Below, one piece after another: positions 1 through 64,000 of a DNA stretch of 64,000 nt. Position 1 is the first letter of the stretch; each line of letters opens with the position of its first letter. The notes under the pieces were generated by a model that was given only the letters and a program-made list of their open reading frames with translations, made no database searches and was not told the origin of the DNA. The translations under genes were made by a program, and so were the position numbers. The stretch is from an uncultured Gammaproteobacteria bacterium (GTDB lineage: Bacteria; Pseudomonadota; Gammaproteobacteria; JASBUN01): contig CAVXJN010000003.1 in the NCBI GenBank assembly GCA_963762165.1, positions 1,601,066 through 1,665,065 on the forward strand. Reading direction: 5' to 3'.

Positions 1-470
1 TCGTCGCTGCAGCATATCCGGCCGGCCGGCCTGTGGCGGGGGCTTTGCTTCTGGCGGCCGCAGTGCTGACCACGGCTAGGTTGGTGCGCTGGCGTATATG
101 GCGCTGCCGGGCGCGTCCGGACCTGCTGTGCCTGTCTGCAGGGTACGCTTGGCTTGCCACCGGTTTGTGGCTACTTGGTGGCTCCTGGTCGATCGGTGGC
201 ATCGGCGCAACTACTGCAATTCATGCACTGACGGTAGGTGCACTGGGTACGCTGACAACTTCGGTTATGGCGCGCGTTCGCTATTTGCGCGCCAAACGTG
301 ATCCGGCTACGATGCGTGTCTTGCCGTCGATCACCATTCTGATTGCACTGGCTGCCGGTTTGCGGATCGGCGCCGGAGGCGCGGAAAGCTTGCTATGGCT
401 GGCGGCACTATGCTGGAGCACCGGTTTTGTGCTTCTTGCGCATGCGCTGTTTCGCGTCCCACTTCGGTAG
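1..470 (+). CDS. NnrS family membrane protein, C-terminal fragment (5' end outside window)
   Basis: Frame is open from the window edge to TAG at 468-470. Hydrophobic helices and the segment AIHALTVGALGTLTTSVMARV parallel AVHAFAFGGIGLMTIGMMSRV in the full-length NnrS paralogue that follows. Confidence 0.6.
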   Translation, partial: VAAAYPAGRPVAGALLLAAAVLTTARLVRWRIWRCRARPDLLCLSAGYAWLATGLWLLGGSWSIGGIGATTAIHALTVGALGTLTTSVMARVRYLRAKRDPATMRVLPSITILIALAAGLRIGAGGAESLLWLAALCWSTGFVLLAHALFRVPLR

Positions 471-560
471 CTTCCTGTCGCCCTTGATTCATATCAAGGC
501 GTACCCGGGGCGCCAATGAAATCCTTGCTCCGTTCGTTCCCGGGAGAGGAAAGCGTTGTC

Positions 561-1940
561 ATGGCAATTGAATTGCAGCAGCCGAGAGGTGCCAAATTCG
601 CCTTGTTTGAACTCGGTTTCAGACCGTTCTTCAGTGCCGCAGGTTTGTTCGCCGTCGTGTCGGTGCTGGTGTGGATGGCGCTTTACGTGTTCGCAGCGCA
701 CCTACCGATGGCGACCATTGCGCCGATGTATTGGCACGCGCACGAGATGATCTATGGCTACGTCATGGCCGTCGTTGCCGGCTTTCTGTTGACGGCGGTC
801 GGCAATTGGACAGGAGTCCGCACGTTCAGCGGGTCGCCGCTTGCCATGCTGCTGCTACTGTGGCTCGTCGGCCGGATCGCCTTTTTTCTACCAATGGAGA
901 GGGCGCTGCTGCTGGCGGCTGGCGCGGATCTTTTGTTCATGATCGGTCTGATTGTCGGTGTGAGTCTGCCGGTGATCAAGGTCAGGCAGTGGAAACAACT
1001 CGGCATCGTTTCCAAGCTGCTTTTCATGCTTTTTGCCAATGGATTGTTTTATGCAGGTCTGCTCGGCTATGCGGAGCAGGGCGTTCGCTGGGGTCTCTAT
1101 TTGGGTCTGTACCTCATTCTGGCGCTGATTTTCGTAATGGCGCGGCGTGTGATTCCGTTCTTCATCGAGCGGGGTGTGGCGGAACAATTTTCGGCGCGCA
1201 ATCGGCTCTGGCTGGACGTCAGCAGTCTGGTGCTGTTCACGGCCTGGGCCGTTCTCGATATATTCACGCAACAGTCGAATCTGGTCGCATGGCTCTCGGC
1301 CGCGCTATTCGCGATCCATCTGTGGCGTCTGCGTGACTGGTATACGCCGGGGATCTGGAAGGTGCCTTTGTTGTGGTCGCTCTACGTTGCCTACGGGTCC
1401 CTGGCGATCGGTTTTCTGTTGAAGGCACTGTCGATTTGGCAGTCGGTTGCGCCTCAGCTCGCTGTGCATGCATTCGCATTCGGCGGTATCGGTTTGATGA
1501 CCATCGGTATGATGTCACGAGTAGCGTTGGGCCATACCGGCCGTGATGTGGCCCGTCCGCCCGCGCTGGTGAGTCCGGTATTTGCGCTGCTCATCGCAGG
1601 CGCGATATTCCGGGTACTGTTGCCAGCCGTGGTGGACTCGCACTACACGCTGTGGATCGCCGTTTCCCAGGTTCTGTGGATCGCCGGATTCGCGATGTTT
1701 TGTGTAGTGTATATCCCAATGTTGATCAAGCCGCGGATAGATGGTCGGCCGGGATTAGCGACCGTGATCGTTTGTTATCGGTTCGATCAATCGGTGGCAT
1801 TAGCCATTGCGAAAAAGTCAACGCGCCACGGCGCTTACGCTTGGTCTGAACGCAACGCAACGATATTGCAAATTTTAATTGGTGGATTTACGCACAGTGT
1901 TTGCGCGATCGAGCTGCGCCCGCGGCAGTTTTCGTTGTAG
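561..1940 (+). CDS. nnrS: NnrS family heme/copper-containing membrane protein
   Basis: Multi-TM ORF opening with the NnrS-type LFELGFRPFF motif. ATG 561 is preceded by GGAGAGGAAAG; an alternative start lies at 516. About 60 extra C-terminal residues follow the usual ...KPRIDGRPG end. Confidence 0.85.
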   Translation: MAIELQQPRGAKFALFELGFRPFFSAAGLFAVVSVLVWMALYVFAAHLPMATIAPMYWHAHEMIYGYVMAVVAGFLLTAVGNWTGVRTFSGSPLAMLLLLWLVGRIAFFLPMERALLLAAGADLLFMIGLIVGVSLPVIKVRQWKQLGIVSKLLFMLFANGLFYAGLLGYAEQGVRWGLYLGLYLILALIFVMARRVIPFFIERGVAEQFSARNRLWLDVSSLVLFTAWAVLDIFTQQSNLVAWLSAALFAIHLWRLRDWYTPGIWKVPLLWSLYVAYGSLAIGFLLKALSIWQSVAPQLAVHAFAFGGIGLMTIGMMSRVALGHTGRDVARPPALVSPVFALLIAGAIFRVLLPAVVDSHYTLWIAVSQVLWIAGFAMFCVVYIPMLIKPRIDGRPGLATVIVCYRFDQSVALAIAKKSTRHGAYAWSERNATILQILIGGFTHSVCAIELRPRQFSL

Positions 1941-2579
1941 CAGGAGTTGCCGAACTTGCTCGCTGCAGTGCTGAGCGGAAACCGAAGTGATTTTGCCTTC
2001 CAAGCGCTGATATAAGTGCGCTTCCGTGACAATGAAATCCATCGCGACGTCGTATTCAGTCGGATAAATGGTGTCCACCACCTGTTGTTCGTAACCAATG
2101 CCGATGGCCACTGGTTGAGGAGCGATCGATGCCAGGGTGCGATCGAAGTACCCTCCTCCATATCCGAGACGGAAGCCGCCGTGATCGAATGCATTCAGTG
2201 GAGGAAACACCACGTCCGGCTCGACCTGCGGTGTGTCTACCGGTATCGGTATGTCGAAGACACCCCGAGTCATGGCCGCGCCGGGCCACCAGGAACGAAA
2301 CACCAGTGGATGTGCCTTTTGTGCGACGATCGGCAGGGCTGTAAGGGCGCCACCGGCGCGCAATTTGTGGGCTAAGAAGCGTTGATCGAACTCGCACTTG
2401 TGTGGCCAGCAGAATCCAACAACACAATCCGACAATACGTCTAACAGTACGCTTTCCAATTGTCGATTGATGCGATTGTCCATTTCCCGTTTTCGATCCG
2501 TCGGAATCGCGGTTCGTAGCTGGATGGCTCTGGATCGCACTTCTTTGCGCCATGCCGGCGTGGCGGGTTTGATATTCAT
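1875..2579 (-). CDS. 5-formyltetrahydrofolate cyclo-ligase family protein
   Basis: MNIKPATPAWRKEVR... with the family motifs FDHGGFRLGYGGGYFDR and CVVGFCWP. The upstream 51 codons of the listed ORF are Arg/Thr-rich junk, so the internal ATG at 2579 is preferred. Confidence 0.8.
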   Translation of the reverse strand: MNIKPATPAWRKEVRSRAIQLRTAIPTDRKREMDNRINRQLESVLLDVLSDCVVGFCWPHKCEFDQRFLAHKLRAGGALTALPIVAQKAHPLVFRSWWPGAAMTRGVFDIPIPVDTPQVEPDVVFPPLNAFDHGGFRLGYGGGYFDRTLASIAPQPVAIGIGYEQQVVDTIYPTEYDVAMDFIVTEAHLYQRLEGKITSVSAQHCSEQVRQLLLQRKLPRAQLDRANTVRKSTN

Positions 2580-2961
2580 CTTTAATGTTTCGTTCCGAAT
2601 AAAGTAAGCCGAAGCCTCCGTGGAGAAGATGTTAGTGGTTTCTGTGCGGTTGCGGGTATGTTTTGGGTTTCTGCGGGTAAAGCGTTGCTTATGGATGAAC
2701 CAGCTGCGCGTGTAAGTCACCAGCCGCTTCACACCTTCCGGTACAAGGAGGCAAGTCCCGCGATTGTGTCCACGAGTCGATGCAACTTTCCGTCGCCCAC
2801 CGGGTCGAGGATCGCCCGCTCTTGAAATAATTGTTGTAAGGATTCGGGCCGGCTAACGACCAATCACCTGTAGACGCAGAAGTTTCACGAAAACCAAGCG
2901 GGGACCGCGACGCTCTCCAGGTCGACGGGAACCTAAGTCAATGACGGATAAGGAGATACCG

Positions 2962-3255
2962 ATGACGAGATACAACGCGACTGCACTTGTGCTGGCCATG
3001 AGTGCGGCCATGACACTTGCCGCTTTGCCGGCTTCTGCTGCCGAACAGGCAAAAGAGAAGTGCTACGGCGTAGCGCTAAAAGGCCAAAACGACTGCAAGG
3101 CGGGACCCGGGACCACCTGCGCAGGCACTTCGAAAGTCGACTATCAAGGTAATGCATGGAAGTTGGTTCCGGCCGGCACGTGTACGGAGATTCCGTCACC
3201 GACGTCGCCGACGGGCCACGGCCAAATGGAGCCGTTCAAGGCCAAGCGCTCCTGA
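2962..3255 (+). CDS. bufA: DUF2282-type bufferin precursor peptide (BufA-like), Sec signal peptide plus 4-Cys core
   Basis: AAGGAGATACCG RBS precedes ATG 2962. Signal peptide ...[11 protein letters not shown]. Core is [46 protein letters not shown], the conserved DUF2282 pattern. Confidence 0.85.
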
Positions 3256-3256
3256 G

Positions 3257-4198
3257 ATGCGAACCGTGCGTCCAGGCGCAACTTCAGCTTCGGACATGCA
3301 CTCGATGGAAAAGACCGGTGGTGCGGCGCGCGGGCAGACCGGCGGTTTGCCCGCGCGTGCCGGCGTCGGATTGAAAGCCGAACATTTTCGCGACGTCATC
3401 ACGACGCGACCGAATCTTGGCTTTTTCGAGGTCCATGCCGAAAACTACATGGTCGCCGGCGGTCCATATCGCCATTTTCTAAGCCGCATTCGCGAGCATT
3501 ATGCACTGTCCATGCATGGTGTCGGGCTGTCGATCGGGGGTGAGAAACGCCCCGACCGAGTCCATCTGGACCGACTCGTGGCTCTATTGAATCGCTATGA
3601 ACCGCAAGTATTTTCCGAGCACCTCGCCTGGACCGGCCACGGCTCCGCATTCTTAAACGACTTGCTGCCGATCGCTTACAACCACATTACATTGCAACGG
3701 GTGTGCGAGCACGTCGATGAAGTGCAGTGTCAGTTGAAGCGTCGAATATTGCTGGAGAATCCTGCGACCTATGTCGAGTTCGCGGAGTCGGATATGGCGG
3801 AATCCGACTTTATGAATCAGGTCGTACGGAATACCGGCTGCGGTTTGTTACTCGACGTCAGCAACGTATATGTATCCAGCGTAAATCACCATCGCGACCC
3901 GTATACGAGCCTGCGGGATCTACCGCTCGACGCCGTGGAAGAGGTACATCTGGCTGGGTTTTCCTGCAGCAATGATGCAAGCGGCGATTCGTTATTGATC
4001 GACAGTCATGATGATGCGATCGCGCCGGAGGTGTGGGACCTGTACGCGTTCGCGATAGACTCCGCAGGACCCGTGGCGACGCTGATCGAACGCGACGGAA
4101 ATATCCCGCCGCTGCGGGAGTTGCTCACGGAAGCTGAACGCGCCGACATCGTGCTCAGGGCTCACCTGCGCAGATCTGGGGGTCGGGCAGTTGATTAG
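3257..4198 (+). CDS. bufB: MNIO family (DUF692, MbnB-like) multinuclear non-heme iron oxidase, BufB-like
   Basis: GVGLKAEHFRDV...LGFFEVHAENYM...MHGVGLSIGG...FSEHLAW are DUF692 hallmarks. Start is uncertain (ATG 3257, 3296 or 3305); 3257 lies 1 nt after the bufA stop. Confidence 0.9.
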   Translation: MRTVRPGATSASDMHSMEKTGGAARGQTGGLPARAGVGLKAEHFRDVITTRPNLGFFEVHAENYMVAGGPYRHFLSRIREHYALSMHGVGLSIGGEKRPDRVHLDRLVALLNRYEPQVFSEHLAWTGHGSAFLNDLLPIAYNHITLQRVCEHVDEVQCQLKRRILLENPATYVEFAESDMAESDFMNQVVRNTGCGLLLDVSNVYVSSVNHHRDPYTSLRDLPLDAVEEVHLAGFSCSNDASGDSLLIDSHDDAIAPEVWDLYAFAIDSAGPVATLIERDGNIPPLRELLTEAERADIVLRAHLRRSGGRAVD

Positions 4199-4967
4199 TC
4201 AAGCCGACTTTGCCAGGGCCTTGCTTGATCCGGAGCGGCCGGCGCCGGGAGGGCTTGTTACGTGGAATGACTCGGACCCTGAAATGCGCTTTGCGGTGCA
4301 CCGCAATAATGTGGTGGGGTCCCTCATTGACGCGCTGGCGGACACATTTCCGGTCACACAACAGCTGGTCGGAGAAGCGTTCTTTCGCGCGATGACCCGG
4401 CTTTTTGTTCTTGCAGAGCCGCCCAGGGCTCCGATGCTTGCAATGTACGGGAAATCGTTCCCGGAGTTTGTCGAATCGTTTCCGCCGGCTGACTCTGTGC
4501 CCTACCTGGCGGATGTGGCCCGCCTGGAACTGATGCGGCTGGAAGCGTATCACGCCGCAGACGTTGCGCCACTCGCAGCTGGGGCCGTGGCGCAAGCTCA
4601 AAGGGGCGCTGCGCAGACCGAAGACTGGGTGCTCGAGTTCCCACCTTCTGCGCGGCTGCTGCAATCGCCTTTCGCGGTGGTATCCATCTGGGCGGCCCAT
4701 CAAAGTGATGATGCCCGTGAGGTTGTCGACGCCTATGTCGAAGAAACGGCATTGGTTATACGAGTGCACTTCGACGTGGAGGTCGTTCAACTGAATCCGG
4801 GGGACGCTCGCTTCGTCAGTGCGCTTATGCGTGGTGTGCCCATCGGGGCGGCGGCGGATGCAGCGCGAACTCGTTGCACGGGATTCGATCCTGCCGAAAG
4901 TTTGGCCCTGCTGTTTCGTCACCATGCCATTACCTCTCTCATTCCAACCGGGAACACGAGACCATGA
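4191..4967 (+). CDS. bufC: DUF2063 domain protein (BufC-like MNIO partner)
   Basis: N-terminus FARALLDPERPAPGGL...RFAVHRNNVVGSLIDAL..FP and later YLADVARLELMRLEAYHA match DUF2063. Overlaps bufB by 8 nt. Confidence 0.8.
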   Translation: MISQADFARALLDPERPAPGGLVTWNDSDPEMRFAVHRNNVVGSLIDALADTFPVTQQLVGEAFFRAMTRLFVLAEPPRAPMLAMYGKSFPEFVESFPPADSVPYLADVARLELMRLEAYHAADVAPLAAGAVAQAQRGAAQTEDWVLEFPPSARLLQSPFAVVSIWAAHQSDDAREVVDAYVEETALVIRVHFDVEVVQLNPGDARFVSALMRGVPIGAAADAARTRCTGFDPAESLALLFRHHAITSLIPTGNTRP

Positions 4968-5494
4968 ATACAGCTAATGACACCGCCACACTCACAGTTG
5001 GGCGCAAACGGGGCCAGGGTGTGATCGGACGTCTGAATTTGATGTTCGCATCTATACCAGATTCATTGATTGCTGCGCTCGGACGATTCTCCATAGCTGC
5101 TATATTCTGGAAGTCGGGCCAGACCAAAATCGAGGGCCTTGCCGTTGATGTGCTGAATGGTCAGTTCCAGTTCGGTTGGCCGCATTTGTCCAGTTCTGCG
5201 GTGGAGCTGTTCAAGTACGAGTACGGCCTGCCGTTGGTTTCGCCGGAACTTGCCGCAACGTTGGCGGCGTTTGCAGAACATGTGTTCCCGGTCTTCCTTC
5301 TGCTTGGTCTGGCGACACGATTTTCCGCGTTTGCCTTGTTGACCATGACCGCCGTGATCCAAATCTTCGTCTATCCGGATGCCTATCCTACCCATGGGGT
5401 CTGGGCGACGGTATTGCTGTTTCTTGTGGCAAAAGGCGGCGGCTGGCTGTCGCTGGATCATTGGCTTGCGTCGCGATACCGGTCTCAAGCGTAA
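4964..5494 (+). CDS. DoxX family membrane protein
   Basis: ATGA overlap with the bufC stop. Four hydrophobic helices and DoxX-like IAAIFWKSGQTK and VFPVFLLLGLATRFSA segments. Confidence 0.85.
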   Translation: MNTANDTATLTVGRKRGQGVIGRLNLMFASIPDSLIAALGRFSIAAIFWKSGQTKIEGLAVDVLNGQFQFGWPHLSSSAVELFKYEYGLPLVSPELAATLAAFAEHVFPVFLLLGLATRFSAFALLTMTAVIQIFVYPDAYPTHGVWATVLLFLVAKGGGWLSLDHWLASRYRSQA

Positions 5495-5695
5495 TGAATC
5501 CGCAGAAGGCGCAAGGGCGCACGTAACTGCTGCGCGGAATACAGTGCGTTCAGGACTTTGAAAGCTTTTCAGCCGCGCGGCCACAACACCGCAAGCGGGG
5601 CGCATGAGCAGACGTAGCTTTAGTGGGACGCACCTAGGAACGAGGTAGGTTCGGATCTTGTGCTTGGGAAATCAATTTCGCGGTATCAGGACAGT

Positions 5696-6334
5696 TCAGC
5701 ATGTGGACTCGGCTTCGACGATCCACTGTTGCTCCAGGCACCGGCGCAAGCATATGCGTGAGCGATGCATCATGACGTTCAGGTTTCCAACCGTGATTTC
5801 AACGGCCGAGCAGATCTCTTGGTTATCCAGTCCGACGAATTCACGCATCATGAACACGCGCGCATGATTGGGGGGTAAATTTTCCAGGCACATCTCAAAG
5901 ACCCGCCAAAATTGCTGTTCACGTATTGCTTCCTCTGGATCGCCCCAACCCCGCGGACGCTCGCCAGCAAGCCAGCAGCCCCGGCTGTCGAACAATGGCG
6001 GGGCATTGTCGAGGTCTTCCTCGTCACGCGCGGCGCCTCTGTCACGGGACAGTCGTGAATACTGGCGCAATTGGTCGGCAATCTTGTTTTTAAGGATTGC
6101 AAATATCCATGTTTTCAGCGCTGCGCGGCCGCGAAACGAACCTGCATTTCGGAGGGCGCCGACGAACGTCTCTTGTACGACATCTTCGGCGAGACACGCA
6201 TCAGACAGTTGCAGGGTCGCGAATGAAAGCATCTTGCGGCGCAGTTCCTTGAGCGCGTCGTCGTCGACGAGCAAGGTCTCGTCCGCGCTGGGATTTCGAG
6301 GCGTACTCGAGTCGTACCGGTTTTGAATGTGCAT
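5696..6334 (-). CDS. ECF (sigma-70 family group 4) RNA polymerase sigma factor
   Basis: Region 2 (AEDVVQETFVGALRNAGSFRGRAALKTWIFAILKNKIAD) and region 4 (LPPNHARVFMMREFVGLDNQEICSAVEITVGNLNVMMHRSR). ATG 6334 is preceded by GGGAGG. The upstream 113 codons of the listed ORF look non-coding. Confidence 0.85.
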   Translation of the reverse strand: MHIQNRYDSSTPRNPSADETLLVDDDALKELRRKMLSFATLQLSDACLAEDVVQETFVGALRNAGSFRGRAALKTWIFAILKNKIADQLRQYSRLSRDRGAARDEEDLDNAPPLFDSRGCWLAGERPRGWGDPEEAIREQQFWRVFEMCLENLPPNHARVFMMREFVGLDNQEICSAVEITVGNLNVMMHRSRICLRRCLEQQWIVEAESTC

Positions 6335-6805
6335 CTGGCCTCCCGCCTCGCCGACCGTGCAGATTGCCCCGTATACGACGTATGGACCGCGGTATCGGCC
6401 GTAAGTTCCGGGCGCCCGGCTTCGGCCGCACGGTAGAGACTCGACTTCGGCCCAGCGGGGACACGAGCGTTCTGTACGGAATGCTGCCGTGGTATTGGCG
6501 GCGGCTCGGCTGACACCGCGTTCGAACCGGTCATAGAGGAGGGGCGGCGTGCGCGGAGCGTTTTCCGGAGAAGTGGTGCGCGAACATGGCGCGCGGCGGC
6601 CTGGGCCGCAGACAGCGCACATGTTCCTCAATACCGTAGCACCGCGTGGTAGCAAGCGAACAGACGAAGTCATAGCTTGTATCTACGCTGTTCTGCAGTC
6701 TATGATCGTGCCTTCATGGAAGCCGCGCCCTTCCTCGGAACCGCGGACCACTCAAGGTCGTGTCGTCTCCGATCCCGTATTGCGCCGCCGCGAATTGCAA
6801 CATCG

Positions 6806-7762
6806 ATGCGCATTATTAAAGACATTCCAACCAACTTGATATTCGGTTTTCTCGGTGTAGGGAAGACCACCGCGGTACTCGATTGGATTCGGCAGAAGCC
6901 CGCCGGTGAGTCGTGGTCTGTATTGGTAAATGAATTCGGCGAAGTGGGCATCGACGGTGCGATATACCAAAGCCAGGGAATTGCGGTGAAAGAAATTCCC
7001 GGCGGTTGCATGTGTTGCGCCCAAGGTGTGCCTCTGCAAGTAGCCGTGAATCGCCTTCTGCGGGAAACACTTCCGGATCGGCTGTTGATCGAAACCAGCG
7101 GTATCGGCCATCCGTCCGGCGTACTCGATACGCTGCGAGGCGACGGCTTCCGCGGCGTGCTCGATCTGAAAGCGATCATTGCCTTGGTCGATCCGGAACA
7201 GTTGCTCAATGCTGCATGCGTAACCAATGATCTGTTCCTGCAGCAACTCGCGCTCGCCGACGTTCTGGTGGCGAATAAGATCGATTTGGCTTCCGCGCCG
7301 GCTTTGTCGGCCTTTCAAGCGCTGTCGGACCGATTCGCCACACCGAAGGCTCTGATTGCATCGACCACTCGCGGCAAGATGCAATTGCAATGGCTCGAGT
7401 ACGATCACAGCGATCGTAAGGACGACTTCACGGCTGCCGCATCAGCGGTACAATCCGGGCGCTGGCAGTCTATGAATTGGCGTTTTTCCGCCGCGACGAC
7501 TTTCGATATGGACGCGTTGCGACGCTGGATTGAGACGCTGTCGGTTGTCCGCCTAAAAGGTATCGTCAACACAAAGAGCGGAAGCTACGTACTGAACTAT
7601 GCGGCGGGCTCACTCGCGGTACAGCCGGCCGGGCAGGATCTGGAGACCCGACTGCAGATAATCGATCAGCAAGCCGCCGACCAACGGGCGACGGATCTGT
7701 TTGCAAGCGAAATCGAAAAGAACCTCAATGCATGCATCGATTCGGATGTTAAGAGCAAGTAG
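6806..7762 (+). CDS. COG0523 / CobW-family G3E P-loop GTPase (metallochaperone-type)
   Basis: Walker A FGFLGVGKTT, metal motif GGCMCC, IETSGIGHP and VANKIDL, plus a CobW_C-like C-terminal domain. Confidence 0.85.
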   Translation: MRIIKDIPTNLIFGFLGVGKTTAVLDWIRQKPAGESWSVLVNEFGEVGIDGAIYQSQGIAVKEIPGGCMCCAQGVPLQVAVNRLLRETLPDRLLIETSGIGHPSGVLDTLRGDGFRGVLDLKAIIALVDPEQLLNAACVTNDLFLQQLALADVLVANKIDLASAPALSAFQALSDRFATPKALIASTTRGKMQLQWLEYDHSDRKDDFTAAASAVQSGRWQSMNWRFSAATTFDMDALRRWIETLSVVRLKGIVNTKSGSYVLNYAAGSLAVQPAGQDLETRLQIIDQQAADQRATDLFASEIEKNLNACIDSDVKSK

Positions 7763-8164
7763 TTTCGCTCTATCGATTTCCCGGTACGGACAACCATTGA
7801 TTGCGCGGGCGGATCCGGGTGGTCGTTATTCAAGCGGCCGTTGTTTGCCTTCGGGCTTCTGTCCTATATCCCTCGCGCGGTTGGTGATGCGCGCGTTTCG
7901 AGTACTGCACGCCGCCCAAGCCGTAATCCACGCGACTCCCAAAGGCGACAAGCGCAATGACTGGATGTGTGCGGCACGAAGTTCAGTGTCGGAGCCGGGG
8001 GATATCGCGCGAAAATCTATGCAGGTGGTGCTATACGCGCGGCACTATGGGGCATGTCGCCCCCTTGCAGTTTGTGAGACCGCCGCGGCAGCGGCTGGCA
8101 ACTGGCATGCGTGGTGCATATATGAGCGTCGACCATAGAGTCGGAAACTGAAAGGAGACAGACT

Positions 8165-8611
8165 ATGAAACGGAATCTTTTGATCGCTGCAATCGCCGCA
8201 GCCGCCATGTCGACCAGCGCTTTCGCCGCCGAACTGGGTGCCGATACCAGCGCGCAAGTCGGGGCCTCTGCGAACGCAACCACCGGAAGCGAAGGCTTCA
8301 GTCAGTTGGACGCCAATCATGACGGCCAACTGAGCCGTAGTGAGGCGCAAGCCAATGGTCGATTGTCGGGGCAGTGGAGCCAACTCGACGCTGACGGCAA
8401 TGGCAGGGTGGATCAGTCCGAGTTCTCTGCATTCGAAAGCAAGGTGCCAAACGCGGCGGCACCCGCCGGCCAGCCTAACGGCATCGGCCGCCCTGGCGCG
8501 AGTGGCACCATGCCCGAACCGGGCGCAGCGCCTGGCGCCGGCATGGATTCGACCCCGCCTGGCATCCGCACGAATCCGGGAGCCAGTGGAGCGGCACCCG
8601 GCCACATGTAA
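8165..8611 (+). CDS. Secreted EF-hand calcium-binding protein with Pro/Gly/Ala-rich tail
   Basis: AAAGGAGA RBS and signal peptide ...STSAFA/AE. Two EF-hand loops, DANHDGQLSRSE and DADGNGRVDQSE. Confidence 0.8.
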   Translation: MKRNLLIAAIAAAAMSTSAFAAELGADTSAQVGASANATTGSEGFSQLDANHDGQLSRSEAQANGRLSGQWSQLDADGNGRVDQSEFSAFESKVPNAAAPAGQPNGIGRPGASGTMPEPGAAPGAGMDSTPPGIRTNPGASGAAPGHM

Positions 8612-8625
8612 GAGCAGTAAGTGGA

Positions 8626-8654
8626 CGCTCCGCGGAACTACCGTTCCCGGAGCG
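8626..8654 (+). terminator. Stable hairpin 15 nt after the EF-hand gene stop (possible terminator, no U-tract)
   Basis: CGCTCCG-C-GGAAC tacc GTTCC-CGGAGCG forms a 12-bp stem with one bulged C and a 4-nt loop. No T-run follows. Confidence 0.4.
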
Positions 8655-9303
8655 GTCTGCCTGATCCGCTGACAAGGATGTCGGCGGCTCAGGTTGGACG
8701 CTGGCAATATTTTTCAAGCTCCCCGGAATGATCTCCAGTCCGCGGGAACCTCTTATCGCCGGATCGAAATCCCGCGGATCGCGGCAACAGCCCTCCACAT
8801 CGAATAACCCTTCGTCGGGATCCCACCGAGCGCTAGCGTTCGCGCGCTAGTCGGCTAGACGCAGCCAATCATGATGAACGGCCCGCGCTGGTTGCGCGCG
8901 CGTTCGAGTTACCAGCAGCCTTGCTGGGGCGTTTCGGCACCACGACCTTAGCTGCCGCGACACGTTTCGCTACACGTGTCGCCATATGTTGTCGTTGCCC
9001 CCTCGGGACACCGGTAGTAACCGTGAGATCAGTCACTTAGTTGTAACAACGCAGCCAGGCGTTGTTGATGGACGACGATCTGAGCCTGCGCCAATTCCTG
9101 TCTTGTACCTAAGTCACTCAAAACTCGCCGAAAAACTACGATGGCACGGTGATTGCTCAATGCGAAGGGACGCGCCGACGTGGCGTGTATGCGAATGACC
9201 AACAAATCTTACGGACCAATGAGTCCGGAAATGAGTCGGGGCTCGTGCAAACGCGCAAAGAACTGTTGCCGAAACAATCACTGTTCATTTTGGATGCGGA
9301 TCG

Positions 9304-10839
9304 TTGTTTCGGTCGGCAGGTGTAATGGGTGCAAAAAAGGAACGCAGTCCTCTGATGGCAAGTACGGGACAACAACGGATGTTCCCTCCGGGAGTTAGAT
9401 CCGCAGGTTATCTGCCGGCCGGTGTCGCGCCGATGGCGGCTGGACGCCTCGATACTGGCAGTCTGCACGACGTGCCTTGGGTTGCGCTGGTTCAACGGCT
9501 GCTGAGTCCGACGGTGATCGCCTCGACGTTACTGGTATGTGCGTTTTCGTTTGAGCGCTACCTTTCCATCCTGAATCTATCGCTTGCAGGGTTTACGTTC
9601 GTCCTCAGCCTCTATGTCGTCACTGAGTTTCCGTTGACCAAGGTTCAGTCCGGTTTGCTGATCTCCTACCCGAAGCGCCGTTTGCTATTCCAGTGGCTCA
9701 AGCTGATGGGGATCGTACTGTTCATCGGATTCGCCACCAAGACATCGACGCTGTACTCCAGAAAGGTATTGCTGACCTGGTTTGTGGTCACTCCGTTCGC
9801 ACTGCTTCTGATGCAGGAACTCGTCGGCGGTTTGCTGCGGAAAGCAGTGAGTGCGGCACGTTCGGAACGTGCCAAGGTAATCGTCGGCGCAAACCGGATC
9901 GCCTACGAGTTGGCCCGTCGTATCGAATCAGATCCGTTACGCGGCCCGGTGGTGGGATTTTTCGATGACCGGGAGCATTGCCGTATCGCGGATGTATTTT
10001 CCGACAAGCTTCTTGGGCGGCTTGAGGATTTGCCTGCGTTCGTGCGCTCGAGGAACGTGGACTCCATTTATATCGCGCTACCGACCCTGGCCCAAACCCG
10101 GGTGATGCAGTTATTGGCGGACTTGGAGGATACCACGGCCTCGGTATACTTCGTGCCCGATCTCAACGCCTTCCAGCCAATCCAGAATTACATCGACGAT
10201 ATTGACGGCATACCGGCGATCGCAATCCGGGAAACGCCTTTCCGAGGCATCAATTCGCTGATCAAGCGGGTCAGCGACGTGCTGTTTTCAGGCGTCGTTA
10301 TCGCCATGATCTGGCCGCTGCTGTTGCTTCTTGCTGCGTCCGTCAAACTGAGTTCGCCGGGTCCCGTACTGTTTCGACAGCGTCGATACGGGATCGACGG
10401 CCACGAAATCGTCGTATACAAGTTTCGCACCATGACCGTATGCGAGGACGGAGATCGGATCGAGCAAGCGCGTCGTCACGATACTCGCGTTACCCCCATT
10501 GGCCGCTTCATGCGCGCCACTTCGTTGGACGAACTTCCGCAGTTCTTCAATGTACTTCAAGGTGGCATGAGCGTTGTCGGCCCCAGGCCGCACGCAATCG
10601 CACACAACGAATTATACCGCCGGCTCATCCCCGGATACATGCTGCGTCACAAGGTCAAACCCGGGATCACAGGTTGGGCACAGGTCAACGGACTGCGGGG
10701 CGAAACCGATGATGTGGACAAGATGAAGGCACGGGTCCACTACGACCTCGATTACCTGCGCAATTGGTCATTGTGGATGGACGCGTGGATTGTGATTAGA
10801 ACCGCCGTAGGCGGGTTTTTCGGCCGAAGTGCCTACTGA
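9304..10839 (+). CDS. Undecaprenyl-phosphate hexose-1-phosphate transferase (WcaJ/EpsB-type initiating enzyme)
   Basis: N-terminal TM helices. C-terminal bacterial sugar-transferase domain PGPVLFRQRRYGIDGHEIVVYKFRTM...DELPQFFNVLQGGMSVVGPRP...GITGWAQVNG. Start is uncertain (TTG 9304; ATG 9325, 9355 or 9433). Confidence 0.9.
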   Translation: MFRSAGVMGAKKERSPLMASTGQQRMFPPGVRSAGYLPAGVAPMAAGRLDTGSLHDVPWVALVQRLLSPTVIASTLLVCAFSFERYLSILNLSLAGFTFVLSLYVVTEFPLTKVQSGLLISYPKRRLLFQWLKLMGIVLFIGFATKTSTLYSRKVLLTWFVVTPFALLLMQELVGGLLRKAVSAARSERAKVIVGANRIAYELARRIESDPLRGPVVGFFDDREHCRIADVFSDKLLGRLEDLPAFVRSRNVDSIYIALPTLAQTRVMQLLADLEDTTASVYFVPDLNAFQPIQNYIDDIDGIPAIAIRETPFRGINSLIKRVSDVLFSGVVIAMIWPLLLLLAASVKLSSPGPVLFRQRRYGIDGHEIVVYKFRTMTVCEDGDRIEQARRHDTRVTPIGRFMRATSLDELPQFFNVLQGGMSVVGPRPHAIAHNELYRRLIPGYMLRHKVKPGITGWAQVNGLRGETDDVDKMKARVHYDLDYLRNWSLWMDAWIVIRTAVGGFFGRSAY

Positions 10840-10892
10840 TCGCAACGGCTTCACGGATACAGAGTCAGAAAAACGGAAAGGGAATTCTAATC

Positions 10893-11684
10893 ATGTTCAA
10901 AAAACTCATCACCATGCTCTTGTTCTCCTTCGCCGCGGCGTCGATGGCCGGAACACAATCGGTGTCCACGCTCGGTCCCGGAGATACGGTGAAGATCAAT
11001 GTCTACAACCATCCGGACCTCGCGACCGAGGCCCAGATATCGGAAAAGGGCACGATCAATTTCCCGTTGATCGGAGAAGTGAAAGTGCAGGGCCTGACCA
11101 AATCCCAGGCCGAAGACCGAATCGCACACGCGCTCGACCGCGGTAAATACATTCCCAACCCGGAGGTCAACATTCTCGTGACCGAGCAACGCAGTCAGCA
11201 AGTTGCCGTGTTGGGGGAGGTGAAAAAGCCTGGAAAATACGCAATCGTCGGAAACGGCAGTCTCACCGATATGCTTGCCGAGGCCGGTGGCGTGACGGAA
11301 AAAGGCGGCGATCAGGTGATGCTGCTGCGTCGGCAACCGTCCGGCGAGTTGAAACGCTATCGCGTCAACCTCGACAACCTGTTCAGCTCCGCTGGACAAC
11401 CCAAGGACCCTCAGCTTGCTCCGAACGACATCCTGTATGTCCCTGCGGCCCCGGTTTTCTACATCTATGGCGAAGTACGAAAGCCAGGTGCGTATCCGTT
11501 GGAACCGGGTCTTACGGTCCAGCAGGCGCTTTCGGTCGGTGGCGGATTGACTGTGCGCGGCACGGAACGGGGACTACGGATCAATCGTGCAAACGATCAC
11601 GGCAAAGTGCAGACACTGAGCGCCGACCTGACCAGCGCGGTCAAGGCAGGTGACGTGGTGTACGTAAAAGAAAGCATCTTCTGA
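10893..11684 (+). CDS. Polysaccharide export protein (Wza/EpsE-like, Poly_export plus SLBB)
   Basis: Signal peptide. LGPGDTVKINVYNHPDL...GTINFPLIGEVKVQGLT and the SLBB-like NDILYVP segment. Confidence 0.9.
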   Translation: MFKKLITMLLFSFAAASMAGTQSVSTLGPGDTVKINVYNHPDLATEAQISEKGTINFPLIGEVKVQGLTKSQAEDRIAHALDRGKYIPNPEVNILVTEQRSQQVAVLGEVKKPGKYAIVGNGSLTDMLAEAGGVTEKGGDQVMLLRRQPSGELKRYRVNLDNLFSSAGQPKDPQLAPNDILYVPAAPVFYIYGEVRKPGAYPLEPGLTVQQALSVGGGLTVRGTERGLRINRANDHGKVQTLSADLTSAVKAGDVVYVKESIF

Positions 11685-11721
11685 TCCGGCTTGGGGCTGG
11701 AATTAAAGTGGCGTTGTCGAA

Positions 11722-13230
11722 ATGAGCTTCCAACAATTGATGGCAATCCTGCGCGCAAGGCGGCGAATCATCGCGATTGCGGCTTTGTTGGGCCTGGGGG
11801 CTGCGGTCGTCGTGACCGCGTTGCTTCCGCCGCAATACCAAGCGGATGCCAGTCTGATGGTCGGCTATCGACAGGCGGCGACCGCCCCCGACGCGGGTGT
11901 TCCGGCGCCATTGTATGGAGGTTACGTCGCTACGCAGATGGACTTGGTAACCAGCCAGGCGGTCGCCGTCAAGGCCGTACGGGATCTCCACCTGCTGGAC
12001 CGGAAGCAACGGCGAACCCGATACGACGCGGCCCTTGCTGGCCCAGGCGCCCCGCTGCATAAGATGTTCGCCCGACTACGCAACATATTCTCCGCGCGGG
12101 ACGAGCACGCCGAACCTGGCGCGCGTGAGGTTCAGGAACAGATCTGGGCCGATCGCCTGCGACGCCAGATTCATACGAGTAACGGCAGTAACAGCAGCAT
12201 CATCAATATCAGCTTCACTTCGGCGGACCCTCAAGTATCGAAACAAGTCGTAAATGCATTCGCGAAGGCATACCTCGATACATCGGTGGCATTGAGCGTT
12301 GATCCGGCCAAGGAGAACGCGGTCTGGTTTGACGATCAGGTGCAGTCGCTGGGAAGGAACCTCGAGCAGGCTCAGGCGGAATTGTCCGATTACCAGCGCG
12401 AGCAGGGCATCGTTGCCACCGACGAGCGACTGGATACGGAACAGGCGAAGTTGATGGATTTGTCGTCGCAGCTCACGCAGGTTCAGGGCGAGGCCTACGA
12501 CTTGAAGTCGAAGAAACAGCAGGCCGCGCGGTTCGCGGCCAGTGGTGGCAGCGCCGGCCTGATCCCGGACATGCTGTCGAACCCGATGGTGTTGCACCTG
12601 AAACAACAAATTGCCGAGCAGCAGTCAAAACTCAACGAACTGTCCGGGCAGGTCGGGCCGAATTACCCGGCGTACAAGCAAGCCGTTGCGGAACTCGCGA
12701 GCCTCAAAAAACGCCTGTCGCATGAAATCAACACGGTATCCAGCAGCGTCAGCGCCAACGTCGCCGCGGTCGAGCAACGCGAAAAATCGCTGCAGAAGGC
12801 CGTTGCCGAGCAAAAGCGCAAGCTGCTCGATCTACGGGCCAAACGCGATCACGTGCAGGTACTCAAGGCAAGGGTCGAAAACGCACAGCATGTTTATGAC
12901 AACGCGCTTCAGAAAGTCTCGGCCGTGCGCATGGAAAGCCATAGCACGCAGAGCAACGTTTCGCTGGTGAATTCAGCGGTCGCACCGGCGAGCCCCTCTG
13001 GACCGAACGCGACCCGCAATGTAGCGCTTGGGGTGATACTCGGTCTGGCGGTTGGAACCGGCATTGCACTTTGGCGCGAAGTACGCGAGCGCACTGTGCG
13101 TAGCGCGGACGATGTGCAAAGCGGCCTGGGTGTGCCGGTGCTTGCTGTGATCGGGAACGGATCGCGGCGACGCAAGCGTGGGCGACAGGCCCGCCTTGCC
13201 AGCGGTAATTCTATGATGGCAGTACGTTAA
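11722..13230 (+). CDS. Polysaccharide chain-length determinant (Wzz/EpsF-type co-polymerase)
   Basis: N-terminal TM, Wzz-like segment, long coiled-coil periplasmic region, and a second TM (VALGVILGLAVGTGIAL) near the C-terminus. Confidence 0.85.
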   Translation: MSFQQLMAILRARRRIIAIAALLGLGAAVVVTALLPPQYQADASLMVGYRQAATAPDAGVPAPLYGGYVATQMDLVTSQAVAVKAVRDLHLLDRKQRRTRYDAALAGPGAPLHKMFARLRNIFSARDEHAEPGAREVQEQIWADRLRRQIHTSNGSNSSIINISFTSADPQVSKQVVNAFAKAYLDTSVALSVDPAKENAVWFDDQVQSLGRNLEQAQAELSDYQREQGIVATDERLDTEQAKLMDLSSQLTQVQGEAYDLKSKKQQAARFAASGGSAGLIPDMLSNPMVLHLKQQIAEQQSKLNELSGQVGPNYPAYKQAVAELASLKKRLSHEINTVSSSVSANVAAVEQREKSLQKAVAEQKRKLLDLRAKRDHVQVLKARVENAQHVYDNALQKVSAVRMESHSTQSNVSLVNSAVAPASPSGPNATRNVALGVILGLAVGTGIALWREVRERTVRSADDVQSGLGVPVLAVIGNGSRRRKRGRQARLASGNSMMAVR

Positions 13231-13244
13231 ACGGAGCCGCGCAC

Positions 13245-14183
13245 ATGACACGTATGTACAGGGACGAAACCGACGAGTCGAGCATCGTACGCATGATCGG
13301 CGATCGCCAGCTGGGGGACGGGCTCGTCCGAGACTCGATTCCGAGTCCGAACCTGATTGCCGACCGCAACATCGGCCAGATCCTGATCGATGCGGGAAAA
13401 CTTCGGTCGCAAGACGTGGAGAAAGTGTTTTCCCTGCATCGAAAGCGAAAAATCCGCTTCGGCGAAGCTGCGGTGCGTTTGAAGCTCATCACCCATGACG
13501 ATGTTCGATATGCGTTGGCGGTGCAGTTCGACTATCCGACGTTCCCCCACGGTGGTCGAGGTCGTGTCGACCAGTTGGTGGTAGCCAGTGATCCGGAATC
13601 GGAAACGGCCGAAGCAGTGCGTGAGCTGCGCTCCGAGCTGTTGAATCGCTGGTTGGATCACGATCACGACACGCTCGCGCTCGTGAGCGCAAGCCCCGGG
13701 GTCGGCAGAAGCTTTCTCTCGGCGAATCTGGCTGTGGCATTTGCTCAATTGGGCGAGCGAACCCTGTTGATCGACGCAGATCTCCGAAGCCCGTCGCAAC
13801 AGGAATATTTTCAGCTTGATAGCGGCGCTGGCCTGTCGACCGTCCTCGCCGGACGGCATTGGACCGAAACCATCCAGCCAATTGCGCATTTCGGGAATCT
13901 AAGCGTAATGCCCGCCGGCCCGGTTCCGCCGAACCCTTTGGAGCTGCTCGGGAGGACCGAGTTTCGAGTGTTGCTGGACGAAGTGCGGCGGGACTACGAC
14001 GTCGTGTTGCTGGATACCCCGGCCGCTGGTCGGCGAGCCGATGCTCGCATAATCGCCGCGCGCTGTGGGAACGCCCTGGTGGTGGTAAAGACACATCAAG
14101 ACCGCCTGGATGAACTGGATCAGTTCTGCGGTGCGGTGCGGGATTATGGCGCCCAGGTCGTGGGTGCGGTGATGAATCTGTAA
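13245..14183 (+). CDS. EpsG-like BY-kinase-family P-loop protein with N-terminal T2SSE_N/MshEN-like domain
   Basis: N-terminus IGQILIDAGKLRSQDVEKV...RFGEAAVRLKLITHDDVRYALAVQFDYP. P-loop SASPGVGRSFLSANLA, Walker A' LLIDADLRSP, Walker B VVLLDTPA. No C-terminal Tyr cluster. Confidence 0.8.
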   Translation: MTRMYRDETDESSIVRMIGDRQLGDGLVRDSIPSPNLIADRNIGQILIDAGKLRSQDVEKVFSLHRKRKIRFGEAAVRLKLITHDDVRYALAVQFDYPTFPHGGRGRVDQLVVASDPESETAEAVRELRSELLNRWLDHDHDTLALVSASPGVGRSFLSANLAVAFAQLGERTLLIDADLRSPSQQEYFQLDSGAGLSTVLAGRHWTETIQPIAHFGNLSVMPAGPVPPNPLELLGRTEFRVLLDEVRRDYDVVLLDTPAAGRRADARIIAARCGNALVVVKTHQDRLDELDQFCGAVRDYGAQVVGAVMNL

Positions 14184-14228
14184 GCAAATTGTTTTCTGGA
14201 CGAACTGCGCGGCAAGGAGCGGCGACTA

Positions 14229-15344
14229 ATGAAAAAAGCACTGATAACCGGCATCACCGGTCAGGACGGCGCGTACCTCGCCGAACTGCTGCTGCAAAAG
14301 GGATACGAGGTTCACGGGATCAAGCGAAGGGCGTCGCTATTCAATACCGACCGCATCGATCACTTGTATCAGGATCCGTCCGTCAAACAGCGCCGGTTTA
14401 TTCTTCATTACGGCGATCTGACAGATACCAGTAGCTTGGTACGTGTCGTGCAGCAGGTGCAGCCGGATGAGATTTATAATCTGGCGGCGCAGAGTCATGT
14501 GGCGGTGTCGTTCGAAGAGCCGGAGTACACGGCGAATTCAGACGCGCTCGGCACCTTACGGTTGCTGGAAGCAATGCGGATTCTGGGCCTCGAAAAGACC
14601 ACCAAGTTCTATCAGGCGTCGACCTCGGAGCTGTTCGGAAAAGTCATGGAGACCCCGCAACGGGAGACCACGCCATTCTATCCGCGCAGTCCCTATGCGG
14701 CGGCCAAACTCTACGCTTACTGGATCACAGTGAACTACCGCGAGGCGTACGGCATGTATGCGTGTAACGGTATTTTATTCAATCACGAGTCGCCGGTGCG
14801 CGGCGAAACGTTCGTGACTCGTAAGATCACGCGCGGTATAGCGCGGATCGTACTCGGGCTGCAGGATTGCCTTTATCTCGGGAATATGGATGCGAAGCGG
14901 GACTGGGGGCACGCCAAAGACTACGTCGAAATGCAGTGGCTGATGCTACAGCAGGAGAAGCCAGACGACTTCGTGATCGCCACCGGGCATCAGTACAGCG
15001 TCCGCGAGTTTGTGGACAAAGCGGCGGCAAGCCTCGGTGTGGCGTTGGAATGGCGCGGCCAAGGGGTCGATGAAGTCGCGGTGGTGACCAAAGCCGAACC
15101 GCGCTACGCACCTTCCTTGAGGCCGGGCAACGTTGTGGTGAGGGTCGATCCACGGTATTTCCGGCCCACCGAGGTGGAAACCCTGCTCGGCGATGCGACC
15201 AAAGCGCGTGAACGGCTCGGATGGACTCCGAAGATTCCATTCGCGCAACTGGTATCGGAAATGATACGGGAGGATTTCGCGGTAGCGCGGCGGGATTGCC
15301 TGGTCCAGGAAAATGGTTTCAAGGTCTTGAACTACCATGAATAG
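14229..15344 (+). CDS. gmd: GDP-mannose 4,6-dehydratase
   Basis: [42 protein letters not shown]...[34 protein letters not shown] is near-canonical Gmd. Confidence 0.97.
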
Positions 15345-16305
15345 GCCTATTTCGAGCGACGATCCGATCTTTGTGGCGGGCCACCGCGGCATGGTGGGTT
15401 CGGCCATAATTCGCAGGTTGAAAGCTGGTGGTTACCGCAATCTGATTATCCGCACGCGAGATGAACTGGATCTGCGCAATCAGGGCGATGTGCGGCGGTT
15501 CGTGTCGCAAGTCAAGCCGGCATATGTGTTCATCGCTGCGGCCCGAGTCGGAGGCATTCTCGCCAACAGCACCCGGCCGGCCGAGTTTTTGTACGACAAC
15601 TTGGCGCTGCAAACCAATCTGTTGCAGGCGGCGCACGAAGCCGGCGTGGAGCGATTGCTGTTTCTGGGGTCGAGTTGCATCTACCCGCGCGAATGTCCGC
15701 AGCCGATCAAAGAAAGTTATCTTTTGAGCGGTCCGTTGGAGAAAACCAACGAAGCATACGCGGTGGCCAAAATCGCGGGTATCAAGTTGTGCGAAGCATA
15801 CAATCGTCAACACGGTCGCCGCTACATCAGTGCTATGCCCACCAATCTGTATGGCGCCAATGACAACTACGACCTCGCCAGCAGTCATGTGATTCCAGCT
15901 CTCATGCGCAAGGCCCATGAAGCCAAAGAGGCGGGGGCGCGAAGCATGAAAGTCTGGGGTACCGGAAAACCTCGCCGGGAATTTCTGCACGTGGACGATC
16001 TGGCGGACGCGTGCGTGTTCATTATGGAGAATGACCTGGATCAGGCACTGTACAACGTCGGCGTCGGAGAGGATTTGCGCATCAGCGAATTGGCGGAACT
16101 TATTTGCGACGTGGTGGGCTACTCGGGCGCGTTGGAATTCGACCTCGACATGCCCGATGGAACGCCGCGCAAGTTGTTGGACGTTTCCAAATTGTCCGAG
16201 GCTGGATGGCGCGCACAAATCGGTTTGCGTGCGGGCCTGGAATCGACCTATCAGGACTTTCTCCTGCACGCGGTATCCCGTACGGGTCGGCGGGCACGCG
16301 GGTGA
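15337..16305 (+). CDS. fcl: GDP-L-fucose synthase (GDP-4-keto-6-deoxymannose 3,5-epimerase/4-reductase)
   Basis: [14 protein letters not shown]...[11 protein letters not shown]...[20 protein letters not shown]...MPTNLYG. Overlaps gmd by 8 nt. Confidence 0.95.
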
Positions 16306-16325
16306 GAGCAGTGGGCGCCGCGACC

Positions 16326-17654
16326 ATGACCGGGTTGATGGCGCGCGGGGCCGGTGCGATCCGCTCGCGCAGGGGGGCTGGCATGGCGCTCGCCGACCAG
16401 GCCGCGGTCAGCGCCAGCAATTTCCTGACCATATATCTACTGGCCAGGTCCATGGCGCTGGAGGAGTTCGGGCTGTTCGTTCTCGGACAGACAACGTTGC
16501 TGCTACTGACCAGTCTGCACAACGCGCTGTTGGTCGAACCGCAAAACGTACTCGGCAGCCGCCTCGACCTACCACGGTATAAACAATTTCTCGGCGCCCT
16601 GACGCGCGCTCACGTGGTGCTGCTGATCTGCGTTCTCGGCGTTTCAATAGTGGCCGGAGCGGTCGCTTGGTCATTGGGCCTGTTTCGGGCGGCGTCGGTC
16701 GGCCTCGTGATCGGCGTCACCCTGGTTCCGTGGCTGGGCCAGGAGTTTGTGCGCCGCGCACTGTATGCCAGGAGCGAGGTGGCGGCCGCGTTGGTCAACG
16801 ACGTGGTGTGCTATGGCCTGCAATTGGTAGCGGTGGTTTGGCTCGTGACCCAATCCGGTTCCGGCGGTCCGCTGACCGAACAGGCGCTCGCGGTGCTGGG
16901 CGGTTCTTCTCTGATAGCGGCGCTGTTCGGCGTGTTCCAATTGCGCCGCACGTTCGGGCCGGCCGGTTGGCACAGCACAGTTGCTGAGCGCCGTCGCATC
17001 GGGCACGACGTATGGGAGATCGGACGCTGGCTTCTAGGCCGTAACGCCGTAACTTGGTTGGGCACCAACGGGCACGCCTGGGTGGTTGCGTTGTTGTTGG
17101 GTCCAGTTGCCCTCGGCACCTATCGCGCCACCATACATCTGGTCAACGTGATCAATCCGCTGCGTCAAGCAGCTCTCAACTACCTTCCGCCGCGTGCAAA
17201 CCGGGTTTTCCATGGCAACGGCGTATCCGGCCTGGCCCATTGGGTGATACGCATCTCCGCCTTTCTGGGCGTGTCGCTGCTGCCGGCGCTGTTGATTCTG
17301 GTGCTGTGGCCGGATCGAATCCTTGGCTTCGCCTACGGACAGAAGCTTTCCGGCCAGGGACTCGGCTTGGTGTTGGCGGCAGCGGCCACCGCCCAGGTAT
17401 TGGCATTTCTGCGGTTTCCGATGGACGTGGCAGTGATTGCCATGGGTGGTGCACGTCAGATGTTTTTCGTCAGTGTGATTCCGGTCCTGTTGCTGGCTAG
17501 CGTCGGCGTCGCGCTGATTCTGCATTTCGGAATACTCGGTGTCGCACTGTCCTCCCTGGTGATCGCAATCACGTTGCTCGGTACCAGTTACGGAATATAT
17601 AGGCGCAACGCCACACGACTGCCTGCTGATGGTGGGCAAATGGAGATGCAGTAA
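16326..17654 (+). CDS. MOP-superfamily polysaccharide flippase (Wzx-like)
   Basis: About 12 predicted TM helices with a PST-family-like N-terminus (ADQAAVSASNFLTIYLLARSM..EFGLF). The first ATG after the fcl stop was chosen; the upstream part of the listed ORF overlaps fcl. Confidence 0.7.
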   Translation: MTGLMARGAGAIRSRRGAGMALADQAAVSASNFLTIYLLARSMALEEFGLFVLGQTTLLLLTSLHNALLVEPQNVLGSRLDLPRYKQFLGALTRAHVVLLICVLGVSIVAGAVAWSLGLFRAASVGLVIGVTLVPWLGQEFVRRALYARSEVAAALVNDVVCYGLQLVAVVWLVTQSGSGGPLTEQALAVLGGSSLIAALFGVFQLRRTFGPAGWHSTVAERRRIGHDVWEIGRWLLGRNAVTWLGTNGHAWVVALLLGPVALGTYRATIHLVNVINPLRQAALNYLPPRANRVFHGNGVSGLAHWVIRISAFLGVSLLPALLILVLWPDRILGFAYGQKLSGQGLGLVLAAAATAQVLAFLRFPMDVAVIAMGGARQMFFVSVIPVLLLASVGVALILHFGILGVALSSLVIAITLLGTSYGIYRRNATRLPADGGQMEMQ

Positions 17655-18865
17655 TGAGCGCCCATCAAGAAAATGCAGCACCAGCGCGGAGACTGCGGAT
17701 CGCAGTGTTCGGTGAATGGGGCGAGACCAACCTCGGTGACTGGGCGATTTACCACGGAGTAGCGGAATTTTTTTCCGCTCCGGGTACGATCGTCGACGCC
17801 TATCGATGCGGCGCCCTGCGGCCATTCGAGTTTCCGACTTCGCAGCCGTCGTCAAGTGTCGGCGTCGCGCCGAACCGGCCCGCACTCGGGTCGCGCTCCG
17901 GCAACCATGTTGCCTTTCAATTGTTGAAGCGTTCGGTGCGTGGCTTGCGCCAGGAATGGCTGGTGCGTCGGCTGATGCCGCGGCTGGCGCAGGCGGATCT
18001 GGTGTGCGTCGGCGGAGGCGCCTTGCTCTGTGACCGAAATCTCCATTTCCCGCAGTCGTTGGTGGCGATCGCCCGAGCCGTGCAGGCGCTGCGCAAACCG
18101 ATGTGGTGTCTCGGTTGCAGCGTGGACGGCGAATGGACGCCGCGCGGGCAGCAGATGATCCTCGAGTTCCTGGAAAGCTGTGACGCAATCGCCGTGCGTG
18201 ACGTAGCCACTGCGAAACGCCTCGCCAGCGCGACCGGCAGACAGGTGCCGGTGTTCGGAGACTTCGCCTTGCCGTCTCGGCCCAGTGTCCGGAGTCCGGC
18301 CGCGGCCAGGCGTTTCGTGCTGGGCATCAACGTGTCCCAGATTCCGGCGCCGTGGGACCACCACCAAAAACGCTATGAAGAGGCCCTGGTGGCAATTGCG
18401 CGTCGATTTTTGCTGGAAACCGAGCGCAAACCGGAGATCGTGCTGTTTACGACGGGTACTCCACAAGATGATGCGCCACTTGCTCGCGTTCACGAGTGTC
18501 TGACGGCATTCGGCACGGTTGCGGTCACGCCGACCAGCTTGGAGGAACTGCATGCTGTGCTGGACGAAAGCGAGATCGTTATCGCAACCCGTCTGCACGC
18601 CGCGATCGTATCGTTGGCTCGCGGGCGTCCGGTCCTGGGATTTTCTCCATCGCCAAAAATCGGCAGTTTCTTTGCGAGCGTAGGACTGGATGAGTTTTTT
18701 CTACAAATCCCGGATGCCGGCGAAATGGATCTGATTGCGAAAATTGCCGCTCGCAATTCGCTCGATCAGCAATGGCAGCGTATGGACCAGTCGCAATGCT
18801 GGAGTACGAGACGGGAACTTTTGGACCGGTTGCAGCAATTGGGCAACCGCAGCATGGCGTCTTAA
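17654..18865 (+). CDS. Polysaccharide pyruvyl transferase family protein
   Basis: LRIAVFGEWGETNLGDWAIY and IVIATRLHAAIVSLARGRPVLGF resemble the PS_pyruv_trans family. TAATG junction with the flippase gene. Confidence 0.7.
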   Translation: MSAHQENAAPARRLRIAVFGEWGETNLGDWAIYHGVAEFFSAPGTIVDAYRCGALRPFEFPTSQPSSSVGVAPNRPALGSRSGNHVAFQLLKRSVRGLRQEWLVRRLMPRLAQADLVCVGGGALLCDRNLHFPQSLVAIARAVQALRKPMWCLGCSVDGEWTPRGQQMILEFLESCDAIAVRDVATAKRLASATGRQVPVFGDFALPSRPSVRSPAAARRFVLGINVSQIPAPWDHHQKRYEEALVAIARRFLLETERKPEIVLFTTGTPQDDAPLARVHECLTAFGTVAVTPTSLEELHAVLDESEIVIATRLHAAIVSLARGRPVLGFSPSPKIGSFFASVGLDEFFLQIPDAGEMDLIAKIAARNSLDQQWQRMDQSQCWSTRRELLDRLQQLGNRSMAS

Positions 18866-18874
18866 GGATTTCGG

Positions 18875-20011
18875 ATGAACTTCTATCTTTACCTGAAACA
18901 TTTTCCCAGCGATGCAGGACCGTTACGGGTCGGCACCTCGAAAGCTGTGCACGGATTGGCGTCAGGATTGGCGGCTTGCGGTGCGCAGGTATCGGTCCTG
19001 TGCGAAGGAGACGAACGGGTGTCGTTCAGATCCGCCGCCGGGTATGACGTGGAGTGCTTCCACAACTCCGGTGCCTACCGTTCGTTTCGTGTGGCGCGTC
19101 AATTGCAGACATTTATTCAGGACACCGTCGACCGGGCATCGCTTGTCATTTTGAACGGCATATTCCACCCGGCGGTTTCCGGAATGTCCAGACTGCTGAG
19201 GCAGTGCGGTCTGCCCTATGTGATGGCGCCTCACGGCGCTTACGATCGACCCGTATTTCAACGCAACGCCCACCTGAAGTGGCCGTACTGGTATGCCTTC
19301 GAAAAGCCGGCGTTGCGCAACGCGTTGGCGATTCAGGTGCTGGACGAACGCCAAGACAAGTGGACCGCGTGCAGAGGCATTCGCACCCCCAGCGTCGAAG
19401 TGCCGAATGGTTTCGCAACGGAAGATCTCTATCCCGAGTCGCGCCTGCGCTGGAGCGGCCACGGTCGCGTCAGGCTTTTGTTCTGGGGACGTATGCACAC
19501 GCAACAAAAGGGCCTCGACCTGCTGTTGGATGCGGTTGCGGCGCTGTCCGCAACAGTACCTACCGAACTCACGGTGCAGGGGCCGGACTGGCACGGAGAA
19601 AAACTGAGTCTCATGCGGCGCGCAACGCGGCTGAGAATCGATGGCATAACCCGTTTTCTCGATCCCGACTTCGATACGCCGCCGCCTGAGGTGATGAGCG
19701 AATACGACATTTTATGTATGCCGTCGCGCTACGAAGGATTCGGCTTAGCGGCGCTGGAGGGAATGCTTGCCGCCCGTCCGCTGTTGGTGAGCGAACCGTC
19801 GGGCATCGCGAGACATGTTCTGGCGAGCGGCTGCGGCTTGGTGGTGAAGCCGAACAAGAACGCCGTCGAGGAAGGTTTGGAGCAGCTTGTGCAACGCCGC
19901 TCGGAATGGCGCGACATGGGTTGCCGCGGGCGCGAGTATGCGCTGCAGACCTTGAACTGGAACGCGATCGCGCGCGCCGCGCTCGATCGCTATCAGGCAC
20001 TGGTGGACTGA
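18875..20011 (+). CDS. Glycosyltransferase family 4 (GT-B)
   Basis: C-terminal GT1/GT4 core LLFWGRMHTQQKGLDLLL...ILCMPSRYEGFGLAALEGMLAARPLLVS. Confidence 0.85.
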   Translation: MNFYLYLKHFPSDAGPLRVGTSKAVHGLASGLAACGAQVSVLCEGDERVSFRSAAGYDVECFHNSGAYRSFRVARQLQTFIQDTVDRASLVILNGIFHPAVSGMSRLLRQCGLPYVMAPHGAYDRPVFQRNAHLKWPYWYAFEKPALRNALAIQVLDERQDKWTACRGIRTPSVEVPNGFATEDLYPESRLRWSGHGRVRLLFWGRMHTQQKGLDLLLDAVAALSATVPTELTVQGPDWHGEKLSLMRRATRLRIDGITRFLDPDFDTPPPEVMSEYDILCMPSRYEGFGLAALEGMLAARPLLVSEPSGIARHVLASGCGLVVKPNKNAVEEGLEQLVQRRSEWRDMGCRGREYALQTLNWNAIARAALDRYQALVD

Positions 20012-20012
20012 C

Positions 20013-21869
20013 ATGTATCGCGCGGATCACCTGCTGCGCCGGTTTTGGCGCGAACTCCACGAGCAGAAGATTCCGTATTGCGTGGTCGGCGACACTGACG
20101 GACTGCCTGAGCGCATCGATAGCGACGTCGACATGGTGGTTTCCGACGAGCACCTGCAACGCATGCCGGAACTGGTGCTCGATTTTTGCCAGGCTCAAGG
20201 GGTGCAGATCGTGCAGCGCCTGGTGCACGAACGGACCGCCGTCTATCTCGTTCTCGCCTGGCTCGAAGCAGACGGTGTGCCGGGTTTCCTGGCACTGGAT
20301 TTCTGTAGCGACTATCTGCGTCGTGGACGGCGGTTGTTGAAAGGGGGCGAAGTACTGGCCTCACGTCGCCCGCGTGCCGAGGGTCCGGAGGGCGGCGGGT
20401 TTTACGTTGCCGCGCCGGCAATCGAGTTCATTTATTACCTGCTCAAAAAAGTCGACAAAGGAAGTCTGGACGCCCGACACGCTGTGCATTTGAGTGCCCA
20501 GTGGCGTCTCGACCCGGAAGCGGGCACGGCGCAGATTGAACGGTTCTGGCGCGACGATCGATGGCGCACGATGTTGTCTGCCGCAGCCGCCAGTGGTGAT
20601 TGGGAATGCGTGCAGAAGGCGTTACCTCAATTGCGCCGGGCATTGCGCCGGGGCTGTCCGATCACCTTCGCGGACCAATGCGGCGAGTGGTTGCGCAGGG
20701 CCCAGCGCTGGTGGCGACCTACCGGCTTCATGCTCGCAGTGCTCGGCGCCGACGGTAGCGGCAAGAGCACCGTAATCGAGAGGTTGCGCGACGACTGGGC
20801 GCCGGCGTTCCGCCAAGTGCGCTATACCCATTTGCGACCGAGATTGTTTGCGCGCGATGCCGGCGCGACTGCTGCCGTGACCGATCCCCATGGGCGCCCC
20901 CCGCGAGGCACCTTGGCGTCATTGATCAAATTGACGTGGTTTGTTGGCGACTATATCGGCGGCTATGTACTGCGCATTCGTCCATGGACGGCGCGCTCGG
21001 CACTGGTGGTTTTCGATCGTTATTTCGACGATCTGTATCTCGATCCGAAGCGCTACCGGTTCGGCGCTCCACTGCGCTGGGCGCGAGCTGCCGCTCGCCT
21101 CGTGCCGCGGCCTGACCTCTGGCTGGTGCTCAACGCTTCCGCTCGCACGTTGCAGGCGCGTAAACAGGAAGTGAGCGCGGAGGTCTCGGCGCTGCAGCAA
21201 CAGGCCTACGCGGCATTTGAGCGGCATGACGCGCGCGTGCAGCCCATCGACGCGGACCGTGCTTTCGAGCACGTACGCGCTCAGGTCAACGCTCTGATGC
21301 TTGTCATGCTGCGCGCGAAGGTCGAGCGCGAGATGCAGCGGGCGGCATGGAGAAACGCTCATAATCCGACCGGTACCAAGGCATTGGTGACGTTCTGCCG
21401 TCGGGACGTGCCGGTGTTGGGCAGAATGATGCGCATTCTGTTCAATAGCGACATTTACTGCCGCCTGGCGTGGCCGCCGAGTCTGCCGCATCCCTACGGA
21501 ATCATCGTTCACTCCCAAGCCGAAATCGGACGCGGCGTCACCATCATGCAACAGGTAACCATCGGCGGGAAGCACGGTACCGATCTGGCGCCTTGTATCG
21601 ATGACCACGTTTACATCGGCGCCGGGGCCAAGGTACTTGGCGGAATCAGGGTCGGGCGCGGGGCCACTATTGGCGCCAACGCCGTAGTGACCAAGGATGT
21701 GCCGCCAGGTGCGACGGTGGTAGGCGCCAACCGGGTTCTGCAACGCAACGATGGTGCGGCCGCCCGGAACCTCGACGGCGCCGTCGTGGAGCAGTTGCGC
21801 CCGGTCGATGGCTCACGACACCGGCCCAGCGTGGCGTCTCGCGCCGCCTCGGCGAGGGAGGAGTCGTGA
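20013..21869 (+). CDS. Three-domain fusion: unknown N-terminal domain, dTMP-kinase-like P-loop domain, serine-acetyltransferase-like hexapeptide (LbH) acetyltransferase
   Basis: Walker A AVLGADGSGKSTVIERL, then VVFDRYFDDLYLDP and PDLWLVLNAS (NMP-kinase-like). C-terminus IVHSQAEIGRGVTIMQQVTIGGKHG...VYIGAGAKVLGGIRVGRGATIGANAVVTKDVPPGATVVG (CysE/LbH). Confidence 0.75.
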   Translation: MYRADHLLRRFWRELHEQKIPYCVVGDTDGLPERIDSDVDMVVSDEHLQRMPELVLDFCQAQGVQIVQRLVHERTAVYLVLAWLEADGVPGFLALDFCSDYLRRGRRLLKGGEVLASRRPRAEGPEGGGFYVAAPAIEFIYYLLKKVDKGSLDARHAVHLSAQWRLDPEAGTAQIERFWRDDRWRTMLSAAAASGDWECVQKALPQLRRALRRGCPITFADQCGEWLRRAQRWWRPTGFMLAVLGADGSGKSTVIERLRDDWAPAFRQVRYTHLRPRLFARDAGATAAVTDPHGRPPRGTLASLIKLTWFVGDYIGGYVLRIRPWTARSALVVFDRYFDDLYLDPKRYRFGAPLRWARAAARLVPRPDLWLVLNASARTLQARKQEVSAEVSALQQQAYAAFERHDARVQPIDADRAFEHVRAQVNALMLVMLRAKVEREMQRAAWRNAHNPTGTKALVTFCRRDVPVLGRMMRILFNSDIYCRLAWPPSLPHPYGIIVHSQAEIGRGVTIMQQVTIGGKHGTDLAPCIDDHVYIGAGAKVLGGIRVGRGATIGANAVVTKDVPPGATVVGANRVLQRNDGAAARNLDGAVVEQLRPVDGSRHRPSVASRAASAREES

Positions 21870-23167
21870 ACGCATCCGTCGCCAGCCAGACCGTACGCGC
21901 ACGGTCATGGCCGATGCAGGAGACTGCTTCTCTGCAATGGTCGGAATACCTGTTCGTGGCCGCCGTGGTCATTGCCGAGTTTCTGGTGGTGGACCCGTTG
22001 GGGTGGCACGTCAATCGCGTGACCGCGCTCAAACATCTGCCACTGGCAGTCGCAGTCTGCGCGGTCTTGCTCACCGTGGCAGGCCGCAAGCTCCAGGTAC
22101 AGCAAAGCAGACCCGGCGCATTGCACCGGGCCTTGCAGGGGACCTGGCCGCTGGCGGTGCTTGCCGTTTTCGTCAGTCTTGGAAGTTTGTATGCACGTCT
22201 GGTGCTCGAGGACCAGGCGACTTTTCTCAATATCGGTGTATACATGTCGATGGTCGTGCTGGCCGCTGTGATGTTTATCGAGTCCAGCAATCCCCACGCG
22301 CTTCTTCGCTGGTATATGGGGACGCTGGTGGCGGGTGCCATCATAATGGGCGCCTATATCGTGCGGTACTACGGTATCACCCAGGTCTATCACGAACAGA
22401 TCTTTCTCGTGATTCCGATCGCGATATGGTTCGCATCGGCGCAAAAGAATCGGCTATTGGCGTGGTTCGGCGCACTGGTCATGCTTTTGCTCGGATTCTT
22501 TTCCGCCAAGAATACCTCTTACCTGGTCGCGCTGTTAATCGGCGCATATATCGTTCTGCACCAGGGCATTCCGCGCTTGCGGCGGATGTCACCCGCAGCG
22601 CGGAGTTTCAGTTATTACCTGATGCTGGTCCTGGCCGCGACCGTGATCGCGGTCGTGGCATATATTTTTCTGCATCGCGAAGAGCTGCTGCCCAGCGGCA
22701 ATGTCGAATATCGAAGCCACACCTATGAACTCGCCTGGCAGCGGTTCTTGGACTCGCCTTTGTGGGGCACGGGCTTCGCCGCTGTAAGCGTGAAGAAGTT
22801 CAGCCTCTACAGCATCAACATCGCGGGTGGCATGTTGCCCACACACAGCGACGTGATGGATCTGCTCGCCAATGGCGGCCTGTTGGCGGTCACCCTTTGG
22901 GCAACGGGAATTCTCATGATCGCCTACCGCACGCGTCGTTGGCTCGTGGCGCGGGTTCATGGTGAACACCCTTGGGCTGCCTATGCGCACACCCTTCTTG
23001 GTCTGTCCGCGGCGGCAATCGTTACCTACTCATTCAACCCCGTACTGCTCGATCCCGGCATGGCGTTCCTGCTTTGGTCCAGCTTGGGTCTGTTGGCCGG
23101 CATGAGCGTGCGGGCAGGCGAGGTCGCAGAATCAACCGAACGAGCGAAAGGAACAGTAAATGTCTGA
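21866..23167 (+). CDS. O-antigen ligase/polymerase family membrane protein (Wzy-like)
   Basis: At least 10 TM helices. Periplasmic loop WGTGFAAVS...PTHSDVMDLLANGGLLAV is typical of the Wzy_C/O-antigen ligase domain. Confidence 0.75.
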   Translation: MNASVASQTVRARSWPMQETASLQWSEYLFVAAVVIAEFLVVDPLGWHVNRVTALKHLPLAVAVCAVLLTVAGRKLQVQQSRPGALHRALQGTWPLAVLAVFVSLGSLYARLVLEDQATFLNIGVYMSMVVLAAVMFIESSNPHALLRWYMGTLVAGAIIMGAYIVRYYGITQVYHEQIFLVIPIAIWFASAQKNRLLAWFGALVMLLLGFFSAKNTSYLVALLIGAYIVLHQGIPRLRRMSPAARSFSYYLMLVLAATVIAVVAYIFLHREELLPSGNVEYRSHTYELAWQRFLDSPLWGTGFAAVSVKKFSLYSINIAGGMLPTHSDVMDLLANGGLLAVTLWATGILMIAYRTRRWLVARVHGEHPWAAYAHTLLGLSAAAIVTYSFNPVLLDPGMAFLLWSSLGLLAGMSVRAGEVAESTERAKGTVNV

Positions 23168-24023
23168 AGGACGATTCGGCACCGATTCCAGCGGATTGAA
23201 AATCTCGCTGGTGACCTGTTCTTATCAGCAAGGCCGCTTTATCGAAGCGACCATGCGGTCAGTCATCGGCCAGAATTTTTCCGATCTCGAGTACATCGTA
23301 ATCGACGGCGGCTCCAAGGATGGCACCCTGGCGGTGCTTGAGCGCTACGAGCCGATGTGCAGCCGCATTGTTTCGGAACCTGACAACGGTCAGACCGACG
23401 CTTTGATCAAAGGCTTTCGACTCGCGACCGGAGACATAATGGGCTGGTTGTGCTCCGACGATCTCCTGCTTCCCGGCGCATTGCAGAAGGTGCAGCAGTA
23501 TTTCGAAAGTCATCCGGACGTGATGGCCGTTTACGGAGATTCATTGTGGATCGACGAGGGCGGCAATGTAATACGCGCCAAGCGGGAAATGCCGTTCAAC
23601 CGGTTCGTATTCCTTTACGACCACAATTACATACCGCAACCATCCATGTTCTGGCGACGCAGTTTGTACGAGCGGGTTGGCGGACTGGATGCAAGCTACG
23701 ACATGGCGATGGACAACGACCTTTGGGAGCGGTTCAGCCGCGTCACGCGAATCGCGCACATGCCGCAGTTATTGTCCTGCATGCGTTTCTACGAGCAGCA
23801 GAAGACCCGCAGCCGGCCGGTAGAAGGCGCCCGTGAGGACGCGCAAATCCGACGCCGAAGCGCATTGTATCGCTACGCTCCGTGGACCTACCCGGCCTGC
23901 CACGCGCTGGCGAAAACGGTGCGCATAGCGGCCAAGCTGCGGCGCAGCGCCTATGGCGGCTCGGTGCCGGAGTCGGTGGGGACGTGGATCTCGCGGCATC
24001 GTATTCCGGTGTCTACGCCATGA
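23160..24023 (+). CDS. Glycosyltransferase family 2
   Basis: ISLVTCSYQQGRFIEATMRSVIGQNFSDLEYIVIDGGSKDGT...CSDD, a GT-A fold with a DxD-like motif. Confidence 0.9.
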   Translation: MSEGRFGTDSSGLKISLVTCSYQQGRFIEATMRSVIGQNFSDLEYIVIDGGSKDGTLAVLERYEPMCSRIVSEPDNGQTDALIKGFRLATGDIMGWLCSDDLLLPGALQKVQQYFESHPDVMAVYGDSLWIDEGGNVIRAKREMPFNRFVFLYDHNYIPQPSMFWRRSLYERVGGLDASYDMAMDNDLWERFSRVTRIAHMPQLLSCMRFYEQQKTRSRPVEGAREDAQIRRRSALYRYAPWTYPACHALAKTVRIAAKLRRSAYGGSVPESVGTWISRHRIPVSTP

Positions 24024-25186
24024 ACGGCGACCCGAGAGTCCGAGCAGTTTCCGAGCTGTTCGCGCCGGACATCGCGCATTCCGGTGCGCATGGTCGGTGG
24101 CTTTTACTGTACGGCAACCGACCCCGTTACCTGCTCCTCCCGAAACACCGGTTTGGTGTCCAGCGGCGTTGCATACGGGTGTTCCGGCGCGGTATCGGCG
24201 CACTCAGGGGCGAGTTGGAGTTGGCATGGAAGCGCATCGCGCCAGGACGCTCGCGGGCTCTCGGGGTCGACGGGAACGCGCCCGGGCAAGCCCAATGGCT
24301 GGCCGATTTCCAGATCGACGGTCTTGCTTTCGCGGCCGTACAAGTAGGCACACCGGGCTCTTATCAAAAGGCCACTGTGCTGTTGCTGGGAAAACTTGGC
24401 GAGCCGCTTGGACTTGCAAAAGTCGCCATGGGAGTCCGCGCCAACGCCATGGTGGATCAGGAGGCGGCGTGGCTGCGACGCATGGCCGCCATCCCAACCA
24501 TGGCGCCCAATATTCCACAATTGCGCGGTCACGGCAGCGCCGGCGGTGGCCGCCGATTCCTGGTCACCGATGTCGGGCCCACGAACCTCTGCTCGGCTGC
24601 GTTCGGCAACGATACGCGCCGGTTTCTGGCCGAGCTCGGCCGCTGCAGTACGCGGATACAGCGATTTCGTGATTCCAATGCGCAGTTGCGTGTTCAGCGC
24701 GGGCTGAAGCAACTCCGTCCGAAACTGTCGAGCGACGCTGAGCAGACGTTGAGCGCCGCTGCGGCTGAAAGCGAACGCCGACTGCGCGATTGGTCGGGTC
24801 CGCTGGTGACCGCGCATGGCGACTTCACGCCCTGGAACGCACGCCGCGGGGACGGTGGGCTCTATGTATTCGACTGGGAGTATGCCTGGGACGGCGCCAC
24901 CCCCGCGCACGATGTCCTGCACTGGCTACTGCTGCCCAAAGTGCTGCGCGGCAGGTCTTTCGGACTACGCACGTTGCGTTCCGTTCAAGCCGCCGTACTT
25001 GCATTCCTTAAAGCAGCCTATGGGCAACAGCGCTGGTCGCACGAGGTGGTAAGCGGCATGACACTGCATTATTTGCTGGACACGATGGTGTTCTATGGGT
25101 TGGCCGATGGTGAGATCAACTTCGATCATCCGGTCAACCGCAACTTCTTTCAAATGCTGGAACGGAGACGCCAATGGATGGTCTGA
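24020..25186 (+). CDS. APH/choline-kinase-like phosphotransferase family protein
   Basis: Catalytic-loop-like HGDFTPWNARRGDGGLYVFDWEYAWDGATPAHDVLHWLL. ATGA overlap with the GT2 stop. Confidence 0.6.
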   Translation: MNGDPRVRAVSELFAPDIAHSGAHGRWLLLYGNRPRYLLLPKHRFGVQRRCIRVFRRGIGALRGELELAWKRIAPGRSRALGVDGNAPGQAQWLADFQIDGLAFAAVQVGTPGSYQKATVLLLGKLGEPLGLAKVAMGVRANAMVDQEAAWLRRMAAIPTMAPNIPQLRGHGSAGGGRRFLVTDVGPTNLCSAAFGNDTRRFLAELGRCSTRIQRFRDSNAQLRVQRGLKQLRPKLSSDAEQTLSAAAAESERRLRDWSGPLVTAHGDFTPWNARRGDGGLYVFDWEYAWDGATPAHDVLHWLLLPKVLRGRSFGLRTLRSVQAAVLAFLKAAYGQQRWSHEVVSGMTLHYLLDTMVFYGLADGEINFDHPVNRNFFQMLERRRQWMV

Positions 25187-26487
25187 GCGCTGGCGAAACG
25201 CCGCATAACGACGGCCTGCAAACGCGGACGTTATCGATTCTGTTGTCGGCGTATGCATGTGAGCCCGGAAAAGGATCCGAGCCGGGGATTGGTTGGCAAT
25301 GGGCGATGAACCTCGCTGCGCTGGGTCATCGGATTTGGATCATAACGCGCGCCAACAACCGCGAAGCGATCGAAAGCGCCATGGCCGTGAGCGGGCTCCG
25401 CAATGTCACTTTTTTGTACTATGACTTGCCGGCCTGGATGCGCAAATGGAAAAAGGGCGGTCGAGGCGTACACCTGTATTACCTGCTATGGCAGTGGGGG
25501 GCCTACCGAGTTGCGCGCAGACTGCTTACGCGGGTGCCGATCGACGTGGTACACCACATCACCTTCGGCGTTTATCGCCACCCATCGTTCATGGCATTTC
25601 TCGGGGTGCCGTTTGTGTTCGGTCCGGTCGGCGGTGGCGAACGGGCACCGTGGGCGCTGCGTAAGGGGTTTCCACTGCGCGGCCATGTTGTCGATGCGCT
25701 GCGTGACGGCGCCAATATGGTGGTGCATGTCGATCCGCTGATGCGCGCAATGTTCCGGCGTACTGCGCTGACTTTGTGCAAAACCCGCGAGACCCTGGAG
25801 CGGGTGCCGATGCAGTATCGGAGCAACTGCAGGGTACAACTGGAACTGGGCATGGATGCAGATGGCGGTGCGGACGATAGGGAGTTCGGCAAGCGTGACG
25901 CAGCGGCCGGGTTCCACGTCTTATTTGTCGGCAGGCTGTTGTACCTGAAAGGCCTTCATCTGGCGCTGCAAGCTTTCGCCCGCAGCTTCCGTGGCGACCT
26001 TACTGCGCGGTTCACGATCATCGGCAGCGGCAGGGACGAACCCTGGATCCGCGACTTGGCGCATCGGTTGGGTCTCGAGCCGCAGATCGATTGGATTCCT
26101 TGGATGGCGCAGGAGGACTTGATGCTGGAGTACCGAGAGCACGACGTGTTGCTCTTTCCGAGCCTTCATGATTCCAGTGGCAACGTTATCTTGGAAGCCA
26201 TGAGTCACGGTCTTCCGGTGATCTGCGTGAATCTGGGCGGCCCCGGGGAAATGGTGCATAGCGATTTCGGCATTTCGGTTCCGGCGGGCTCGAAGCAACA
26301 AGTCATCGTCGGGTTGTCCGAGGCGTTGACCGGTTTGGTGCGCGACCCGGACCGTCTTGCGGAGATGGCGCGTCAAGCGCGTTTACACGCACGCAAAACA
26401 TTCTCCTGGCGCAGTCAGGCCCGGCGTATGACCGGGTTTTATGAACAGGCGATCGCCTCGCCCATGTGCACGGAGCGCGCCCCATGA
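25174..26487 (+). CDS. Glycosyltransferase family 4 (GT-B)
   Basis: LSILLSAYACEPGKGSEPGIGWQWA N-terminus and C-terminal LLFPSLHDSSGNVILEAMSHGLPVIC core. Confidence 0.85.
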   Translation: MDGLSAGETPHNDGLQTRTLSILLSAYACEPGKGSEPGIGWQWAMNLAALGHRIWIITRANNREAIESAMAVSGLRNVTFLYYDLPAWMRKWKKGGRGVHLYYLLWQWGAYRVARRLLTRVPIDVVHHITFGVYRHPSFMAFLGVPFVFGPVGGGERAPWALRKGFPLRGHVVDALRDGANMVVHVDPLMRAMFRRTALTLCKTRETLERVPMQYRSNCRVQLELGMDADGGADDREFGKRDAAAGFHVLFVGRLLYLKGLHLALQAFARSFRGDLTARFTIIGSGRDEPWIRDLAHRLGLEPQIDWIPWMAQEDLMLEYREHDVLLFPSLHDSSGNVILEAMSHGLPVICVNLGGPGEMVHSDFGISVPAGSKQQVIVGLSEALTGLVRDPDRLAEMARQARLHARKTFSWRSQARRMTGFYEQAIASPMCTERAP

Positions 26488-28178
26488 TCCGCATCGAAAT
26501 TCCGTTCTGGACGATTGCCTTCGCGGCTCTGCTCGTTTCAGGCGTCGCATCGACCGTCGAAGCGGCCGTGCTGGTGGTCGACCGCGCGAGTCCCCAGGCC
26601 AAGGACTCCGGACCCGGCACCGCTGCACAGCCGTTGCGCACGCTGGCCGAGGCCCTGCGTCGCATTCAGCCCGGCGACGTAGTGCAGATCGCGCCCGGCG
26701 TCTATCGCGAATCCATTGATCTGCGCCATACCAGTCTTGCCCATGGGACGTCGGATGCCCGCACGGTAATTGAAGGGCGCGACAGCAGCAGTGTGACCAT
26801 CAAGGGGTCGGATTCCGTAACCGGCTGGAAGGCGCTCGGTGACGACCGATATGTGCGTCACGATTGGCAGGTGAATTCACAACAAGTGTTCGTGGACGGT
26901 CGGGCGTTGCGTCAGATCGGAGGGACCATACTGCACGGGTTTCCCGATGATGCCCATCATCCCCTGGCCAAAATTCACGTGGGCGCCGGCGGGATCTGGC
27001 CTGGGCGTACGGACGGAAGCGCCGACGAAATGCCGTACGGAAGCTTTTACTACGATCGCAAACGTCACGATTTATACGTCAGGGTCCACGCTGAGTCTCT
27101 GGATGAGCACAAGGTCGAGGTAAGCGTGCGACCGTTTCTGGTGATCGGCGAGGGCATCAACAACCTCACGTTGCGCAACATGACCTTCCGACATGCGAAT
27201 ACAACCGATGTGGCACAGTCGGGCGCGGTGTCATTGCGTGGCAATGGTCTTGCGCTGGAAGACCTCGATATCCAGCACGTAGACGGCGCCGGCATGGATA
27301 TCACCGGCGATCACAACTTGATCCGTTCGGTAACCGCCGACTACTGCGGGCAATTGGGTATCAAGGCGCGCGGCACGGATGTACACGTGATCGACAACGA
27401 TGTCTCCTACAACAACACGCGTGGCTTCAACAAGTGGTGGGAGGCGGGCGGAGCAAAATTCGTCGGCGGTGGCGGTCTCAAGGATTCCGTAGTCAGCGGC
27501 AATACCGCGATCGGCAACGAAGGCGACGGCATCTGGTTCGACTGGCTGAATCAGAACAACCGGGTCGAACACAACGTGGTCGCATACAACAGTGGCTTCG
27601 GCATTCAATATGAAGCCAGCAGCGGCGCCGTGATTCGCAGTAATCAAGTGTTCAGCAACAAACAGCGCGGTATCTACCTTCCGAACAGCCGCGACTCTAA
27701 GATCGAACAAAATTTGGTGGTGGACAACGGTTTGGGTGGCATCGTGGCGGTCGACGCGCGGCACGGAAAATACGGCAAATACGATCTGCAGCCACGTAAC
27801 AACCGCTTTCGGAACAACATCCTCGCGTGGAACCGGGGCGCGCAGATCACCATTGCCGACGATGCGGACGGGGCACGTTCCGATCACAACCTGTTCGTGA
27901 CCGAGCCCGGACAGCAACCGAGCTTCTCGGAAGGATTCGGTTCCAAGACCCAACCCAAACGCATTGGCTTGGAAGCCTGGAAAAAAGCTTCAGGACAGGA
28001 CAAGAATTCGGTCGCCATCGATTTGGCAATGCCTCCCGGGCTGGAGAAATCTTTGAGCGCGCGCGATGTGCGGCCGGACTGGTCGGTGCTGTTACGGGAA
28101 CGGCAGAGAGTCGGCGCGCCGTTGCAGTTGGGATTCGAGAGTCGGAAAACTTCGCCCTCGGCGGGAGAAGGCTCATGA
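26484..28178 (+). CDS. Secreted right-handed parallel beta-helix repeat protein (pectate-lyase-fold)
   Basis: Signal peptide MIRIEIPFWTIAFAALLVSGVASTVEA. Repeated beta-helix turns (NLTLRNMTFRHAN, GNGLALEDLDIQH, VIDNDVSYNN, VVSGNTAIGNEGDGIWF, VEHNVVAYNSGFGIQ, IRSNQVFSN, IEQNLVVDN). ATGA overlap with the upstream GT. Confidence 0.75.
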   Translation: MIRIEIPFWTIAFAALLVSGVASTVEAAVLVVDRASPQAKDSGPGTAAQPLRTLAEALRRIQPGDVVQIAPGVYRESIDLRHTSLAHGTSDARTVIEGRDSSSVTIKGSDSVTGWKALGDDRYVRHDWQVNSQQVFVDGRALRQIGGTILHGFPDDAHHPLAKIHVGAGGIWPGRTDGSADEMPYGSFYYDRKRHDLYVRVHAESLDEHKVEVSVRPFLVIGEGINNLTLRNMTFRHANTTDVAQSGAVSLRGNGLALEDLDIQHVDGAGMDITGDHNLIRSVTADYCGQLGIKARGTDVHVIDNDVSYNNTRGFNKWWEAGGAKFVGGGGLKDSVVSGNTAIGNEGDGIWFDWLNQNNRVEHNVVAYNSGFGIQYEASSGAVIRSNQVFSNKQRGIYLPNSRDSKIEQNLVVDNGLGGIVAVDARHGKYGKYDLQPRNNRFRNNILAWNRGAQITIADDADGARSDHNLFVTEPGQQPSFSEGFGSKTQPKRIGLEAWKKASGQDKNSVAIDLAMPPGLEKSLSARDVRPDWSVLLRERQRVGAPLQLGFESRKTSPSAGEGS

Positions 28179-29350
28179 CACCGCCGCGGGTGCTGTTCGT
28201 ACACAACCGTTACCAGCAACGCGGCGGCGAGGACGAGGTGGTGGACTCGGAAATCCAACTGCTGCGCGCTCATGGCCACGATGTGGAACTCTATCAGCGC
28301 GACAATCATGAGATCGCCGAGCAGGGCACGGTGCGGACTGCCGCGGCGTCGATCTGGTCCGGGTATACCTGGCGCGATTTCCAGGCCGAGCTGGATCACG
28401 TCAAACCGGACCTGATACACGTGCACAATACGTTTCCATTGATCTCGCCTTCCGTGTATTGGGCCGCCTCGAAAAAGCGCATTCCGGTGGTACAGACACT
28501 GCATAACTTCCGCCTTTTCTGCGTTCAGGCGATGTTTCTGCGCGACGGAGCCGTTTGCGAGGACTGTCTGGGTGCAACGCCATGGCGCGGGGTCATGCAC
28601 GGCTGTTATCGCGGCTCGAGGCCGTACTCCGGCGCATTGGCACTGAGTATGACGACACACCGCGTAATGGGCACATTCCGCAATAAGGTTTCGCGCTATA
28701 TCGCACTCAACGAGTTCTGCAGAACGAAGTTTGCTGAGGGCGGCCTGCCGCGTGAGCGAATCCGGGTCAAGCCCAATTTCGTCGACGTGCCGGAACTCGA
28801 AGCGGTCCCACGTCAAGGCGCACTGTTCGTGGGGCGCATCAGCCCGGAGAAGGGCGCGGACGTGCTGGTGGGCGCTGTGCGTGCCATGAGCGGTTTGCAA
28901 TTGACCGTGATCGGTACCGGGCCGCAGCAGTCGCGACTGGCCGCGTTACCGGGTGTGGCCAGCCTCGGTTGGCAGGAGCAGGGCACCGTTCGCGAGCATA
29001 TGCGCCGTGCAGCGTACCTGGTCATGCCCAGCGTTTGGTATGAAAATTTTCCGCGTACCCTGGTTGAGGCGTTTGCCTGCGGTTTGCCGGTGATCGCCAG
29101 CCGCATTGGCGCACTCGCCGAGTTGGTTGAGCCCGGGCACACGGGGTTGATGTTCGAGCCCGGATCTGCAAAGTCTCTGCAGCGGACTTTGAACTGGGCG
29201 GAACAGCACCCCGAGCGCATACGGGAGATGGGCGCCAATGCCAGGCGTGTTTATGAGCGCGAATATACCGGGTCGCGCAATTATGAGCATTTCATGTCCA
29301 TTTATGCGGAAGCGCTGGACGCCACCGGCTGCATGAGAAAAGCCGGATGA
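28175..29350 (+). CDS. Glycosyltransferase family 4 (GT-B)
   Basis: RVLFVHNRYQQRGGEDEVV N-terminus and C-terminal LFVGRISPEKGADVL...LVMPSVWYENFPRTLVEAFACGLPVIAS. ATGA overlap with the upstream gene. Confidence 0.9.
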   Translation: MTPPRVLFVHNRYQQRGGEDEVVDSEIQLLRAHGHDVELYQRDNHEIAEQGTVRTAAASIWSGYTWRDFQAELDHVKPDLIHVHNTFPLISPSVYWAASKKRIPVVQTLHNFRLFCVQAMFLRDGAVCEDCLGATPWRGVMHGCYRGSRPYSGALALSMTTHRVMGTFRNKVSRYIALNEFCRTKFAEGGLPRERIRVKPNFVDVPELEAVPRQGALFVGRISPEKGADVLVGAVRAMSGLQLTVIGTGPQQSRLAALPGVASLGWQEQGTVREHMRRAAYLVMPSVWYENFPRTLVEAFACGLPVIASRIGALAELVEPGHTGLMFEPGSAKSLQRTLNWAEQHPERIREMGANARRVYEREYTGSRNYEHFMSIYAEALDATGCMRKAG

Positions 29351-30153
29351 GTGTAGTCGCTCCCAAAATCGGTTCCTCGGTTCTCGGTGTTCATATCGAT
29401 GCGCTCACGTGGGAGGGTGCGCAAGCGCGCATTCTGTCCTGGGCCCGTGGCGGCGAAAGTCGTTACGTGTGTATATGCAACGTGCATTCGGTCGTAACCG
29501 GTGGGCGTGACGCCGACTTCCAGCGCGCCCTCAACGACTCCGACCTTGCGACCCCGGACGGCATGCCATTGGTTTGGTGGTTGCGTCGCGCCGGCTACCG
29601 TAATCAGGCGCGCATCGAAGGACCGGAACTGATGCTCAGGCTGTGTGCGTTGGCGGCACGGGAAGGAATCGGCGTGTTCTTGTACGGCGGAAGCCCATCA
29701 TCCCTGCATCTGCTCCAGGAGCGAATGCTCGTGCGCTTCCCGGAACTGAGGATCGTGGGTGCGGTATCGCCCCCCTTCCGTACGCTGACTCCGGAAGAGG
29801 ATGCGCAGGTCATCGAAAACATCAATCGCTCAGAAGCAGGACTCGTCTTCGTCGGGCTGGGCTGCCCAAAGCAGGAAGCGTGGATGTGGAGACGACGTGG
29901 GCAAGTGCATGCGGTGATGATCGGCGTCGGTGCGGCGTTCGACTTTCATGCCGGGCGGTTGCAGCGGGCGCCGGCCTGGATGCAGCGCTCGGGACTCGAA
30001 TGGTTGTACCGGCTGATGTCTGAGCCGCGGCGGCTGTGGCGCCGGTACTTGACCACCAATACGGCATTCGTGCTGCGTACCGTTCTCGATTGCATCAAAG
30101 GTGCGGGTCCCAGGGGTAGAAACACGCCGCAAGCGTTCAAGCGCAACGAATGA
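29347..30153 (+). CDS. WecB/TagA/CpsF family glycosyltransferase (GT26)
   Basis: VLGVHIDALTWEGA...NVHSVVTG...TPDGMPLVW...FLYGGSP...FVGLGCPKQEAWM...GVGAAFDFHAG. Confidence 0.9.
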   Translation: MSVVAPKIGSSVLGVHIDALTWEGAQARILSWARGGESRYVCICNVHSVVTGGRDADFQRALNDSDLATPDGMPLVWWLRRAGYRNQARIEGPELMLRLCALAAREGIGVFLYGGSPSSLHLLQERMLVRFPELRIVGAVSPPFRTLTPEEDAQVIENINRSEAGLVFVGLGCPKQEAWMWRRRGQVHAVMIGVGAAFDFHAGRLQRAPAWMQRSGLEWLYRLMSEPRRLWRRYLTTNTAFVLRTVLDCIKGAGPRGRNTPQAFKRNE

Positions 30154-31706
30154 CTAACGGATCGAAAATGGAGATGCGGATGAAATCAGGTGCGTCATAC
30201 GATTTATTGGCTGATGATTTTGCAGTACAAGGAACCGTGCACCCGGTGATCTTGTGCGGCGGATCCGGGACGCGTCTATGGCCCTTGTCGCGGGAGCAGC
30301 ACCCCAAGCAACTGCTTGCGATGACAGAAGATGCGACTCTGTTGCAGGCCACGGTCACACGCTTGCAATCGCCCGCTGACGCGCGCTCCAAATGGGCGAA
30401 GCCGATCATCGTCTGCAACAGGGAATATCGCTTCGCGGTCGGGGAACAACTACGGGAAATCGGCAGCCCGCCGGGCGCCCTTGTGCTGGAACCCGTAGGT
30501 CGGAACACAGCCCCGGCCCTGACGCTGGCCGCGCTTCTATTGGCGGAGAAGGCCGGAGAACCCGAGCCCCTGCTGCTCGTCGCTCCTGCAGATCATATGG
30601 TCAAGGACAGCGGCGCATTTCATCGTGCCATGGAGCGCGCGCGGCCGTTGGCGGACGCCGGCCACGTGGTGACTTTCGGCGTTCGACCTTTCTGGGCGGA
30701 ATCCGGTTACGGATATATCCGCCAGGGCGAGCGCCTGGCGGATATCGGCTCGGAGGGCGCGCACTATGTAGCGCAATTCATCGAAAAACCCGACCCGTCG
30801 ACGGCAAAGGAATTTTTCGACAGCAGCCAATATCTGTGGAACAGCGGCATGTTCATGATGCGCGCGTCGGTGTGGTTGGAGTTGATGGAGACAATGATGC
30901 CGGAAGCGTATGCCCAGTGTCGTATCGCATACCGGCAAGGCCGCTTGGAGAGTGGCCGCTATTGCGTGGACGAAGGACATTTCGCGGCATGCCCAAGCAA
31001 ATCGATCGATTGTGCCGTCATGGAGCAGGTCGCCGGCGGCTACATCGCAGACACCGGCCATCGAGCTGTCGTAGTGGAGCTCGAAGGTGGCTGGTCGGAC
31101 GTCGGTTCCTGGGACGCATTGTGGAGCCTCGGCGACAAAGACGCCGGGGGCAACGTGGTCAAAGGCGACGTGCATTGTCAGGACATGCGCAATTCTCTTG
31201 TGCTCGCCAACAGCCGTCTGGTGGCGTGCGTCGGCATGGACGACGTAGTCGTGGTGGAAACGCCCGATGCTGTGATGGTCACGCACCGCGACCGGGCCCA
31301 GGACGTCAAACATGTGGTCGACAGTCTACGCGAAGCTTCGCGCCCGGAAGGCAAAGCGCATCGGAAGGTGGCTCGGCCCTGGGGCACTTATGACGGCATC
31401 GATGCCGGCGAGCGTTTTCAAGTAAAGCGCATTGTCGTACACCCGGGCGCTGCGTTGTCGTTGCAGATGCATCATCACTGTGCCGAGCATTGGATCGTGG
31501 TCCGCGGAACGGCGCGGGTGGTGCGCGGTGACGAAACGTTCATTCTTTCCGAGAATCAGTCGACCTACATTCCGCTTGGAACCCGGCACCGGCTCGAAAA
31601 CCCCGGACGTGTACCGTTGGAACTCATCGAAGTGCAGTCGCGGAGCTATTTGGGAGAAGACGACATAATCCGCTTCGACGACGTCTATGGCAGGAGTGAC
31701 GGGTAA
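30150..31706 (+). CDS. manC: Mannose-1-phosphate guanylyltransferase / mannose-6-phosphate isomerase (bifunctional, type II PMI)
   Basis: VILCGGSGTRLWPLSREQHPKQ, YGYI, WNSGMF, and the C-terminal cupin RPWGTY...VKRIVVHPGAALSLQMHHHCAEHWIVVRGTA. Confidence 0.95.
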   Translation: MTNGSKMEMRMKSGASYDLLADDFAVQGTVHPVILCGGSGTRLWPLSREQHPKQLLAMTEDATLLQATVTRLQSPADARSKWAKPIIVCNREYRFAVGEQLREIGSPPGALVLEPVGRNTAPALTLAALLLAEKAGEPEPLLLVAPADHMVKDSGAFHRAMERARPLADAGHVVTFGVRPFWAESGYGYIRQGERLADIGSEGAHYVAQFIEKPDPSTAKEFFDSSQYLWNSGMFMMRASVWLELMETMMPEAYAQCRIAYRQGRLESGRYCVDEGHFAACPSKSIDCAVMEQVAGGYIADTGHRAVVVELEGGWSDVGSWDALWSLGDKDAGGNVVKGDVHCQDMRNSLVLANSRLVACVGMDDVVVVETPDAVMVTHRDRAQDVKHVVDSLREASRPEGKAHRKVARPWGTYDGIDAGERFQVKRIVVHPGAALSLQMHHHCAEHWIVVRGTARVVRGDETFILSENQSTYIPLGTRHRLENPGRVPLELIEVQSRSYLGEDDIIRFDDVYGRSDG

Positions 31707-31781
31707 TGGAATACGCGGCTTGTCACTCGCCAGCGTCGTCGCCGACCGCAACTATGTTGAGAAATCAATTCAGGTAGAACA

Positions 31782-32453
31782 ATGGTTTGTATACGAGCCC
31801 GACTATTGGGTTTTCGCTCACTGCTGGCTCGTAACGCGTTCGTCGTTGCGGGAATGGGGCGTTGCGGCACCACTCTGGTTTATGAAGCACTGCGCCAGTA
31901 TGGCCTCAAGGGCAGCCGCTTTGTCTCCTCGCTTCCCGAACAGCGCGTCTACGAGAGGGGACGTGTCTACAAAACCCACGACTTTCCCTGGGCCGAAGTC
32001 GCGGATCACGTGAAAATGGTGTTTCTGTTCGGCAATCCCATGGATAGCGTGATCTCCACCCACAGGAAGATGAACGAATGGGGCCGGCGCCATCACGCCA
32101 ATCTGCATGCCGACGAATTCGTGCCAAACGACGTGTTATTTGAGCGCGACACGTTGCGATTGGCGGAGCATTTCGATGCCTGGTACAGGCCCCAGCGATT
32201 CCGATTCGCGTCGGTTCGTTATGAAGCGATGTTCGACGCGGGCGTTCGGACCCAGCTGGAGGATTACCTCGGTATTGCGGTTCCCTGGCCCGACTTCAAA
32301 CGACGCAGGGCGGACTGGACCAAGCACCCGCGCAAGGACAGCCTATGGGCGCTATATGGCGGACTGTACCAACGAATCGCGCAAGCTGAAGATCTGAAGA
32401 TATGGGAGCCGGTCGCTCAGCAGGACCGAACTCGCCGTGCCGCGGCGTTCTGA
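31782..32453 (+). CDS. Sulfotransferase-like protein
   Basis: PAPS 5'-phosphosulfate-binding-loop-like VVAGMGRCGTTL, then YKTHDFP, then a 3'-phosphate-binding-like FLFGNPMDSVISTH. The order and spacing fit sulfotransferase-fold enzymes. Assigned by motif only. Confidence 0.55.
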   Translation: MVCIRARLLGFRSLLARNAFVVAGMGRCGTTLVYEALRQYGLKGSRFVSSLPEQRVYERGRVYKTHDFPWAEVADHVKMVFLFGNPMDSVISTHRKMNEWGRRHHANLHADEFVPNDVLFERDTLRLAEHFDAWYRPQRFRFASVRYEAMFDAGVRTQLEDYLGIAVPWPDFKRRRADWTKHPRKDSLWALYGGLYQRIAQAEDLKIWEPVAQQDRTRRAAAF

Positions 32454-32495
32454 GCGACTGCCGATCGCGGCAAGCGAGCCGGCTGCCGTTCCACG

Positions 32496-33755
32496 TCAGA
32501 AACGCACTTCCACCGAACCGCTGATGAGGTCGTAGTCGTATTCCGCGGTATCGACGTTGGAGGTCCGCACGCCGTGTTCGTAGGACACCGATAGACGGGT
32601 ATTGTCGAGCGGGGTGTAACCGGCGCTGAGTCGCCCACCCTTGACGCGGTCTTCACGCGTCTGTGCACCTGCCAGTGCGATGCCTGGATCGCCATCGAAC
32701 TGCCAATCCTCGTTGATGATTTCCGCTTGCAGAACGGTGCGGTAGGTGGGCGCCCACGATGCGCCTGCGCTGACGCCATTGGTCAAGATGTAGTTTGCTG
32801 CGACGTCGGCGTAAGAACGAATGTCGCGATATCCGGACAGTGAAAACGACGTTTTCGCCAACGGCGTCCATAGATATTCGAGCTTGTAGGTGGCGCCGCT
32901 ATAGTCGCGCTGCGAAATCTGATCGTGCTGCCGTGTGGTGTAACCGAGACGGCCGTTCAGTTTCGAGGCGTCCGTCAAGCGCCAATTGGCTGTACCGCTA
33001 ACTGCGTATTCCTGGTACTGATTGTCCACCAGCGTCGATGTCGAGACTTCCCGATTGGGGTAATCCGCCGAACTCGCGGACATCTCCACGCCTAATTGAT
33101 TGTTGGCTGGCGTGAGGTACTGCAGCCCCACGGTCCCGCTGACAACTTGGTTTTCGAGCGCGGAGCGTGATGGGGCGCTGTGCTTGTAGTCGTATTCGTC
33201 CACCGACGCGGTGGCGCTCCAGCGTGGATGTATGATGCGCCGGGCACTGGCGTGGGCGTGGCTCTCGTCGATCAAGTCCTTCACCCGGTCCTGCAAGGTT
33301 GCGAAACTGGACAGGTAACGGCGATGCCGATAGCCCACGTCGCCGTCCCACAAGTTGCCCGCCTGCCAATCCCAGTCGAGACTGGCGTCGTGGCCGGTGT
33401 AATCGAGGAACCCGAATTCCTGAAACTGATTGTTGTCCACCTTCAGATCCAACAGGATATTCTGCCTGCTGACCGGAATCCTGCCGTGTACCCCCGCTCC
33501 CAAGCGCCGGATCGTATCGGAACGCTGGGTTGTGCCGAGAATTGCAGCGGTGTCGGCATCATCTGATAGTCGGAACAAATTGCTGTCGTGGGTCAAGCCG
33601 CCGGTCACCGAAAAGTCCCAGTTGCGGCCATCGTCGGGCGTCTTGGGGTAGGCGGGAAAGTATCCGGTATCAGGCCAATGCATGGGTTCAGCGCCATGAC
33701 TCAATGCAGAATGTGCCAATAGGCAGGTCACGACTGCCAAAGTTCGCTTGGGCAT
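32496..33755 (-). CDS. Outer-membrane beta-barrel protein associated with the EPS locus (PEP-CTERM-locus OMP-like)
   Basis: GAAGG RBS and signal peptide ...HSALSHG/AEP. Alternating amphipathic strands and a terminal ...GSVEVRF aromatic residue typical of OMPs. Confidence 0.75.
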   Translation of the reverse strand: MPKRTLAVVTCLLAHSALSHGAEPMHWPDTGYFPAYPKTPDDGRNWDFSVTGGLTHDSNLFRLSDDADTAAILGTTQRSDTIRRLGAGVHGRIPVSRQNILLDLKVDNNQFQEFGFLDYTGHDASLDWDWQAGNLWDGDVGYRHRRYLSSFATLQDRVKDLIDESHAHASARRIIHPRWSATASVDEYDYKHSAPSRSALENQVVSGTVGLQYLTPANNQLGVEMSASSADYPNREVSTSTLVDNQYQEYAVSGTANWRLTDASKLNGRLGYTTRQHDQISQRDYSGATYKLEYLWTPLAKTSFSLSGYRDIRSYADVAANYILTNGVSAGASWAPTYRTVLQAEIINEDWQFDGDPGIALAGAQTREDRVKGGRLSAGYTPLDNTRLSVSYEHGVRTSNVDTAEYDYDLISGSVEVRF

Positions 33756-34078
33756 GTTTTGTTCAGCCTTCTGTGTTCGTTACGGGAGACTTGCGCAGGC
33801 GATCGCGGCATGACCGGCGGCCATCGGCGATCACAATCCGCACGCACGATTCGGAAGCATGGAGCAATATTCATTCCAATAAAAACTTGGTCATGTTTTC
33901 AGCGGCTTAAGAGATTGAGGGCGATCGTCGTCGTGATCCCGCGTCGCGCATGGACGACACACAAGCGGAATGGGATGGGCTAATTGCTTGAAGCCGCGGG
34001 AAGCATGCCATGTCGCGTATGGCCGACGCCCGAATCGGGTAGGTAGAGCGCAGGCGTGAAACATCTAGCCTGGCGATC

Positions 34079-34513
34079 ATGACTGGACAACCCACCGCGT
34101 CGGCCGCGGATTTTCTGCCCGCGCGCATCAATCTCAAATCGCTGCGGGGCGCGGCGGCGCAATGCCGCGGCTGCGATTTGTAGTGCCACGCCACTCAAAC
34201 GGTGTTCGGTGAAGGTCCATTTCGTTCGCGACCTCAGCGCGGTTGCAGACCGACTACGGCAGCAGGAGTGAGTACTCGCCGGCGCGCGCGAGTACGGTGT
34301 CCAGTTGCGGGGATGGCCGTCTTCCGGCTCACCGACGGACGTGCGGTGGCGGCTGCGCTGACTCGCAAACGCCCGCCACCCGGCGTCGTCATACCTTGCG
34401 ATGTGCTACAAATGGAGGAGCCTGCGACGATGATCGGCTCGTCGTCTGTCGGGTCATCTCGTGTGGCTGCTGCGCAGGTGTGCCATGGACACCATCAAAC
34501 ACGGTTCGCGTAA
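34079..34513 (+). pseudogene. Decayed, 3'-truncated family-4 uracil-DNA glycosylase-like pseudogene
   Basis: MTGQPTASAADFLPARINLKSLRGAAAQCRGCDL-TAG(34181)-CHATQTVFGEGP reproduces the UDG4 N-terminal C..C.L..ATQ.VFGEGP signature with an in-frame stop. Downstream, CPVAGMAVFRLTDGRAVAAAL only faintly resembles PFVGPAGRLLDRAL. The frame runs into the muramidase start. Confidence 0.5.
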
Positions 34514-35312
34514 GGAGCGTGCAGTCATCTTGCTGCAGGCTCTGCTGGCAGAGGTCGGGCTGCCCGTCACCATCGACGGCTGTTTCGGCAGCGGTACCGG
34601 ACGGGCCGTGCGCAGGTTTCAACAACAACACGGCCTGGTGGTCGACGGCACGGTAGCGGAAAAGACCTGGTTGACGCTGATCAGTCTTTCACCCGCGCTG
34701 GTCGAGCGGATTACTTCGCGCTATCTCGGTGAGGACGACATCCAGAACATGGCTGCGGAACTCGGCGTGAGTGTGGCGGCGGTAAAGGCTGTCAACGAAG
34801 TCGAGTCCCAGGGCGCCGGCTTCATCGTCGACCAGCCGAAAATCCTATTCGAGGGCCACGTGTTCTTCGAACGACTTAAGCTGCATGGTGTGAACCCCAA
34901 CGAACACCTGCAGAACAACGCCGACATTCTCTATCCGCGTTGGACCAAAAAATATTACCTCGGCGGATTGCGCGAGTACGAACGTTTGGACAGAGCGGTG
35001 TCGATCCATCGTGCGGCAGCGCTGGAGTCGGCTTCGTGGGGTATCTTTCAAGTGATGGGCTATCATGCGACGTCCATTGGTTGGCCGGATATCGACGCGT
35101 TCGTCCGCGACATGTACACCCATGAACGACAGCATCTGCGCGCCTTCGGCGGCTATGTACGCGCCAATAACTTGATTGAGGCACTGAAGAATCGCGACTG
35201 GACTGCATTTGCCCGCGGCTACAACGGTTCCGGCTACGAACAAAACCGCTATCATCTGAAGCTTGCGCAGGCCTGCGCCCGCTACGAAACCGGCGCTTCG
35301 ATGTCGGCGTAG
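34485..35312 (+). CDS. N-acetylmuramidase family protein (DUF3380) with N-terminal peptidoglycan-binding domain, endolysin-like
   Basis: PG_binding_1-like LQALLAEVGLPVTIDGCFGSGTGRAVRRFQQQHGLVVDG. The DUF3380-like core is AAVKAVNEVESQGAGF...ILFEGHVF...SWGIFQVMG. Confidence 0.85.
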   Translation: MDTIKHGSRKERAVILLQALLAEVGLPVTIDGCFGSGTGRAVRRFQQQHGLVVDGTVAEKTWLTLISLSPALVERITSRYLGEDDIQNMAAELGVSVAAVKAVNEVESQGAGFIVDQPKILFEGHVFFERLKLHGVNPNEHLQNNADILYPRWTKKYYLGGLREYERLDRAVSIHRAAALESASWGIFQVMGYHATSIGWPDIDAFVRDMYTHERQHLRAFGGYVRANNLIEALKNRDWTAFARGYNGSGYEQNRYHLKLAQACARYETGASMSA

Positions 35313-35480
35313 CCGCCGCCGCCAATCCCGAAGCCGGGCGCTCGCCTTGGTCGAGCAAACAAACTCCGTAGCCGACGGTCGGCGCGAAAATCTGATCCAA
35401 AAGCAAAGAGTTGAATGTCGGTCCGTGTTTCTGGGCGATGCATGGGGCGGCGGCAGCCTGGTACCGGGAGCCGGCAGTGC

Positions 35481-35498
35481 GCAGCGCAATTGCGCTGC
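35481..35498. promoter_or_regulatory. Perfect 18-bp palindrome GCAGCGCAATTGCGCTGC upstream of the cop genes (candidate operator)
   Basis: The sequence is exactly self-complementary. It is bracketed by direct repeats GCCTGGTAC(C)GGGA at 35456-35469 and 35523-35535, and lies 115 bp upstream of the CopL-like start. Confidence 0.3.
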
Positions 35499-35612
35499 TC
35501 AGATCGTGATTTTCCTGGCGCCGCCTGGTACGGGAACACATGGATGGGCGCCGCGACCCAGGGTGCGCCCGGGTTACTTGTCTGCGTGTCCGGGGAACTC
35601 CATAATGCGCAC

Positions 35613-36008
35613 ATGCTCCCCGGAAAACACAAACTCTTGAATCTGCTGATGGCCTTCGTGATCGTGATCACGATGCCGCTGCAAGCGTTCGCGGGGGGCT
35701 GCGTCCGGGACTATAATCCGGAAATGAGCGCCCACGGCGCTGATCACCACCTGAATGACAAGCATCACAACCTCGTCGGCGCACATCACGCAAGTTCCAA
35801 GGTTTCCCATCAAGGCCATGGCGCGCAACACGACTGCGGATCCAGTGGCATGGGGGGGTGTGGCGTTTGCGCCCATTGCCCGGCAAGCCTGGGCGTTTTC
35901 CTGATGTCTTCCCAGCCGCCCGCGCGGCTTTTTGCGATGCTATCTGAGCGCATCCCCAGCAACGTGGCGCCGGACGCGGCGTTGCGTCCACCCCGTTCAA
36001 TCTCCTGA
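35613..36008 (+). CDS. His/Cys-rich small exported protein, CopL-like (position and composition)
   Basis: N-terminal hydrophobic segment, a His-rich middle (HGADHHLNDKHHNLVGAHHASSKVSHQGHGAQHD) and a Cys cluster (CGSSGMGGCGVCAHC). It sits immediately upstream of copA, as copL does in Xanthomonas-type cop loci. Start is uncertain. Confidence 0.5.
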   Translation: MLPGKHKLLNLLMAFVIVITMPLQAFAGGCVRDYNPEMSAHGADHHLNDKHHNLVGAHHASSKVSHQGHGAQHDCGSSGMGGCGVCAHCPASLGVFLMSSQPPARLFAMLSERIPSNVAPDAALRPPRSIS

Positions 36009-36091
36009 TCCGTCGGCGGCGCTGCGCGCCGCATTGATGTACCGCGTTTCCGGTGACGCCGGTAATAGCTATCGCGATCATGGAGAATTGA

Positions 36092-38212
36092 ATGAACGAC
36101 GAATCACGCATACACGGCTTCAACCGCCGGCGTTTCCTGCAAGGCACGGCCATGATGGGACTGCTGGCGGGCTTCGAAAGCCTGACCCCGGCGTTCGCCT
36201 GGGACAAGAGCGGTAATCTGTCGGCGGCAAAAACCGCCCAGGGCGACACCGACATTTTCAACCTGAGCATTAAGCGCAAGCCGTTGCAGATCGGCAGCCG
36301 CATGGGTAATCCCATCACGCTCAATGGCTCCATCCCCGGCCCGTTGATTCGTCTGCGAGAAGGACGGGACGTGATTTTAAACGTTACCAACCATCTCGAT
36401 GAGGATACGTCCATCCATTGGCATGGGGTGTTGCTTCCCAACGGCATGGATGGCGTGCCGCTGGTGACGTTTCCGGGCATCAAACCCGGAGAGACCTTTA
36501 CCTATCGCTACCCGGTGCGGCAGCACGGCACTTATTGGTACCACAGCCACTCCGGACTGCAGGAACAGCTCGGCCACTACGGGCCGTTGGTCATCGACCC
36601 GGCCGAGCCTGAACCATTCCACTTCGATCGCGACTACGTTGTCATGCTTTCGGACTGGACATTTCATGACCCGCACACTGTCTATGCCAAGCTGAAGAAG
36701 GCCGAGGGTTACTACAACTACCAGAAGCGCACGGTGGCGGATTTCTTCGACGACGTGCAAAAAAAGGGCTGGCGAAACGCTTGGGCAGAGCGCGGCATGT
36801 GGGGCCGCATGCGCATGAGTTCGCGGGACATTCTCGATGTCACCGGCGCCGAGTACACCTATCTCATCAACGGCCTGCCGGCCGAGTCGAATTGGACCGG
36901 GTTGTTCAAGCCGGGTGAAAAAGTGCGCCTGCGCTTCATCAACGGTTCGGCGATGACGTTCTTCGACGTGCGCATCCCGGGATTGAAAATGACCGTGGTC
37001 GCCGCCGACGGCCAATACGTCGAGCCGGTGCCGGTGGACGAGTTCCGCATCGGCGTGGCCGAGACCTACGACGTGATCGTCGAGCCAAGCGAAGACCGCG
37101 CCTATACGGTATACGCCGAATCGATGGACCGTTCCGGTTTCGTGCGCGGCACGTTGGCGACCCGGGATGGTATGAGCGGCCCGATTCCTGAAATGCGCAA
37201 GCAAGTGGTCGAGCGCGGCATGGACTCGATGGGCATGGACATGCACGACATGCCGGGAATGGATGGCATGAAAGGCATGCACGGTATGTCCCAAAACGGT
37301 TCCGGCATGGACATGTCCAATTCCAATTCCAATTCCATTGACACGAACATGCAGTCGGGCGGTGCCATGGCCGGTATGGCTGCTGGTCATGAAGGTCAGA
37401 TGTCCGGAATGAACATGGGCGCGGCAAACGCCGGTAATACCGGTGGGGAAATGGCCGGCATGAAGATGGGTGATACCGGTAATGGTCACGGAACGCCCCA
37501 GATGGCGGGCGCCGCCATGGGGGGCACAGCCGGTGCTCAGATGTCGGGCATGAATCATTCCGGTCACGACATGAGCGGCACGTCGGCGATGTCGGCAATG
37601 AATCACAACAGCGCCGGCATGGCGGGGATGGAGCACGGCGGGTCCGCCATGAACATGCAGCCCGAAGCGGCCAAGCTTCCCACCGAAGGCCGCAAGGTCA
37701 GCCATGGTCCCGACAATCACGGGCCGGGCGCGGCCATGGTCGCGGAGTCTCCCAAGAGCAGGTTGGACGATCCGGGCGTCGGCCTGCAGGACGTCGGCCA
37801 CAAAGTGCTGGTGTACAACGATCTGCGCAGTCGCGTGATCTGGCCGGACAAGCGGCCGCCCGAACGGGAACTGGAATTACATCTGACCGGCAACATGGAA
37901 CGCTACATGTGGTCGTTCGATGGCAAAAAATACAGCGAGGTGCACGGCATCCAGTTCAAGTACAACGAGCGACTGCGCTTGATTCTGGTCAACGACACCA
38001 TGATGGATCATCCGATTCATCTCCATGGCATGTGGATGGAGCTGGAGAACCGGCACGGAGACTATCGGCCGCGCAAGCACACGATCAGCGTCAAGCCCGG
38101 CGAAATGGTCTCGGCGCTCATCACCGCCGACGCCAAAGGTCATTGGGCGTTCCATTGCCATCTTCTGTATCACATGGAAGCCGGCATGTTCCGCGTGGTC
38201 ACTGTAGCCTGA
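36092..38212 (+). CDS. copA: Copper-resistance multicopper oxidase CopA/PcoA (Tat-exported) with expanded Met-rich insert
   Basis: Twin-arginine signal FNRRRFLQG. Cu sites HWHGV, YWYHSH, HPIHLHG and HCHLLYHMEAGM. The Met/Gly/His-rich region spans aa ~361-522. Confidence 0.95.
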   Translation: MNDESRIHGFNRRRFLQGTAMMGLLAGFESLTPAFAWDKSGNLSAAKTAQGDTDIFNLSIKRKPLQIGSRMGNPITLNGSIPGPLIRLREGRDVILNVTNHLDEDTSIHWHGVLLPNGMDGVPLVTFPGIKPGETFTYRYPVRQHGTYWYHSHSGLQEQLGHYGPLVIDPAEPEPFHFDRDYVVMLSDWTFHDPHTVYAKLKKAEGYYNYQKRTVADFFDDVQKKGWRNAWAERGMWGRMRMSSRDILDVTGAEYTYLINGLPAESNWTGLFKPGEKVRLRFINGSAMTFFDVRIPGLKMTVVAADGQYVEPVPVDEFRIGVAETYDVIVEPSEDRAYTVYAESMDRSGFVRGTLATRDGMSGPIPEMRKQVVERGMDSMGMDMHDMPGMDGMKGMHGMSQNGSGMDMSNSNSNSIDTNMQSGGAMAGMAAGHEGQMSGMNMGAANAGNTGGEMAGMKMGDTGNGHGTPQMAGAAMGGTAGAQMSGMNHSGHDMSGTSAMSAMNHNSAGMAGMEHGGSAMNMQPEAAKLPTEGRKVSHGPDNHGPGAAMVAESPKSRLDDPGVGLQDVGHKVLVYNDLRSRVIWPDKRPPERELELHLTGNMERYMWSFDGKKYSEVHGIQFKYNERLRLILVNDTMMDHPIHLHGMWMELENRHGDYRPRKHTISVKPGEMVSALITADAKGHWAFHCHLLYHMEAGMFRVVTVA

Positions 38213-38229
38213 TGCCTGGGGAGAGCAAA

Positions 38230-39003
38230 ATGAATCGGACTATCCAATCCTGGGCGGCTGTGTGTCTTGCGGCAGCCGCGTTTTTCACGACATCCGTCAG
38301 TTGGGCGGCGCACGAACAGGCGTCAAGCTCCTTCGTACCCACAGTCATGCCCGAAGCCAAGTTCGCCAAGCTGATGATCGATCGCCTCGAATACGCCTGG
38401 GGTGAGGACGAAAACACCGTCAACTGGGATGCGCAGTTCTGGTATGGCGGCGACATCAACCGGCTCTGGATCGAGACCGAGGGTGAGGACGTCGCCTCCG
38501 GTGGCAGCGGCGGTGAGCTGGAATATCTGGACGTGATGTACAGCCGACGCATCTGGCCTTACTGGGACATCCAGGCGGGCGTGGGCTATCAGCGTGCCTA
38601 CGGTCCCGGGCCGGACCATGACCGCGGTTCGGTGGTGGTCGGCCTGCAGGGACTGGCGCCGTATTGGTTTGAGACCGATGCCAAGCTGCGCCTCAATGAA
38701 GGCGGGGCGATCTCAGCGGAGTTGGAAACCGAATACGACTGGCTGTTGTCCCAGCGACTGATCCTGCAGCCGCGTTTTACGACGTACTATTCGTCGCAGA
38801 AAGTCGAAGCGTTCGGCATCGGTCAGGGTATCAACTCCGTGCAAGCGGGACTTCGGCTGCGCTACGAAATCCGACGCGAGTTCGCACCCTACATCGGCGT
38901 CTATTACCGCAAGCTACTAGGTGAGACCGCCGATCTCGCCAAGGCGGATGGCGAAGATACCGGCGGCGCCGCGGTGGTCGCCGGTGTGCGCATGTGGTTC
39001 TAG
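38230..39003 (+). CDS. copB: Copper resistance protein B (CopB/PcoB outer-membrane protein)
   Basis: Signal peptide, DAQFWYGGDINRLW, and the C-terminus LRLRYEIRREFAPYIGVYYRK...VVAGVRMWF typical of CopB. Confidence 0.9.
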   Translation: MNRTIQSWAAVCLAAAAFFTTSVSWAAHEQASSSFVPTVMPEAKFAKLMIDRLEYAWGEDENTVNWDAQFWYGGDINRLWIETEGEDVASGGSGGELEYLDVMYSRRIWPYWDIQAGVGYQRAYGPGPDHDRGSVVVGLQGLAPYWFETDAKLRLNEGGAISAELETEYDWLLSQRLILQPRFTTYYSSQKVEAFGIGQGINSVQAGLRLRYEIRREFAPYIGVYYRKLLGETADLAKADGEDTGGAAVVAGVRMWF

Positions 39004-39266
39004 CCACCGGCCTCAGTGACGTGACCGATTTCGGCGGCAGACAGCGCTTACGGCGCGCACAGCGCGCCCTATGGTGGAGGCAGGATGGACGCCAGCGTTC
39101 AGTGGCGCGTGTTCTAGACCATCGCCTGCAGTTGGCGGGCAACGCCATTTGCGTAGGGCGGGCTATCTGCCCTCCGTAAGGCTTCCGACGCCGGGCATCG
39201 CGTTGCGCGATCCACACATGCCATCCCGCTGTCGCGGAGGCAGTTTCGCTCGCAAAAGGATCATCA

Positions 39267-39761
39267 ATGATGAAACGCTATTCATATCTGTTTGTTTTTC
39301 TGGCAGTGCTGCTGACCGGCTGCAGTGACGAAGCCGAACAGGCGCAGCCGTCTGCTGCGGCGCCTCAACAACCGAACCCGCAGTCCAAGGCCACCGGCCC
39401 GGCGGTCGACGAGACGACCCTGGCCTTGGGCAAGAAGGTGTTCGACAATCACTGTGCGAGCTGCCATGGCGGTAGCGGCCAGGGCGCGGACGACTGGCAG
39501 AAGCCCGGACCCGATGGCAAGTACCCGGCGCCGCCCTTGAATGGCACCGGCCATGCTTGGCACCACCCCATGGCGGCGCTGCAACAGACCATCCGCAACG
39601 GCACGGCGCGGATCGGCGGCAATATGCCGGCGTGGGAAAACGAGCTCAGCGACGAAGAAATCAATGCCGTGATCTACTGGTTTCAGTCGCAATGGCCGGT
39701 CGAGTTGTATGGCGCTTGGCGGGAAGCCGACGCCAGGGCGCGCTCCGGGGCTGGGAATTAA
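39267..39761 (+). CDS. c-type cytochrome lipoprotein (class I, monoheme)
   Basis: Lipobox LLTGCS, heme motif CASCHG, and a distal Met region GGNMPAW. Confidence 0.85.
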   Translation: MMKRYSYLFVFLAVLLTGCSDEAEQAQPSAAAPQQPNPQSKATGPAVDETTLALGKKVFDNHCASCHGGSGQGADDWQKPGPDGKYPAPPLNGTGHAWHHPMAALQQTIRNGTARIGGNMPAWENELSDEEINAVIYWFQSQWPVELYGAWREADARARSGAGN

Positions 39762-39879
39762 TGCGGAACGCGAGGGTCGTGCTAAATTGTGATCCAGGTC
39801 AGCACGAGCCCCGACGGTCCCTGGGGTTGTGCGCTTCATCGTAGGACGGATAGGAAGCGGTCTTAGCCGGCGTGAGAGA

Positions 39880-40350
39880 ATGATGAAGCCAGCAACAACG
39901 ACCAAGGCACTGTCGCGGCACATCACCGGCCCTTTTGCGCGGGATCGGGATCGGCAGGCTGCGCGCTGGCTGGCCGCCATTTGGCTGAGCTTTCTGCTGC
40001 TCAATTATTTGCAGCCCTGCTGCGAGGTGGTGACCGCGGCGGTACCCCATGGACATGGCGGCGCGTGGACAAATTTTGCTGCGACGAACACAGATGGACA
40101 TGCGCATCTTGGGCATGATCACGCGGGCCAGGACCATAAGCACTGCGCGACCTCGGACGGCATCGACACCGCTGTACCGGATTTTCTGACATCATCGTTT
40201 TCCAGCGCCGATATCCAGTTCGTCTTCGTCGGACTCGTTCTGACCCTTCTGTATAGCCTGGCTTCCCTGGTCCCTGTTCGTGTGGTGAACGATCGCGAAC
40301 GCGGACCTCCTCACCGGGTTTATCTCACTACGCTTCGGTTGCGTATCTAG
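39880..40350 (+). CDS. Hypothetical His-rich membrane protein
   Basis: TM segment LAAIWLSFLLLNYLQPCC, His-rich VPHGHGG...DGHAHLGHDHAGQDHKHC, and a second TM VFVGLVLTLLYSLASLV. No family recognised. Confidence 0.45.
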   Translation: MMKPATTTKALSRHITGPFARDRDRQAARWLAAIWLSFLLLNYLQPCCEVVTAAVPHGHGGAWTNFAATNTDGHAHLGHDHAGQDHKHCATSDGIDTAVPDFLTSSFSSADIQFVFVGLVLTLLYSLASLVPVRVVNDRERGPPHRVYLTTLRLRI

Positions 40351-40445
40351 GTCGAATCTCCTCCCGTTCCGGCAAACCATTGCCTGAACGTCAGTTTCCG
40401 TCGCTCAGGCGACGGTCCGTGAAGTCATTCGGAGGAGATATTGCC

Positions 40446-40874
40446 ATGATTGTCAATGAGCTCGCCAAGGCCGCAGGCGTCGAGCCGCACGTGGTCCGTT
40501 ACTACACCCGCATCGGTCTGCTACGACCCGCCCGTCACCCCGACAACGGTTACAAAATGTTCCGCCCGAGCGACATCCGACGCCTGGAATGGATCCGGCG
40601 CGCCCAAGAGTTGGGTTTCGGTTTGACCGAGGTCGCCGCTTTTCTTGAGGCGCAGGAGGCCGGTGAAACCGCTATGGTGCCGATGTGCGAAAGTCTTCGT
40701 CAAAACATCGAACGCAATCGCAGCCGTTTGTCGGAACTCCAAAAGCTCCAGGCGCGGATGGAGGCGGCAATGAACGCGTGGGATCGTTTTCAAACGGGTC
40801 CGTTGCGCGACCTCGCGGCCGCCGACGTGACTGCCTCAGAAGCGAACGGTCTCAACCTTTCTCGCATGACTTGA
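40446..40874 (+). CDS. MerR family transcriptional regulator
   Basis: GGAGGAGA RBS. HTH MIVNELAKAAGVEPHVVRYYTRIGLLRPARHPDNGYKMFRPSDIRRLEWIRRAQELGF, followed by a coiled-coil dimerisation helix. It has a single Cys (VPMCES) and no C-terminal CX7C. Confidence 0.9.
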   Translation: MIVNELAKAAGVEPHVVRYYTRIGLLRPARHPDNGYKMFRPSDIRRLEWIRRAQELGFGLTEVAAFLEAQEAGETAMVPMCESLRQNIERNRSRLSELQKLQARMEAAMNAWDRFQTGPLRDLAAADVTASEANGLNLSRMT

Positions 40875-40902
40875 CCTGATCGCTACACACAGGTTGTAGG
40901 CT
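40871..40902 (+). promoter_or_regulatory. Candidate MerR-type promoter (TTGACC, 20-bp spacer with dyad, TAGGCT)
   Basis: TTGACC at 40871-40876 and TAGGCT at 40897-40902. The over-long spacer contains the dyad CTACA-N7-TGTAG (40883-40899). It lies between the merR stop and the porin gene. Confidence 0.3.
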
Positions 40903-40989
40903 TGCGAAAACAGCGTAGGTCGCACGGATCCGGTCGTGTCCATGTCCGGAAAATTCGTGTCGAAAAAAAACAGCGGAGGAGTATCAATC

Positions 40990-42237
40990 ATGGGAGACTC
41001 AGCTCACAACCAGCGACTGGCGTTATGCGGTGCGTTGCTTCTGATCAATGCTGCACCCACGCTGGTCATGGCCGCCACCGATCCAGTAGAGGTGCTCCAA
41101 CGCCAGGTGGAACTGTTGCAAAAGCAGCTGAACGAGGTGCGCGCGCAGCTGCAGCAGCAGCGCCAAGCAGCCCCAGAAGGGCAGGCCAACAGCGCGGACA
41201 TCAAGGCACTCAAGCAGCAGGTGCGCGAAGTCTCGAAACAGCAGGCCGAGGCAAGCGAAGCGAATTCGGTCGTGCATTTGACCGGCTACGGCGCCATCGG
41301 CTTTTCCGACGCGCAGAACGGTGACAGCACGTTCAGCTCTCTGAGCTTCAACCCGATCTTTCATTACCAATACAAGAATCTGTTCCTGCTCGAAGCGGAG
41401 TTGGAATTGCAAGCGCTAGACGACGGCAGCACCAAAACGGCCCTCGAATACGGCGCTATAGACTGGTTTGTGAACGACTACATGGTGCTCCAAGCCGGCA
41501 AGTTCCTCAGCCCTATTGGCCAGTTCCGCCAGAACCTGCATCCGGCCTGGATCAACAAGTTTGCCTCTCTGCCGCCGGGCTTCGGAGAAGACGGTGCGGC
41601 TCCCGAGTCGGACTTGGGGGTGCAACTGCGCGGTGGCCTCCCGGTTGGCGACTCGATGGCGGTCAACTACTCGCTCTATGTAGGCAACGGACCGATGATC
41701 GAACTCAACGGCAACGAGGTCGAAGCCATTGCCGCAGAAGGATCCACCGGAAACGGCGATGGCAAGCTCGAGGTAGGCGGGCGAGTCGGTTTTCTGCCCA
41801 TGCCAGGGCTGGAGATCGGCCTGTCGGCAGGCGGCGGTGACGTGGGACCCATCGGCGAGGAATCGCTGTTGCGCAACTACGAGGTCTTGGGCGCCGATTT
41901 CGCCTGGGGTTCCAAAGCCTGGGAAGTCCGGGGCGAGTATGTCAAGTCCAAGGTCGGTTCCAATGCCGCCAGTGCAGCGCCGGACAGTGCCGAATGGAAA
42001 ACCTGGTATGTGCAAGGCGCCTATCGGTTTCTGCCGAGCAAGTGGGAAGCCGTGCTGCGCTACACCGACTACAACGCCAACGATCCCGCCCAATCCCAGG
42101 AGCAGTGGGGCGTTGGCGTGAACTACTGGTTCGCTCCCAATGCGGTGGCCAAGCTCGGCTATGAGTTCAACGACGGTCTTAGCGGCGAGCCTGCCGATGA
42201 CAACCGGTTGCTGCTGCAACTCGCCTACGGCTTCTAA
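40990..42237 (+). CDS. Outer-membrane porin-like beta-barrel with N-terminal coiled coil
   Basis: GGAGGAG RBS and signal peptide ...LVMA/ATD. Coiled coil VEVLQRQVELLQKQLNEVRAQLQQQ, alternating beta-strands, and a terminal LLLQLAYGF. No CxxCH motif. Confidence 0.75.
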   Translation: MGDSAHNQRLALCGALLLINAAPTLVMAATDPVEVLQRQVELLQKQLNEVRAQLQQQRQAAPEGQANSADIKALKQQVREVSKQQAEASEANSVVHLTGYGAIGFSDAQNGDSTFSSLSFNPIFHYQYKNLFLLEAELELQALDDGSTKTALEYGAIDWFVNDYMVLQAGKFLSPIGQFRQNLHPAWINKFASLPPGFGEDGAAPESDLGVQLRGGLPVGDSMAVNYSLYVGNGPMIELNGNEVEAIAAEGSTGNGDGKLEVGGRVGFLPMPGLEIGLSAGGGDVGPIGEESLLRNYEVLGADFAWGSKAWEVRGEYVKSKVGSNAASAAPDSAEWKTWYVQGAYRFLPSKWEAVLRYTDYNANDPAQSQEQWGVGVNYWFAPNAVAKLGYEFNDGLSGEPADDNRLLLQLAYGF

Positions 42238-42250
42238 GGGAGACAAGCAC

Positions 42251-42544
42251 ATGACCACAGTCCATCCGTTTTCCAGAAAGACTATTTTGATCCTCGCGGC
42301 CATCGCCGCATTTGGTCTGCTGCAGCCGCTTGCCGGCGCCGCGGATCAGAAATCCGATTCGGCGGCCTTTGCCCGCGGCGCCAAGGCCTGGGCCAACAAC
42401 TGTTCGCGCTGTCACAACATGCGCGACCCGAAGGATTTTACCGACGTGCAATGGCGGCCGATTGTGGCACACATGCGTGTGCGTGCCGGGCTGACCGGCC
42501 AGGAGGCGCGCGACATCCTGCTGTTTCTGCAAAGGAGCAACTGA
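42251..42544 (+). CDS. Small periplasmic monoheme c-type cytochrome
   Basis: AAGGGAGA RBS, signal peptide ...PLAGA/AD, and a single heme motif CSRCHNM. Confidence 0.7.
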   Translation: MTTVHPFSRKTILILAAIAAFGLLQPLAGAADQKSDSAAFARGAKAWANNCSRCHNMRDPKDFTDVQWRPIVAHMRVRAGLTGQEARDILLFLQRSN

Positions 42545-42885
42545 TGCGCAAAGCCACATTAGCGCTCAGCTTCGTATTCGCTTCGACACTATTGGTAGGC
42601 GCGGCGCAGGCCGATCCCCTGGCGCGCGGGCGCGAGGTGTATGACGGCACCTGCATCGCTTGTCACGGAGGCCACGGTGCCGGCGTGCTGCCGGGCGTTC
42701 CGGATTTGACGGCAAAAGACGGCCCGCTGACCAACCCGGATGCGGTTTTGATCGAACGGATCACCGATGGCTTTCAGAGTCCGGGCTCGATCATGGCGAT
42801 GCCGGCCAAAGGCGGCGATCCGAACTTGACCGAGGAAGACGTCCGCGCCGTGCTGCACTACATGCGGACCGAATTCGGTTCGTGA
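42544..42885 (+). CDS. Class I c-type cytochrome (c55x-like)
   Basis: Signal peptide ...GAAQA/DP, heme motif CIACHG, and distal ligand region GSIMAMPAKGG. ATGA-type overlap with the upstream gene. Confidence 0.85.
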   Translation: MRKATLALSFVFASTLLVGAAQADPLARGREVYDGTCIACHGGHGAGVLPGVPDLTAKDGPLTNPDAVLIERITDGFQSPGSIMAMPAKGGDPNLTEEDVRAVLHYMRTEFGS

Positions 42886-42931
42886 GGCATGCGCGGGGCG
42901 TCATCATTTGACTTTCAACAGAGGAAGCGCA

Positions 42932-43924
42932 ATGGTCATGCGTAAAATCAGAAATGCAATTCTTATTTGGTCGCTGTTGGCGGCGGCCGGCGCTGTGCAG
43001 GCGGCGCCCACTGTGTACATACCACTCGGTTCAGGTAACCAGGTGATCGCTGTGGACGGCGCCACCGATCAGATCGTCGCCACCTACTCGGGGCTCGACA
43101 ACCCCCATGGCCTGGTGGCTACGCCCGATGGCGAATATCTGGTTGCCGGCAGTCTCAAAGAAACGCCCGCGCCCGCCGGCGCATCGGCCGACACGCCGAC
43201 CAGTAAGCTCTTCCTGGTCCACCCCGAACATGGTCATGTGATGTCGACGATTCCAGTGGCCGGTTGGACCCATCACCAGGCCATCAGTCCCTCTGGGCGT
43301 TATGTCATTTCCACTCACGCCACCCGCGGTTACGTGACGGTATTGGATATGGTATCACAAGATCGTGCACACCATTCAAACCGGGCCGACCCCGAACTAT
43401 GCGGTATTCACACGCGACGGCAACACCGTGTAGTCAGCAACACCGGCAACGGCACCATCAGCCAGATCGATGTCGGAACCTGGAAAGTCAGTCGCACTCT
43501 GCAGGCAGGGCCGTCGCCTGAACACATTGTGTTATCCAAGGACGAGAAGACGATCTATACCGTCAATACACCTGCCGGCACGGTATCGGCGGTTTCCGTG
43601 GATACCGGTAAGGTGATCAAAACCTATCAACTAGCCAAAAACGTCCATGGGCTCGATCTCGGTGACGACGGCAAGACCCTGTTCGTCAGTTCCAAGCGCG
43701 ACCAAACCCTCACCGCGCTCGATACCGAGACCGGAAAACAGCGTTCGATTACGCTCGAGCCCTCGCCGTATCATCTAAACGTCATACCCGGCACCGGCAA
43801 AGTATACGTGTCCAGCAGCAAAAAGCCGGTGATCTGGGTGGTGGACCAGAAATCGCTGGCCGTGGAGAACACAATCAAGCTGCCGGCCGGTGAAGGCCAT
43901 CAAATGGCGGTGGTCGCACAATAA
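42932..43924 (+). CDS. YVTN/YncE-like beta-propeller repeat protein (one blade scrambled by a compensated frameshift)
   Basis: Signal peptide. Repeated blade pattern V.V(I/L)D....K(V/I)..T(I/Y)..G..P..(I/L)..S.DGK..YV. See the finding at 43355-43432. Confidence 0.8.
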   Translation: MVMRKIRNAILIWSLLAAAGAVQAAPTVYIPLGSGNQVIAVDGATDQIVATYSGLDNPHGLVATPDGEYLVAGSLKETPAPAGASADTPTSKLFLVHPEHGHVMSTIPVAGWTHHQAISPSGRYVISTHATRGYVTVLDMVSQDRAHHSNRADPELCGIHTRRQHRVVSNTGNGTISQIDVGTWKVSRTLQAGPSPEHIVLSKDEKTIYTVNTPAGTVSAVSVDTGKVIKTYQLAKNVHGLDLGDDGKTLFVSSKRDQTLTALDTETGKQRSITLEPSPYHLNVIPGTGKVYVSSSKKPVIWVVDQKSLAVENTIKLPAGEGHQMAVVAQ

Positions 43925-43977
43925 CGGCGCTGGCGCGTGCTCGTCGCTTGAAGAAGCCTAAAGACTGCGGAGAAACC

Positions 43978-44214
43978 ATGAAAATCGAGATTATTACGAC
44001 CCATTCTTGCAGTCATCGCGTCGGTCTGGAGCGGGAGTTGCAGGACCTCGGCTACGCCTATGAGCTGTTCTACGTGGAAGAGCACCCGGACATCGTTGCG
44101 CTGTACGGCATCCGGCACTCGCCCAATCTGGTAGTCAACGGCAAGGTGATTTGCCGAGGTCCGGAAGCGCTGCCGGAAGGTGAACTGCGCCGATTGATCG
44201 AAGCGCTGCAGTGA
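43978..44214 (+). CDS. Small thioredoxin-fold (Thioredoxin_3/glutaredoxin-like) protein lacking CxxC
   Basis: MKIEIITTHSCSHRVGLE...YGIRHSPNLVVNGKVICRG follows the small Trx-like layout. The usual C..C is C-S-H-R here. Confidence 0.6.
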   Translation: MKIEIITTHSCSHRVGLERELQDLGYAYELFYVEEHPDIVALYGIRHSPNLVVNGKVICRGPEALPEGELRRLIEALQ

Positions 44215-44234
44215 GGAAAGCGGAAATCGAGCAT

Positions 44235-46316
44235 ATGGGGCATCAGCATGAGAAGCACGGTGCCGGCGCACCCGGCGAGGATTTTCCTGCGCGCAAGGCA
44301 CCAGAGCATCAGGACGGCCATCAAGGTCACGATCATGGCACCATGATCGCTGATTTCCGCAAGCGGTTTTGGGTGTCGATCATCCTCACCATTCCGATCC
44401 TGGCACTTTCGCCGATGCTCCAGGCGTTCGTAGGCGCGGAGCAAGCGCTTGCGTTTCCCGGTGACGCCTATTGGCTGCTCGCGTTTTCCAGCGCCGTTTA
44501 TTTCTATGGTGGCTGGCCGTTTATTTCCGGTCTGTTGTCGGAGCTGCGTCAGCGCCAGCCCGGCATGATGACCTTGATCGCGCTGGCGATCAGCGTCGCA
44601 TATTTCTACTCCGCTGCGGTGGTGCTGGGACTGACCGGCAAGGTGTTCTTTTGGGAGTTGGCGACCCTGATTGACGTGATGCTCCTGGGCCACTGGATCG
44701 AGATGAAGTCGGTCATGGGCGCTTCCGGTGCGCTGGAGGCACTGGTCAAGCTGATGCCTACGGTCGCCCACCGCTTGCAGGCCGGGGCCGAGGTCGAAGA
44801 CGTGCCGATCGCCGAGCTCCGCCCCGGCGACCGGGTGCTGGTGAAACCAGGAGAGAAAGTTCCAACCGATGGAATGATCGTCGATGGTCGCTCCAGTCTC
44901 GACGAATCCATGCTGACCGGCGAGTCGAAGCCGGTGGAACGTGGCGTCGACGAAGAAGTGATCGGCGGCTCGGTCAATGGCGAGGGGGCGATCACCATCG
45001 AAATCCGCAAGACCGACGATGAGACTTATCTTTCCCAGGTCATCGACATGGTGCGCCAGGCGCAGTCATCGCGTTCGCGGACCCAGGATCTCGCCAACCG
45101 CGCCGCGCAATGGTTGACTTACATCGCCCTGAGTGCAGGCGGTTTGACGCTGATCGTGTGGCTGTCGCTCGGAGCGGAGTTCGAGTTTTCTCTCGAGCGC
45201 ATGGTGACCGTCATGGTGATCACCTGTCCGCACGCACTCGGATTGGCGGTTCCGCTGGTGGTGGCGGTCAGTACCAGCCTTGCTGCGGGCAGGGGTCTGC
45301 TGATCCGTGACCGCGCAGCATTCGAGCGCGCGCGCAATCTCCAGGCAATTGTGTTCGACAAGACCGGCACGCTTACCGAAGGGCGATTCGGTGTCAGCGA
45401 TATCGTTGTGCTCGGGGCGCGTAGTGAATCCGACGTTTTGAGTCTGGCGGCCGGCTTGGAGCAGCAGTCGTCTCACCCCATTGCTGCGGGCATCGTGCGC
45501 GCCGCAGAAGAGCGTCGACTGCCGAACGCCAAGGTTGCGGACTTCGAGAACCTGCCCGGCAAAGGCGCACAAGCGCGCGTCGAGGGGGCGCTGATTCAGG
45601 TCGTGAGTCCTGGATATGTGCGCAGCAGCGGCGTTGAGCTGGACCACGAACGAGTCGACGCGTTGATGGGCCAGGGCAAGACGGTCGTATTCGTGCTCGA
45701 GGAGGGCCGTGTCATTGGCGCCATCGCGCTGGCGGATATCGTGCGGCGGGAATCCCGCGCCGCCATCGCTCGGCTCAAGGAGATGGGTATCCAATGCATG
45801 ATGTTGACCGGCGACGCCGAAGCCGTGGCCAGGACGGTGGCGGCAGAGCTCGGCTTGGACGACTACTTCGCCGAAGTATTGCCGGACCAGAAGGCGGCCA
45901 AGATTCGTGAAGTGAAGCAACGCGGTCTGGCGGTCGCAATGGTGGGCGATGGTGTCAACGACGCGCCCGCACTGGTGGAATCCGATCTCGGCATCGCGAT
46001 CGGCGCCGGGACCGATGTCGCCATCGAGTCCGCCGACATCGTCCTGGTGCGTTCCGATCCGCGCAACGTTGCCGACATTATGGCGCTGTCGCGCGCGACC
46101 TACAGCAAGATGATCCAGAACCTGCTGTGGGCGACCGGCTACAACGCCTTCGCCATCCCGTTGGCAGCCGGTGTGGCCTATAGCGTAGGGGTGGTGCTCA
46201 CGCCAGCGTTCGGTGCTGCGCTGATGTCGCTGAGCACTGTGATCGTGGCGATCAATGCCAAATTGCTGAGTCGCTTTCAGCCATCCACCGCCGCCGCGGC
46301 GAGCGACCGAAGCTGA
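44235..46316 (+). CDS. P1B-type copper-translocating ATPase, CopB-like (His-rich N-terminus, CPH motif)
   Basis: MGHQHEKHG...HQDGHQGHDHG tail, TGES, TM6 CPH (VITCPHALGLAVP), DKTGTLT, GDGVNDAP, and a MSLST-type TM8. Confidence 0.95.
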   Translation: MGHQHEKHGAGAPGEDFPARKAPEHQDGHQGHDHGTMIADFRKRFWVSIILTIPILALSPMLQAFVGAEQALAFPGDAYWLLAFSSAVYFYGGWPFISGLLSELRQRQPGMMTLIALAISVAYFYSAAVVLGLTGKVFFWELATLIDVMLLGHWIEMKSVMGASGALEALVKLMPTVAHRLQAGAEVEDVPIAELRPGDRVLVKPGEKVPTDGMIVDGRSSLDESMLTGESKPVERGVDEEVIGGSVNGEGAITIEIRKTDDETYLSQVIDMVRQAQSSRSRTQDLANRAAQWLTYIALSAGGLTLIVWLSLGAEFEFSLERMVTVMVITCPHALGLAVPLVVAVSTSLAAGRGLLIRDRAAFERARNLQAIVFDKTGTLTEGRFGVSDIVVLGARSESDVLSLAAGLEQQSSHPIAAGIVRAAEERRLPNAKVADFENLPGKGAQARVEGALIQVVSPGYVRSSGVELDHERVDALMGQGKTVVFVLEEGRVIGAIALADIVRRESRAAIARLKEMGIQCMMLTGDAEAVARTVAAELGLDDYFAEVLPDQKAAKIREVKQRGLAVAMVGDGVNDAPALVESDLGIAIGAGTDVAIESADIVLVRSDPRNVADIMALSRATYSKMIQNLLWATGYNAFAIPLAAGVAYSVGVVLTPAFGAALMSLSTVIVAINAKLLSRFQPSTAAAASDRS

Positions 46317-46418
46317 TCGCAGCCGGCACACATCGAATTGGACACACGTCTGGACACTGACTAGGTTTTCGCAGTGGACAGGAATTCACGGCAAAGAAGC
46401 CCCAAAAGGAGCAATACA

Positions 46419-46988
46419 ATGAAACACAAATTGATGATCGCAGCACTGGCCATGGCGTTGGGTTCACCCCTGGCGCTGGCAGCGCCACCCGATGCCAGCG
46501 GAACCGACATTCAGCAGCAGATGCAACACATGCAGGAGCTGATGAACCAGGCCCAAGGGAGCAAAGATCAAAGCAAACAGCGCAAATTGCTGCACCAGCA
46601 CATGCAGGATATGCAGTCCACGATGGAGTCCATGAACGAAATGATGGGCGGTCGGCAACACATGATGCAGAACATGGGCGGCGGCATGATGGGAGGCGGT
46701 ATGCAAGGAAGCGGTATGCCAAGCGGTGGAATGCCAGGCAGTGGAATGCAAGGCAGGGTTAGAGGTGGCAATGCAGGGCGGGGCAATGCAGGGCGGGGCA
46801 ATGCAGGGCGGGGCAATGCAGGGCGGGGCAATGCAGGGCGGGGCAATGCAGGGCGGGGCAATGGCGGGCCAAGCCGGCGCCGGGAATATGTCGCCGCAAA
46901 TGATGCAACAACGAATGAATATGATGCAGATGATGATGCAGCAGATGCTGGAGCATCAGCAGCAATACGAACAGATGCACGGCGGTGA
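46419..46988 (+). CDS. Met/Gln-rich periplasmic protein (putative Cu(I)-binding); reading frame switches before an internal repeat, Met-rich continuation is in the +1 frame to 46992
   Basis: AAAGGAG RBS and signal peptide ...PLALA/AP. The N-terminal part is QQQMQHMQELM...GGGMMGGGMQGSGMPSGGMPGSGMQG. After ~46755 the listed frame gives (RGNAG)n, whereas the +1 frame gives (GGAMQ)n...NMSPQMMQQRMNMMQMMMQQMLEHQQQYEQMHGGE. Confidence 0.6.
   Translation: MKHKLMIAALAMALGSPLALAAPPDASGTDIQQQMQHMQELMNQAQGSKDQSKQRKLLHQHMQDMQSTMESMNEMMGGRQHMMQNMGGGMMGGGMQGSGMPSGGMPGSGMQGRVRGGNAGRGNAGRGNAGRGNAGRGNAGRGNAGRGNGGPSRRREYVAANDATTNEYDADDDAADAGASAAIRTDARR
46771..46860. repeat. Six perfect tandem copies of the 15-bp unit ATGCAGGGCGGGGCA (a degenerate seventh copy follows)
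   Basis: Units start at 46771, 46786, 46801, 46816, 46831 and 46846. They lie inside the Met-rich gene. Confidence 0.95.
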
Positions 46989-47106
46989 ATGAGTTGGCCT
47001 GCGCCAGCGCACTGAATATGGTTTGACTTGATATCGTCTGGCACGGATCTTCGAGACAGCCCGTTCGATCATCCGTGCCGGCGCATCATTTGGGAGAGCG
47101 GATTGA

Positions 47107-47355
47107 ATGTGGGGCGACTGGACGAACGTCGGCTGGGGCTGGATCGGATTGGGGGTAGTGCATATGTTGCTGTTCTGGGCGTTGATTATTTTATTGATCG
47201 CCGCCCTGGTCCGCTGGCTTTCAACGCCGGCAGACGATGGCGTGCCGCCGCGACAGTCCGCCTCCGCATTGGATATTCTCAACGAACGCTATGCCCGCGG
47301 TGAAATCGATCGCGAGGAGTACCAGGCGAAGAAACGCGACTTAGAAGGTCGATAG
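47107..47355 (+). CDS. SHOCT domain membrane protein
   Basis: Trp/Gly-rich N-terminus, one TM, and the C-terminus LDILNERYARGEIDREEYQAKKRDLEGR (SHOCT). Confidence 0.85.
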   Translation: MWGDWTNVGWGWIGLGVVHMLLFWALIILLIAALVRWLSTPADDGVPPRQSASALDILNERYARGEIDREEYQAKKRDLEGR

Positions 47356-47543
47356 TGGGTTGCCGGCCTGAAGCTCAAACCTGGCCCGCGTTGATCCGCG
47401 TTTTTCGGGTGCGGCATGCGCTTGACATGGTGTCTAGTACAGCGTCTATGTTGAGTGCTGGATGCAGCGAGCCCGATCTCGTGCGCGAATATAGGATCTT
47501 TTATCCGCACAGGCGGTCGGGCTACAGGTGCGGGGGTCGAGCG

Positions 47544-47639
47544 ATGAACACGCGAACGAATCAGCCCAATACATGCCCGGTATGTGCCATGGAGGTGAGC
47601 GACGCGTCCATCGCCACCGATTACATTGGCATGCGGTAG
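47544..47639 (+). other. Possible truncated YHS/TRASH-type metal-binding peptide (31 codons)
   Basis: MNTRTNQPNTCPVCAMEVSDASIATDYIGMR-stop resembles the first half of a YHS domain (CPVCGM.V....A....Y.G). The expected ..YYFCS..C half is missing in all frames. Confidence 0.25.
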
Positions 47640-47650
47640 GCGATCAGGTT

Positions 47651-48010
47651 ATGTGCCACATTGCGTTACTGCTGCCGTTTTTGACGCTTCCGATGTTCTG
47701 GCTCTGGCCGCTGAACGTCGCGCTGCCGCTGTATTTGATGGTCCTGGCGTTTTCGGCGGTGATCTACTACCTGGCGTTTGCCGCCATGCGGCGCCCGGTA
47801 ATGACCGGACGCGAGCACCTGATTGGCAACCGAACCCGCGTCATCGATATCGTTGAAGACAAGGCTTATGTACGCTTGGACAGCGAACGCTGGCAGGTGG
47901 AATGCCGCGACCTGTTGCGTCCCGGCGATGAAGTCGAGGTGGTGGGTTTCGACGGCGCGCGGGCGCAAGTGCGACGGACCGCAACCGCCGCGTGTGAGGC
48001 AATACAATAA
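47651..48010 (+). CDS. NfeD-like protein (TM region plus C-terminal OB-fold)
   Basis: Two hydrophobic helices, then LIGNRTRVIDIVEDKAYVRLDSERWQVECRDLLRPGDEVEVVGFDGARAQV, which has an NfeD_C-like layout. Confidence 0.7.
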   Translation: MCHIALLLPFLTLPMFWLWPLNVALPLYLMVLAFSAVIYYLAFAAMRRPVMTGREHLIGNRTRVIDIVEDKAYVRLDSERWQVECRDLLRPGDEVEVVGFDGARAQVRRTATAACEAIQ

Positions 48011-48038
48011 CGGTGCAAATGCGCAACATACAAAGCCG

Positions 48039-48407
48039 ATGGGACGACCTCGGATGCTGATCGGATTCGTCATCGTCCTCGCGCTATCGGCCGCGGCCCT
48101 GTCGCTTTGGACGGGGCCGTGGATCGCGCTATTGTGGATGCTGACGGTGGCCCTGGCGTTGGGGGATGTCGTGCTCGCGCGATGGATCGACCGGCGCGTT
48201 CCGGTGCAGACGGGCGTCGAGGCGATGGTGGGGCGCAGCGGTACCGTAGTGAACGCGGATGCATCTGCTGCAGGTTGCCGGTGTCGCGTCAAGATCGGCG
48301 GCGAACTATGGAATGCCGATTCGGAATGCATGCTCGCGCCCGGCAATCCTGTGCGGGTGGTTTGCGTGCGGGGGTTGTGGTTGCGTGTCGTCCCGCATCA
48401 GACTTGA
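48039..48407 (+). CDS. NfeD-like protein (TM region plus C-terminal OB-fold), second copy
   Basis: Two helices, then MVGRSGTVVNADASAAGCRCRVKIGGELWNADSECMLAPGNPVRVVCVRGLWLRVVP. Confidence 0.7.
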   Translation: MGRPRMLIGFVIVLALSAAALSLWTGPWIALLWMLTVALALGDVVLARWIDRRVPVQTGVEAMVGRSGTVVNADASAAGCRCRVKIGGELWNADSECMLAPGNPVRVVCVRGLWLRVVPHQT

Positions 48408-48488
48408 TCTGCGGCAACAGGGGCAACGCGCATGGCAATATCTTAGCTACTGCTGCAAGATCGATCTTGCCCGAACCGGGGACAAAGA

Positions 48489-48722
48489 ATGCAAATGAAC
48501 TGGAGCAATTGGCATTGGGGTTTCGGATCCGGACACTGGTTTTTCGGGATCCTTTTCTGGGTGGTGATTTTACTGCTGATCGTGGGCCTGGTGCGTGGAC
48601 TGTCAGGCGGTCGCAGCGACCGTCAACTCAAGAAAAGCGCCCGCGACATTCTCGACGAACGCTATGCGCGAGGCGAGATCGACCGTGAGGAGTTCGAGCG
48701 CAAAAAACGGGACATCGGGTGA
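48489..48722 (+). CDS. SHOCT domain membrane protein, second copy
   Basis: MQMNWSNWHWGFGSGHWFFG, one TM, then RDILDERYARGEIDREEFERKKRDIG. Paralogue of the gene at 47107-47355. Confidence 0.85.
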   Translation: MQMNWSNWHWGFGSGHWFFGILFWVVILLLIVGLVRGLSGGRSDRQLKKSARDILDERYARGEIDREEFERKKRDIG

Positions 48723-48812
48723 ACGCATTATCCGTTAGGTGTGCCGGCGGCGGTCGGCGGACCGACCCGAGTGCTGTAGACAGCGCAGGCGATTCAACAA
48801 CAGGAGGTGAAT

Positions 48813-49784
48813 ATGTGGCGGCGCAATACTGCAATGGGCACGATTGCGATCGTGCTGTTGTGTTGGACCTTGTCCGGGAACGCTGCGGACGGAGTCAAAG
48901 TCACGCCGCTGGGCGGCCAGGACGGCGAGTTTTGTAGACTCGACCGCGCCTTGATCTTCGAAGATCCGAACGGCGCGCGCATTCTGTATGACGCCGGCAT
49001 GACCGTGGCCGGTGCCGACGACCCGCGTCTGGGCAAAATCGACGTGGTATTGGTCAGCCACGTCCACGGCGATCACATCGGCGAGCGCCGCACCAAGGCC
49101 GTCAATGCCGGAACTTGCGCGCAGCCGGATACCTCCGTGGACGCGACGCCCAACTCCAACTCCGTCGACATTGCCGTCGCCAAGAAAGCGAAAATCGTCA
49201 CCGGCAGCGAAATGCCGACTTTCTTCGCCGCCAAACTCAAGGCCGCCGGCGGCGATCCGAAGGATTCGGTGCTGGTGCGCTTCGGCGGCTCGGTGGAAGT
49301 GGGCGGGGTGCACATCACCACCGTGCACGCATCCCATAGCAACGGGTTGTCGCCGGACCTGATCGGCGGATCGTTGGGAGAAGGCATGAAAGCCGCGGGC
49401 CTCAAAGGCTACGTTGGCCCGCCCACCGGCTACGTGCTCACCTTCACCAACGGCCTGGTGGTGTATTTGTCGGGGGACACCGGCATCACCGCCGAACAGG
49501 ACGTGGTGGTGCGCCGGCATTATCACGCCAAGCTGGCGGTCATGAATATCGGCGACGTCTATACCACCGGCCCCACCGAAGCGGCTTATGTCATCAACGA
49601 TCTGGTCAAACCGGCATCGGTCATTCCGTCCCATGCCAACGAAGAAGCGACGCGCGGCGGCAAAGTGCTGCCCGACACCCGTACTGCGGCATTCATCAAG
49701 GCGACCCATGTGCCCGCGCATGTGCCGTTGAGTGGGAAAACGATGACCTTCGACAACAGCGGGGAATGCGTCGCGGGGTGCTAA
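48813..49784 (+). CDS. Secreted MBL-fold metallo-hydrolase
   Basis: AGGAGG RBS and signal peptide ...LSGNA/AD. Metal motif VLVSHVHGDHIG, with later His/Asp ligands (HASHSNG, SGDTG, PSHAN). Confidence 0.85.
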   Translation: MWRRNTAMGTIAIVLLCWTLSGNAADGVKVTPLGGQDGEFCRLDRALIFEDPNGARILYDAGMTVAGADDPRLGKIDVVLVSHVHGDHIGERRTKAVNAGTCAQPDTSVDATPNSNSVDIAVAKKAKIVTGSEMPTFFAAKLKAAGGDPKDSVLVRFGGSVEVGGVHITTVHASHSNGLSPDLIGGSLGEGMKAAGLKGYVGPPTGYVLTFTNGLVVYLSGDTGITAEQDVVVRRHYHAKLAVMNIGDVYTTGPTEAAYVINDLVKPASVIPSHANEEATRGGKVLPDTRTAAFIKATHVPAHVPLSGKTMTFDNSGECVAGC

Positions 49785-49809
49785 GGGCAGCCGCTAAAGG
49801 ATGTAATCG

Positions 49810-50781
49810 ATGAAATTTGGAGTGCGACTTGCTGTCCAGGGTGAGATGGGCGCGCAGGGCCAGGGTTGGGAGTACGCCCGCAATATGGCCCTGGAGGCCG
49901 AGCAGTTGGGATATGACAGCGTTTGGCTGCCGGACCATGTGATTAACGCGCACATGAAAACGCGCACCCCTATGCTCGAAAACTGGACCGTGCTCTCGGC
50001 GTTGGGGGCGCTCACGCAGCGGGTGGTGTTCGCAGGCCACACCTTCAACAACTCCCTGCGTCATCCGGCTGTCATGGCTAAAATGGCGGCGACGTTCGAT
50101 GTCATGTTCGGCGGTCGACTCATTTATTCATTGGGATCGGCTTGGTTCCGGCGTGAAAGCGAAAGCTACGGACTCCCATGGGAAGAACACGACGAGCGCG
50201 TCGCGCGCTTGCGGGAAGCATTGCTGATCGCGAAAGCGTTGTGGACCCAGCCGGAGGTGAGTTTCAGCGGACGATTTTATACGTTGAAGGAAGCGCACCT
50301 CGAGCCCAAGCCGCTGCAGCAGCCTCACATCCCGATATGGGTGCCAGGCGACTCGCCGGCCATCCGCGATCTGGCCGCGGAACTGGGCGATGCCTGGTTG
50401 TTCTACTCCAAGGCGCCTGACACAATCGCCTCTTACGCTGAAAACATGCGCCGCCGAACGGGTGGTCGACCGCTCGCGATGGCAGCCTCCACCGTGTCAC
50501 TGGCGGGTCTGGATGAAGCCCGCGTAAGGGAGTGGAGCGTACTCTACGCCGAAGAGCGAAAACACCGCTTCGCGGTCCCGCCAACGCCCCGAGATGTACT
50601 GGACGAAAACCTCTGGGGATCCGTAGATGACTGCGTCGAGCGAGTGCAAGCTTGGCATGAACTCGGCATCGAGCATTTGATCATTCAACCGATCCCGCCG
50701 CTGGAAGGCATGCGGTTCTTCGCCCGGGAAGTCATGCCCGCCTTCAAGGACGAAGGAACCCAGGGGGTTGCTGACGACTGA
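49810..50781 (+). CDS. Luciferase-like monooxygenase (LLM) family flavin/F420-dependent oxidoreductase
   Basis: MKFGVRL......A.EAEQLGYDSVWLPDH and ...LGSAWF.RE...YG fit the TIM-barrel LLM pattern. Confidence 0.9.
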   Translation: MKFGVRLAVQGEMGAQGQGWEYARNMALEAEQLGYDSVWLPDHVINAHMKTRTPMLENWTVLSALGALTQRVVFAGHTFNNSLRHPAVMAKMAATFDVMFGGRLIYSLGSAWFRRESESYGLPWEEHDERVARLREALLIAKALWTQPEVSFSGRFYTLKEAHLEPKPLQQPHIPIWVPGDSPAIRDLAAELGDAWLFYSKAPDTIASYAENMRRRTGGRPLAMAASTVSLAGLDEARVREWSVLYAEERKHRFAVPPTPRDVLDENLWGSVDDCVERVQAWHELGIEHLIIQPIPPLEGMRFFAREVMPAFKDEGTQGVADD

Positions 50782-51247
50782 AGAATTCCATCGGAGTTAT
50801 CAGAAAATAGGGCGGGGAATTCGGAGTTTGTATAGGTCACATTTCATTCCGCTGGTCCCTGGTCCTTAGCTTCTACGCTACCCCGCGCATTAACGACAAC
50901 ACCGTTCGGCTTGCGGCCAACCGCAGACTTTTCACCGAAGCCCCACCACGACCGCTTGCTGGGCGCAAAGATTTGATGGCGTCGACTGCTCTCGGCCACT
51001 AGTGGACCTTCCGCTCGTGCCTTCGCGGCGACTGCTTAAGAGCTAGCAAACGAACAGCCAGGTAGCGACAGATGGTCGTGCATGTCTTGTAGTAGTAATT
51101 GCTAAAACTTTGGCATTACGCTGCGAAACCTGCTCGCGGTAGTTCTACATCGCTTTTCCCATACTGCCCCGCGCAAGTCACGAATTCCTTGACGAATCCG
51201 CGGTGTAGACCGGGCGCAACCCCGATCCGGTCTGCGCCACGCTGGGG

Positions 51248-51505
51248 CTACGATCCAAACCAGTCGAGAATGAAGGGCACTCCGATCCAGAGAATCAGCG
51301 CGGCGACCACAAGAATCACAAAGAGCTTGAGATGGTGGCGCAGCAGGAACAGGAACCCCACGGCCAACACGAAAGCGGCGATGCTGGTGATCGAGCCGGA
51401 CCATTGTGCTTCTGCCACGGCGTTGCTCACCAGTACGGTGGCGAAGATTCCCATGACCACGGCATAGAGGCCGATGAATGCCCGAAAACTCGGGTCGGAA
51501 CACAA
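51248..51505 (-). CDS. Hypothetical small membrane protein
   Basis: Three hydrophobic helices (GLYAVVMGIFATVLV, ITSIAAFVLAVGFLFLL, FVILVVAALILWIGVPFIL). No RBS or family recognised. Lies in an AT-richer scar region. Confidence 0.35.
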   Translation of the reverse strand: MCSDPSFRAFIGLYAVVMGIFATVLVSNAVAEAQWSGSITSIAAFVLAVGFLFLLRHHLKLFVILVVAALILWIGVPFILDWFGS

Positions 51506-51595
51506 TAAACGCTAATATAGAATAGCCGTGGCTTTACGCTTGATTGAAATATACCCGCGGTCTTTTCCGCCTGTATTAGCGGAAACTCACAGAAC

Positions 51596-51790
51596 CCTTG
51601 GCAGCGCGGTTCCAACGAGAACACGAACGGATTGCTGAGACAGTTCTTTCCAAAGGGAACTGATCTTTCCGTTTACTCCCAAGCGAAACTGAACGCCGTC
51701 GCCAAGCGGTTGAATGAGCGGCCGAGGAAAACGCTAGACTACGAACCACCCGCTGAACGATTTGCCCAATGTGTTGCGTCGATCGGTTGA
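51596..51790 (+). mobile_element. IS30-family transposase gene remnant (3' end only, about 64 codons)
   Basis: Translates to [64 protein letters not shown]-stop, the conserved C-terminus of IS30 DDE transposases. Nothing upstream of about 51590 continues the gene in any frame. Confidence 0.7.
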
Positions 51791-51950
51791 ATCCGCAGTC
51801 GGAAGCAGACGGTTTCGCCCTGCGTTTCTCTGGCGATAGGGATGCGGGACTGCTAATAGTACTACTGGATGCGCAATCTTCCGCTCCCGGCCGTCTGCGT
51901 GAGTAATTGCATGCGCACCCTAGCATTCCATTATCCTAGGAGGTCGCGGC

Positions 51951-53234
51951 ATGCAACTCGGAAACGCAATTGCACGGGCATCAATTCTGGTAACGCTGCT
52001 GACCACGGGTCCGCTGCTGGCCGCTCCGGGGGGAGTTCCGGGAAAGCCTCCCGGCACACCCGGAGGCGGAGGTGGAGGCGAAGTGGAAACGGCAGGCAGT
52101 AATCTGTCTTTCCCAGTGATTCTGTCGGATAACGTATCATTTTCGGGATTCCCGGCGGACGGTCCTTGGCGCTTCGAACCGATCACGGATCCGACGACCC
52201 AATGCGTCGGAGAGGATGGGGTCGAGGGCGCTGTTCCATCGGACATCACGTGCTATTACGGTCGCAAGGTCACGGTCGTTCCCGAGACAGGGGAAATCGT
52301 CTTCGAGGGAGATCTCAAGGTCTGGTGGTTGCAGAAGCGTCCGCAAAACTTCTGGAAGGCACTGAGCGTCCCACATACTTCCGCGGACACGCCGTTGGCA
52401 GTCAGTGCCGTGGACGTTGGCGATTTGCTCGAGTCCAGTCCCCAGATCGCAACAAGACAGATCCGCACCGAATTCAACTTGTTGCAAAGCATTGATGCGA
52501 GCGACCCTGAATTCGGGCCGTTCCTGGTATCGGATTGGAGTGTGGACGTTCCCGCCCCTTGCACCATCCCCGATGCGCTCGGAGAGAGCGTCGGGTGCTT
52601 CGCCGCCGTTGCGATGAGTGGAGCGGTGCCGGGAACCGAACAGAGCGGAAGTGAAGCGCAGGGCACCGACTTCGGGCCCGGTGCGGCCGTCGGGCTGTAT
52701 CCTGGAACCCGGACCTTCATCGACCCGACCACGGTGCGTACTGCGGTCGACCAATCCGGAACGGCGATTCCGATTCAGGCACTGGTCTATTCACATTGCG
52801 CGCGCCTGGTCATCCAGCCGATTGCGGGCACGCCGACCTGGGACCCCGCAGCCGGCCAATGGAGCGGACCGGGCGTCGGGAACCCGGTGGTCAACGTTGC
52901 GGCTTACGCCGGTGACTATTCCGTCGAGATCAACTCGGGCGGCGGGATCGTGTACGGCTACAACTGGAATGCCAAGACCGCTGCCACCGGCACGTATCGA
53001 CTGACCTTCGTGCTCGACGGCAACGACACGCAGGGACCGCAGTGTTCCACGACGCTGACCACCAATTTCGAGTCCGGGGTCACAAAGCTCGTGAATGTTG
53101 GCGAGGCCAATGTGCCCCACATCTTGTACGCCGGAGACTCGCAGCTGGGTGACGAAGGCGGGTTGGTATACCTGGATCTGATCTTGTCGCCCAAGGGTGG
53201 CGGGGGCGGTGGTGGCGCCCACGGCCCGCGCTGA
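51951..53234 (+). CDS. Hypothetical secreted protein (Gly-runs near both termini)
   Basis: TAGGAGG RBS and signal peptide ...GPLLA/AP. GTPGGGGGGE follows the signal and KGGGGGGGAHGPR sits at the C-terminus. A strong terminator follows. No family recognised. Confidence 0.6.
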   Translation: MQLGNAIARASILVTLLTTGPLLAAPGGVPGKPPGTPGGGGGGEVETAGSNLSFPVILSDNVSFSGFPADGPWRFEPITDPTTQCVGEDGVEGAVPSDITCYYGRKVTVVPETGEIVFEGDLKVWWLQKRPQNFWKALSVPHTSADTPLAVSAVDVGDLLESSPQIATRQIRTEFNLLQSIDASDPEFGPFLVSDWSVDVPAPCTIPDALGESVGCFAAVAMSGAVPGTEQSGSEAQGTDFGPGAAVGLYPGTRTFIDPTTVRTAVDQSGTAIPIQALVYSHCARLVIQPIAGTPTWDPAAGQWSGPGVGNPVVNVAAYAGDYSVEINSGGGIVYGYNWNAKTAATGTYRLTFVLDGNDTQGPQCSTTLTTNFESGVTKLVNVGEANVPHILYAGDSQLGDEGGLVYLDLILSPKGGGGGGGAHGPR

Positions 53235-53259
53235 TCGAGATGGGAATTGATAGTTCGGA

Positions 53260-53300
53260 GGGTCGAGGCAGAGCAGCGCCTCGACCCTTGATTTTATTCT
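53260..53300 (+). terminator. Rho-independent terminator between convergent genes
   Basis: GGGTCGAGGC agagcagc GCCTCGACCC is a perfect 10-bp stem, followed by TTGATTTTATTCT. Confidence 0.75.
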
Positions 53301-53317
53301 CGCCGGAGGGGCGTGGA

Positions 53318-55048
53318 CTATCTCGGAACGCGGGTGATGTACACGCCCGCCAGTCCCTCTTCTTCAGTGCCGCCCTCGACGCCCATTGAGGCCGCGACCG
53401 CCAACCAGTGGCCACGCAGGCCTTCACGCTCGAGACCCACTTCGGTGACCAGCGAGCCGGTTGGCGCCTCCGGGTCCACCGATGAGCCGTCAGTGTTGGT
53501 GTCGATCACGGTGAAGGCATTCTGTCCGCGCCCGCGGGAGAGATAAATGCCCACCGCATCATCGGTCTGCGCCTTGAAAGCAGTTGTGATTCCGGAGACC
53601 GCAACAAAGGCTGAGGAACGCCAGCGGGCCGGTTCACCGTCATCCCCGCCGTCCTCTTCGCCGTGACCTGCGGCGCTGGTGCATGGCGGCTTCCCGGAAT
53701 ACGTCCAGAACCGGAAATTGCGGAACCGCAATCCCGTACTGGCGGTTTTGTACGTACGGGCATTGCGGACATCGTGCACGAAGATCCCCTGATTGACCGG
53801 GACCTCTTTGTCCTGGAAGCACCCGGTGCCGTCGCAGATGCTGTTCGGGTCGCCCAGGGTTTCTCCCGTGTCTTCGCATACCAGGCTTCGATTGCAGTAT
53901 GCGATCCGGTCTTGGTTGCCTTCCGTGGGGCAGTAGAGGCGTACTGTCCGCGTCGCCTCGCCCCAGGCGCCCCAGAATCCGACGAATCGGCCATCAAATG
54001 CCAAACCCTCGCCCAGCTTGTGGAAGGTACCTCCGCTACGCTCGCCCGGCACCCGTTCGCCGATGCGGACCAAAGTGGTGAGCTCCGGCGCCGGTGCTAA
54101 TGGAGCCAGGTAGATGCCGCCCAGCGTGGGCGCGTCTTCGTTGTCGAAGCCGGAAAACACGACCGACGCTCCGGCCGCGCTGGGCGGCGAAGTCGAACCG
54201 AACACCTCGTCGGTGCCCGGAATTGGGGTGTCTGTGTTATTGGCGATCAATACCACCGGGGCCATGCCTCCGGCCGGCGCCAGCTGGCGGCCGTCCGACG
54301 CCAGCACAATTGGGTTGTCGGTGAGCTGCCGATAGAACACACCGGTCCTGCCGAGGCCAGCGGTGGTGTAATTGCCTTTGAACGCGAGGGTGTTGCGTGC
54401 GGTGACCGAAGGCGCACCCGGGAATACGTCGAACATGGTGGGTGGCTCCACCCCCGGTACGGCGAAAAATTGGAAGTCCGGCACCGCGCCCAGCTTGGAT
54501 GCGCCGGTGATCAGATCACCGAAGGGATTGGTATAGACCCCGGAGGTGCCGGCACGGGTCGTGATCGGTTCTCCGGTGTCCGGGTCGACCCCGACTGTGT
54601 ACTCCCACACCGGGGGGTGATTACCCCGGGTGGCGATGGTGTCGGACCACATATCAATGCGCGGAAACGCGGGGGTTTCGACGAAGCTCTCATCGAGATT
54701 GTTCGGCACTGGCACTTGCGTGCTGCGGTCGAGAATCCTGATGATGGGGTTCGTCGCCACGTCGCTAAGAGACATGTCACGGATATAGATCCCGTGCGTG
54801 GGCTGTGCTCCCCTTCCGCCTCGACTGCGCGCCCGGATCACGACAAGTCCGCGCACGTTCACAGACGGTTGATTGTAACTGTTGAACGTCCGCCCCAACG
54901 GGTCGCCGGGAATTCGGTCGTTATTGTTCACAACCGTCGCCCAGGGGTACCGAGATGGCAAAGGGAACGGTGGAGCGGCGCTGACTACCGCCGGCACGCT
55001 CATAATTATCCAGCTGATGAGTAAGATCCTCGATCCACGCGTGTTCAT
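53318..55048 (-). CDS. Hypothetical secreted repeat protein (propeller-like modules each ending G[IV][YF][ILY])
   Basis: GGGAGGTG RBS and signal peptide ...PAVVSA/AP. Recurrent module ends are HGIYIRD, TGVFYRQ, GGIYLAP, VGIYLSR and AGVYITR, with AF/FxG segments (TLAFKGNY, VVFSGF, GLAFDGRFVGF, TAFKAQ). Confidence 0.65.
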   Translation of the reverse strand: MNTRGSRILLISWIIMSVPAVVSAAPPFPLPSRYPWATVVNNNDRIPGDPLGRTFNSYNQPSVNVRGLVVIRARSRGGRGAQPTHGIYIRDMSLSDVATNPIIRILDRSTQVPVPNNLDESFVETPAFPRIDMWSDTIATRGNHPPVWEYTVGVDPDTGEPITTRAGTSGVYTNPFGDLITGASKLGAVPDFQFFAVPGVEPPTMFDVFPGAPSVTARNTLAFKGNYTTAGLGRTGVFYRQLTDNPIVLASDGRQLAPAGGMAPVVLIANNTDTPIPGTDEVFGSTSPPSAAGASVVFSGFDNEDAPTLGGIYLAPLAPAPELTTLVRIGERVPGERSGGTFHKLGEGLAFDGRFVGFWGAWGEATRTVRLYCPTEGNQDRIAYCNRSLVCEDTGETLGDPNSICDGTGCFQDKEVPVNQGIFVHDVRNARTYKTASTGLRFRNFRFWTYSGKPPCTSAAGHGEEDGGDDGEPARWRSSAFVAVSGITTAFKAQTDDAVGIYLSRGRGQNAFTVIDTNTDGSSVDPEAPTGSLVTEVGLEREGLRGHWLAVAASMGVEGGTEEEGLAGVYITRVPR

Positions 55049-55644
55049 TGGGGTACACCTCCCTCGGACCTGATGGGCTTGTTACTGCGCGAGGCCAGCC
55101 GGCTTCCCGGCCCGATGTTTTTTTTGCGGTGCAATACCGCACTCGGCGTTGTCCCCGATATTAAGCGTAGCGCGGAACGGGGATTTTTCACTGGATACTA
55201 GAAGCGTGAATGGTTGCGTGCGAGCGCGTTCCCAAACCGCGGTAACGGGCTGAGCGTGCGCAAATCATCGATTCATTTGGGGAGTTAGCTGACTTTTTGC
55301 CGCCACTGGTATGAGTCATGACAGTATGGCTGCGTGCTCTCGGTCCGCATTTGCGTGTAGGTTCCATGGTCATACCCGCTCCAATGCACCTTCCCTTGGA
55401 CCTGAATAAAAGGGGACGGAGGGATTAAATTGTGTACACCCCATGTTCTCTTGTCTTGCGAAGAAGTATTTTCGGGGACGGACCACGGTTTCCGAGCGGA
55501 GTATCCATGGTGGCGCTCGCCCATCGCGACCGTGCACATTCGGAGGGAGAGTGGTTACCCGCGGGCGGAGCGCCGCAGTCGTCTTGATCCCGCCGGTCTC
55601 TCTGCGTACATTTCTCCTGAGAACGATCCGGGAGGGCCGATTCC

Positions 55645-56445
55645 TTGTCCGACGCAGGTGCGCATCCACCCGTCAGTCCCGACGAGCTGCCGTTCGTTGC
55701 GCCGTGCCGGCGACTGCGGGAGACCGCGCCGCTGAATTGGCTGCGGCTCGGCTGGCGTGATTTCCGCCGCGCGCCGAAGCAGAGTCTCACTCTCGGTTTG
55801 GTTGCCGTCGCGGTCAGCTGGCTGGTGGCTGCGCTGGGCTGGTACCTGGGCAACGTCGCCGGGCTGGCGGCCCTGCTCAGCGGCTTCCTGATCCTCGGTC
55901 CGGCACTTGCGATTGGCTTTTATTCGATCAGCCAGCAGCTTGATCAGGGCCGCTCCCCCGTGCTCGGCTATTGCCTGCAGCAGGACCGCCGGCATCTGGG
56001 CAACATACTCGTGTTCAGCCTCATCCTGCTGGTCGTATTCCTCATCTGGGCGCGCGCGGCGTCCATGGTGCACATCTTTTTTCCGGAGACGGTAGAGTAC
56101 CAATGGCGGGAACTGCTGCCTTTTCTTGGCATCGGCAGCGCCGTCGGCGCGGTGTTTGCGTCGGTGATCTTTGCCGCGAGTGCGTTTTCCCTGCCGATGA
56201 TCATGGACCGCAAAACCGATGTCGTCACCGCGGTGGTGACCAGCGTCAACGCGGTGCTGCGCAACAAGCCGGCGATGCTGGTCTGGGCTACCGTCATTGT
56301 CTTGGTTGTACTAGTGGGATTCGCGACTGCATTTCTCGGGTTTGCCGTCCTCATCCCGGTGATCGGCCATGCGACCTGGCATGGCTATCGCGAGACCGTC
56401 GATGCGTCAGCGTGGCCGCTCGAGGAAATACAAGATATCCATTAG
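55645..56445 (+). CDS. DUF2189 family integral membrane protein
   Basis: GGGAGGG RBS precedes TTG 55645. LNWLRLGWRDFRRAPKQSL is followed by 5-6 TM helices, as in DUF2189 (COG5473). Confidence 0.7.
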   Translation: MSDAGAHPPVSPDELPFVAPCRRLRETAPLNWLRLGWRDFRRAPKQSLTLGLVAVAVSWLVAALGWYLGNVAGLAALLSGFLILGPALAIGFYSISQQLDQGRSPVLGYCLQQDRRHLGNILVFSLILLVVFLIWARAASMVHIFFPETVEYQWRELLPFLGIGSAVGAVFASVIFAASAFSLPMIMDRKTDVVTAVVTSVNAVLRNKPAMLVWATVIVLVVLVGFATAFLGFAVLIPVIGHATWHGYRETVDASAWPLEEIQDIH

Positions 56446-56550
56446 CCACTGGCGCGTGTGCAGTCGGGGACAGACCACGGGTTCACGGCGTATGCGAATG
56501 CCCGCGTAGGGCCGAGCCACGACTTTTAACTTAAAGGATCAAACTCGGAA

Positions 56551-57300
56551 CTAAGGCGCCGGCTGCGGCAATACCCCGTCCACCAGAAACGATTCCATCG
56601 GAAATACCAACGTCGATTCCTCCGCGCTGTAGAACATCACCCGTTCGCCATCGGTGTCGCACAGCCAGGCTTGTTGAAACGTGGGTTTGGATTTCTTCAG
56701 TGCCGCAGGGCTGAACAGTGCGACGTTGAGTCCTCCCTGGCGGTCGCGCGCGGAGGGATATTGGAATGCTTCGATGCCGGCGTCGCGCATGCGTTGTCCC
56801 AGCAGTTGGCTGTCGCTGTAGCCAGCGGGGTTTGCGATTTGCTTCGTGAAGGCGGCGAAGGGCGGGTTTTGCAGGTGCAATCCATGATCGGTTGCGTATG
56901 CGGCGCCGAACACGGTGTGGGCGGTGACGAGTTTGCCGCTGGGGGGCGGTAGTGTCATGCCGTTCCAGAACACGAGCCGGTAGTAGGCGGTTTCCGCCAA
57001 TGCGGTGCGTAGTTCGACCGATGCGTAGAACAGACTCGGTTGGTTGGGGCCGCCGAAGCGCGAACCGTGGCGCAGGGGCGGATACCGAAACGGGGTGGCT
57101 AGCAGGTAGTGCAGGCGTCGCGTTTCCGCAGGAGCAGGTGGTTTAGCCTCGTCCAGCAATGATTCCAGCAGTGCCTGCTCGGCCAGATCGTCCACCAGGG
57201 AGTTGGTGGCGATCTGTTCCTGGCTTTCGACCACACGAATCGCGGTCCCCGCCAGGGATTCCGGCTGCGCCTGTCCGGCACAGGCTTTCCAGATGTCCAC
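56551..57300 (-). CDS. RES domain toxin (NAD+-targeting type II toxin)
   Basis: RES signature PLRHGSRFGGPNQPSLFYASVELRTALAETAYY...YPSARD... Its GTG start shares one nt with the antitoxin stop. Confidence 0.9.
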   Translation of the reverse strand: MDIWKACAGQAQPESLAGTAIRVVESQEQIATNSLVDDLAEQALLESLLDEAKPPAPAETRRLHYLLATPFRYPPLRHGSRFGGPNQPSLFYASVELRTALAETAYYRLVFWNGMTLPPPSGKLVTAHTVFGAAYATDHGLHLQNPPFAAFTKQIANPAGYSDSQLLGQRMRDAGIEAFQYPSARDRQGGLNVALFSPAALKKSKPTFQQAWLCDTDGERVMFYSAEESTLVFPMESFLVDGVLPQPAP

Positions 57301-57656
57301 TACACCTTGCCGCGCATGGCATCGAGGTATTCGACCACTCGCACCAAACCCTGCACGGATTTGATCTGTTCGGCAGGCACGCCGCCGGTGTGATGATTCT
57401 CAGTGTGCATCCAGTGGCGCATATCGGTCGGGGCGCCGCCCACCAGTACATAGAGGCTGCGGTAGGCGCGGATCAGCAGCAGGGCCAACTCGCCCGGCTT
57501 GCTGGCCGGATCGAATCCTCGATACAAGGCGCTGCGGTCGCGGCCGACGATAATGCCGAGCTCCGCTTGGGGAATGCCGAGCGCCTTGCCGGCATTGAGC
57601 AGCGCTTTACGCAAGGTTTCTTTGCTGGTCGGCTGCGGTGCGATGTGGGCTGTCAT
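57300..57656 (-). CDS. Xre/MbcA/ParS-type antitoxin (HTH plus DUF2384 toxin-binding domain)
   Basis: KALGIPQAELGIIVGRDRSALYR (HTH). The C-terminus DMRHWMHTENHHTGGVPAEQIKSVQGLVRVVEYLDAMRG is typical of DUF2384. Confidence 0.85.
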   Translation of the reverse strand: MTAHIAPQPTSKETLRKALLNAGKALGIPQAELGIIVGRDRSALYRGFDPASKPGELALLLIRAYRSLYVLVGGAPTDMRHWMHTENHHTGGVPAEQIKSVQGLVRVVEYLDAMRGKV

Positions 57657-57671
57657 GACAGATCCGATATG

Positions 57672-57712
57672 TTGTATAAGCAAAATAATAGCAGATTACG
57701 TTGTATTTGCAA
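57672..57712. promoter_or_regulatory. Two near-identical 12-bp sites TTGTATAAGCAA / TTGTATTTGCAA upstream of the antitoxin (candidate operators)
   Basis: Sites at 57672-57683 and 57701-57712, 29 bp apart, each with TTG..CAA palindromic ends, in the only AT-rich stretch of this intergenic region. Confidence 0.3.
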
Positions 57713-57962
57713 CGATCACGGCAATATCCGACGCGGTCGGCCCTCCTCGGGGGAGGGCGCGGACAGCGACGGAAACCGCGGCTAGGGTGTGGGGAGTATC
57801 CGTCGGGGCCGGATGGGACACGGGCGCCGCCGCGCTGCGAACGGGTCGAGCCCGACCGGGATCGCGGCGCCGGCAGGCGTAACATTCTGTGAGGGCGGCG
57901 TGCGGGCGGGAAGCCGCCGTCTATGCTTGGGCGGATTGAGGGGCCTACAACGGAGGGTAGCC

Positions 57963-58175
57963 ATGAGCAGGGTAGTTCTATACGGAGACGACGCGATCCG
58001 GTACGCGGAGAACCATCACATTGCAGTACATCTGCGCGAGGATCGAGACGAAGAAGCAAGTACCGATTTCGGGCACGCACGGGAATTGGCGGCGGACAAC
58101 CCTCGGGATGTCTGGGTGGAAATCGAAGGTAACGTCAATACGGGCAAGGACGGCGAAGGGCCGCGCGGCGGCTGA
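57963..58175 (+). CDS. Hypothetical small acidic protein (70 aa)
   Basis: GGAGGG RBS 5 nt upstream of ATG 57963. MSRVVLYGDDAIRYAENHHIAVHLREDRDEE... No family recognised. Confidence 0.3.
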   Translation: MSRVVLYGDDAIRYAENHHIAVHLREDRDEEASTDFGHARELAADNPRDVWVEIEGNVNTGKDGEGPRGG

Positions 58176-58209
58176 AGTCGCCTCTATTCAGATAGAAGTT
58201 TTTTCGTGC

Positions 58210-58998
58210 TCACCGCCGGGGCTGGCACTTCGGACAGTAATAGGCGCTACGCCCCGCGGCGGTGACACGTTTGACCTTGCCACCGCAGCGGGGGCAGGGC
58301 ATACCTTCCTCTCGGTTCGGCAGTAGAAACGATTTCGGCATCCGTTCAGGATCCGCCTTGGCTTTGATTGCCTGTTGCAGCACTTGTTTGATTGCCCGGT
58401 GAAGCGCGCCGATGGCGCTCTTGTCCAGCTTCTGCAGCGCCGTTTGTGGATGCACTCCGGCCCGCAGCAGAATCTCGTCGCTGTAGACGTTGCCGATACC
58501 GGCAATTGCTTTCTGGTCCATGAGCCAGGCTTTGACTGCGCCTTTGCGTTGCGCGGCGAGGTTTCGAAACTGCGCCAAGTCCACCGCCATGGCATCGGGG
58601 CCGAGGTGTTTACCCTCGACGAATGCGTCCGGGTTTTGGCTCCATGCAATATGGCCGAGTTTGCGCGGCGCGATGTACGCCAGGTGGGCGTCGTGCGCGA
58701 AGCGGATGACAAGGCCGATGCCTTTCGGTTGGGGATGTTCGCCGCGCGCATATTCCAACCGTCCCGTCATGCCGAAATGCAGCACCAGCCAGCCGCGCTC
58801 GTCTGCTTGGACGAATAGATATTTCCCATGACGCCGGGTCTGCGCGAATTGGGCGCCCTTCAAATGACGACCCAGGCTCTGTGGTGTCAGGTGATCCAGC
58901 AGCGACGGGGACGGCATATCCACGCCGGTGACAGTCTGTTTGAGTGCGGTCGCATCGACATACCGCTTGTAGGTTTCGACGTCGGGTAGTTCGGGCAT
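58210..58998 (-). CDS. Fpg/Nei family DNA glycosylase / AP lyase
   Basis: N-terminal MPELPDVE catalytic motif, H2TH region GIGNVYSDEILLRAGVHP, and C-terminal zinc finger CPRCGGKV...YYCPKCQ. Confidence 0.9.
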   Translation of the reverse strand: MPELPDVETYKRYVDATALKQTVTGVDMPSPSLLDHLTPQSLGRHLKGAQFAQTRRHGKYLFVQADERGWLVLHFGMTGRLEYARGEHPQPKGIGLVIRFAHDAHLAYIAPRKLGHIAWSQNPDAFVEGKHLGPDAMAVDLAQFRNLAAQRKGAVKAWLMDQKAIAGIGNVYSDEILLRAGVHPQTALQKLDKSAIGALHRAIKQVLQQAIKAKADPERMPKSFLLPNREEGMPCPRCGGKVKRVTAAGRSAYYCPKCQPRR

Positions 58999-59258
58999 GG
59001 CGCATCGGCTCCGGCCTGCGGGCCGCCGTGCGGCGGTTTGGATTCAATTTAGATGGCCCCCGCGGGGGCCGCAAATGCTTGCAGGGGGGCTTGCTGGGAA
59101 ATCGACCGGCGGCTCCGGGGGGAACGACAATTCGCCTTGCTGTCCTCGATATCCGTGGCCTACTATCTGAAACATCAGGCAATGTTCGGAGGAGGCACGC
59201 TGAGTTCGAGGAGACGGCAACACACCAACAAACCAAAAAAGGTCGTGAGGTGAATACA

Positions 59259-60482
59259 ATGTATACAAAACCAATAAAGTTTCTCCTTGTCGGGATGGCC
59301 ATGCTGGGAATGGCGGTGACGGTTTTCAGCGCTTCGGCCGCAGACGACGATACCGTGGTGCTGGGCGCCGCAGTGTCGCTGACCGGAAAGTATTCCACCA
59401 ACGGCAAGTACACTCGAAACGGCTACGATCTTGCGGTCTCCCGCGTCAACGAAATGGGCGGGGTCAAGATCGGTGATAAGACCTACAAGCTCAAGGTCGT
59501 CTACTACGACGACGAATCGACTCCCGCCCGCGGCGCGCAGCTCGTCGAACGTCTGATCTCCCAGGACCACGTCAAGTTCATGCTCGGGCCCTATAGTTCG
59601 GGCCTGACCAAGGCTATGGCGCCGGTCACCGAGAAATATGAAATTCCCATGGTGGAAGCGAATGGCGCCTCGGTTTCGCTGTTCAACAAGGGCTATCGCT
59701 ATCTGTTCGCGATTCTGTCCTCCACCGAATATTACCTGCGCTCGGCGGTCGACCTGCTTGCGGAAAACGCCAAAGAAAACGGCAAGGATCCATCGAAACT
59801 GCGGATCGCCATGGCGTTCGAAAACGACCCCTTCAGCCAGGACATCCGCAAGGGTGTGATGGACCAGGCCAAGGAATACGGCATGAAGATCGTGGTCGAC
59901 GACAAGCTGCCGCCGGACTTGAGCGACATGACCGCGACGCTGACCAAGGTCAAGGCACTGAGACCGGATGCATTGCTGGTATCGGGTCATGCCAAAGGCG
60001 CGGCGTTGATGGCCCGCGAGACCCATGCAATGCATGTTCGGCCTCCCATGATGGCCACAACCCATTGCGATTCGGCCAAGATCGCGGAGAATCAGGCAGA
60101 AGCGGCCGAGGGAATCCTGTGCGCATCGCAATGGGATCGTTCCTTGAGCTACAAGGACGATTGGTTCGGGACCGCGGAAGACTACGCCAAGTTGTACGAA
60201 AAGACCTACGGCGTAGCGCCTCCTTATCAAAGTGCGGAGTCCAGCGCCGCGGTGTTGGTATACGCCGATGCATTCAAACGTGCCGGGACGCTCGATCCGA
60301 AGAAGGTGAGGGATGCGATTGCCGCCACTGACCTGGATACTTTCTACGGCCATATCAAGTTCAGTGACGCCGGCATGAACATCGCTAAACCCATGGTGCT
60401 CTATCAAGTCCAGGACGGGGAATACAAGGTAGTGGCGCCATCGAAATGGGCTAACTCCAAGTTGGTCTATCCCCTCAAGTGA
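59259..60482 (+). CDS. ABC transporter periplasmic substrate-binding protein (Leu/Ile/Val-binding protein family)
   Basis: GAGGTG RBS and signal peptide ...VFSASA/AD. VVLGAAVSLTGKYSTNGKYTRNGYDLAVSRVNEMGG is typical of type I PBPs of the LivK family. Confidence 0.9.
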   Translation: MYTKPIKFLLVGMAMLGMAVTVFSASAADDDTVVLGAAVSLTGKYSTNGKYTRNGYDLAVSRVNEMGGVKIGDKTYKLKVVYYDDESTPARGAQLVERLISQDHVKFMLGPYSSGLTKAMAPVTEKYEIPMVEANGASVSLFNKGYRYLFAILSSTEYYLRSAVDLLAENAKENGKDPSKLRIAMAFENDPFSQDIRKGVMDQAKEYGMKIVVDDKLPPDLSDMTATLTKVKALRPDALLVSGHAKGAALMARETHAMHVRPPMMATTHCDSAKIAENQAEAAEGILCASQWDRSLSYKDDWFGTAEDYAKLYEKTYGVAPPYQSAESSAAVLVYADAFKRAGTLDPKKVRDAIAATDLDTFYGHIKFSDAGMNIAKPMVLYQVQDGEYKVVAPSKWANSKLVYPLK

Positions 60483-60552
60483 CCGGCCGGTCACAGCGGT
60501 CCAACCAACCCGCAGCTGCGCATGGAATGCCCGGCTGCGGGCGGTGGTCATA

Positions 60553-61452
60553 ATGGACAATCTGCAGATCCTGTTCGACGCGCCGGTGCTGTCGATGCAG
60601 CTATTGATCGACGGGCTGCTGGTGGGCGCGATCTTCGCCTTGGTGGCCTACGGCATGGCGCTGGTCTGGGGCGTGATGAATATCATCAATGTTGCCCAGG
60701 GCGAGTTCGTGATGCTGGGCGGCTATGTGGCCTTTTACCTTTACCAGGCCGGCATTCACCCGCTCTACGGTGTCCCCCTGGCTGCAGTCGCGCTTTACGT
60801 GCTTGGCTGGGCTTTATATCGGTCCGTGATCTTTCGGATTGTGGATCGCGACCTGTTCACTTCGCTGTTGGCCACGTTCGGCCTGGGCATCCTGCTGCAG
60901 CAGCTTGCCAATGAGTTGTTCGGCGCCGACGTCAGAACCGCGCAGTCGGGTCTCGGAACCTGGTTCCTGTTCGATGGCATGGTCACGGTACCGCAGATCA
61001 AAGTTGTGGCATTTGTCATCGCCCTGGTTATCGGCGGCGTATTGTTGTGGTTTCTCAAACGTTCGCGCATCGGCCAGGCGATCCGGGCGACCGCGCAGAA
61101 CGCCCGCGCAGCCCGGGTCATGGGCATCGATACCGATCGCGTTTATGCGGCAACGTTTGCCCTCAATGCGGCAATCTGCGGCGCCGCGGGCGCCCTGGTG
61201 TCGATGATCTGGATCATCCAACCTTATTTCGGCCTGCCGTTCACCGCGCGCTCGTTCATGATCGTGGTGGTCGCCGGTGTCGGTCAGGTCGCCGGCGTGC
61301 TCGTGGCCGGCTTGGGCCTGGGGGTGGCGGAAGGCTTTGCCGGGTTCATTCTCGGGTCCCAGTTTCAGACCGCGTTCGTGTTCGGGTTGTTGGTGCTGAT
61401 CCTGGTTTGGCGACGGATACGGCTAAGCCGTCAGCGGAGGTATTTGAGTTGA
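60553..61452 (+). CDS. livH: Branched-chain amino acid ABC transporter permease
   Basis: LLIDGLLVGAIFALVAYGMALVWGVMNIINVAQGEF, RIGQAIRATAQNARAARVMGI. An alternative GTG start lies at 60544. Confidence 0.9.
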   Translation: MDNLQILFDAPVLSMQLLIDGLLVGAIFALVAYGMALVWGVMNIINVAQGEFVMLGGYVAFYLYQAGIHPLYGVPLAAVALYVLGWALYRSVIFRIVDRDLFTSLLATFGLGILLQQLANELFGADVRTAQSGLGTWFLFDGMVTVPQIKVVAFVIALVIGGVLLWFLKRSRIGQAIRATAQNARAARVMGIDTDRVYAATFALNAAICGAAGALVSMIWIIQPYFGLPFTARSFMIVVVAGVGQVAGVLVAGLGLGVAEGFAGFILGSQFQTAFVFGLLVLILVWRRIRLSRQRRYLS

Positions 61453-62441
61453 ACAGTACGCTTTCGCGTGTGCTCGGATACGGCGCCTTGTTGATCCTGG
61501 GTGTGGTGGCGCCCTATCTGTTGCCGGATTTTCGTACGCAGCTTTCTTTCCTGTGGGTGATGATCATTTTCGCCTTGACCTGGGACATCCTGGGCGGGCA
61601 GATGGGTTACAACTCCTTCGGCAACATCTTGTTCTTCGGTGTTGGCATGTATACCTGTGCCGTGGTTCAGCAACATTCCGGGCTCAGTTATTTTCCCGCC
61701 CTGTTCGTCGGCATGGCGGCGGGCGCGGCGTTGGCGGTGATCGTGGCGGCGGCACTGGGGTGGGGGATACTCGGGCTGCGCGGCCATTACTTTGCAATCG
61801 GAACCCTGGGCCTGGGGATCGCCGCAGCCGAATTCGCCAGCGGCTGGGATTACATCGGTGCTGGTTCGGGGATGGTGACACCATTGTATCCGGGCGAGGT
61901 GGGCGGCCGGGAGACGTTCTTTTATTTTCTTTCTTTCGCCATCGCAATTGTGACCTTCGCTACCTTGCGTCGGTTGTATGCCGGTCGCTTCCGTCTGGCC
62001 ATCAACGCCATACGCGACGATGAAGACAAGGCGGAGGCGATGGGTCAGCACACGACCTTGTACAAGACCCTTGCCTGGTGTGTGGCCGCATTCTTTCTCG
62101 GATTGATCGGGCCCGTAGCCGGCAACATGATCGGCTTCATCGATCCGCGGGATGTGGCTTTTGCCAGTTCATCATTCGGCGTCTGGATGTTGCTGATGGC
62201 GATTCTGGGCGGCAAAGGAACCTTGTGGGGACCCGTGATCGGCGCAGTCGTATTCCATACCCTGCAGGAAACGTTCTGGACTTATTTCCTGGGCTGGCAA
62301 CGGGTCGCGCTGGGGCTGTTGATCGTCATCATCGTCATCTTTTTTCCGCGCGGCATCATGGGTTGGGTGCGGGAACGCTGGCCGGAACGGTTCGGGCAGC
62401 GTGTCGATGAGCCGCAGGCAAGCGGCCGGGGCGCAGACTGA
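61449..62441 (+). CDS. livM: Branched-chain amino acid ABC transporter permease
   Basis: TWDILGGQMGYNSFGNILFFGVGMY, RLAINAIRDDEDKAEAMG. The TTG start, with GGAGG 9 nt upstream, overlaps the livH stop. The upstream part of the listed ORF is the alternative frame of livH. Confidence 0.85.
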   Translation: MNSTLSRVLGYGALLILGVVAPYLLPDFRTQLSFLWVMIIFALTWDILGGQMGYNSFGNILFFGVGMYTCAVVQQHSGLSYFPALFVGMAAGAALAVIVAAALGWGILGLRGHYFAIGTLGLGIAAAEFASGWDYIGAGSGMVTPLYPGEVGGRETFFYFLSFAIAIVTFATLRRLYAGRFRLAINAIRDDEDKAEAMGQHTTLYKTLAWCVAAFFLGLIGPVAGNMIGFIDPRDVAFASSSFGVWMLLMAILGGKGTLWGPVIGAVVFHTLQETFWTYFLGWQRVALGLLIVIIVIFFPRGIMGWVRERWPERFGQRVDEPQASGRGAD

Positions 62442-63181
62442 TGGCGCTGCTGGAAGTGCGAAACGTACAGAAGTCCTTTGGTGGCGTAGTCGCCAATCGC
62501 GACGTCAGCCTGCGCGTCGATAGCGGCAGCATTGTCGGCCTGATCGGCCCCAACGGTTCCGGCAAGACTACGTTGTTCAATTCCATTGTCGGCTCCCATC
62601 CTGTGGATGGCGGCACGATCTGGTTTTCCAGTCGTGAGATTTCCCGGATGCGGGTACCGCAGATTGCACGTCTGGGCATGTTGCGCACGTTCCAGCAGAC
62701 TCGGATCTACGCGGGGATGACCTGTGTCGAGAATATGGAAATCAGTACCCGCCAGACTGGCGCGAGTTGGCGTGAGTTGTTGAGCCGGGTGCCGGCGAGC
62801 GTCACCCGGAAGGCCGATGAACTGCTGGAGTTTGTCGGTTTATATGCCAAGCGTCACTTGTTGGCGGGCGATTTGTCATTCGGCCAGCAAAAGCTTCTTG
62901 AGTTTGCGATGGCGTTGATGAGTGAGCCGAAGCTGCTGTTGCTCGACGAGCCGACCGCGGGCATCAATCCGACTCTGATCAATGGCCTCGTCGATCGCTT
63001 GCGGCGCGTCAATGCGGAGATGGGAATTTCCCTGTTGGTCATCGAACACAACATGAACGTGATAATGAACCTGGCCCAACACCTGTACTGCCTCGCCCAC
63101 GGCGAAATGCTTGCTGAAGGGACGCCGGAGGAGGTTCGCAACAACCAAAGCGTGATCGACGCGTATCTGGGGGGGCACTGA
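62441..63181 (+). CDS. livG: Branched-chain amino acid ABC transporter ATP-binding protein
   Basis: Walker A GPNGSGKTT, signature LSFGQQKLLEF, and Walker B LLLLDEPTAG. Confidence 0.92.
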   Translation: MALLEVRNVQKSFGGVVANRDVSLRVDSGSIVGLIGPNGSGKTTLFNSIVGSHPVDGGTIWFSSREISRMRVPQIARLGMLRTFQQTRIYAGMTCVENMEISTRQTGASWRELLSRVPASVTRKADELLEFVGLYAKRHLLAGDLSFGQQKLLEFAMALMSEPKLLLLDEPTAGINPTLINGLVDRLRRVNAEMGISLLVIEHNMNVIMNLAQHLYCLAHGEMLAEGTPEEVRNNQSVIDAYLGGH

Positions 63182-63184
63182 CCG

Positions 63185-64000
63185 TTGGACAGCGACAGCG
63201 ACAACATTCTTTCCGTCGATGACGTGGCGCGCCAAGCTTCGCGCTTGGCGCAGCAAGGAGTGTCTCGGGAAGTCCTGGCGGCCCTATGCCAAGGCGAGCC
63301 GTTGGTGCGAATTGAAGACTTGCGCGCCGGTTACGGCAAGATGGAGATTCTGCACGACGTGGATCTGCAGATCGGAAGCGGACAATCGCTGTGTTTGATT
63401 GGCCCCAACGGCGCCGGCAAGTCGACTGTGCTGCATTCCATCTACGGGTTCACGCGCATATTCGCCGGCCACATTCACGTAGACGGTCGGGACATCACCG
63501 CATTGTCATCCAACGCGAAACTCCGGGATGCGGGTGTCGCCTATATTCTGCAGGACAATTCGGTTTTCCCTGATATGACAGTAGAGGAAAATTTGTGGAT
63601 GGGTGGCTATCTCGCCGCACCGGCCGCCGCGAAGGAAGCCGCCGAACGGGTATTCGGCAAATATCCCCGGCTGGCGCAACGGCGCAATAAGCCGGCCCGA
63701 GTGTTGTCGGGGGGCGAACGGCGACTGCTGGAGATTTCCCGGGCCCTGGTCATGAACCCGAAAGTGCTGCTGGTGGACGAACCGTCCATCGGCTTGGAAC
63801 CGCGTTTTATCGATATGGTGTTCGAGATTCTGAGTGACCTCCAGCGCAGCGAAGGCAAGACCATCATCATGGTCGAGCAGAATGCCAAAAAGGGTCTCGA
63901 ATTCGCAGACGTCGGCTACGTACTGGTATCCGGTCAAGTGGCGATGGCGGGAACGGGTGCAGAACTGCTCGAACATCCCGACGTCGGACGGCTGTTCCTG
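63185..64000 (+). CDS. livF: Branched-chain amino acid ABC transporter ATP-binding protein (3' end outside window)
   Basis: Not in the ORF track because it runs off the window. Manual translation gives LVRIEDLRAGYGKMEILHDV...GPNGAGKST...LSGGERRLLEISRAL...LLVDEPSIGL. Start is uncertain (TTG 63185 to GTG 63305). Confidence 0.85.
   Translation, partial: MDSDSDNILSVDDVARQASRLAQQGVSREVLAALCQGEPLVRIEDLRAGYGKMEILHDVDLQIGSGQSLCLIGPNGAGKSTVLHSIYGFTRIFAGHIHVDGRDITALSSNAKLRDAGVAYILQDNSVFPDMTVEENLWMGGYLAAPAAAKEAAERVFGKYPRLAQRRNKPARVLSGGERRLLEISRALVMNPKVLLVDEPSIGLEPRFIDMVFEILSDLQRSEGKTIIMVEQNAKKGLEFADVGYVLVSGQVAMAGTGAELLEHPDVGRLFL

Follow-up and report, generated by a model that had tools for sequence, protein, structure and literature searches.

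The window analysed here, the whole 64-kb stretch of DNA, carries four tightly coupled genes, bufA, bufB, bufC, and bufD, at positions 2962-5494 of its plus strand (sequence check):

2962..3255, plus strand: bufA, DUF2282 (Buf1) bufferin precursor of 97 aa (PF10048, 90.3 bits)
3257..4198, plus strand: bufB, MNIO (formerly DUF692), a multinuclear non-haem iron oxidative enzyme of the bufferin maturase subfamily
4191..4967, plus strand: bufC, DUF2063 partner of the MNIO enzyme (PME1/HvfC-like), start codon TTG
4964..5494, plus strand: bufD, DoxX-family membrane protein (PF07681, 55.2 bits)

The coupling is as described in a first-pass annotation of this DNA. The TGA codon of bufA (3253-3255) is separated by 1 nt from the ATG at 3257, bufC begins with its TTG at 4191 within the last 8 nt of bufB, which ends at 4198, and the bufC stop codon overlaps the doxX start codon as ATGA at 4964-4967. 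An AAGGAG sequence is located 6 nt 5' of the bufA ATG. The start of bufB is most likely at 3257, ATGs at 3296 and 3305 being possible alternatives.

A profile-HMM check of the four proteins gave, besides the DUF2282 and DoxX scores listed above (the cutoff of PF10048 is 22.4 bits), 336.6 bits for BufB against the MNIO model PF05114 (MbnB_TglH_ChrH) and 87.4 bits for residues 4-94 of BufC against PF09836 (DUF2063). The precursor has at least 8000 significant homologues at E ≤ 0.001, several of which carry the NCBI name “BufA1 family periplasmic bufferin-type metallophore.” The order of the genes is also kept: among 80 genome loci containing bufB, bufA is found in order in 75, bufC in 79, and doxX in 74, this last gene being common in Buf1 clusters but not a requirement. 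HMM scores, homologues, and gene order thus back the earlier reading of an uncharacterised bufferin locus. As a whole, the locus is very probably a Buf1-type bufferin biosynthetic operon, bufABCD. This explanation is based on the observed genes and their homology, and on two conserved features, the synteny and the promoter motif described below. The operon is one more uncharacterised Buf1 cluster of an already described family present in thousands of bacteria, and its significance goes little beyond correct annotation.

Within the MNIO superfamily, BufB passes the NCBIfam equivalog model NF050167 (MNIO_BufB) with 363 bits for a cutoff of 310. It falls short of the HvfB model (223.5 bits, cutoff 360) and of the MbnB model TIGR04159 (52.3 bits, cutoff 325), and stays under the cutoffs of the ApyH and ChrH models. 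Its best identity in the genome collection is only 62-64% (Sulfuritalea, Rhodocyclaceae, Burkholderiales), the source being probably an uncultivated betaproteobacterium. A sequence search of the PDB matches BufB to 3BWW with E = 2.4e-36; the same type of search returned no PDB match for BufC. Residues 4-214 of BufC align to the NCBIfam HvfC model (E = 8.7e-13), below its cutoff, and DoxX is likewise under the HvfX cutoff, both models being built for a sister family. The reach of the HvfC alignment to residue 214 is indirect evidence for an RRE-like C-terminal domain, which BufC may have.

The BufA Precursor and Its Expected Maturation

The N-terminus of BufA resembles a signal peptide, with a positive n-region followed by a hydrophobic core and an ASA site before AEQ. 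The Sec-type signal peptide proposed at first pass is retained, with a predicted length of 26 aa (Arg3, hydrophobic residues 4-24, ASA|A), as judged from hydropathy and the -3/-1 rule only. The predicted core is 71 aa long and contains cysteines at core positions 8, 19, 27, and 48. In the precursor, these correspond to residues 34, 45, 53, and 74, in the contexts EKCYGV, NDCKAG, TTCAGT, and GTCTEI that had been noticed earlier, and all four are invariant among 52 aligned homologues. Inspection of the BufA sequence reveals no EGKCG repeats, and a sequence search of the PDB gave no match for the protein. In the AlphaFold model, the Cys45/Cys53 loop has a pLDDT below 50.

The C-terminal tail had been considered a local feature of this precursor. 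In fact, SPTSPTGxGQLxxFKEK is found in all of the best 120 of at least 8000 homologues. Among 81 loci fetched with BufB or BufA, the long form SPTSPTGxGQ..FK occurs in 60 and a related short form, TPNGxGSLxPK, in the remaining 21. Residues S79, S82, G85, G87, and Q88 of the tail are invariant in 52 sequences. The position of the tail histidine is occupied by H, F, Y, K, M, N, or Q; since it varies among relatives, this residue is not a conserved metal ligand. Residues 71-90 have a mean pLDDT of 80-85 in the AlphaFold model. The conserved tail would be part of the family fold rather than an appendage.

The chemistry, the export route, and the copper-buffering role of Buf1 have been worked out in Caulobacter (PMC11626156). 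[quoted passage not shown] The thiooxazole assignments are supported by two other studies (PMC13097082; bioRxiv 10.64898/2025.12.15.693703). By homology, only the two central cysteines are expected to become 5-thiooxazoles and the outer two to form a disulfide (PMC11626156). BufA would be synthesised as a 97-aa precursor, of which Cys45 and Cys53 would be turned into 5-thiooxazole rings in the cytoplasm by the iron enzyme BufB and its DUF2063 partner BufC. The product would then be exported by the Sec pathway, with signal peptidase cleavage after ASA26, and a Cys34-Cys74 disulfide would link the outer cysteines. The folded 71-residue peptide would act in the periplasm as a chelator of excess Cu(I)/Cu(II), and DoxX would be an accessory membrane protein unneeded for modification. 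The calculated monoisotopic mass of the core is 7380.55 Da, or ~7370.47 Da if it is modified.

One may also consider that BufA stays unmodified, as a small protein of the periplasm or membrane in the sense of the older annotation “uncharacterized membrane protein,” and that the other products of the operon have a different target. PF10048 is still described in Pfam as a “membrane protein,” and JGI names do likewise, but the signal peptide is the only hydrophobic stretch of BufA, the Caulobacter homologue is modified by BufB and BufC both in vivo and in vitro (PMC11626156), and translational coupling is accompanied by a gene order kept in 74-79 of 80 loci. This makes an unmodified protein extremely improbable.

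Candidate Promoter, ECF Sigma Factor, and Anti-Sigma Remnant

Three further elements surround the operon on its two sides:

2835..2864, plus strand: candidate ECF-type promoter, TGTAAGGATT (-35), N12, CGACCAAT (-10)
5634..5702, minus strand: zf-HC2 zinc anti-sigma stub of 22 codons, MLNCPDTAKLISQAQDPNLPRS*
5696..6334, minus strand: ECF sigma factor of 212 aa, TIGR02943 family, convergent with doxX

The promoter candidate sits 127 nt 5' of bufA; the transcription start is predicted near 2870, giving a 5' UTR of ~92 nt. When both strands of the whole 64 kb are scanned, TGTAA[CG]-N14-18-CGAC has this single occurrence, and 22 of 82 loci carry the motif 100-150 nt 5' of bufA. The sequence GTAAGGATT-N12-CGACCAAT at 2836-2864 fits the consensus of neisserial sigmaE/MseR, GTMAGBWTT-N12-13-CGTCTAAH (PMC2893595), at 9/9 and 6/8 positions, the -10 element deviating at 2 of its 8 positions. 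A Neisseria-like pattern precedes bufA in 21 of 81 loci, vs. 0.05 expected from shuffles. In 10 of 81 loci, mostly from alphaproteobacteria, bufA is preceded by the SigF-type motif (GTAACC-N16-CGAA), which is missing in the window. Buf1 operons appear to have at least three promoter classes, namely a SigF type, a Neisseria sigmaE type, and a Pseudomonas variant, which could guide work on how bufferin production gets switched on.

Other signals were searched for in the same region. A promoter scan of 2600-6900 found no sigma-70-like site upstream of bufA, and the counts of sigma-70 promoters and terminators in this interval do not exceed shuffle expectation. A GGAAC-type site at ~2929, directly 5' of the ribosome-binding site, was rejected as a promoter because no -10 element is correctly spaced from it and the transcript would begin within the ribosome-binding site itself. 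No RNA family reached the gathering threshold in an Rfam scan of the whole window, so that the ~92-nt leader contains no known riboswitch. Transcription would most likely start from the ECF-type promoter at 2835-2864.

The sigma factor is full length (Sigma70_r2, 52.6 bits; r4_2, 37.2 bits; TIGR02943, 216 bits for a cutoff of 162), with 53-58% identity to its closest orthologues and 38% to that of locus L097. Orthologues are convergent to buf operons in the related loci L006, L008, and L084. In L092, L097, and L098, the orthologue lies immediately 5' of an EGKCG-type MNIO cluster, to which the sigma/anti-sigma pair is adjacent. We infer from sequence that this sigma factor, comparable in kind to Neisseria sigmaE/MseR and Haemophilus RpoE2/HrsE, probably reads the bufA promoter and is its likely regulator. 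Of the integrated regulon proposed in the first-pass annotation, the ECF sigma link is thus supported, by the consensus-matching promoter and by the sigma orthologues beside MNIO clusters; the NnrS/cop link is not. The assignment of the sigma factor to the promoter is circumstantial, because most motif-bearing loci have no sigma gene within 8 kb.

The anti-sigma stub overlaps the sigma stop codon as ATGCTGA. It corresponds to the first 19 residues of intact anti-sigma genes of 64-83 aa (tblastn E = 2e-6 to 2e-4), which in L006, L008, L084, and L087-L099 come after the sigma orthologue. What is left of the gene beyond the stub is out of frame, and Arg replaces two of the three residues of the H-x3-C-x2-C zinc motif, the His and the first Cys; with this motif lost, the window holds no co-transcribed small anti-sigma factor carrying it. 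A simple indel error was rejected as the origin of the truncation because repairing one frameshift opens more than 180 codons antisense to doxX, and because the zinc motif would still have its His and one of its Cys replaced; moreover, the identical stub sequence recurs in another assembly (L167, run ERR11594398), whose reads are possibly shared with those of the window's assembly.

As the cognate zinc anti-sigma gene is truncated, the operon may run without its usual stress gate. We tentatively entertain, while holding it rather doubtful, the more general idea that an ECF system with a small zinc anti-sigma factor is the usual Buf1 regulator in Betaproteobacteria and some Gammaproteobacteria, and that only the anti-sigma part decayed here, the rest being intact. 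If true, the stub would be a natural equivalent of an mseR deletion, and bufferin production would be constitutive. The genome itself is a naturally occurring example of anti-sigma gene loss.

The opposite effect, an operon that is intact in sequence and yet silent or being lost since its regulatory module broke down, was also weighed. The sigma orthologues of L006 and L084/L087 are preceded by their own TGTAACAAAC-N12-ACGAC, pointing to autoregulation; unlike those of L006 and L084, the sigma gene of the window has no GTAAG/GTAAC...CGAC motif in the 470 bp upstream. Together with the anti-sigma gene reduced to 22 codons and a frame-shifted remnant minus two zinc ligands, this suggests that the regulatory module may be decaying rather than active. 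Nevertheless, the four buf genes are intact, as are the full-length sigma gene and the promoter motif of bufA; loss of the anti-sigma factor in N. meningitidis de-represses the regulon instead of silencing it (PMC2893595), and the promoter could be read by another sigma factor encoded elsewhere in the genome. We therefore regard a silent operon as improbable.

NnrS and Copper Genes of the Window

The wider neighbourhood contains the following features:

33..470: first NnrS gene, C-terminal part, cut by the window edge
516..1940: second NnrS gene, upstream of bufA
1875..2732, minus strand: 5-formyltetrahydrofolate cyclo-ligase (MTHFS) gene, separating the NnrS genes from bufA
~36.1-46.3 kb: copper cluster with copA, copB, a MerR regulator, a porin, two c-type cytochromes, a beta-propeller protein, and a P-type ATPase

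The operon had been placed between two NnrS genes and an ECF sigma gene, ~30 kb from a cop island. Both NnrS genes are indeed upstream and the sigma gene is on the doxX side, with the correction that the minus-strand MTHFS gene intervenes; the multicopper oxidase gene copA starts at 36092, 30.6 kb beyond the end of doxX. The proposed integrated copper/NO stress regulon was not supported. None of 80 related loci has an NnrS, MTHFS, CobW, or EF-hand gene within 8 kb of bufB, and for this reason a conserved NO/copper supercluster was rejected. The cop cluster, in turn, has its own MerR regulator and shares no promoter motif with bufA, which speaks against its membership in the suggested regulon. 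Indeed, no strict match to the bufA promoter motif was found close to the window's NnrS, cop, or sigma genes, and no relaxed match is directly upstream of any of them.

This separate regulation of a dedicated cop cluster is one of several arguments for a bufferin that is made here for defence against oxidants (hypochlorite, peroxide) or thiophilic metals (Au, Cd, Cr) and not against copper. Both the promoter and the sigma factor belong to the type known from Neisseria (sigmaE/MseR) and Haemophilus (RpoE2/HrsE), and Haemophilus rpoE2 is induced by HOCl, H2O2, and paraquat, RpoE2 also driving msrAB (PMC7907618). Chromium and cadmium induce the Caulobacter buf operons via SigF (PMC3511200), and the gig operons of Cupriavidus and Legionella respond to gold and copper (PMC5413113; PMC13492112). 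On the other hand, what has been shown directly for the family is that it protects against copper and binds Cu with femtomolar affinity (PMC11626156), and the thiooxazole peptides of three other systems also indicate copper detoxification (PMC13097082). A role other than in copper protection thus seems unlikely, and periplasmic copper chelation is the function that we would assign by homology to the product of bufABCD.

Relationships With Known Systems

The closest counterpart is the founding Buf1 bufferin, that of Caulobacter vibrioides (bufA1B1C1D1, CCNA_03363-03366), whose four genes are in the same order. Both operons encode a DUF2282 precursor with a Sec signal peptide and four cysteines, the central two being 8 residues apart, then an MNIO enzyme and its DUF2063 partner, with DoxX last, and both have an ECF-type promoter with a GTAA(C/G) -35 element. 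The core has 71 aa here vs. 68 aa in Caulobacter, and 23 residues follow the last Cys (long tail) vs. ~16. Regulation differs: Caulobacter uses SigF with the six-helix membrane anti-sigma factor NrsF and GTAACC-N16-CGAA (PMC3511200), whereas the window has a TIGR02943 sigma factor, a small, truncated zinc anti-sigma factor, and the promoter GTAAGGATT-N12-CGACCAAT. No NrsF (DUF1109) gene was matched among the ORFs scanned around the operon, and SigF/NrsF (ECF16) control was not found there.

Homologous DUF2282, DUF692, DUF2063, and DoxX operons are known in metal-stress contexts as gigPABT in Cupriavidus metallidurans and GIG in Legionella pneumophila, also with a neighbouring ECF sigma gene. 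In Cupriavidus, the neighbours differ, being RpoQ (ECF16) and the membrane-bound RsqA, upstream on the opposite strand, and control of gig by RpoQ could not be demonstrated (PMC13492112).

Methanobactin (MbnABC) resembles the bufferins in that an MNIO enzyme and its partner act on cysteines of a ribosomal peptide, yielding a copper chelator. It is a small leader-dependent peptide with oxazolone/thioamide groups, exported for copper uptake, whereas a bufferin is a small protein that leaves the cytoplasm through Sec and serves as a buffer for copper in the periplasm; the MbnB score of BufB, below the model cutoff, places the operon outside this family.

The regulatory module is closest in kind to those of the Neisseria sigmaE operon NMB2140-2145 (gonophorin cluster) and of Haemophilus influenzae RpoE2/HrsE with hvfABC (oxazolin), where an ECF sigma factor is co-transcribed with a cytoplasmic zinc anti-sigma factor of ~65-80 aa; the sigma factor was likened to these proteins via domain and family models. 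The shared features are the promoter architecture, GTMAGBWTT-N12-13-CGTCTAAH, and a regulated cluster with MNIO, DUF2063, and DoxX. The precursor is an EGKCG-repeat peptide there and a DUF2282 protein here, and the enzyme scores as BufB, not HvfB, which sets the operon apart from the HvfABC/oxazolin type (EGKCG captophorins). Finally, the sigma gene lies inside the operon in Neisseria and Haemophilus and is convergent to it here, where, unlike in their module, the anti-sigma gene is truncated.

The buf operon and its precursor

The first-pass annotation had proposed a bufferin-type operon of four coupled reading frames. These are present exactly as claimed at positions 2962-5494 (+), junctions included:

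2962-3255 (+): bufA, DUF2282 precursor, 97 aa; AAGGAG ribosome-binding site 6 nt upstream
3257-4198 (+): bufB, MNIO enzyme; ATG one base past the bufA stop
4191-4967 (+): bufC, DUF2063 protein; TTG start, 8-nt overlap with bufB
4964-5494 (+): doxX; ATGA overlap with bufC

In profile-HMM searches, the four proteins unambiguously matched DUF2282 (BufA, 90.3 bits), MNIO PF05114 (BufB, 336.6 bits), DUF2063 (BufC, 87.4 bits), and the DoxX family (fourth protein, 55.2 bits). BufB exceeds the cutoff of the NCBIfam equivalog “MNIO family bufferin maturase” (363 vs. 310 bits) and stays under those of the sister models HvfB (223.5 vs. 360), MbnB (52 vs. 325), ApyH, and ChrH. The precursor has a predicted signal peptide, as proposed, with a positive N-terminus, hydrophobic residues 4-24, and a cleavage site between ASA and A. 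The predicted core has 71 residues, and its Cys occupy positions 8, 19, 27, and 48.

The precursor search gave at least 8,000 significant BufA homologues (8,000 being the number of candidates scored). Their lengths are mostly 97-104 aa, and several homologues carry the NCBI name “BufA1 family periplasmic bufferin-type metallophore.” Among 80 genome loci of Beta-, Gamma-, and Alphaproteobacteria fetched with BufB (50-64% identity), bufB is accompanied in the same order by bufA in 75, bufC in 79, and doxX in 74. Surveys count bufferin-type clusters in thousands to tens of thousands (PMC12452194, PMC13097082). In Caulobacter Buf1, modification needs both BufB and BufC, which together suffice, and does not depend on DoxX; the central Cys pair is converted into 5-thiooxazoles and the outer pair into a disulfide. 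The product is exported via its Sec signal; its copper binding is very tight, and it confers protection from copper stress (PMC11626156). Profile scores, homologues, and synteny thus support the core reading. Since the family is common and characterised, the locus is a further, unstudied bufferin cluster of known type. Its interest is low because a specialist recognises a textbook Buf1 cluster, and annotation pipelines already name such clusters.

The C-terminal tail of BufA, considered a local peculiarity, is a family feature. Indeed, xxxSPTSPTGxGQLxxFKEKxx follows the last Cys in all 120 best of the at least 8,000 homologues, and an alignment of 52 sequences shows no variation at S79, S82, G85, G87, and Q88. 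The long form occurs in 60 of 81 loci fetched with BufB or BufA; the remaining 21, mainly from Alphaproteobacteria, have a shorter related tail, TPNGxGSLxPK. The tail His position is variable (H/F/Y/K/M/N/Q) and is therefore no conserved ligand. In the AlphaFold model, overall pLDDT is only 61, the tail region (residues 71-90) reaches a mean of 80-85, and the central-Cys loop falls below 50. The model fits a tail that would be part of the small BufA fold.

Neighbouring genes and the copper cluster

The surroundings of the operon include the following genes:

33-470: NnrS, end of the first gene, upstream of the operon
516-1940: NnrS, second gene, upstream
1875-2732 (strand opposite to the operon): 5-formyltetrahydrofolate cyclo-ligase (MTHFS), upstream
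about 6806-7762 (+): CobW/COG0523-type metallochaperone GTPase, divergent from the ECF sigma gene across about 470 bp
8165-8611 (+): secreted 148-aa protein with EF-hand calcium-binding motifs, 2.7 kb from the operon
36092-38212: copA, multicopper oxidase
40446-40874: MerR regulator of the copper cluster
44211-46316: P-type ATPase of the copper cluster

The EF-hand protein matches the lanmodulin model weakly and below threshold (33.7 bits, cutoff 135).

An integrated copper/NO stress regulon, including a cop island about 30 kb away, had been suggested. The island is present, 30.6 kb downstream of the operon, and also contains copB, a porin, two c-type cytochromes, and a beta-propeller protein. 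The joint regulon did not hold up: no evidence for it was found in the 80 loci or in the window's copper cluster. None of these loci has an NnrS, cyclo-ligase, CobW, or EF-hand gene within 8 kb of bufB, and the copper cluster contains its own regulator (MerR).

Between operon and copper cluster, long same-strand reading frames extend over about 23 kb (9304-32453, +). By eye, the first (9304-10839) looks like a sugar-phosphate transferase, which would suggest a polysaccharide biosynthesis cluster. A RES-domain protein is encoded at 56551-57300 (-) (97.5 bits). RES-domain proteins are the toxin components of RES-Xre type toxin-antitoxin pairs. Finally, a second contig of run ERR11594398 (L081) is 99.4% identical to window positions 1379-3347 (11 mismatches, one gap), covering NnrS, MTHFS, and the bufA region, which suggests a co-occurring strain variant with unchanged gene order.

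The candidate bufA promoter and the sigma factor

Three elements are relevant to regulation:

2835-2864: candidate promoter motif TGTAAGGATT-N12-CGACCAAT, 127 nt upstream of bufA
5634-5702 (-): zf-HC2 anti-sigma stub, 22 codons, MLNCPDTAKLISQAQDPNLPRS and stop
5696-6334 (-): ECF sigma gene, TIGR02943 family, convergent with doxX

The motif is unique in the 64 kb, both strands scanned. It fits the consensus GTMAGBWTT-N12-13-CGTCTAAH, deduced for promoters of Neisseria sigmaE (PMC2893595). Promoter classes were drawn from the bufA upstream regions of the comparison loci L001-L086 and window positions 2835-2864. Of about 81 loci, 21-22 carry this motif class 100-150 nt upstream of bufA, where shuffles expect 0.05. 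Written as GTMAG..-N12-CG[AT]C.A, it matches 21 of 81 loci, from Betaproteobacteria, Marinobacterium, and Thermomonas. Ten of 81, mostly from Alphaproteobacteria, have the Caulobacter SigF-type class GTAACC-N16-CGAA, and a Pseudomonas variant reads TGTAAC-N~19-TCTCTAG. From these upstream regions, at least three ECF-type promoter classes appear to exist among Buf1 operons. The SigF motif was derived experimentally (PMC3511200). The Cupriavidus ECF16 (RpoQ) consensus (-35 AATTCG, -10 GGTTAC; PMC13492112 Table 4) reads as its reverse complement.

The sigma factor is a full-length protein of the TIGR02943 family (216 bits, cutoff 162) and shares 53-58% identity with its closest orthologues (38% with that of L097). 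In Rhodoferax (L006), Aromatoleum (L008), and the metagenome contigs L084, L085, and L087, the orthologous sigma genes converge on buf operons; those of L006 and L084 are themselves preceded by a like motif. Motif class and orthologue positions support the proposed sigma link in relatives and make it more precise; the window's sigma factor probably reads the 2835-2864 candidate promoter.

In one metagenome contig (L084/L085; positions 7207, 7872, 11097 (-), and 11119), the motif occurs before bufA, before a gene resembling carboxymuconolactone decarboxylase, before the sigma gene, and before a divergent unit of four genes, which hints at a small regulon. The unit comprises an unknown gene, TANGO2, a second unknown gene, and DoxX; a mer operon adjoins.

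Three further loci have sigma and zinc anti-sigma orthologues directly upstream of EGKCG-repeat precursor, MNIO, and DUF2063 genes:

L092, 6022-8828
L097, 5971-8855
L098, same layout

One regulatory module therefore occurs beside two different precursor families. By present knowledge, the three hypothetical genes of the Neisseria sigmaE operon are also an MNIO cluster. The operon also contains genes for DoxX, for sigmaE itself, and for MseR, a small zinc anti-sigma (PMC2893595). A module of this type is known from Haemophilus too, where RpoE2 is paired with HrsE, an anti-sigma of 67 aa (PMC7907618).

The truncated anti-sigma gene

In orthologous loci (L006, L008, L084, L087-L099), the sigma gene is followed by a 64-83-aa anti-sigma gene with an H-x3-C-x2-C zinc motif. 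The window's stub keeps the overlap with the sigma stop (ATGCTGA). Beyond it, a frame-shifted remnant extends down to about 5500, with the zinc-motif His and one Cys replaced. A second assembly, from run ERR11594398 (L167), is 100% identical over 3323-8834, stub included. Decay of the whole regulatory module is an alternative reading. Constitutive expression of the buf operon would be the simplest prediction, because deletion of mseR de-represses the corresponding operon in N. meningitidis (PMC2893595).

Follow-up and report, generated by a model that had tools for sequence, protein, structure and literature searches.

Positions 40990–46316 of the window, the 64,000-nucleotide stretch of an uncultured gammaproteobacterial contig analyzed here, raise the question of what six adjacent genes, for a porin, two small monoheme cytochromes c, a beta-propeller, a thioredoxin-fold protein, and a copper ATPase, could do together in a copper-resistance island. 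Our analysis indicates that the conserved core of the locus is an uncharacterized periplasmic beta-propeller paired with a small cytochrome c.

Locus Organization, Regulation, and Copper Context

All six open reading frames were recovered on the + strand of the window, with gaps of 13, −1, 46, 53, and −4 nt in gene order and a Shine-Dalgarno-like sequence ahead of every one. A MerR-family regulator (40446..40874, +; Pfam MerR_1, MerR, and MerR-DNA-bind above cut-offs) precedes them. Canonical CueR was considered for this regulator and rejected: the SPC and C-terminal V-C-H motifs retained by most relatives in the family alignment are missing from it, and it reaches 57 bits with NCBIfam CueR, where the cut-off is 147.

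Metal-sensing MerR promoters carry a palindrome within a 20-nt spacer (PMC1526738). A candidate promoter/operator of this type lies at 40871..40902 (+): its −35 element (TTGACC, 40871–40876) overlaps the merR stop codon, a 20-nt spacer encloses the dyad ACCTG-N11-CAGGT, and the −10 element is TAGGCT (40897–40902). The match itself, TTGACCTGATCGCTACACACAGGTTGTA at 40871–40898, had no counterpart in 100 shuffles of the window, and at other loci the same operator box precedes porin, cytochrome, propeller, trx-ATPase, or CopK genes. The first-pass annotation, which described tightly packed genes on one strand behind a MerR gene and its candidate promoter, is borne out on both counts. Copper induction of the window operon can only be assumed, because its MerR lacks the Cys and His motifs of its relatives.

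A CopA-type multicopper oxidase (36092–38212, +; 3 kb upstream) and a CopB outer-membrane protein (about 38230–39003, +) lie directly upstream of the six-gene set, together with a third cytochrome c of 164 aa (39267–39761, +). Downstream (46374..47355, +) are a Met/Gly-rich secreted protein, which matches an ad-hoc profile built for the same-position gene of related loci, and a SHOCT-domain membrane protein; each of them turns up beside the module at other loci too. Among 36 well-flanked propeller loci in other species, 33 have a multicopper oxidase, CopB, or P1B ATPase within 8 kb of the propeller (a P1B ATPase alone, 31). These neighborhoods hold the classical resistance set (CopA, CopB, CusCBA, CusF, CopG/DUF411, and CopK), frequently with conjugative-transfer genes or on plasmids, and the copper context extends to plasmids of Alphaproteobacteria, among them the megaplasmid of Ruegeria pomeroyi DSS-3. 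The copper context of the first-pass annotation is supported, and the genes are co-conserved in other genomes.

A Propeller with a Predicted Ring of Invariant Histidines

The propeller gene (42932–43924, +) encodes a YVTN/YncE-type protein with TIGR02276 repeat and PF21783 matches above cut-offs, a signal peptide of the Sec rather than the Tat type, and a mature length of about 305 aa. An AF2 model of an 89%-identical homolog has seven blades (pLDDT 93.9), in agreement with the earlier call of a secreted seven-blade propeller; a literature search found no paper describing the family. Compared with its closest relative, the window ORF is short by 2 + 1 bases (missing after 43351, 43354, and 43432), which leaves about 29 codons of blade 3 out of frame (roughly 43352–43434, +); across this stretch the other frame reads the family consensus HKIVHTIQTGPTPNYAVFTRDGNT. 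The missing bases are probably an assembly error, because contigs of two independent metagenome runs show no mismatches to the window, yet carry the three bases that it lacks.

The alignment of 43 sequences from Beta- and Gammaproteobacteria shows eleven invariant His, and eight of them (H58, H113, H114, H128, H198, H239, H281, and H323) are kept in Alphaproteobacteria at 38–44% identity. In the AF2 model, blades 1, 2, 4, 5, 6, and 7 carry seven of the eight where their innermost strand begins or immediately ahead of it, at intervals of 41–42 residues from blade 2 onward; the eighth, H128, lies at the top end of strand B in blade 2. In 1l0q, a generic YVTN propeller, Gly or Leu occupies the aligned positions. 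Seven His are therefore predicted, by strand positions rather than distances, to ring the mouth of the central tunnel as in thiocyanate dehydrogenase (TcDH), and the ring is probably a multi-copper site.

Profile matches of the propeller in the PDB include two copper enzymes, TcDH (1e-4) and NosZ. NosZ is a seven-bladed propeller with a tetranuclear copper center (CuZ) on seven His, including an adjacent His-His pair; the family described here has the H113-H114 pair, and five further blades contribute a single His each. Unlike the NosZ case, there is neither a CuA domain nor a set of nos accessory genes, and the sequence similarity to NosZ falls far short of family cut-offs (L-NosZ, 50.8 bits versus 700; PDB NosZ, E = 3e-3). 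The multicopper oxidases CopA/PcoA and CueO have an established role in oxidizing periplasmic Cu(I) to Cu(II), the same role that we propose for the propeller device; they are built of cupredoxin domains and use O2 as acceptor, whereas here the fold is a propeller and a cytochrome c would accept.

TcDH is a seven-bladed propeller whose central tunnel holds three Cu and whose acceptor is a monoheme cytochrome c, and in some genomes a thioredoxin-like gene lies upstream and copper-transport genes (Cop/Cus) flank it (PMC9456337, PMC6504805). The locus resembles TcDH and cytochrome c552 of Thioalkalivibrio/Thiohalobacter in combining a periplasmic seven-bladed propeller, a monoheme cytochrome c, a Trx-like gene, and copper genes, the copper center being predicted here. 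This shared layout favors a reading in which the propeller is an enzyme that needs copper, catabolic or respiratory, with a non-metal substrate such as a reduced sulfur compound, the cytochromes are its acceptors, the porin admits the substrate (a substrate-specific porin would suit uptake), and the ATPase and copper genes nearby provide and manage the copper for its assembly rather than resistance. The likeness is marginal, however: profile similarity to TcDH is weak (E about 1e-4) and covers only about 94 residues, and TcDH is about 500 aa long and exported by Tat. Many propeller carriers are sulfur oxidizers (Thiobacillus, Sulfuricella, Thioalkalivibrio, Guyparkeria, and Thiohalophilus), but plasmids of the non-sulfur-oxidizing Roseobacter group carry the propeller as well. 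Unlike TcDH, the propeller genes lie in resistance islands, often beside transfer genes or on plasmids, behind a metal-type MerR operator common to the genes, and we consider such an enzyme unlikely, though a serious contender.

Two Small Cytochromes c

The first cytochrome gene (c97; 42251–42544, +) encodes a mini monoheme protein of 97 aa with CSRCH and an invariant HMRxRA, and its Pfam scores are below cut-offs. The second (c113; 42544–42885, +) encodes a class I monoheme cytochrome of 113 aa with CIACH and MAMP, above cut-offs for Cytochrom_C and Cytochrome_CBB3; its start overlaps the c97 stop as ATGA. Both had been annotated from their heme motifs, the second with an overlapping start, and both are present. 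In some genomes the two are fused in a single protein (loci L010, L011, and L070), and in 35 of 79 loci the c113 gene is immediately 5′ of the propeller.

Cytochromes c without an assigned mechanism are found in cop clusters, as copJ of Cupriavidus metallidurans pMOL30 and copM of Xanthomonas; the 164-aa cytochrome after copB in the window is in what we take to be a copM-like position. In Vibrio, CueR-box c-type cytochromes, likewise without an assigned mechanism, are part of the copper regulon (PMC1526738). Unlike any of these, c97 and c113 are distinct small families tied to the porin and the propeller, respectively, and can fuse.

Alternatively, the propeller could be a non-catalytic copper sponge or chaperone that buffers copper released into the periplasm by the ATPase, with cytochromes that replace or protect respiratory c-type cytochromes under copper and pass no electrons to the propeller. 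So many invariant His would fit simple high-capacity binding, c-type cytochrome assembly is a known periplasmic copper target (PMC4600104), and roughly one well-flanked propeller locus in four lacks a cytochrome gene in its vicinity. The frequent c113-propeller adjacency and the c97-c113 fusions argue instead for a dedicated redox chain, and a His ring at the mouth of a propeller tunnel is a hallmark of catalytic sites (PMC9456337); simple buffering thus appears quite unlikely.

A Mix-and-Match Set of Smaller Units

Co-occurrence was counted with ad-hoc profiles around the best 80 of 181 propeller matches. The units recur in many Gamma-, Beta-, and Alphaproteobacteria, and all six families occur together in only 3 of the 36 well-flanked propeller loci of other species. 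Gene order differs between loci, and sub-modules are also found separately; the recurring pieces are porin-c97, c113-propeller, the Trx-fold C-x-H protein, and a copper P1B ATPase. Porin and c97 are missing from about three quarters of propeller loci and so cannot be essential to propeller function. The “six-gene module” is a mix-and-match set of smaller units rather than one conserved unit: co-conservation of the families stands, while a fixed six-gene system does not. No curated family or paper was found for the set, consistent with the earlier statement that no described system of such composition was known.

Co-transcription is suggested by a 5.1-kb RNA-seq contig of Thiobacillus denitrificans that spans copG, trx, porin, three cytochromes, and propeller in this order; it comes from another species and is an undirected assembly, so that overlapping transcripts or DNA carry-over are possible.

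Variation of this kind might mean that six independent accessory genes have simply gathered in copper islands, co-transcribed merely through packing, and the interchangeable ATPase type would agree with it. We give little credence to this view: in 19 of 22 cases the gene after the porin is c97, and in the remaining 3 it is a c97-c113 fusion, an adjacency that, like that of c113 and propeller, is far too constant for chance, the fusions join the two pairs, and the operator is common to the units.

The Porin

The porin (40990–42237, +; weak Porin_O_P and Porin_4 matches) has a signal peptide, a periplasmic coiled-coil stalk, a barrel of 16–18 strands, and a C-terminal YGF; the AF2 model places N-terminal helices at residues 4–89, ahead of the barrel. 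It has no heme motif, because its sole Cys lies in the signal peptide, and the earlier description of a coiled-coil barrel protein without heme is upheld. The best structural matches of the barrel (Foldseek) are OmpU, OmpC/F, OmpM1, DcaP, and OprP, and an L3-like loop is highly conserved (FLSPIGQFRQNLHPxWINK...PPGFG). An MtrB-type sheath was rejected, the barrel having the classical OmpU/OmpC/DcaP-like trimeric general-porin fold with an L3-like constriction loop. The trimeric porins DcaP (Acinetobacter) and OmpM1 (Veillonella) share the combination of periplasmic coiled coil and general-porin barrel, at only 12–14% identity; the window family differs from them in the exceptional conservation of its constriction loop (about 50% identity across classes) and in its obligate downstream cytochrome gene.

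As an alternative, the first-pass annotation had raised a conduit of porin plus cytochrome that would carry electrons to an external metal (comparable systems are MtrAB, PioAB, and Cyc2), and although Cyc2, in which a monoheme cytochrome and a porin are fused, gives a minimal conduit a precedent (PMC10734462) and a small cytochrome c gene comes after the barrel gene in every case, a porin-sheathed cytochrome is unlikely because of the general-porin fold, whose loop is modeled as folding into the lumen with no room for a cytochrome, and the lack of any fusion to a barrel in the 120 of 265 c97 relatives that were listed, proteins of 84–119 aa, so that with a barrel devoid of heme motifs such a conduit is very improbable.

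The Thioredoxin-Fold Protein and the ATPase

The 78-aa thioredoxin-fold protein (43978–44214, +; Thioredoxin_3; C-S-H-R, IRHSPN) begins directly at the first strand, and since it has no signal peptide it is cytoplasmic; the fold and the C-S-H-R proposed for it hold, its membership in an envelope module does not. Likewise, “CxxC-less” is right for the window copy but not for the family, in which C-x-H is invariant and about half the members have C-S-H-C. Its stop codon overlaps the ATPase start. The gene varies in position, preceding periplasmic genes more often than an ATPase, and its enrichment beside ATPases of the CPH type is weak (odds ratio 4, p = 0.035, uncorrected for kinship).

The ATPase (44211–46316, +) is of the P1B-3 (CopB) type, as annotated: it has the motifs CPHALGLAVP, N-x5-GYN-x4-P, and P-x6-MSxST-x5-N, eight His in its first 45 residues, and no HMA domain. 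CopB/P1B-3 ATPases such as that of Archaeoglobus fulgidus share the His-rich N-terminus, CPH in TM4, GYN-x4-P in TM5, MSxST in TM6, and absence of HMA; no motif-level difference from them was found, and the protein is an ordinary member. CopB has been described as a Cu(II) pump (PMC3475447). Of the copper P1B ATPases near propellers, 41 are CPC-type and 17 CPH-type, which removes the His-rich CPH type as a defining part of the module.

Proposed Role

Our best reading, held tentatively, is that the whole may be a copper-regulated periplasmic copper-redox device, and as part of this explanation the six genes form an accessory operon, under metal regulation, within a copper-resistance island of the cop type, built from separable units. 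Expression would proceed from the MerR-type promoter, whose operator is common to these units across genomes. The P1B ATPase would export cytoplasmic Cu(I) to the periplasm, as is established for its family, and the Trx-fold protein, whose invariant Cys-x-His faces an Arg-His-Ser-cisPro loop, might conceivably be its copper-handling partner. The propeller would bind copper at the His ring, in a multinuclear site like that of TcDH or NosZ CuZ, and exchange electrons with the adjacent c113 and, through it, with c97. The most likely chemistry would be an O2-independent oxidation of Cu(I) to less toxic Cu(II), with electrons passing to c-type cytochromes and the respiratory chain, a route that may complement the O2-dependent CopA oxidase encoded nearby. 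The earlier idea that cytochromes and propeller could adjust the redox state of copper is indirectly favored by the invariant His ring and by the c97-c113 fusions that occur in nature. The coiled-coil porin, with its conserved constriction loop, could provide outer-membrane passage for copper or for an enzyme substrate or product. CopB itself reportedly pumps Cu(I) according to other work; if so, the oxidation-state puzzle of the CPH-type ATPases would be eased.

Organization of the Copper Island

A CopA-type multicopper oxidase (36092-38212) and a CopB outer-membrane protein (about 38230-39003) are encoded side by side in the window, as in cop/pco-type copper resistance islands. Their homologues in the closest relative, a Gammaproteobacteria MAG (locus L006) that has the same 14-gene order and a propeller 89% identical to that of the window, carry Cu-oxidase and CopB Pfam domains, respectively. 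The genes described here between 36.1 and 48.7 kb are on the + strand. Directly after copB lies a third class I cytochrome c of 164 aa (39267-39761), in a position that we take to be equivalent to that of copM in Xanthomonas-type clusters, bringing the number of cytochromes c encoded by the island to three. A His-rich ORF with hydrophobic segments (39829-40350; stretch HGHGG...DGHAHLGHDHAGQDHKH) has no match in Pfam or NCBIfam; its position is kept in L006, and in Sulfuriflexus (L008) it likewise lies ahead of the porin. Next comes a MerR-family regulator with a MerR HTH (40446-40874).

The next six genes (40990-46316) encode a porin with weak Porin_O_P and Porin_4 matches and without a heme motif (40990-42237); a 97-aa cytochrome c, here called c97 (42251-42544); a 113-aa cytochrome c, c113, whose start overlaps the preceding stop (42544-42885); a YVTN/YncE propeller (42932-43924); a 78-aa Thioredoxin_3-fold protein (43978-44214); and a P1B ATPase (44211-46316). 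The first-pass annotation described them as tightly packed on one strand, which is essentially right: the ORFs agree, the intergenic gaps are 13, -1, 46, 53, and -4 nt, and a ribosome-binding site is present before each gene.

Downstream is a secreted Met/Gly-rich protein (46374-46988) with Met-rich segments (MQHMQELM..., MESMNEMMGG) and seven tandem GNAGR pentapeptides. Matches to its ad-hoc profile follow the module at 18 loci; the equivalent genes of loci L001-L005 carry LTXXQ/Metal_resist Pfam hits, whereas the window and L006 copies do not. Two SHOCT-domain proteins bracketing two NfeD-domain proteins come next (47107-48722); at 61 of 79 loci a SHOCT gene is found with the propeller or the ATPase, which makes SHOCT a possible part of the pump unit. 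A search of the window against Rfam found no RNA family, and a near-identity DNA search against plasmids returned short ATPase matches only. Upstream of the copper island, a long run of large, tightly packed same-strand ORFs extends from 9304 to 31706.

The Propeller and Its Predicted Histidine Ring

The propeller scores 44.7 bits against TIGR02276 (cut-off 27.85) and 32.5 against PF21783 (cut-off 27.1), and the AF2 model of the 89%-identical homologue has 28 strands in seven blades (pLDDT 93.9), in agreement with the YVTN, seven-blade-like fold first suggested for it. The best Foldseek match is 1l0q (TM 0.82); against the PDB, Foldseek retrieved generic seven-bladed propellers and WD40 proteins and did not single out copper enzymes. 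Public data hold more than 1000 protein clusters of the family at E < 1e-5, most at about 60% identity, under the names "YncE family" or "lactonase family" only.

Eleven histidines are invariant in 43 propellers from Beta- and Gammaproteobacteria, and eight of these (H58, H113, H114, H128, H198, H239, H281, and H323) are kept in alphaproteobacterial plasmid homologues that are 38-44% identical and likewise adjoin copper ATPases, oxidases, and cytochromes. In the model, blades 1, 2, 4, 5, 6, and 7 carry seven of the eight where their innermost strand begins or just ahead of it, recurring every 41-42 residues starting with blade 2; blade 3 supplies Asn-Tyr where the other blades supply His, and the eighth, H128, tops strand B of blade 2. 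From strand positions, not distances, propeller geometry predicts that these seven encircle the entrance of the central tunnel. In the generic YVTN propeller 1l0q the aligned residues are Gly or Leu, which indicates that the histidines are a derived, family-specific feature. The family appears to carry the sequence signature of a multi-copper site.

A propeller 38% identical and with the full His ring is encoded on the megaplasmid of Ruegeria pomeroyi DSS-3 (SPO_RS21680; L092 9001-10062), flanked by the genes of a VTT-domain protein and a copper ATPase; the vicinity also encodes two multicopper oxidases, two cytochromes c, a DsbA, and a cupredoxin.

The window copy of the propeller diverges from its otherwise 89%-identical relative over 29 residues, where another frame reads the family consensus. 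DNA alignment to the relative shows the window short by 2 + 1 bases in this gene, and contigs from two independent metagenome runs match it with zero mismatches except for three extra bases (+C at 43351, +C at 43354, and +T at 43432); the three omitted bases scramble 29 codons and then restore the frame. The extra bases in independent contigs indicate that the organism's propeller gene is most likely intact and that the window contains consensus errors. This suggests uncorrected indel errors in the source assembly, which may affect other genes of the window. The organism was detected in four metagenome DNA runs and zero RNA runs.

Relationship to Copper Propeller Enzymes

A PDB profile search with the propeller matched thiocyanate dehydrogenase (TcDH) at an E of about 1e-4 over ~94 residues and nitrous-oxide reductase (NosZ) at E = 3e-3 over 40 residues, and its score against the L-NosZ profile is 50.8 bits (cut-off 700); by these searches it belongs to neither sequence family. 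TcDH, also a seven-bladed propeller, binds three copper ions inside the tunnel and passes electrons to a monoheme cytochrome c; in some genomes a thioredoxin-like gene is nearby and copper-transport genes flank it (PMC9456337, PMC6504805). By analogy, TcDH is the closest described parallel to the propeller. The cytochrome or CuA partner of TcDH and NosZ is matched here by gene adjacency only, c113 immediately preceding the propeller gene in 35 of 79 loci.

The same likeness would fit an enzyme of the TcDH kind that acts on a different substrate and is supplied with copper through the neighboring genes; with only marginal similarity to TcDH and a neighborhood of copper-resistance genes, we consider this unlikely. 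That the propeller is a non-catalytic copper binder, accompanied by replacement cytochromes, seems to us more doubtful still: the invariant histidines would serve binding as well, but against it stand their predicted placement at the tunnel mouth and the recurrent c113 neighbor.

The locus is best seen as extending two known kinds, the accessory redox genes of copper islands and the cytochrome-partnered copper propeller enzymes. Neither Pfam nor NCBIfam has a curated family for the propeller subfamily, for c97, for the porin, or for the C-x-H protein (the Thioredoxin_3-fold protein), and a literature search of searchable papers found none of the four described in copper systems, in keeping with the initial impression that no such system had been described.

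Distribution of the Gene Families

A scan of one genome per species with two peptide patterns alone identified 181 propeller loci, in as many species-level genomes of three proteobacterial classes. Neighborhoods were analyzed with ad-hoc profiles for 79 of the best 80 of the 181 loci; in the subset of 36 loci with at least 6 kb of flank on both sides, families were counted within 8 kb. A P1B ATPase is present in 31 of the 36, any class I cytochrome c in 27, a multicopper oxidase in 25, c113 in 23, CopB in 17, the Trx-fold protein in 17, and the porin in nine; all six families of the window occur together in three. The varied composition indicates that the "module" consists of recombining units: porin-c97, c113-propeller, trx, and the copper pump with a SHOCT protein. 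These units sit inside copper islands, several beside conjugative-transfer genes or on plasmids, and the propeller family itself is often plasmid-borne or next to such genes. The proposal of a six-gene module therefore holds in that its units recur in copper islands, and in the same order in L006, but not as a fixed set of six. Mere adjacency, with no functional unit behind it, would account for the scarcity of the complete set; set against the recurrence of the units, it is in our judgment improbable.

Co-transcription is supported in Thiobacillus denitrificans (L009), from assembled, undirected contigs: one 5.1-kb RNA-seq contig runs from copG through trx, the porin, and three cytochromes to the propeller, after which depth drops. 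There, c115 and the propeller are separated by the gene of an extra 135-aa cytochrome c (L009 9936-10343). A single study of this organism provides two RNA-seq runs, in which the depths of the copA-copB and ATPase contigs differ several-fold.

Cytochromes and Porin

c113 is a class I cytochrome c with a signal peptide, CIACH, and a distal-Met MAMP motif, scoring 46.7 bits against PF00034 and 49.8 against PF13442 (cut-offs 21.3 and 27). c97 has CSRCH and an invariant HMR, and its Pfam scores are below the cut-offs (20.6 vs 27 and 19.5 vs 21.3). Its family comprises 265 proteins; the 120 listed are 84-119 aa long, almost all ~92-104 aa, and 119 of them lack a precomputed Pfam hit. Tara Oceans contigs and an Ectothiorhodospiraceae MAG encode diheme c97-c113 fusions of ~200 aa, which directly follow the porin at L010 9234-9842, L011 3103-3711, and L070 about 4899-5522. 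On the Tara contigs the propeller is not nearby; a multicopper oxidase, CopK, and a Cus/Czc pump are.

The porin is of the classical general type (OmpF/OmpU/DcaP): the AF2 barrel (pLDDT ~90) has 16-18 strands by DSSP, an inward L3-like loop, N-terminal helices preceding the barrel, and a C-terminal YGF. Its best Foldseek matches are OmpU, OmpC/F, OmpM1, DcaP, and OprP; two of these, OmpM1 and DcaP, are known to have stalk domains at the N-terminus. The loop after strand 5 is strictly conserved (FLSPIGQFRQNLHPxWINK...PPGFG) and is the counterpart of the L3 constriction loop; loop 174-206 holds a short helix and PPGFGED, a PEFGG-like motif. Identity within the family is ~50% across classes, unusually high for a porin, and of 22 porin genes, 19 have c97 next in line and the other three a c97-c113 fusion. 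These features favor a selective channel whose periplasmic side would be functionally tied to the cytochrome.

A porin-plus-cytochrome electron conduit had been offered as an alternative role, and a trans-outer-membrane conduit would suit the constant pairing of porin and cytochrome; the general-porin fold with its L3-like loop and an unfused c97 (no c97-barrel fusion among the 120 listed of 265 relatives) argue against the sheath type, and we regard a conduit as very improbable. Nor does the locus match the MtrAB/PioAB/Cyc2 type: no CxxCH was found in the porin, and no barrel fusion among the c97 relatives listed (120 of 265).

ATPase and Trx-Fold Protein

The ATPase has the P-type core (DKTGT at 383, TGES at 236, GDGVND at 579), with E1-E2_ATPase and HAD domains, and scores 612.6 bits against TIGR01511 (cut-off 397). 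In Arguello's classification, P1B-3 pumps are defined by CPH in TM4, N-x5-GYN-x4-P in TM5, and P-x6-MSxST-x5-N in TM6; all three are present (CPHALGLAVP at 339, NLLWATGYNAFAIP at 637, and PAFGAALMSLSTVIVAIN at 665), and the P1B-1 motif M-x2-SS is absent. The N-terminus is His-rich, with eight His within the first 45 residues, and no HMA or HMBD Pfam domain was matched. The earlier assignment to a His-rich CPH (CopB/P1B-3) type is borne out, and judged by its motifs the pump is an ordinary CopB-type member. Among ATPases neighboring propeller loci, CPC-type pumps outnumber CPH-type (41 vs 17), and a CPH-type ATPase was therefore rejected as a module-defining component.

The Trx-fold protein matches PF13192 (Thioredoxin_3) over residues 1-74 (26.6 bits; cut-off 24.8) and has no CxxC active site. 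The window copy reads C-S-H-R, so its first description as CxxC-less is true of this copy; 27 relatives show C-x-H-[C/R/Y/S/G], where C-x-H is invariant, as is IRHSPN, so that lacking CxxC is a common variant and some relatives do have Cys in the fourth position. It begins straight at the first beta-strand without a signal peptide and is cytoplasmic, not the envelope component once supposed; for want of a signal peptide and a conserved second Cys, a role as periplasmic redox partner was rejected. The gene shows modest enrichment at loci with CPH-type pumps (odds ratio 4, p = 0.035, uncorrected) and more often stands before the periplasmic genes.

Regulation

A MerR-type promoter lies at 40871-40902 (+), with its -35 (TTGACC) over the merR stop codon, a 20-nt spacer containing the dyad ACCTG-N11-CAGGT, and TAGGCT. 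Metal-sensing MerR promoters have a strong palindrome inside a 19-20-nt spacer (PMC1526738); with its MerR HTH and the palindrome in the spacer, this locus has that architecture, which is expected of CueR/HmrR-type regulators. None of 100 shuffles of the window matched the 28-nt promoter pattern. The box, with the consensus TTGACCTGTG-N7-9-CACAGGT-N3-4-TAnnnT, immediately precedes the porin, c113, propeller, trx-ATPase, or CopK genes at over a dozen other loci. As the 20-nt spacer would lead one to expect, a sigma-70 consensus scan of the window detected no promoter; terminator-like hits fall inside genes.

The CueR box is ACCTTCC...GGAAGGT, whereas that of the window is ACCTG(TG)-N-(CA)CAGGT. 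The regulator is outside the CueR family (TIGR02044, 57.1 bits; cut-off 147.4) and lacks the C-terminal Cys. The SPC and C-terminal V-C-H motifs, kept by most homologues, are lost in the window and L006 regulators, with the operator retained; from its sequence, the regulator may respond to a different effector or be a ligand-blind variant. With a non-CueR box and a regulator without the Cys/His motifs, copper as the inducing signal is something that we infer.

Proposed Mechanism and Implications

The mechanism that we consider most likely as a whole, at somewhat less than even confidence, has four steps. Cu(I) exported by the ATPase would be bound at the His ring of the propeller; electrons would pass to c113 and then, via c113 or the fused protein, to c97, so that Cu(I) would be oxidized to Cu(II) without O2. 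Copper, or a substrate or product, would cross the outer membrane via the porin, and cytoplasmic copper would be handled by the Trx-fold C-x-H protein. It is conceivable, if on the doubtful side, that the propeller defines a new class of multinuclear-copper enzymes, as a cytochrome-c-linked cuprous oxidase giving O2-free Cu(I) detoxification via the respiratory chain, with porin-c97 extending the chain to the outer membrane.

Of the copper species, periplasmic Cu(I) is the most toxic, and to our knowledge the oxidases that remove it all need oxygen; the finding therefore touches on how facultative anaerobes cope with periplasmic Cu(I). A propeller family that travels with copper pumps and cytochromes is a concrete, testable candidate, with genetically tractable carriers in R. 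pomeroyi DSS-3 and T. denitrificans, and the proposed mechanism would offer a function for cytochrome c genes whose place in copper regulons is unexplained. Should the propeller instead be a copper enzyme acting on another substrate, it would still add a relative to thiocyanate dehydrogenase and N2O reductase; if cuprous oxidation is its function, the family would represent a widespread, previously unrecognized anaerobic arm of bacterial copper resistance.
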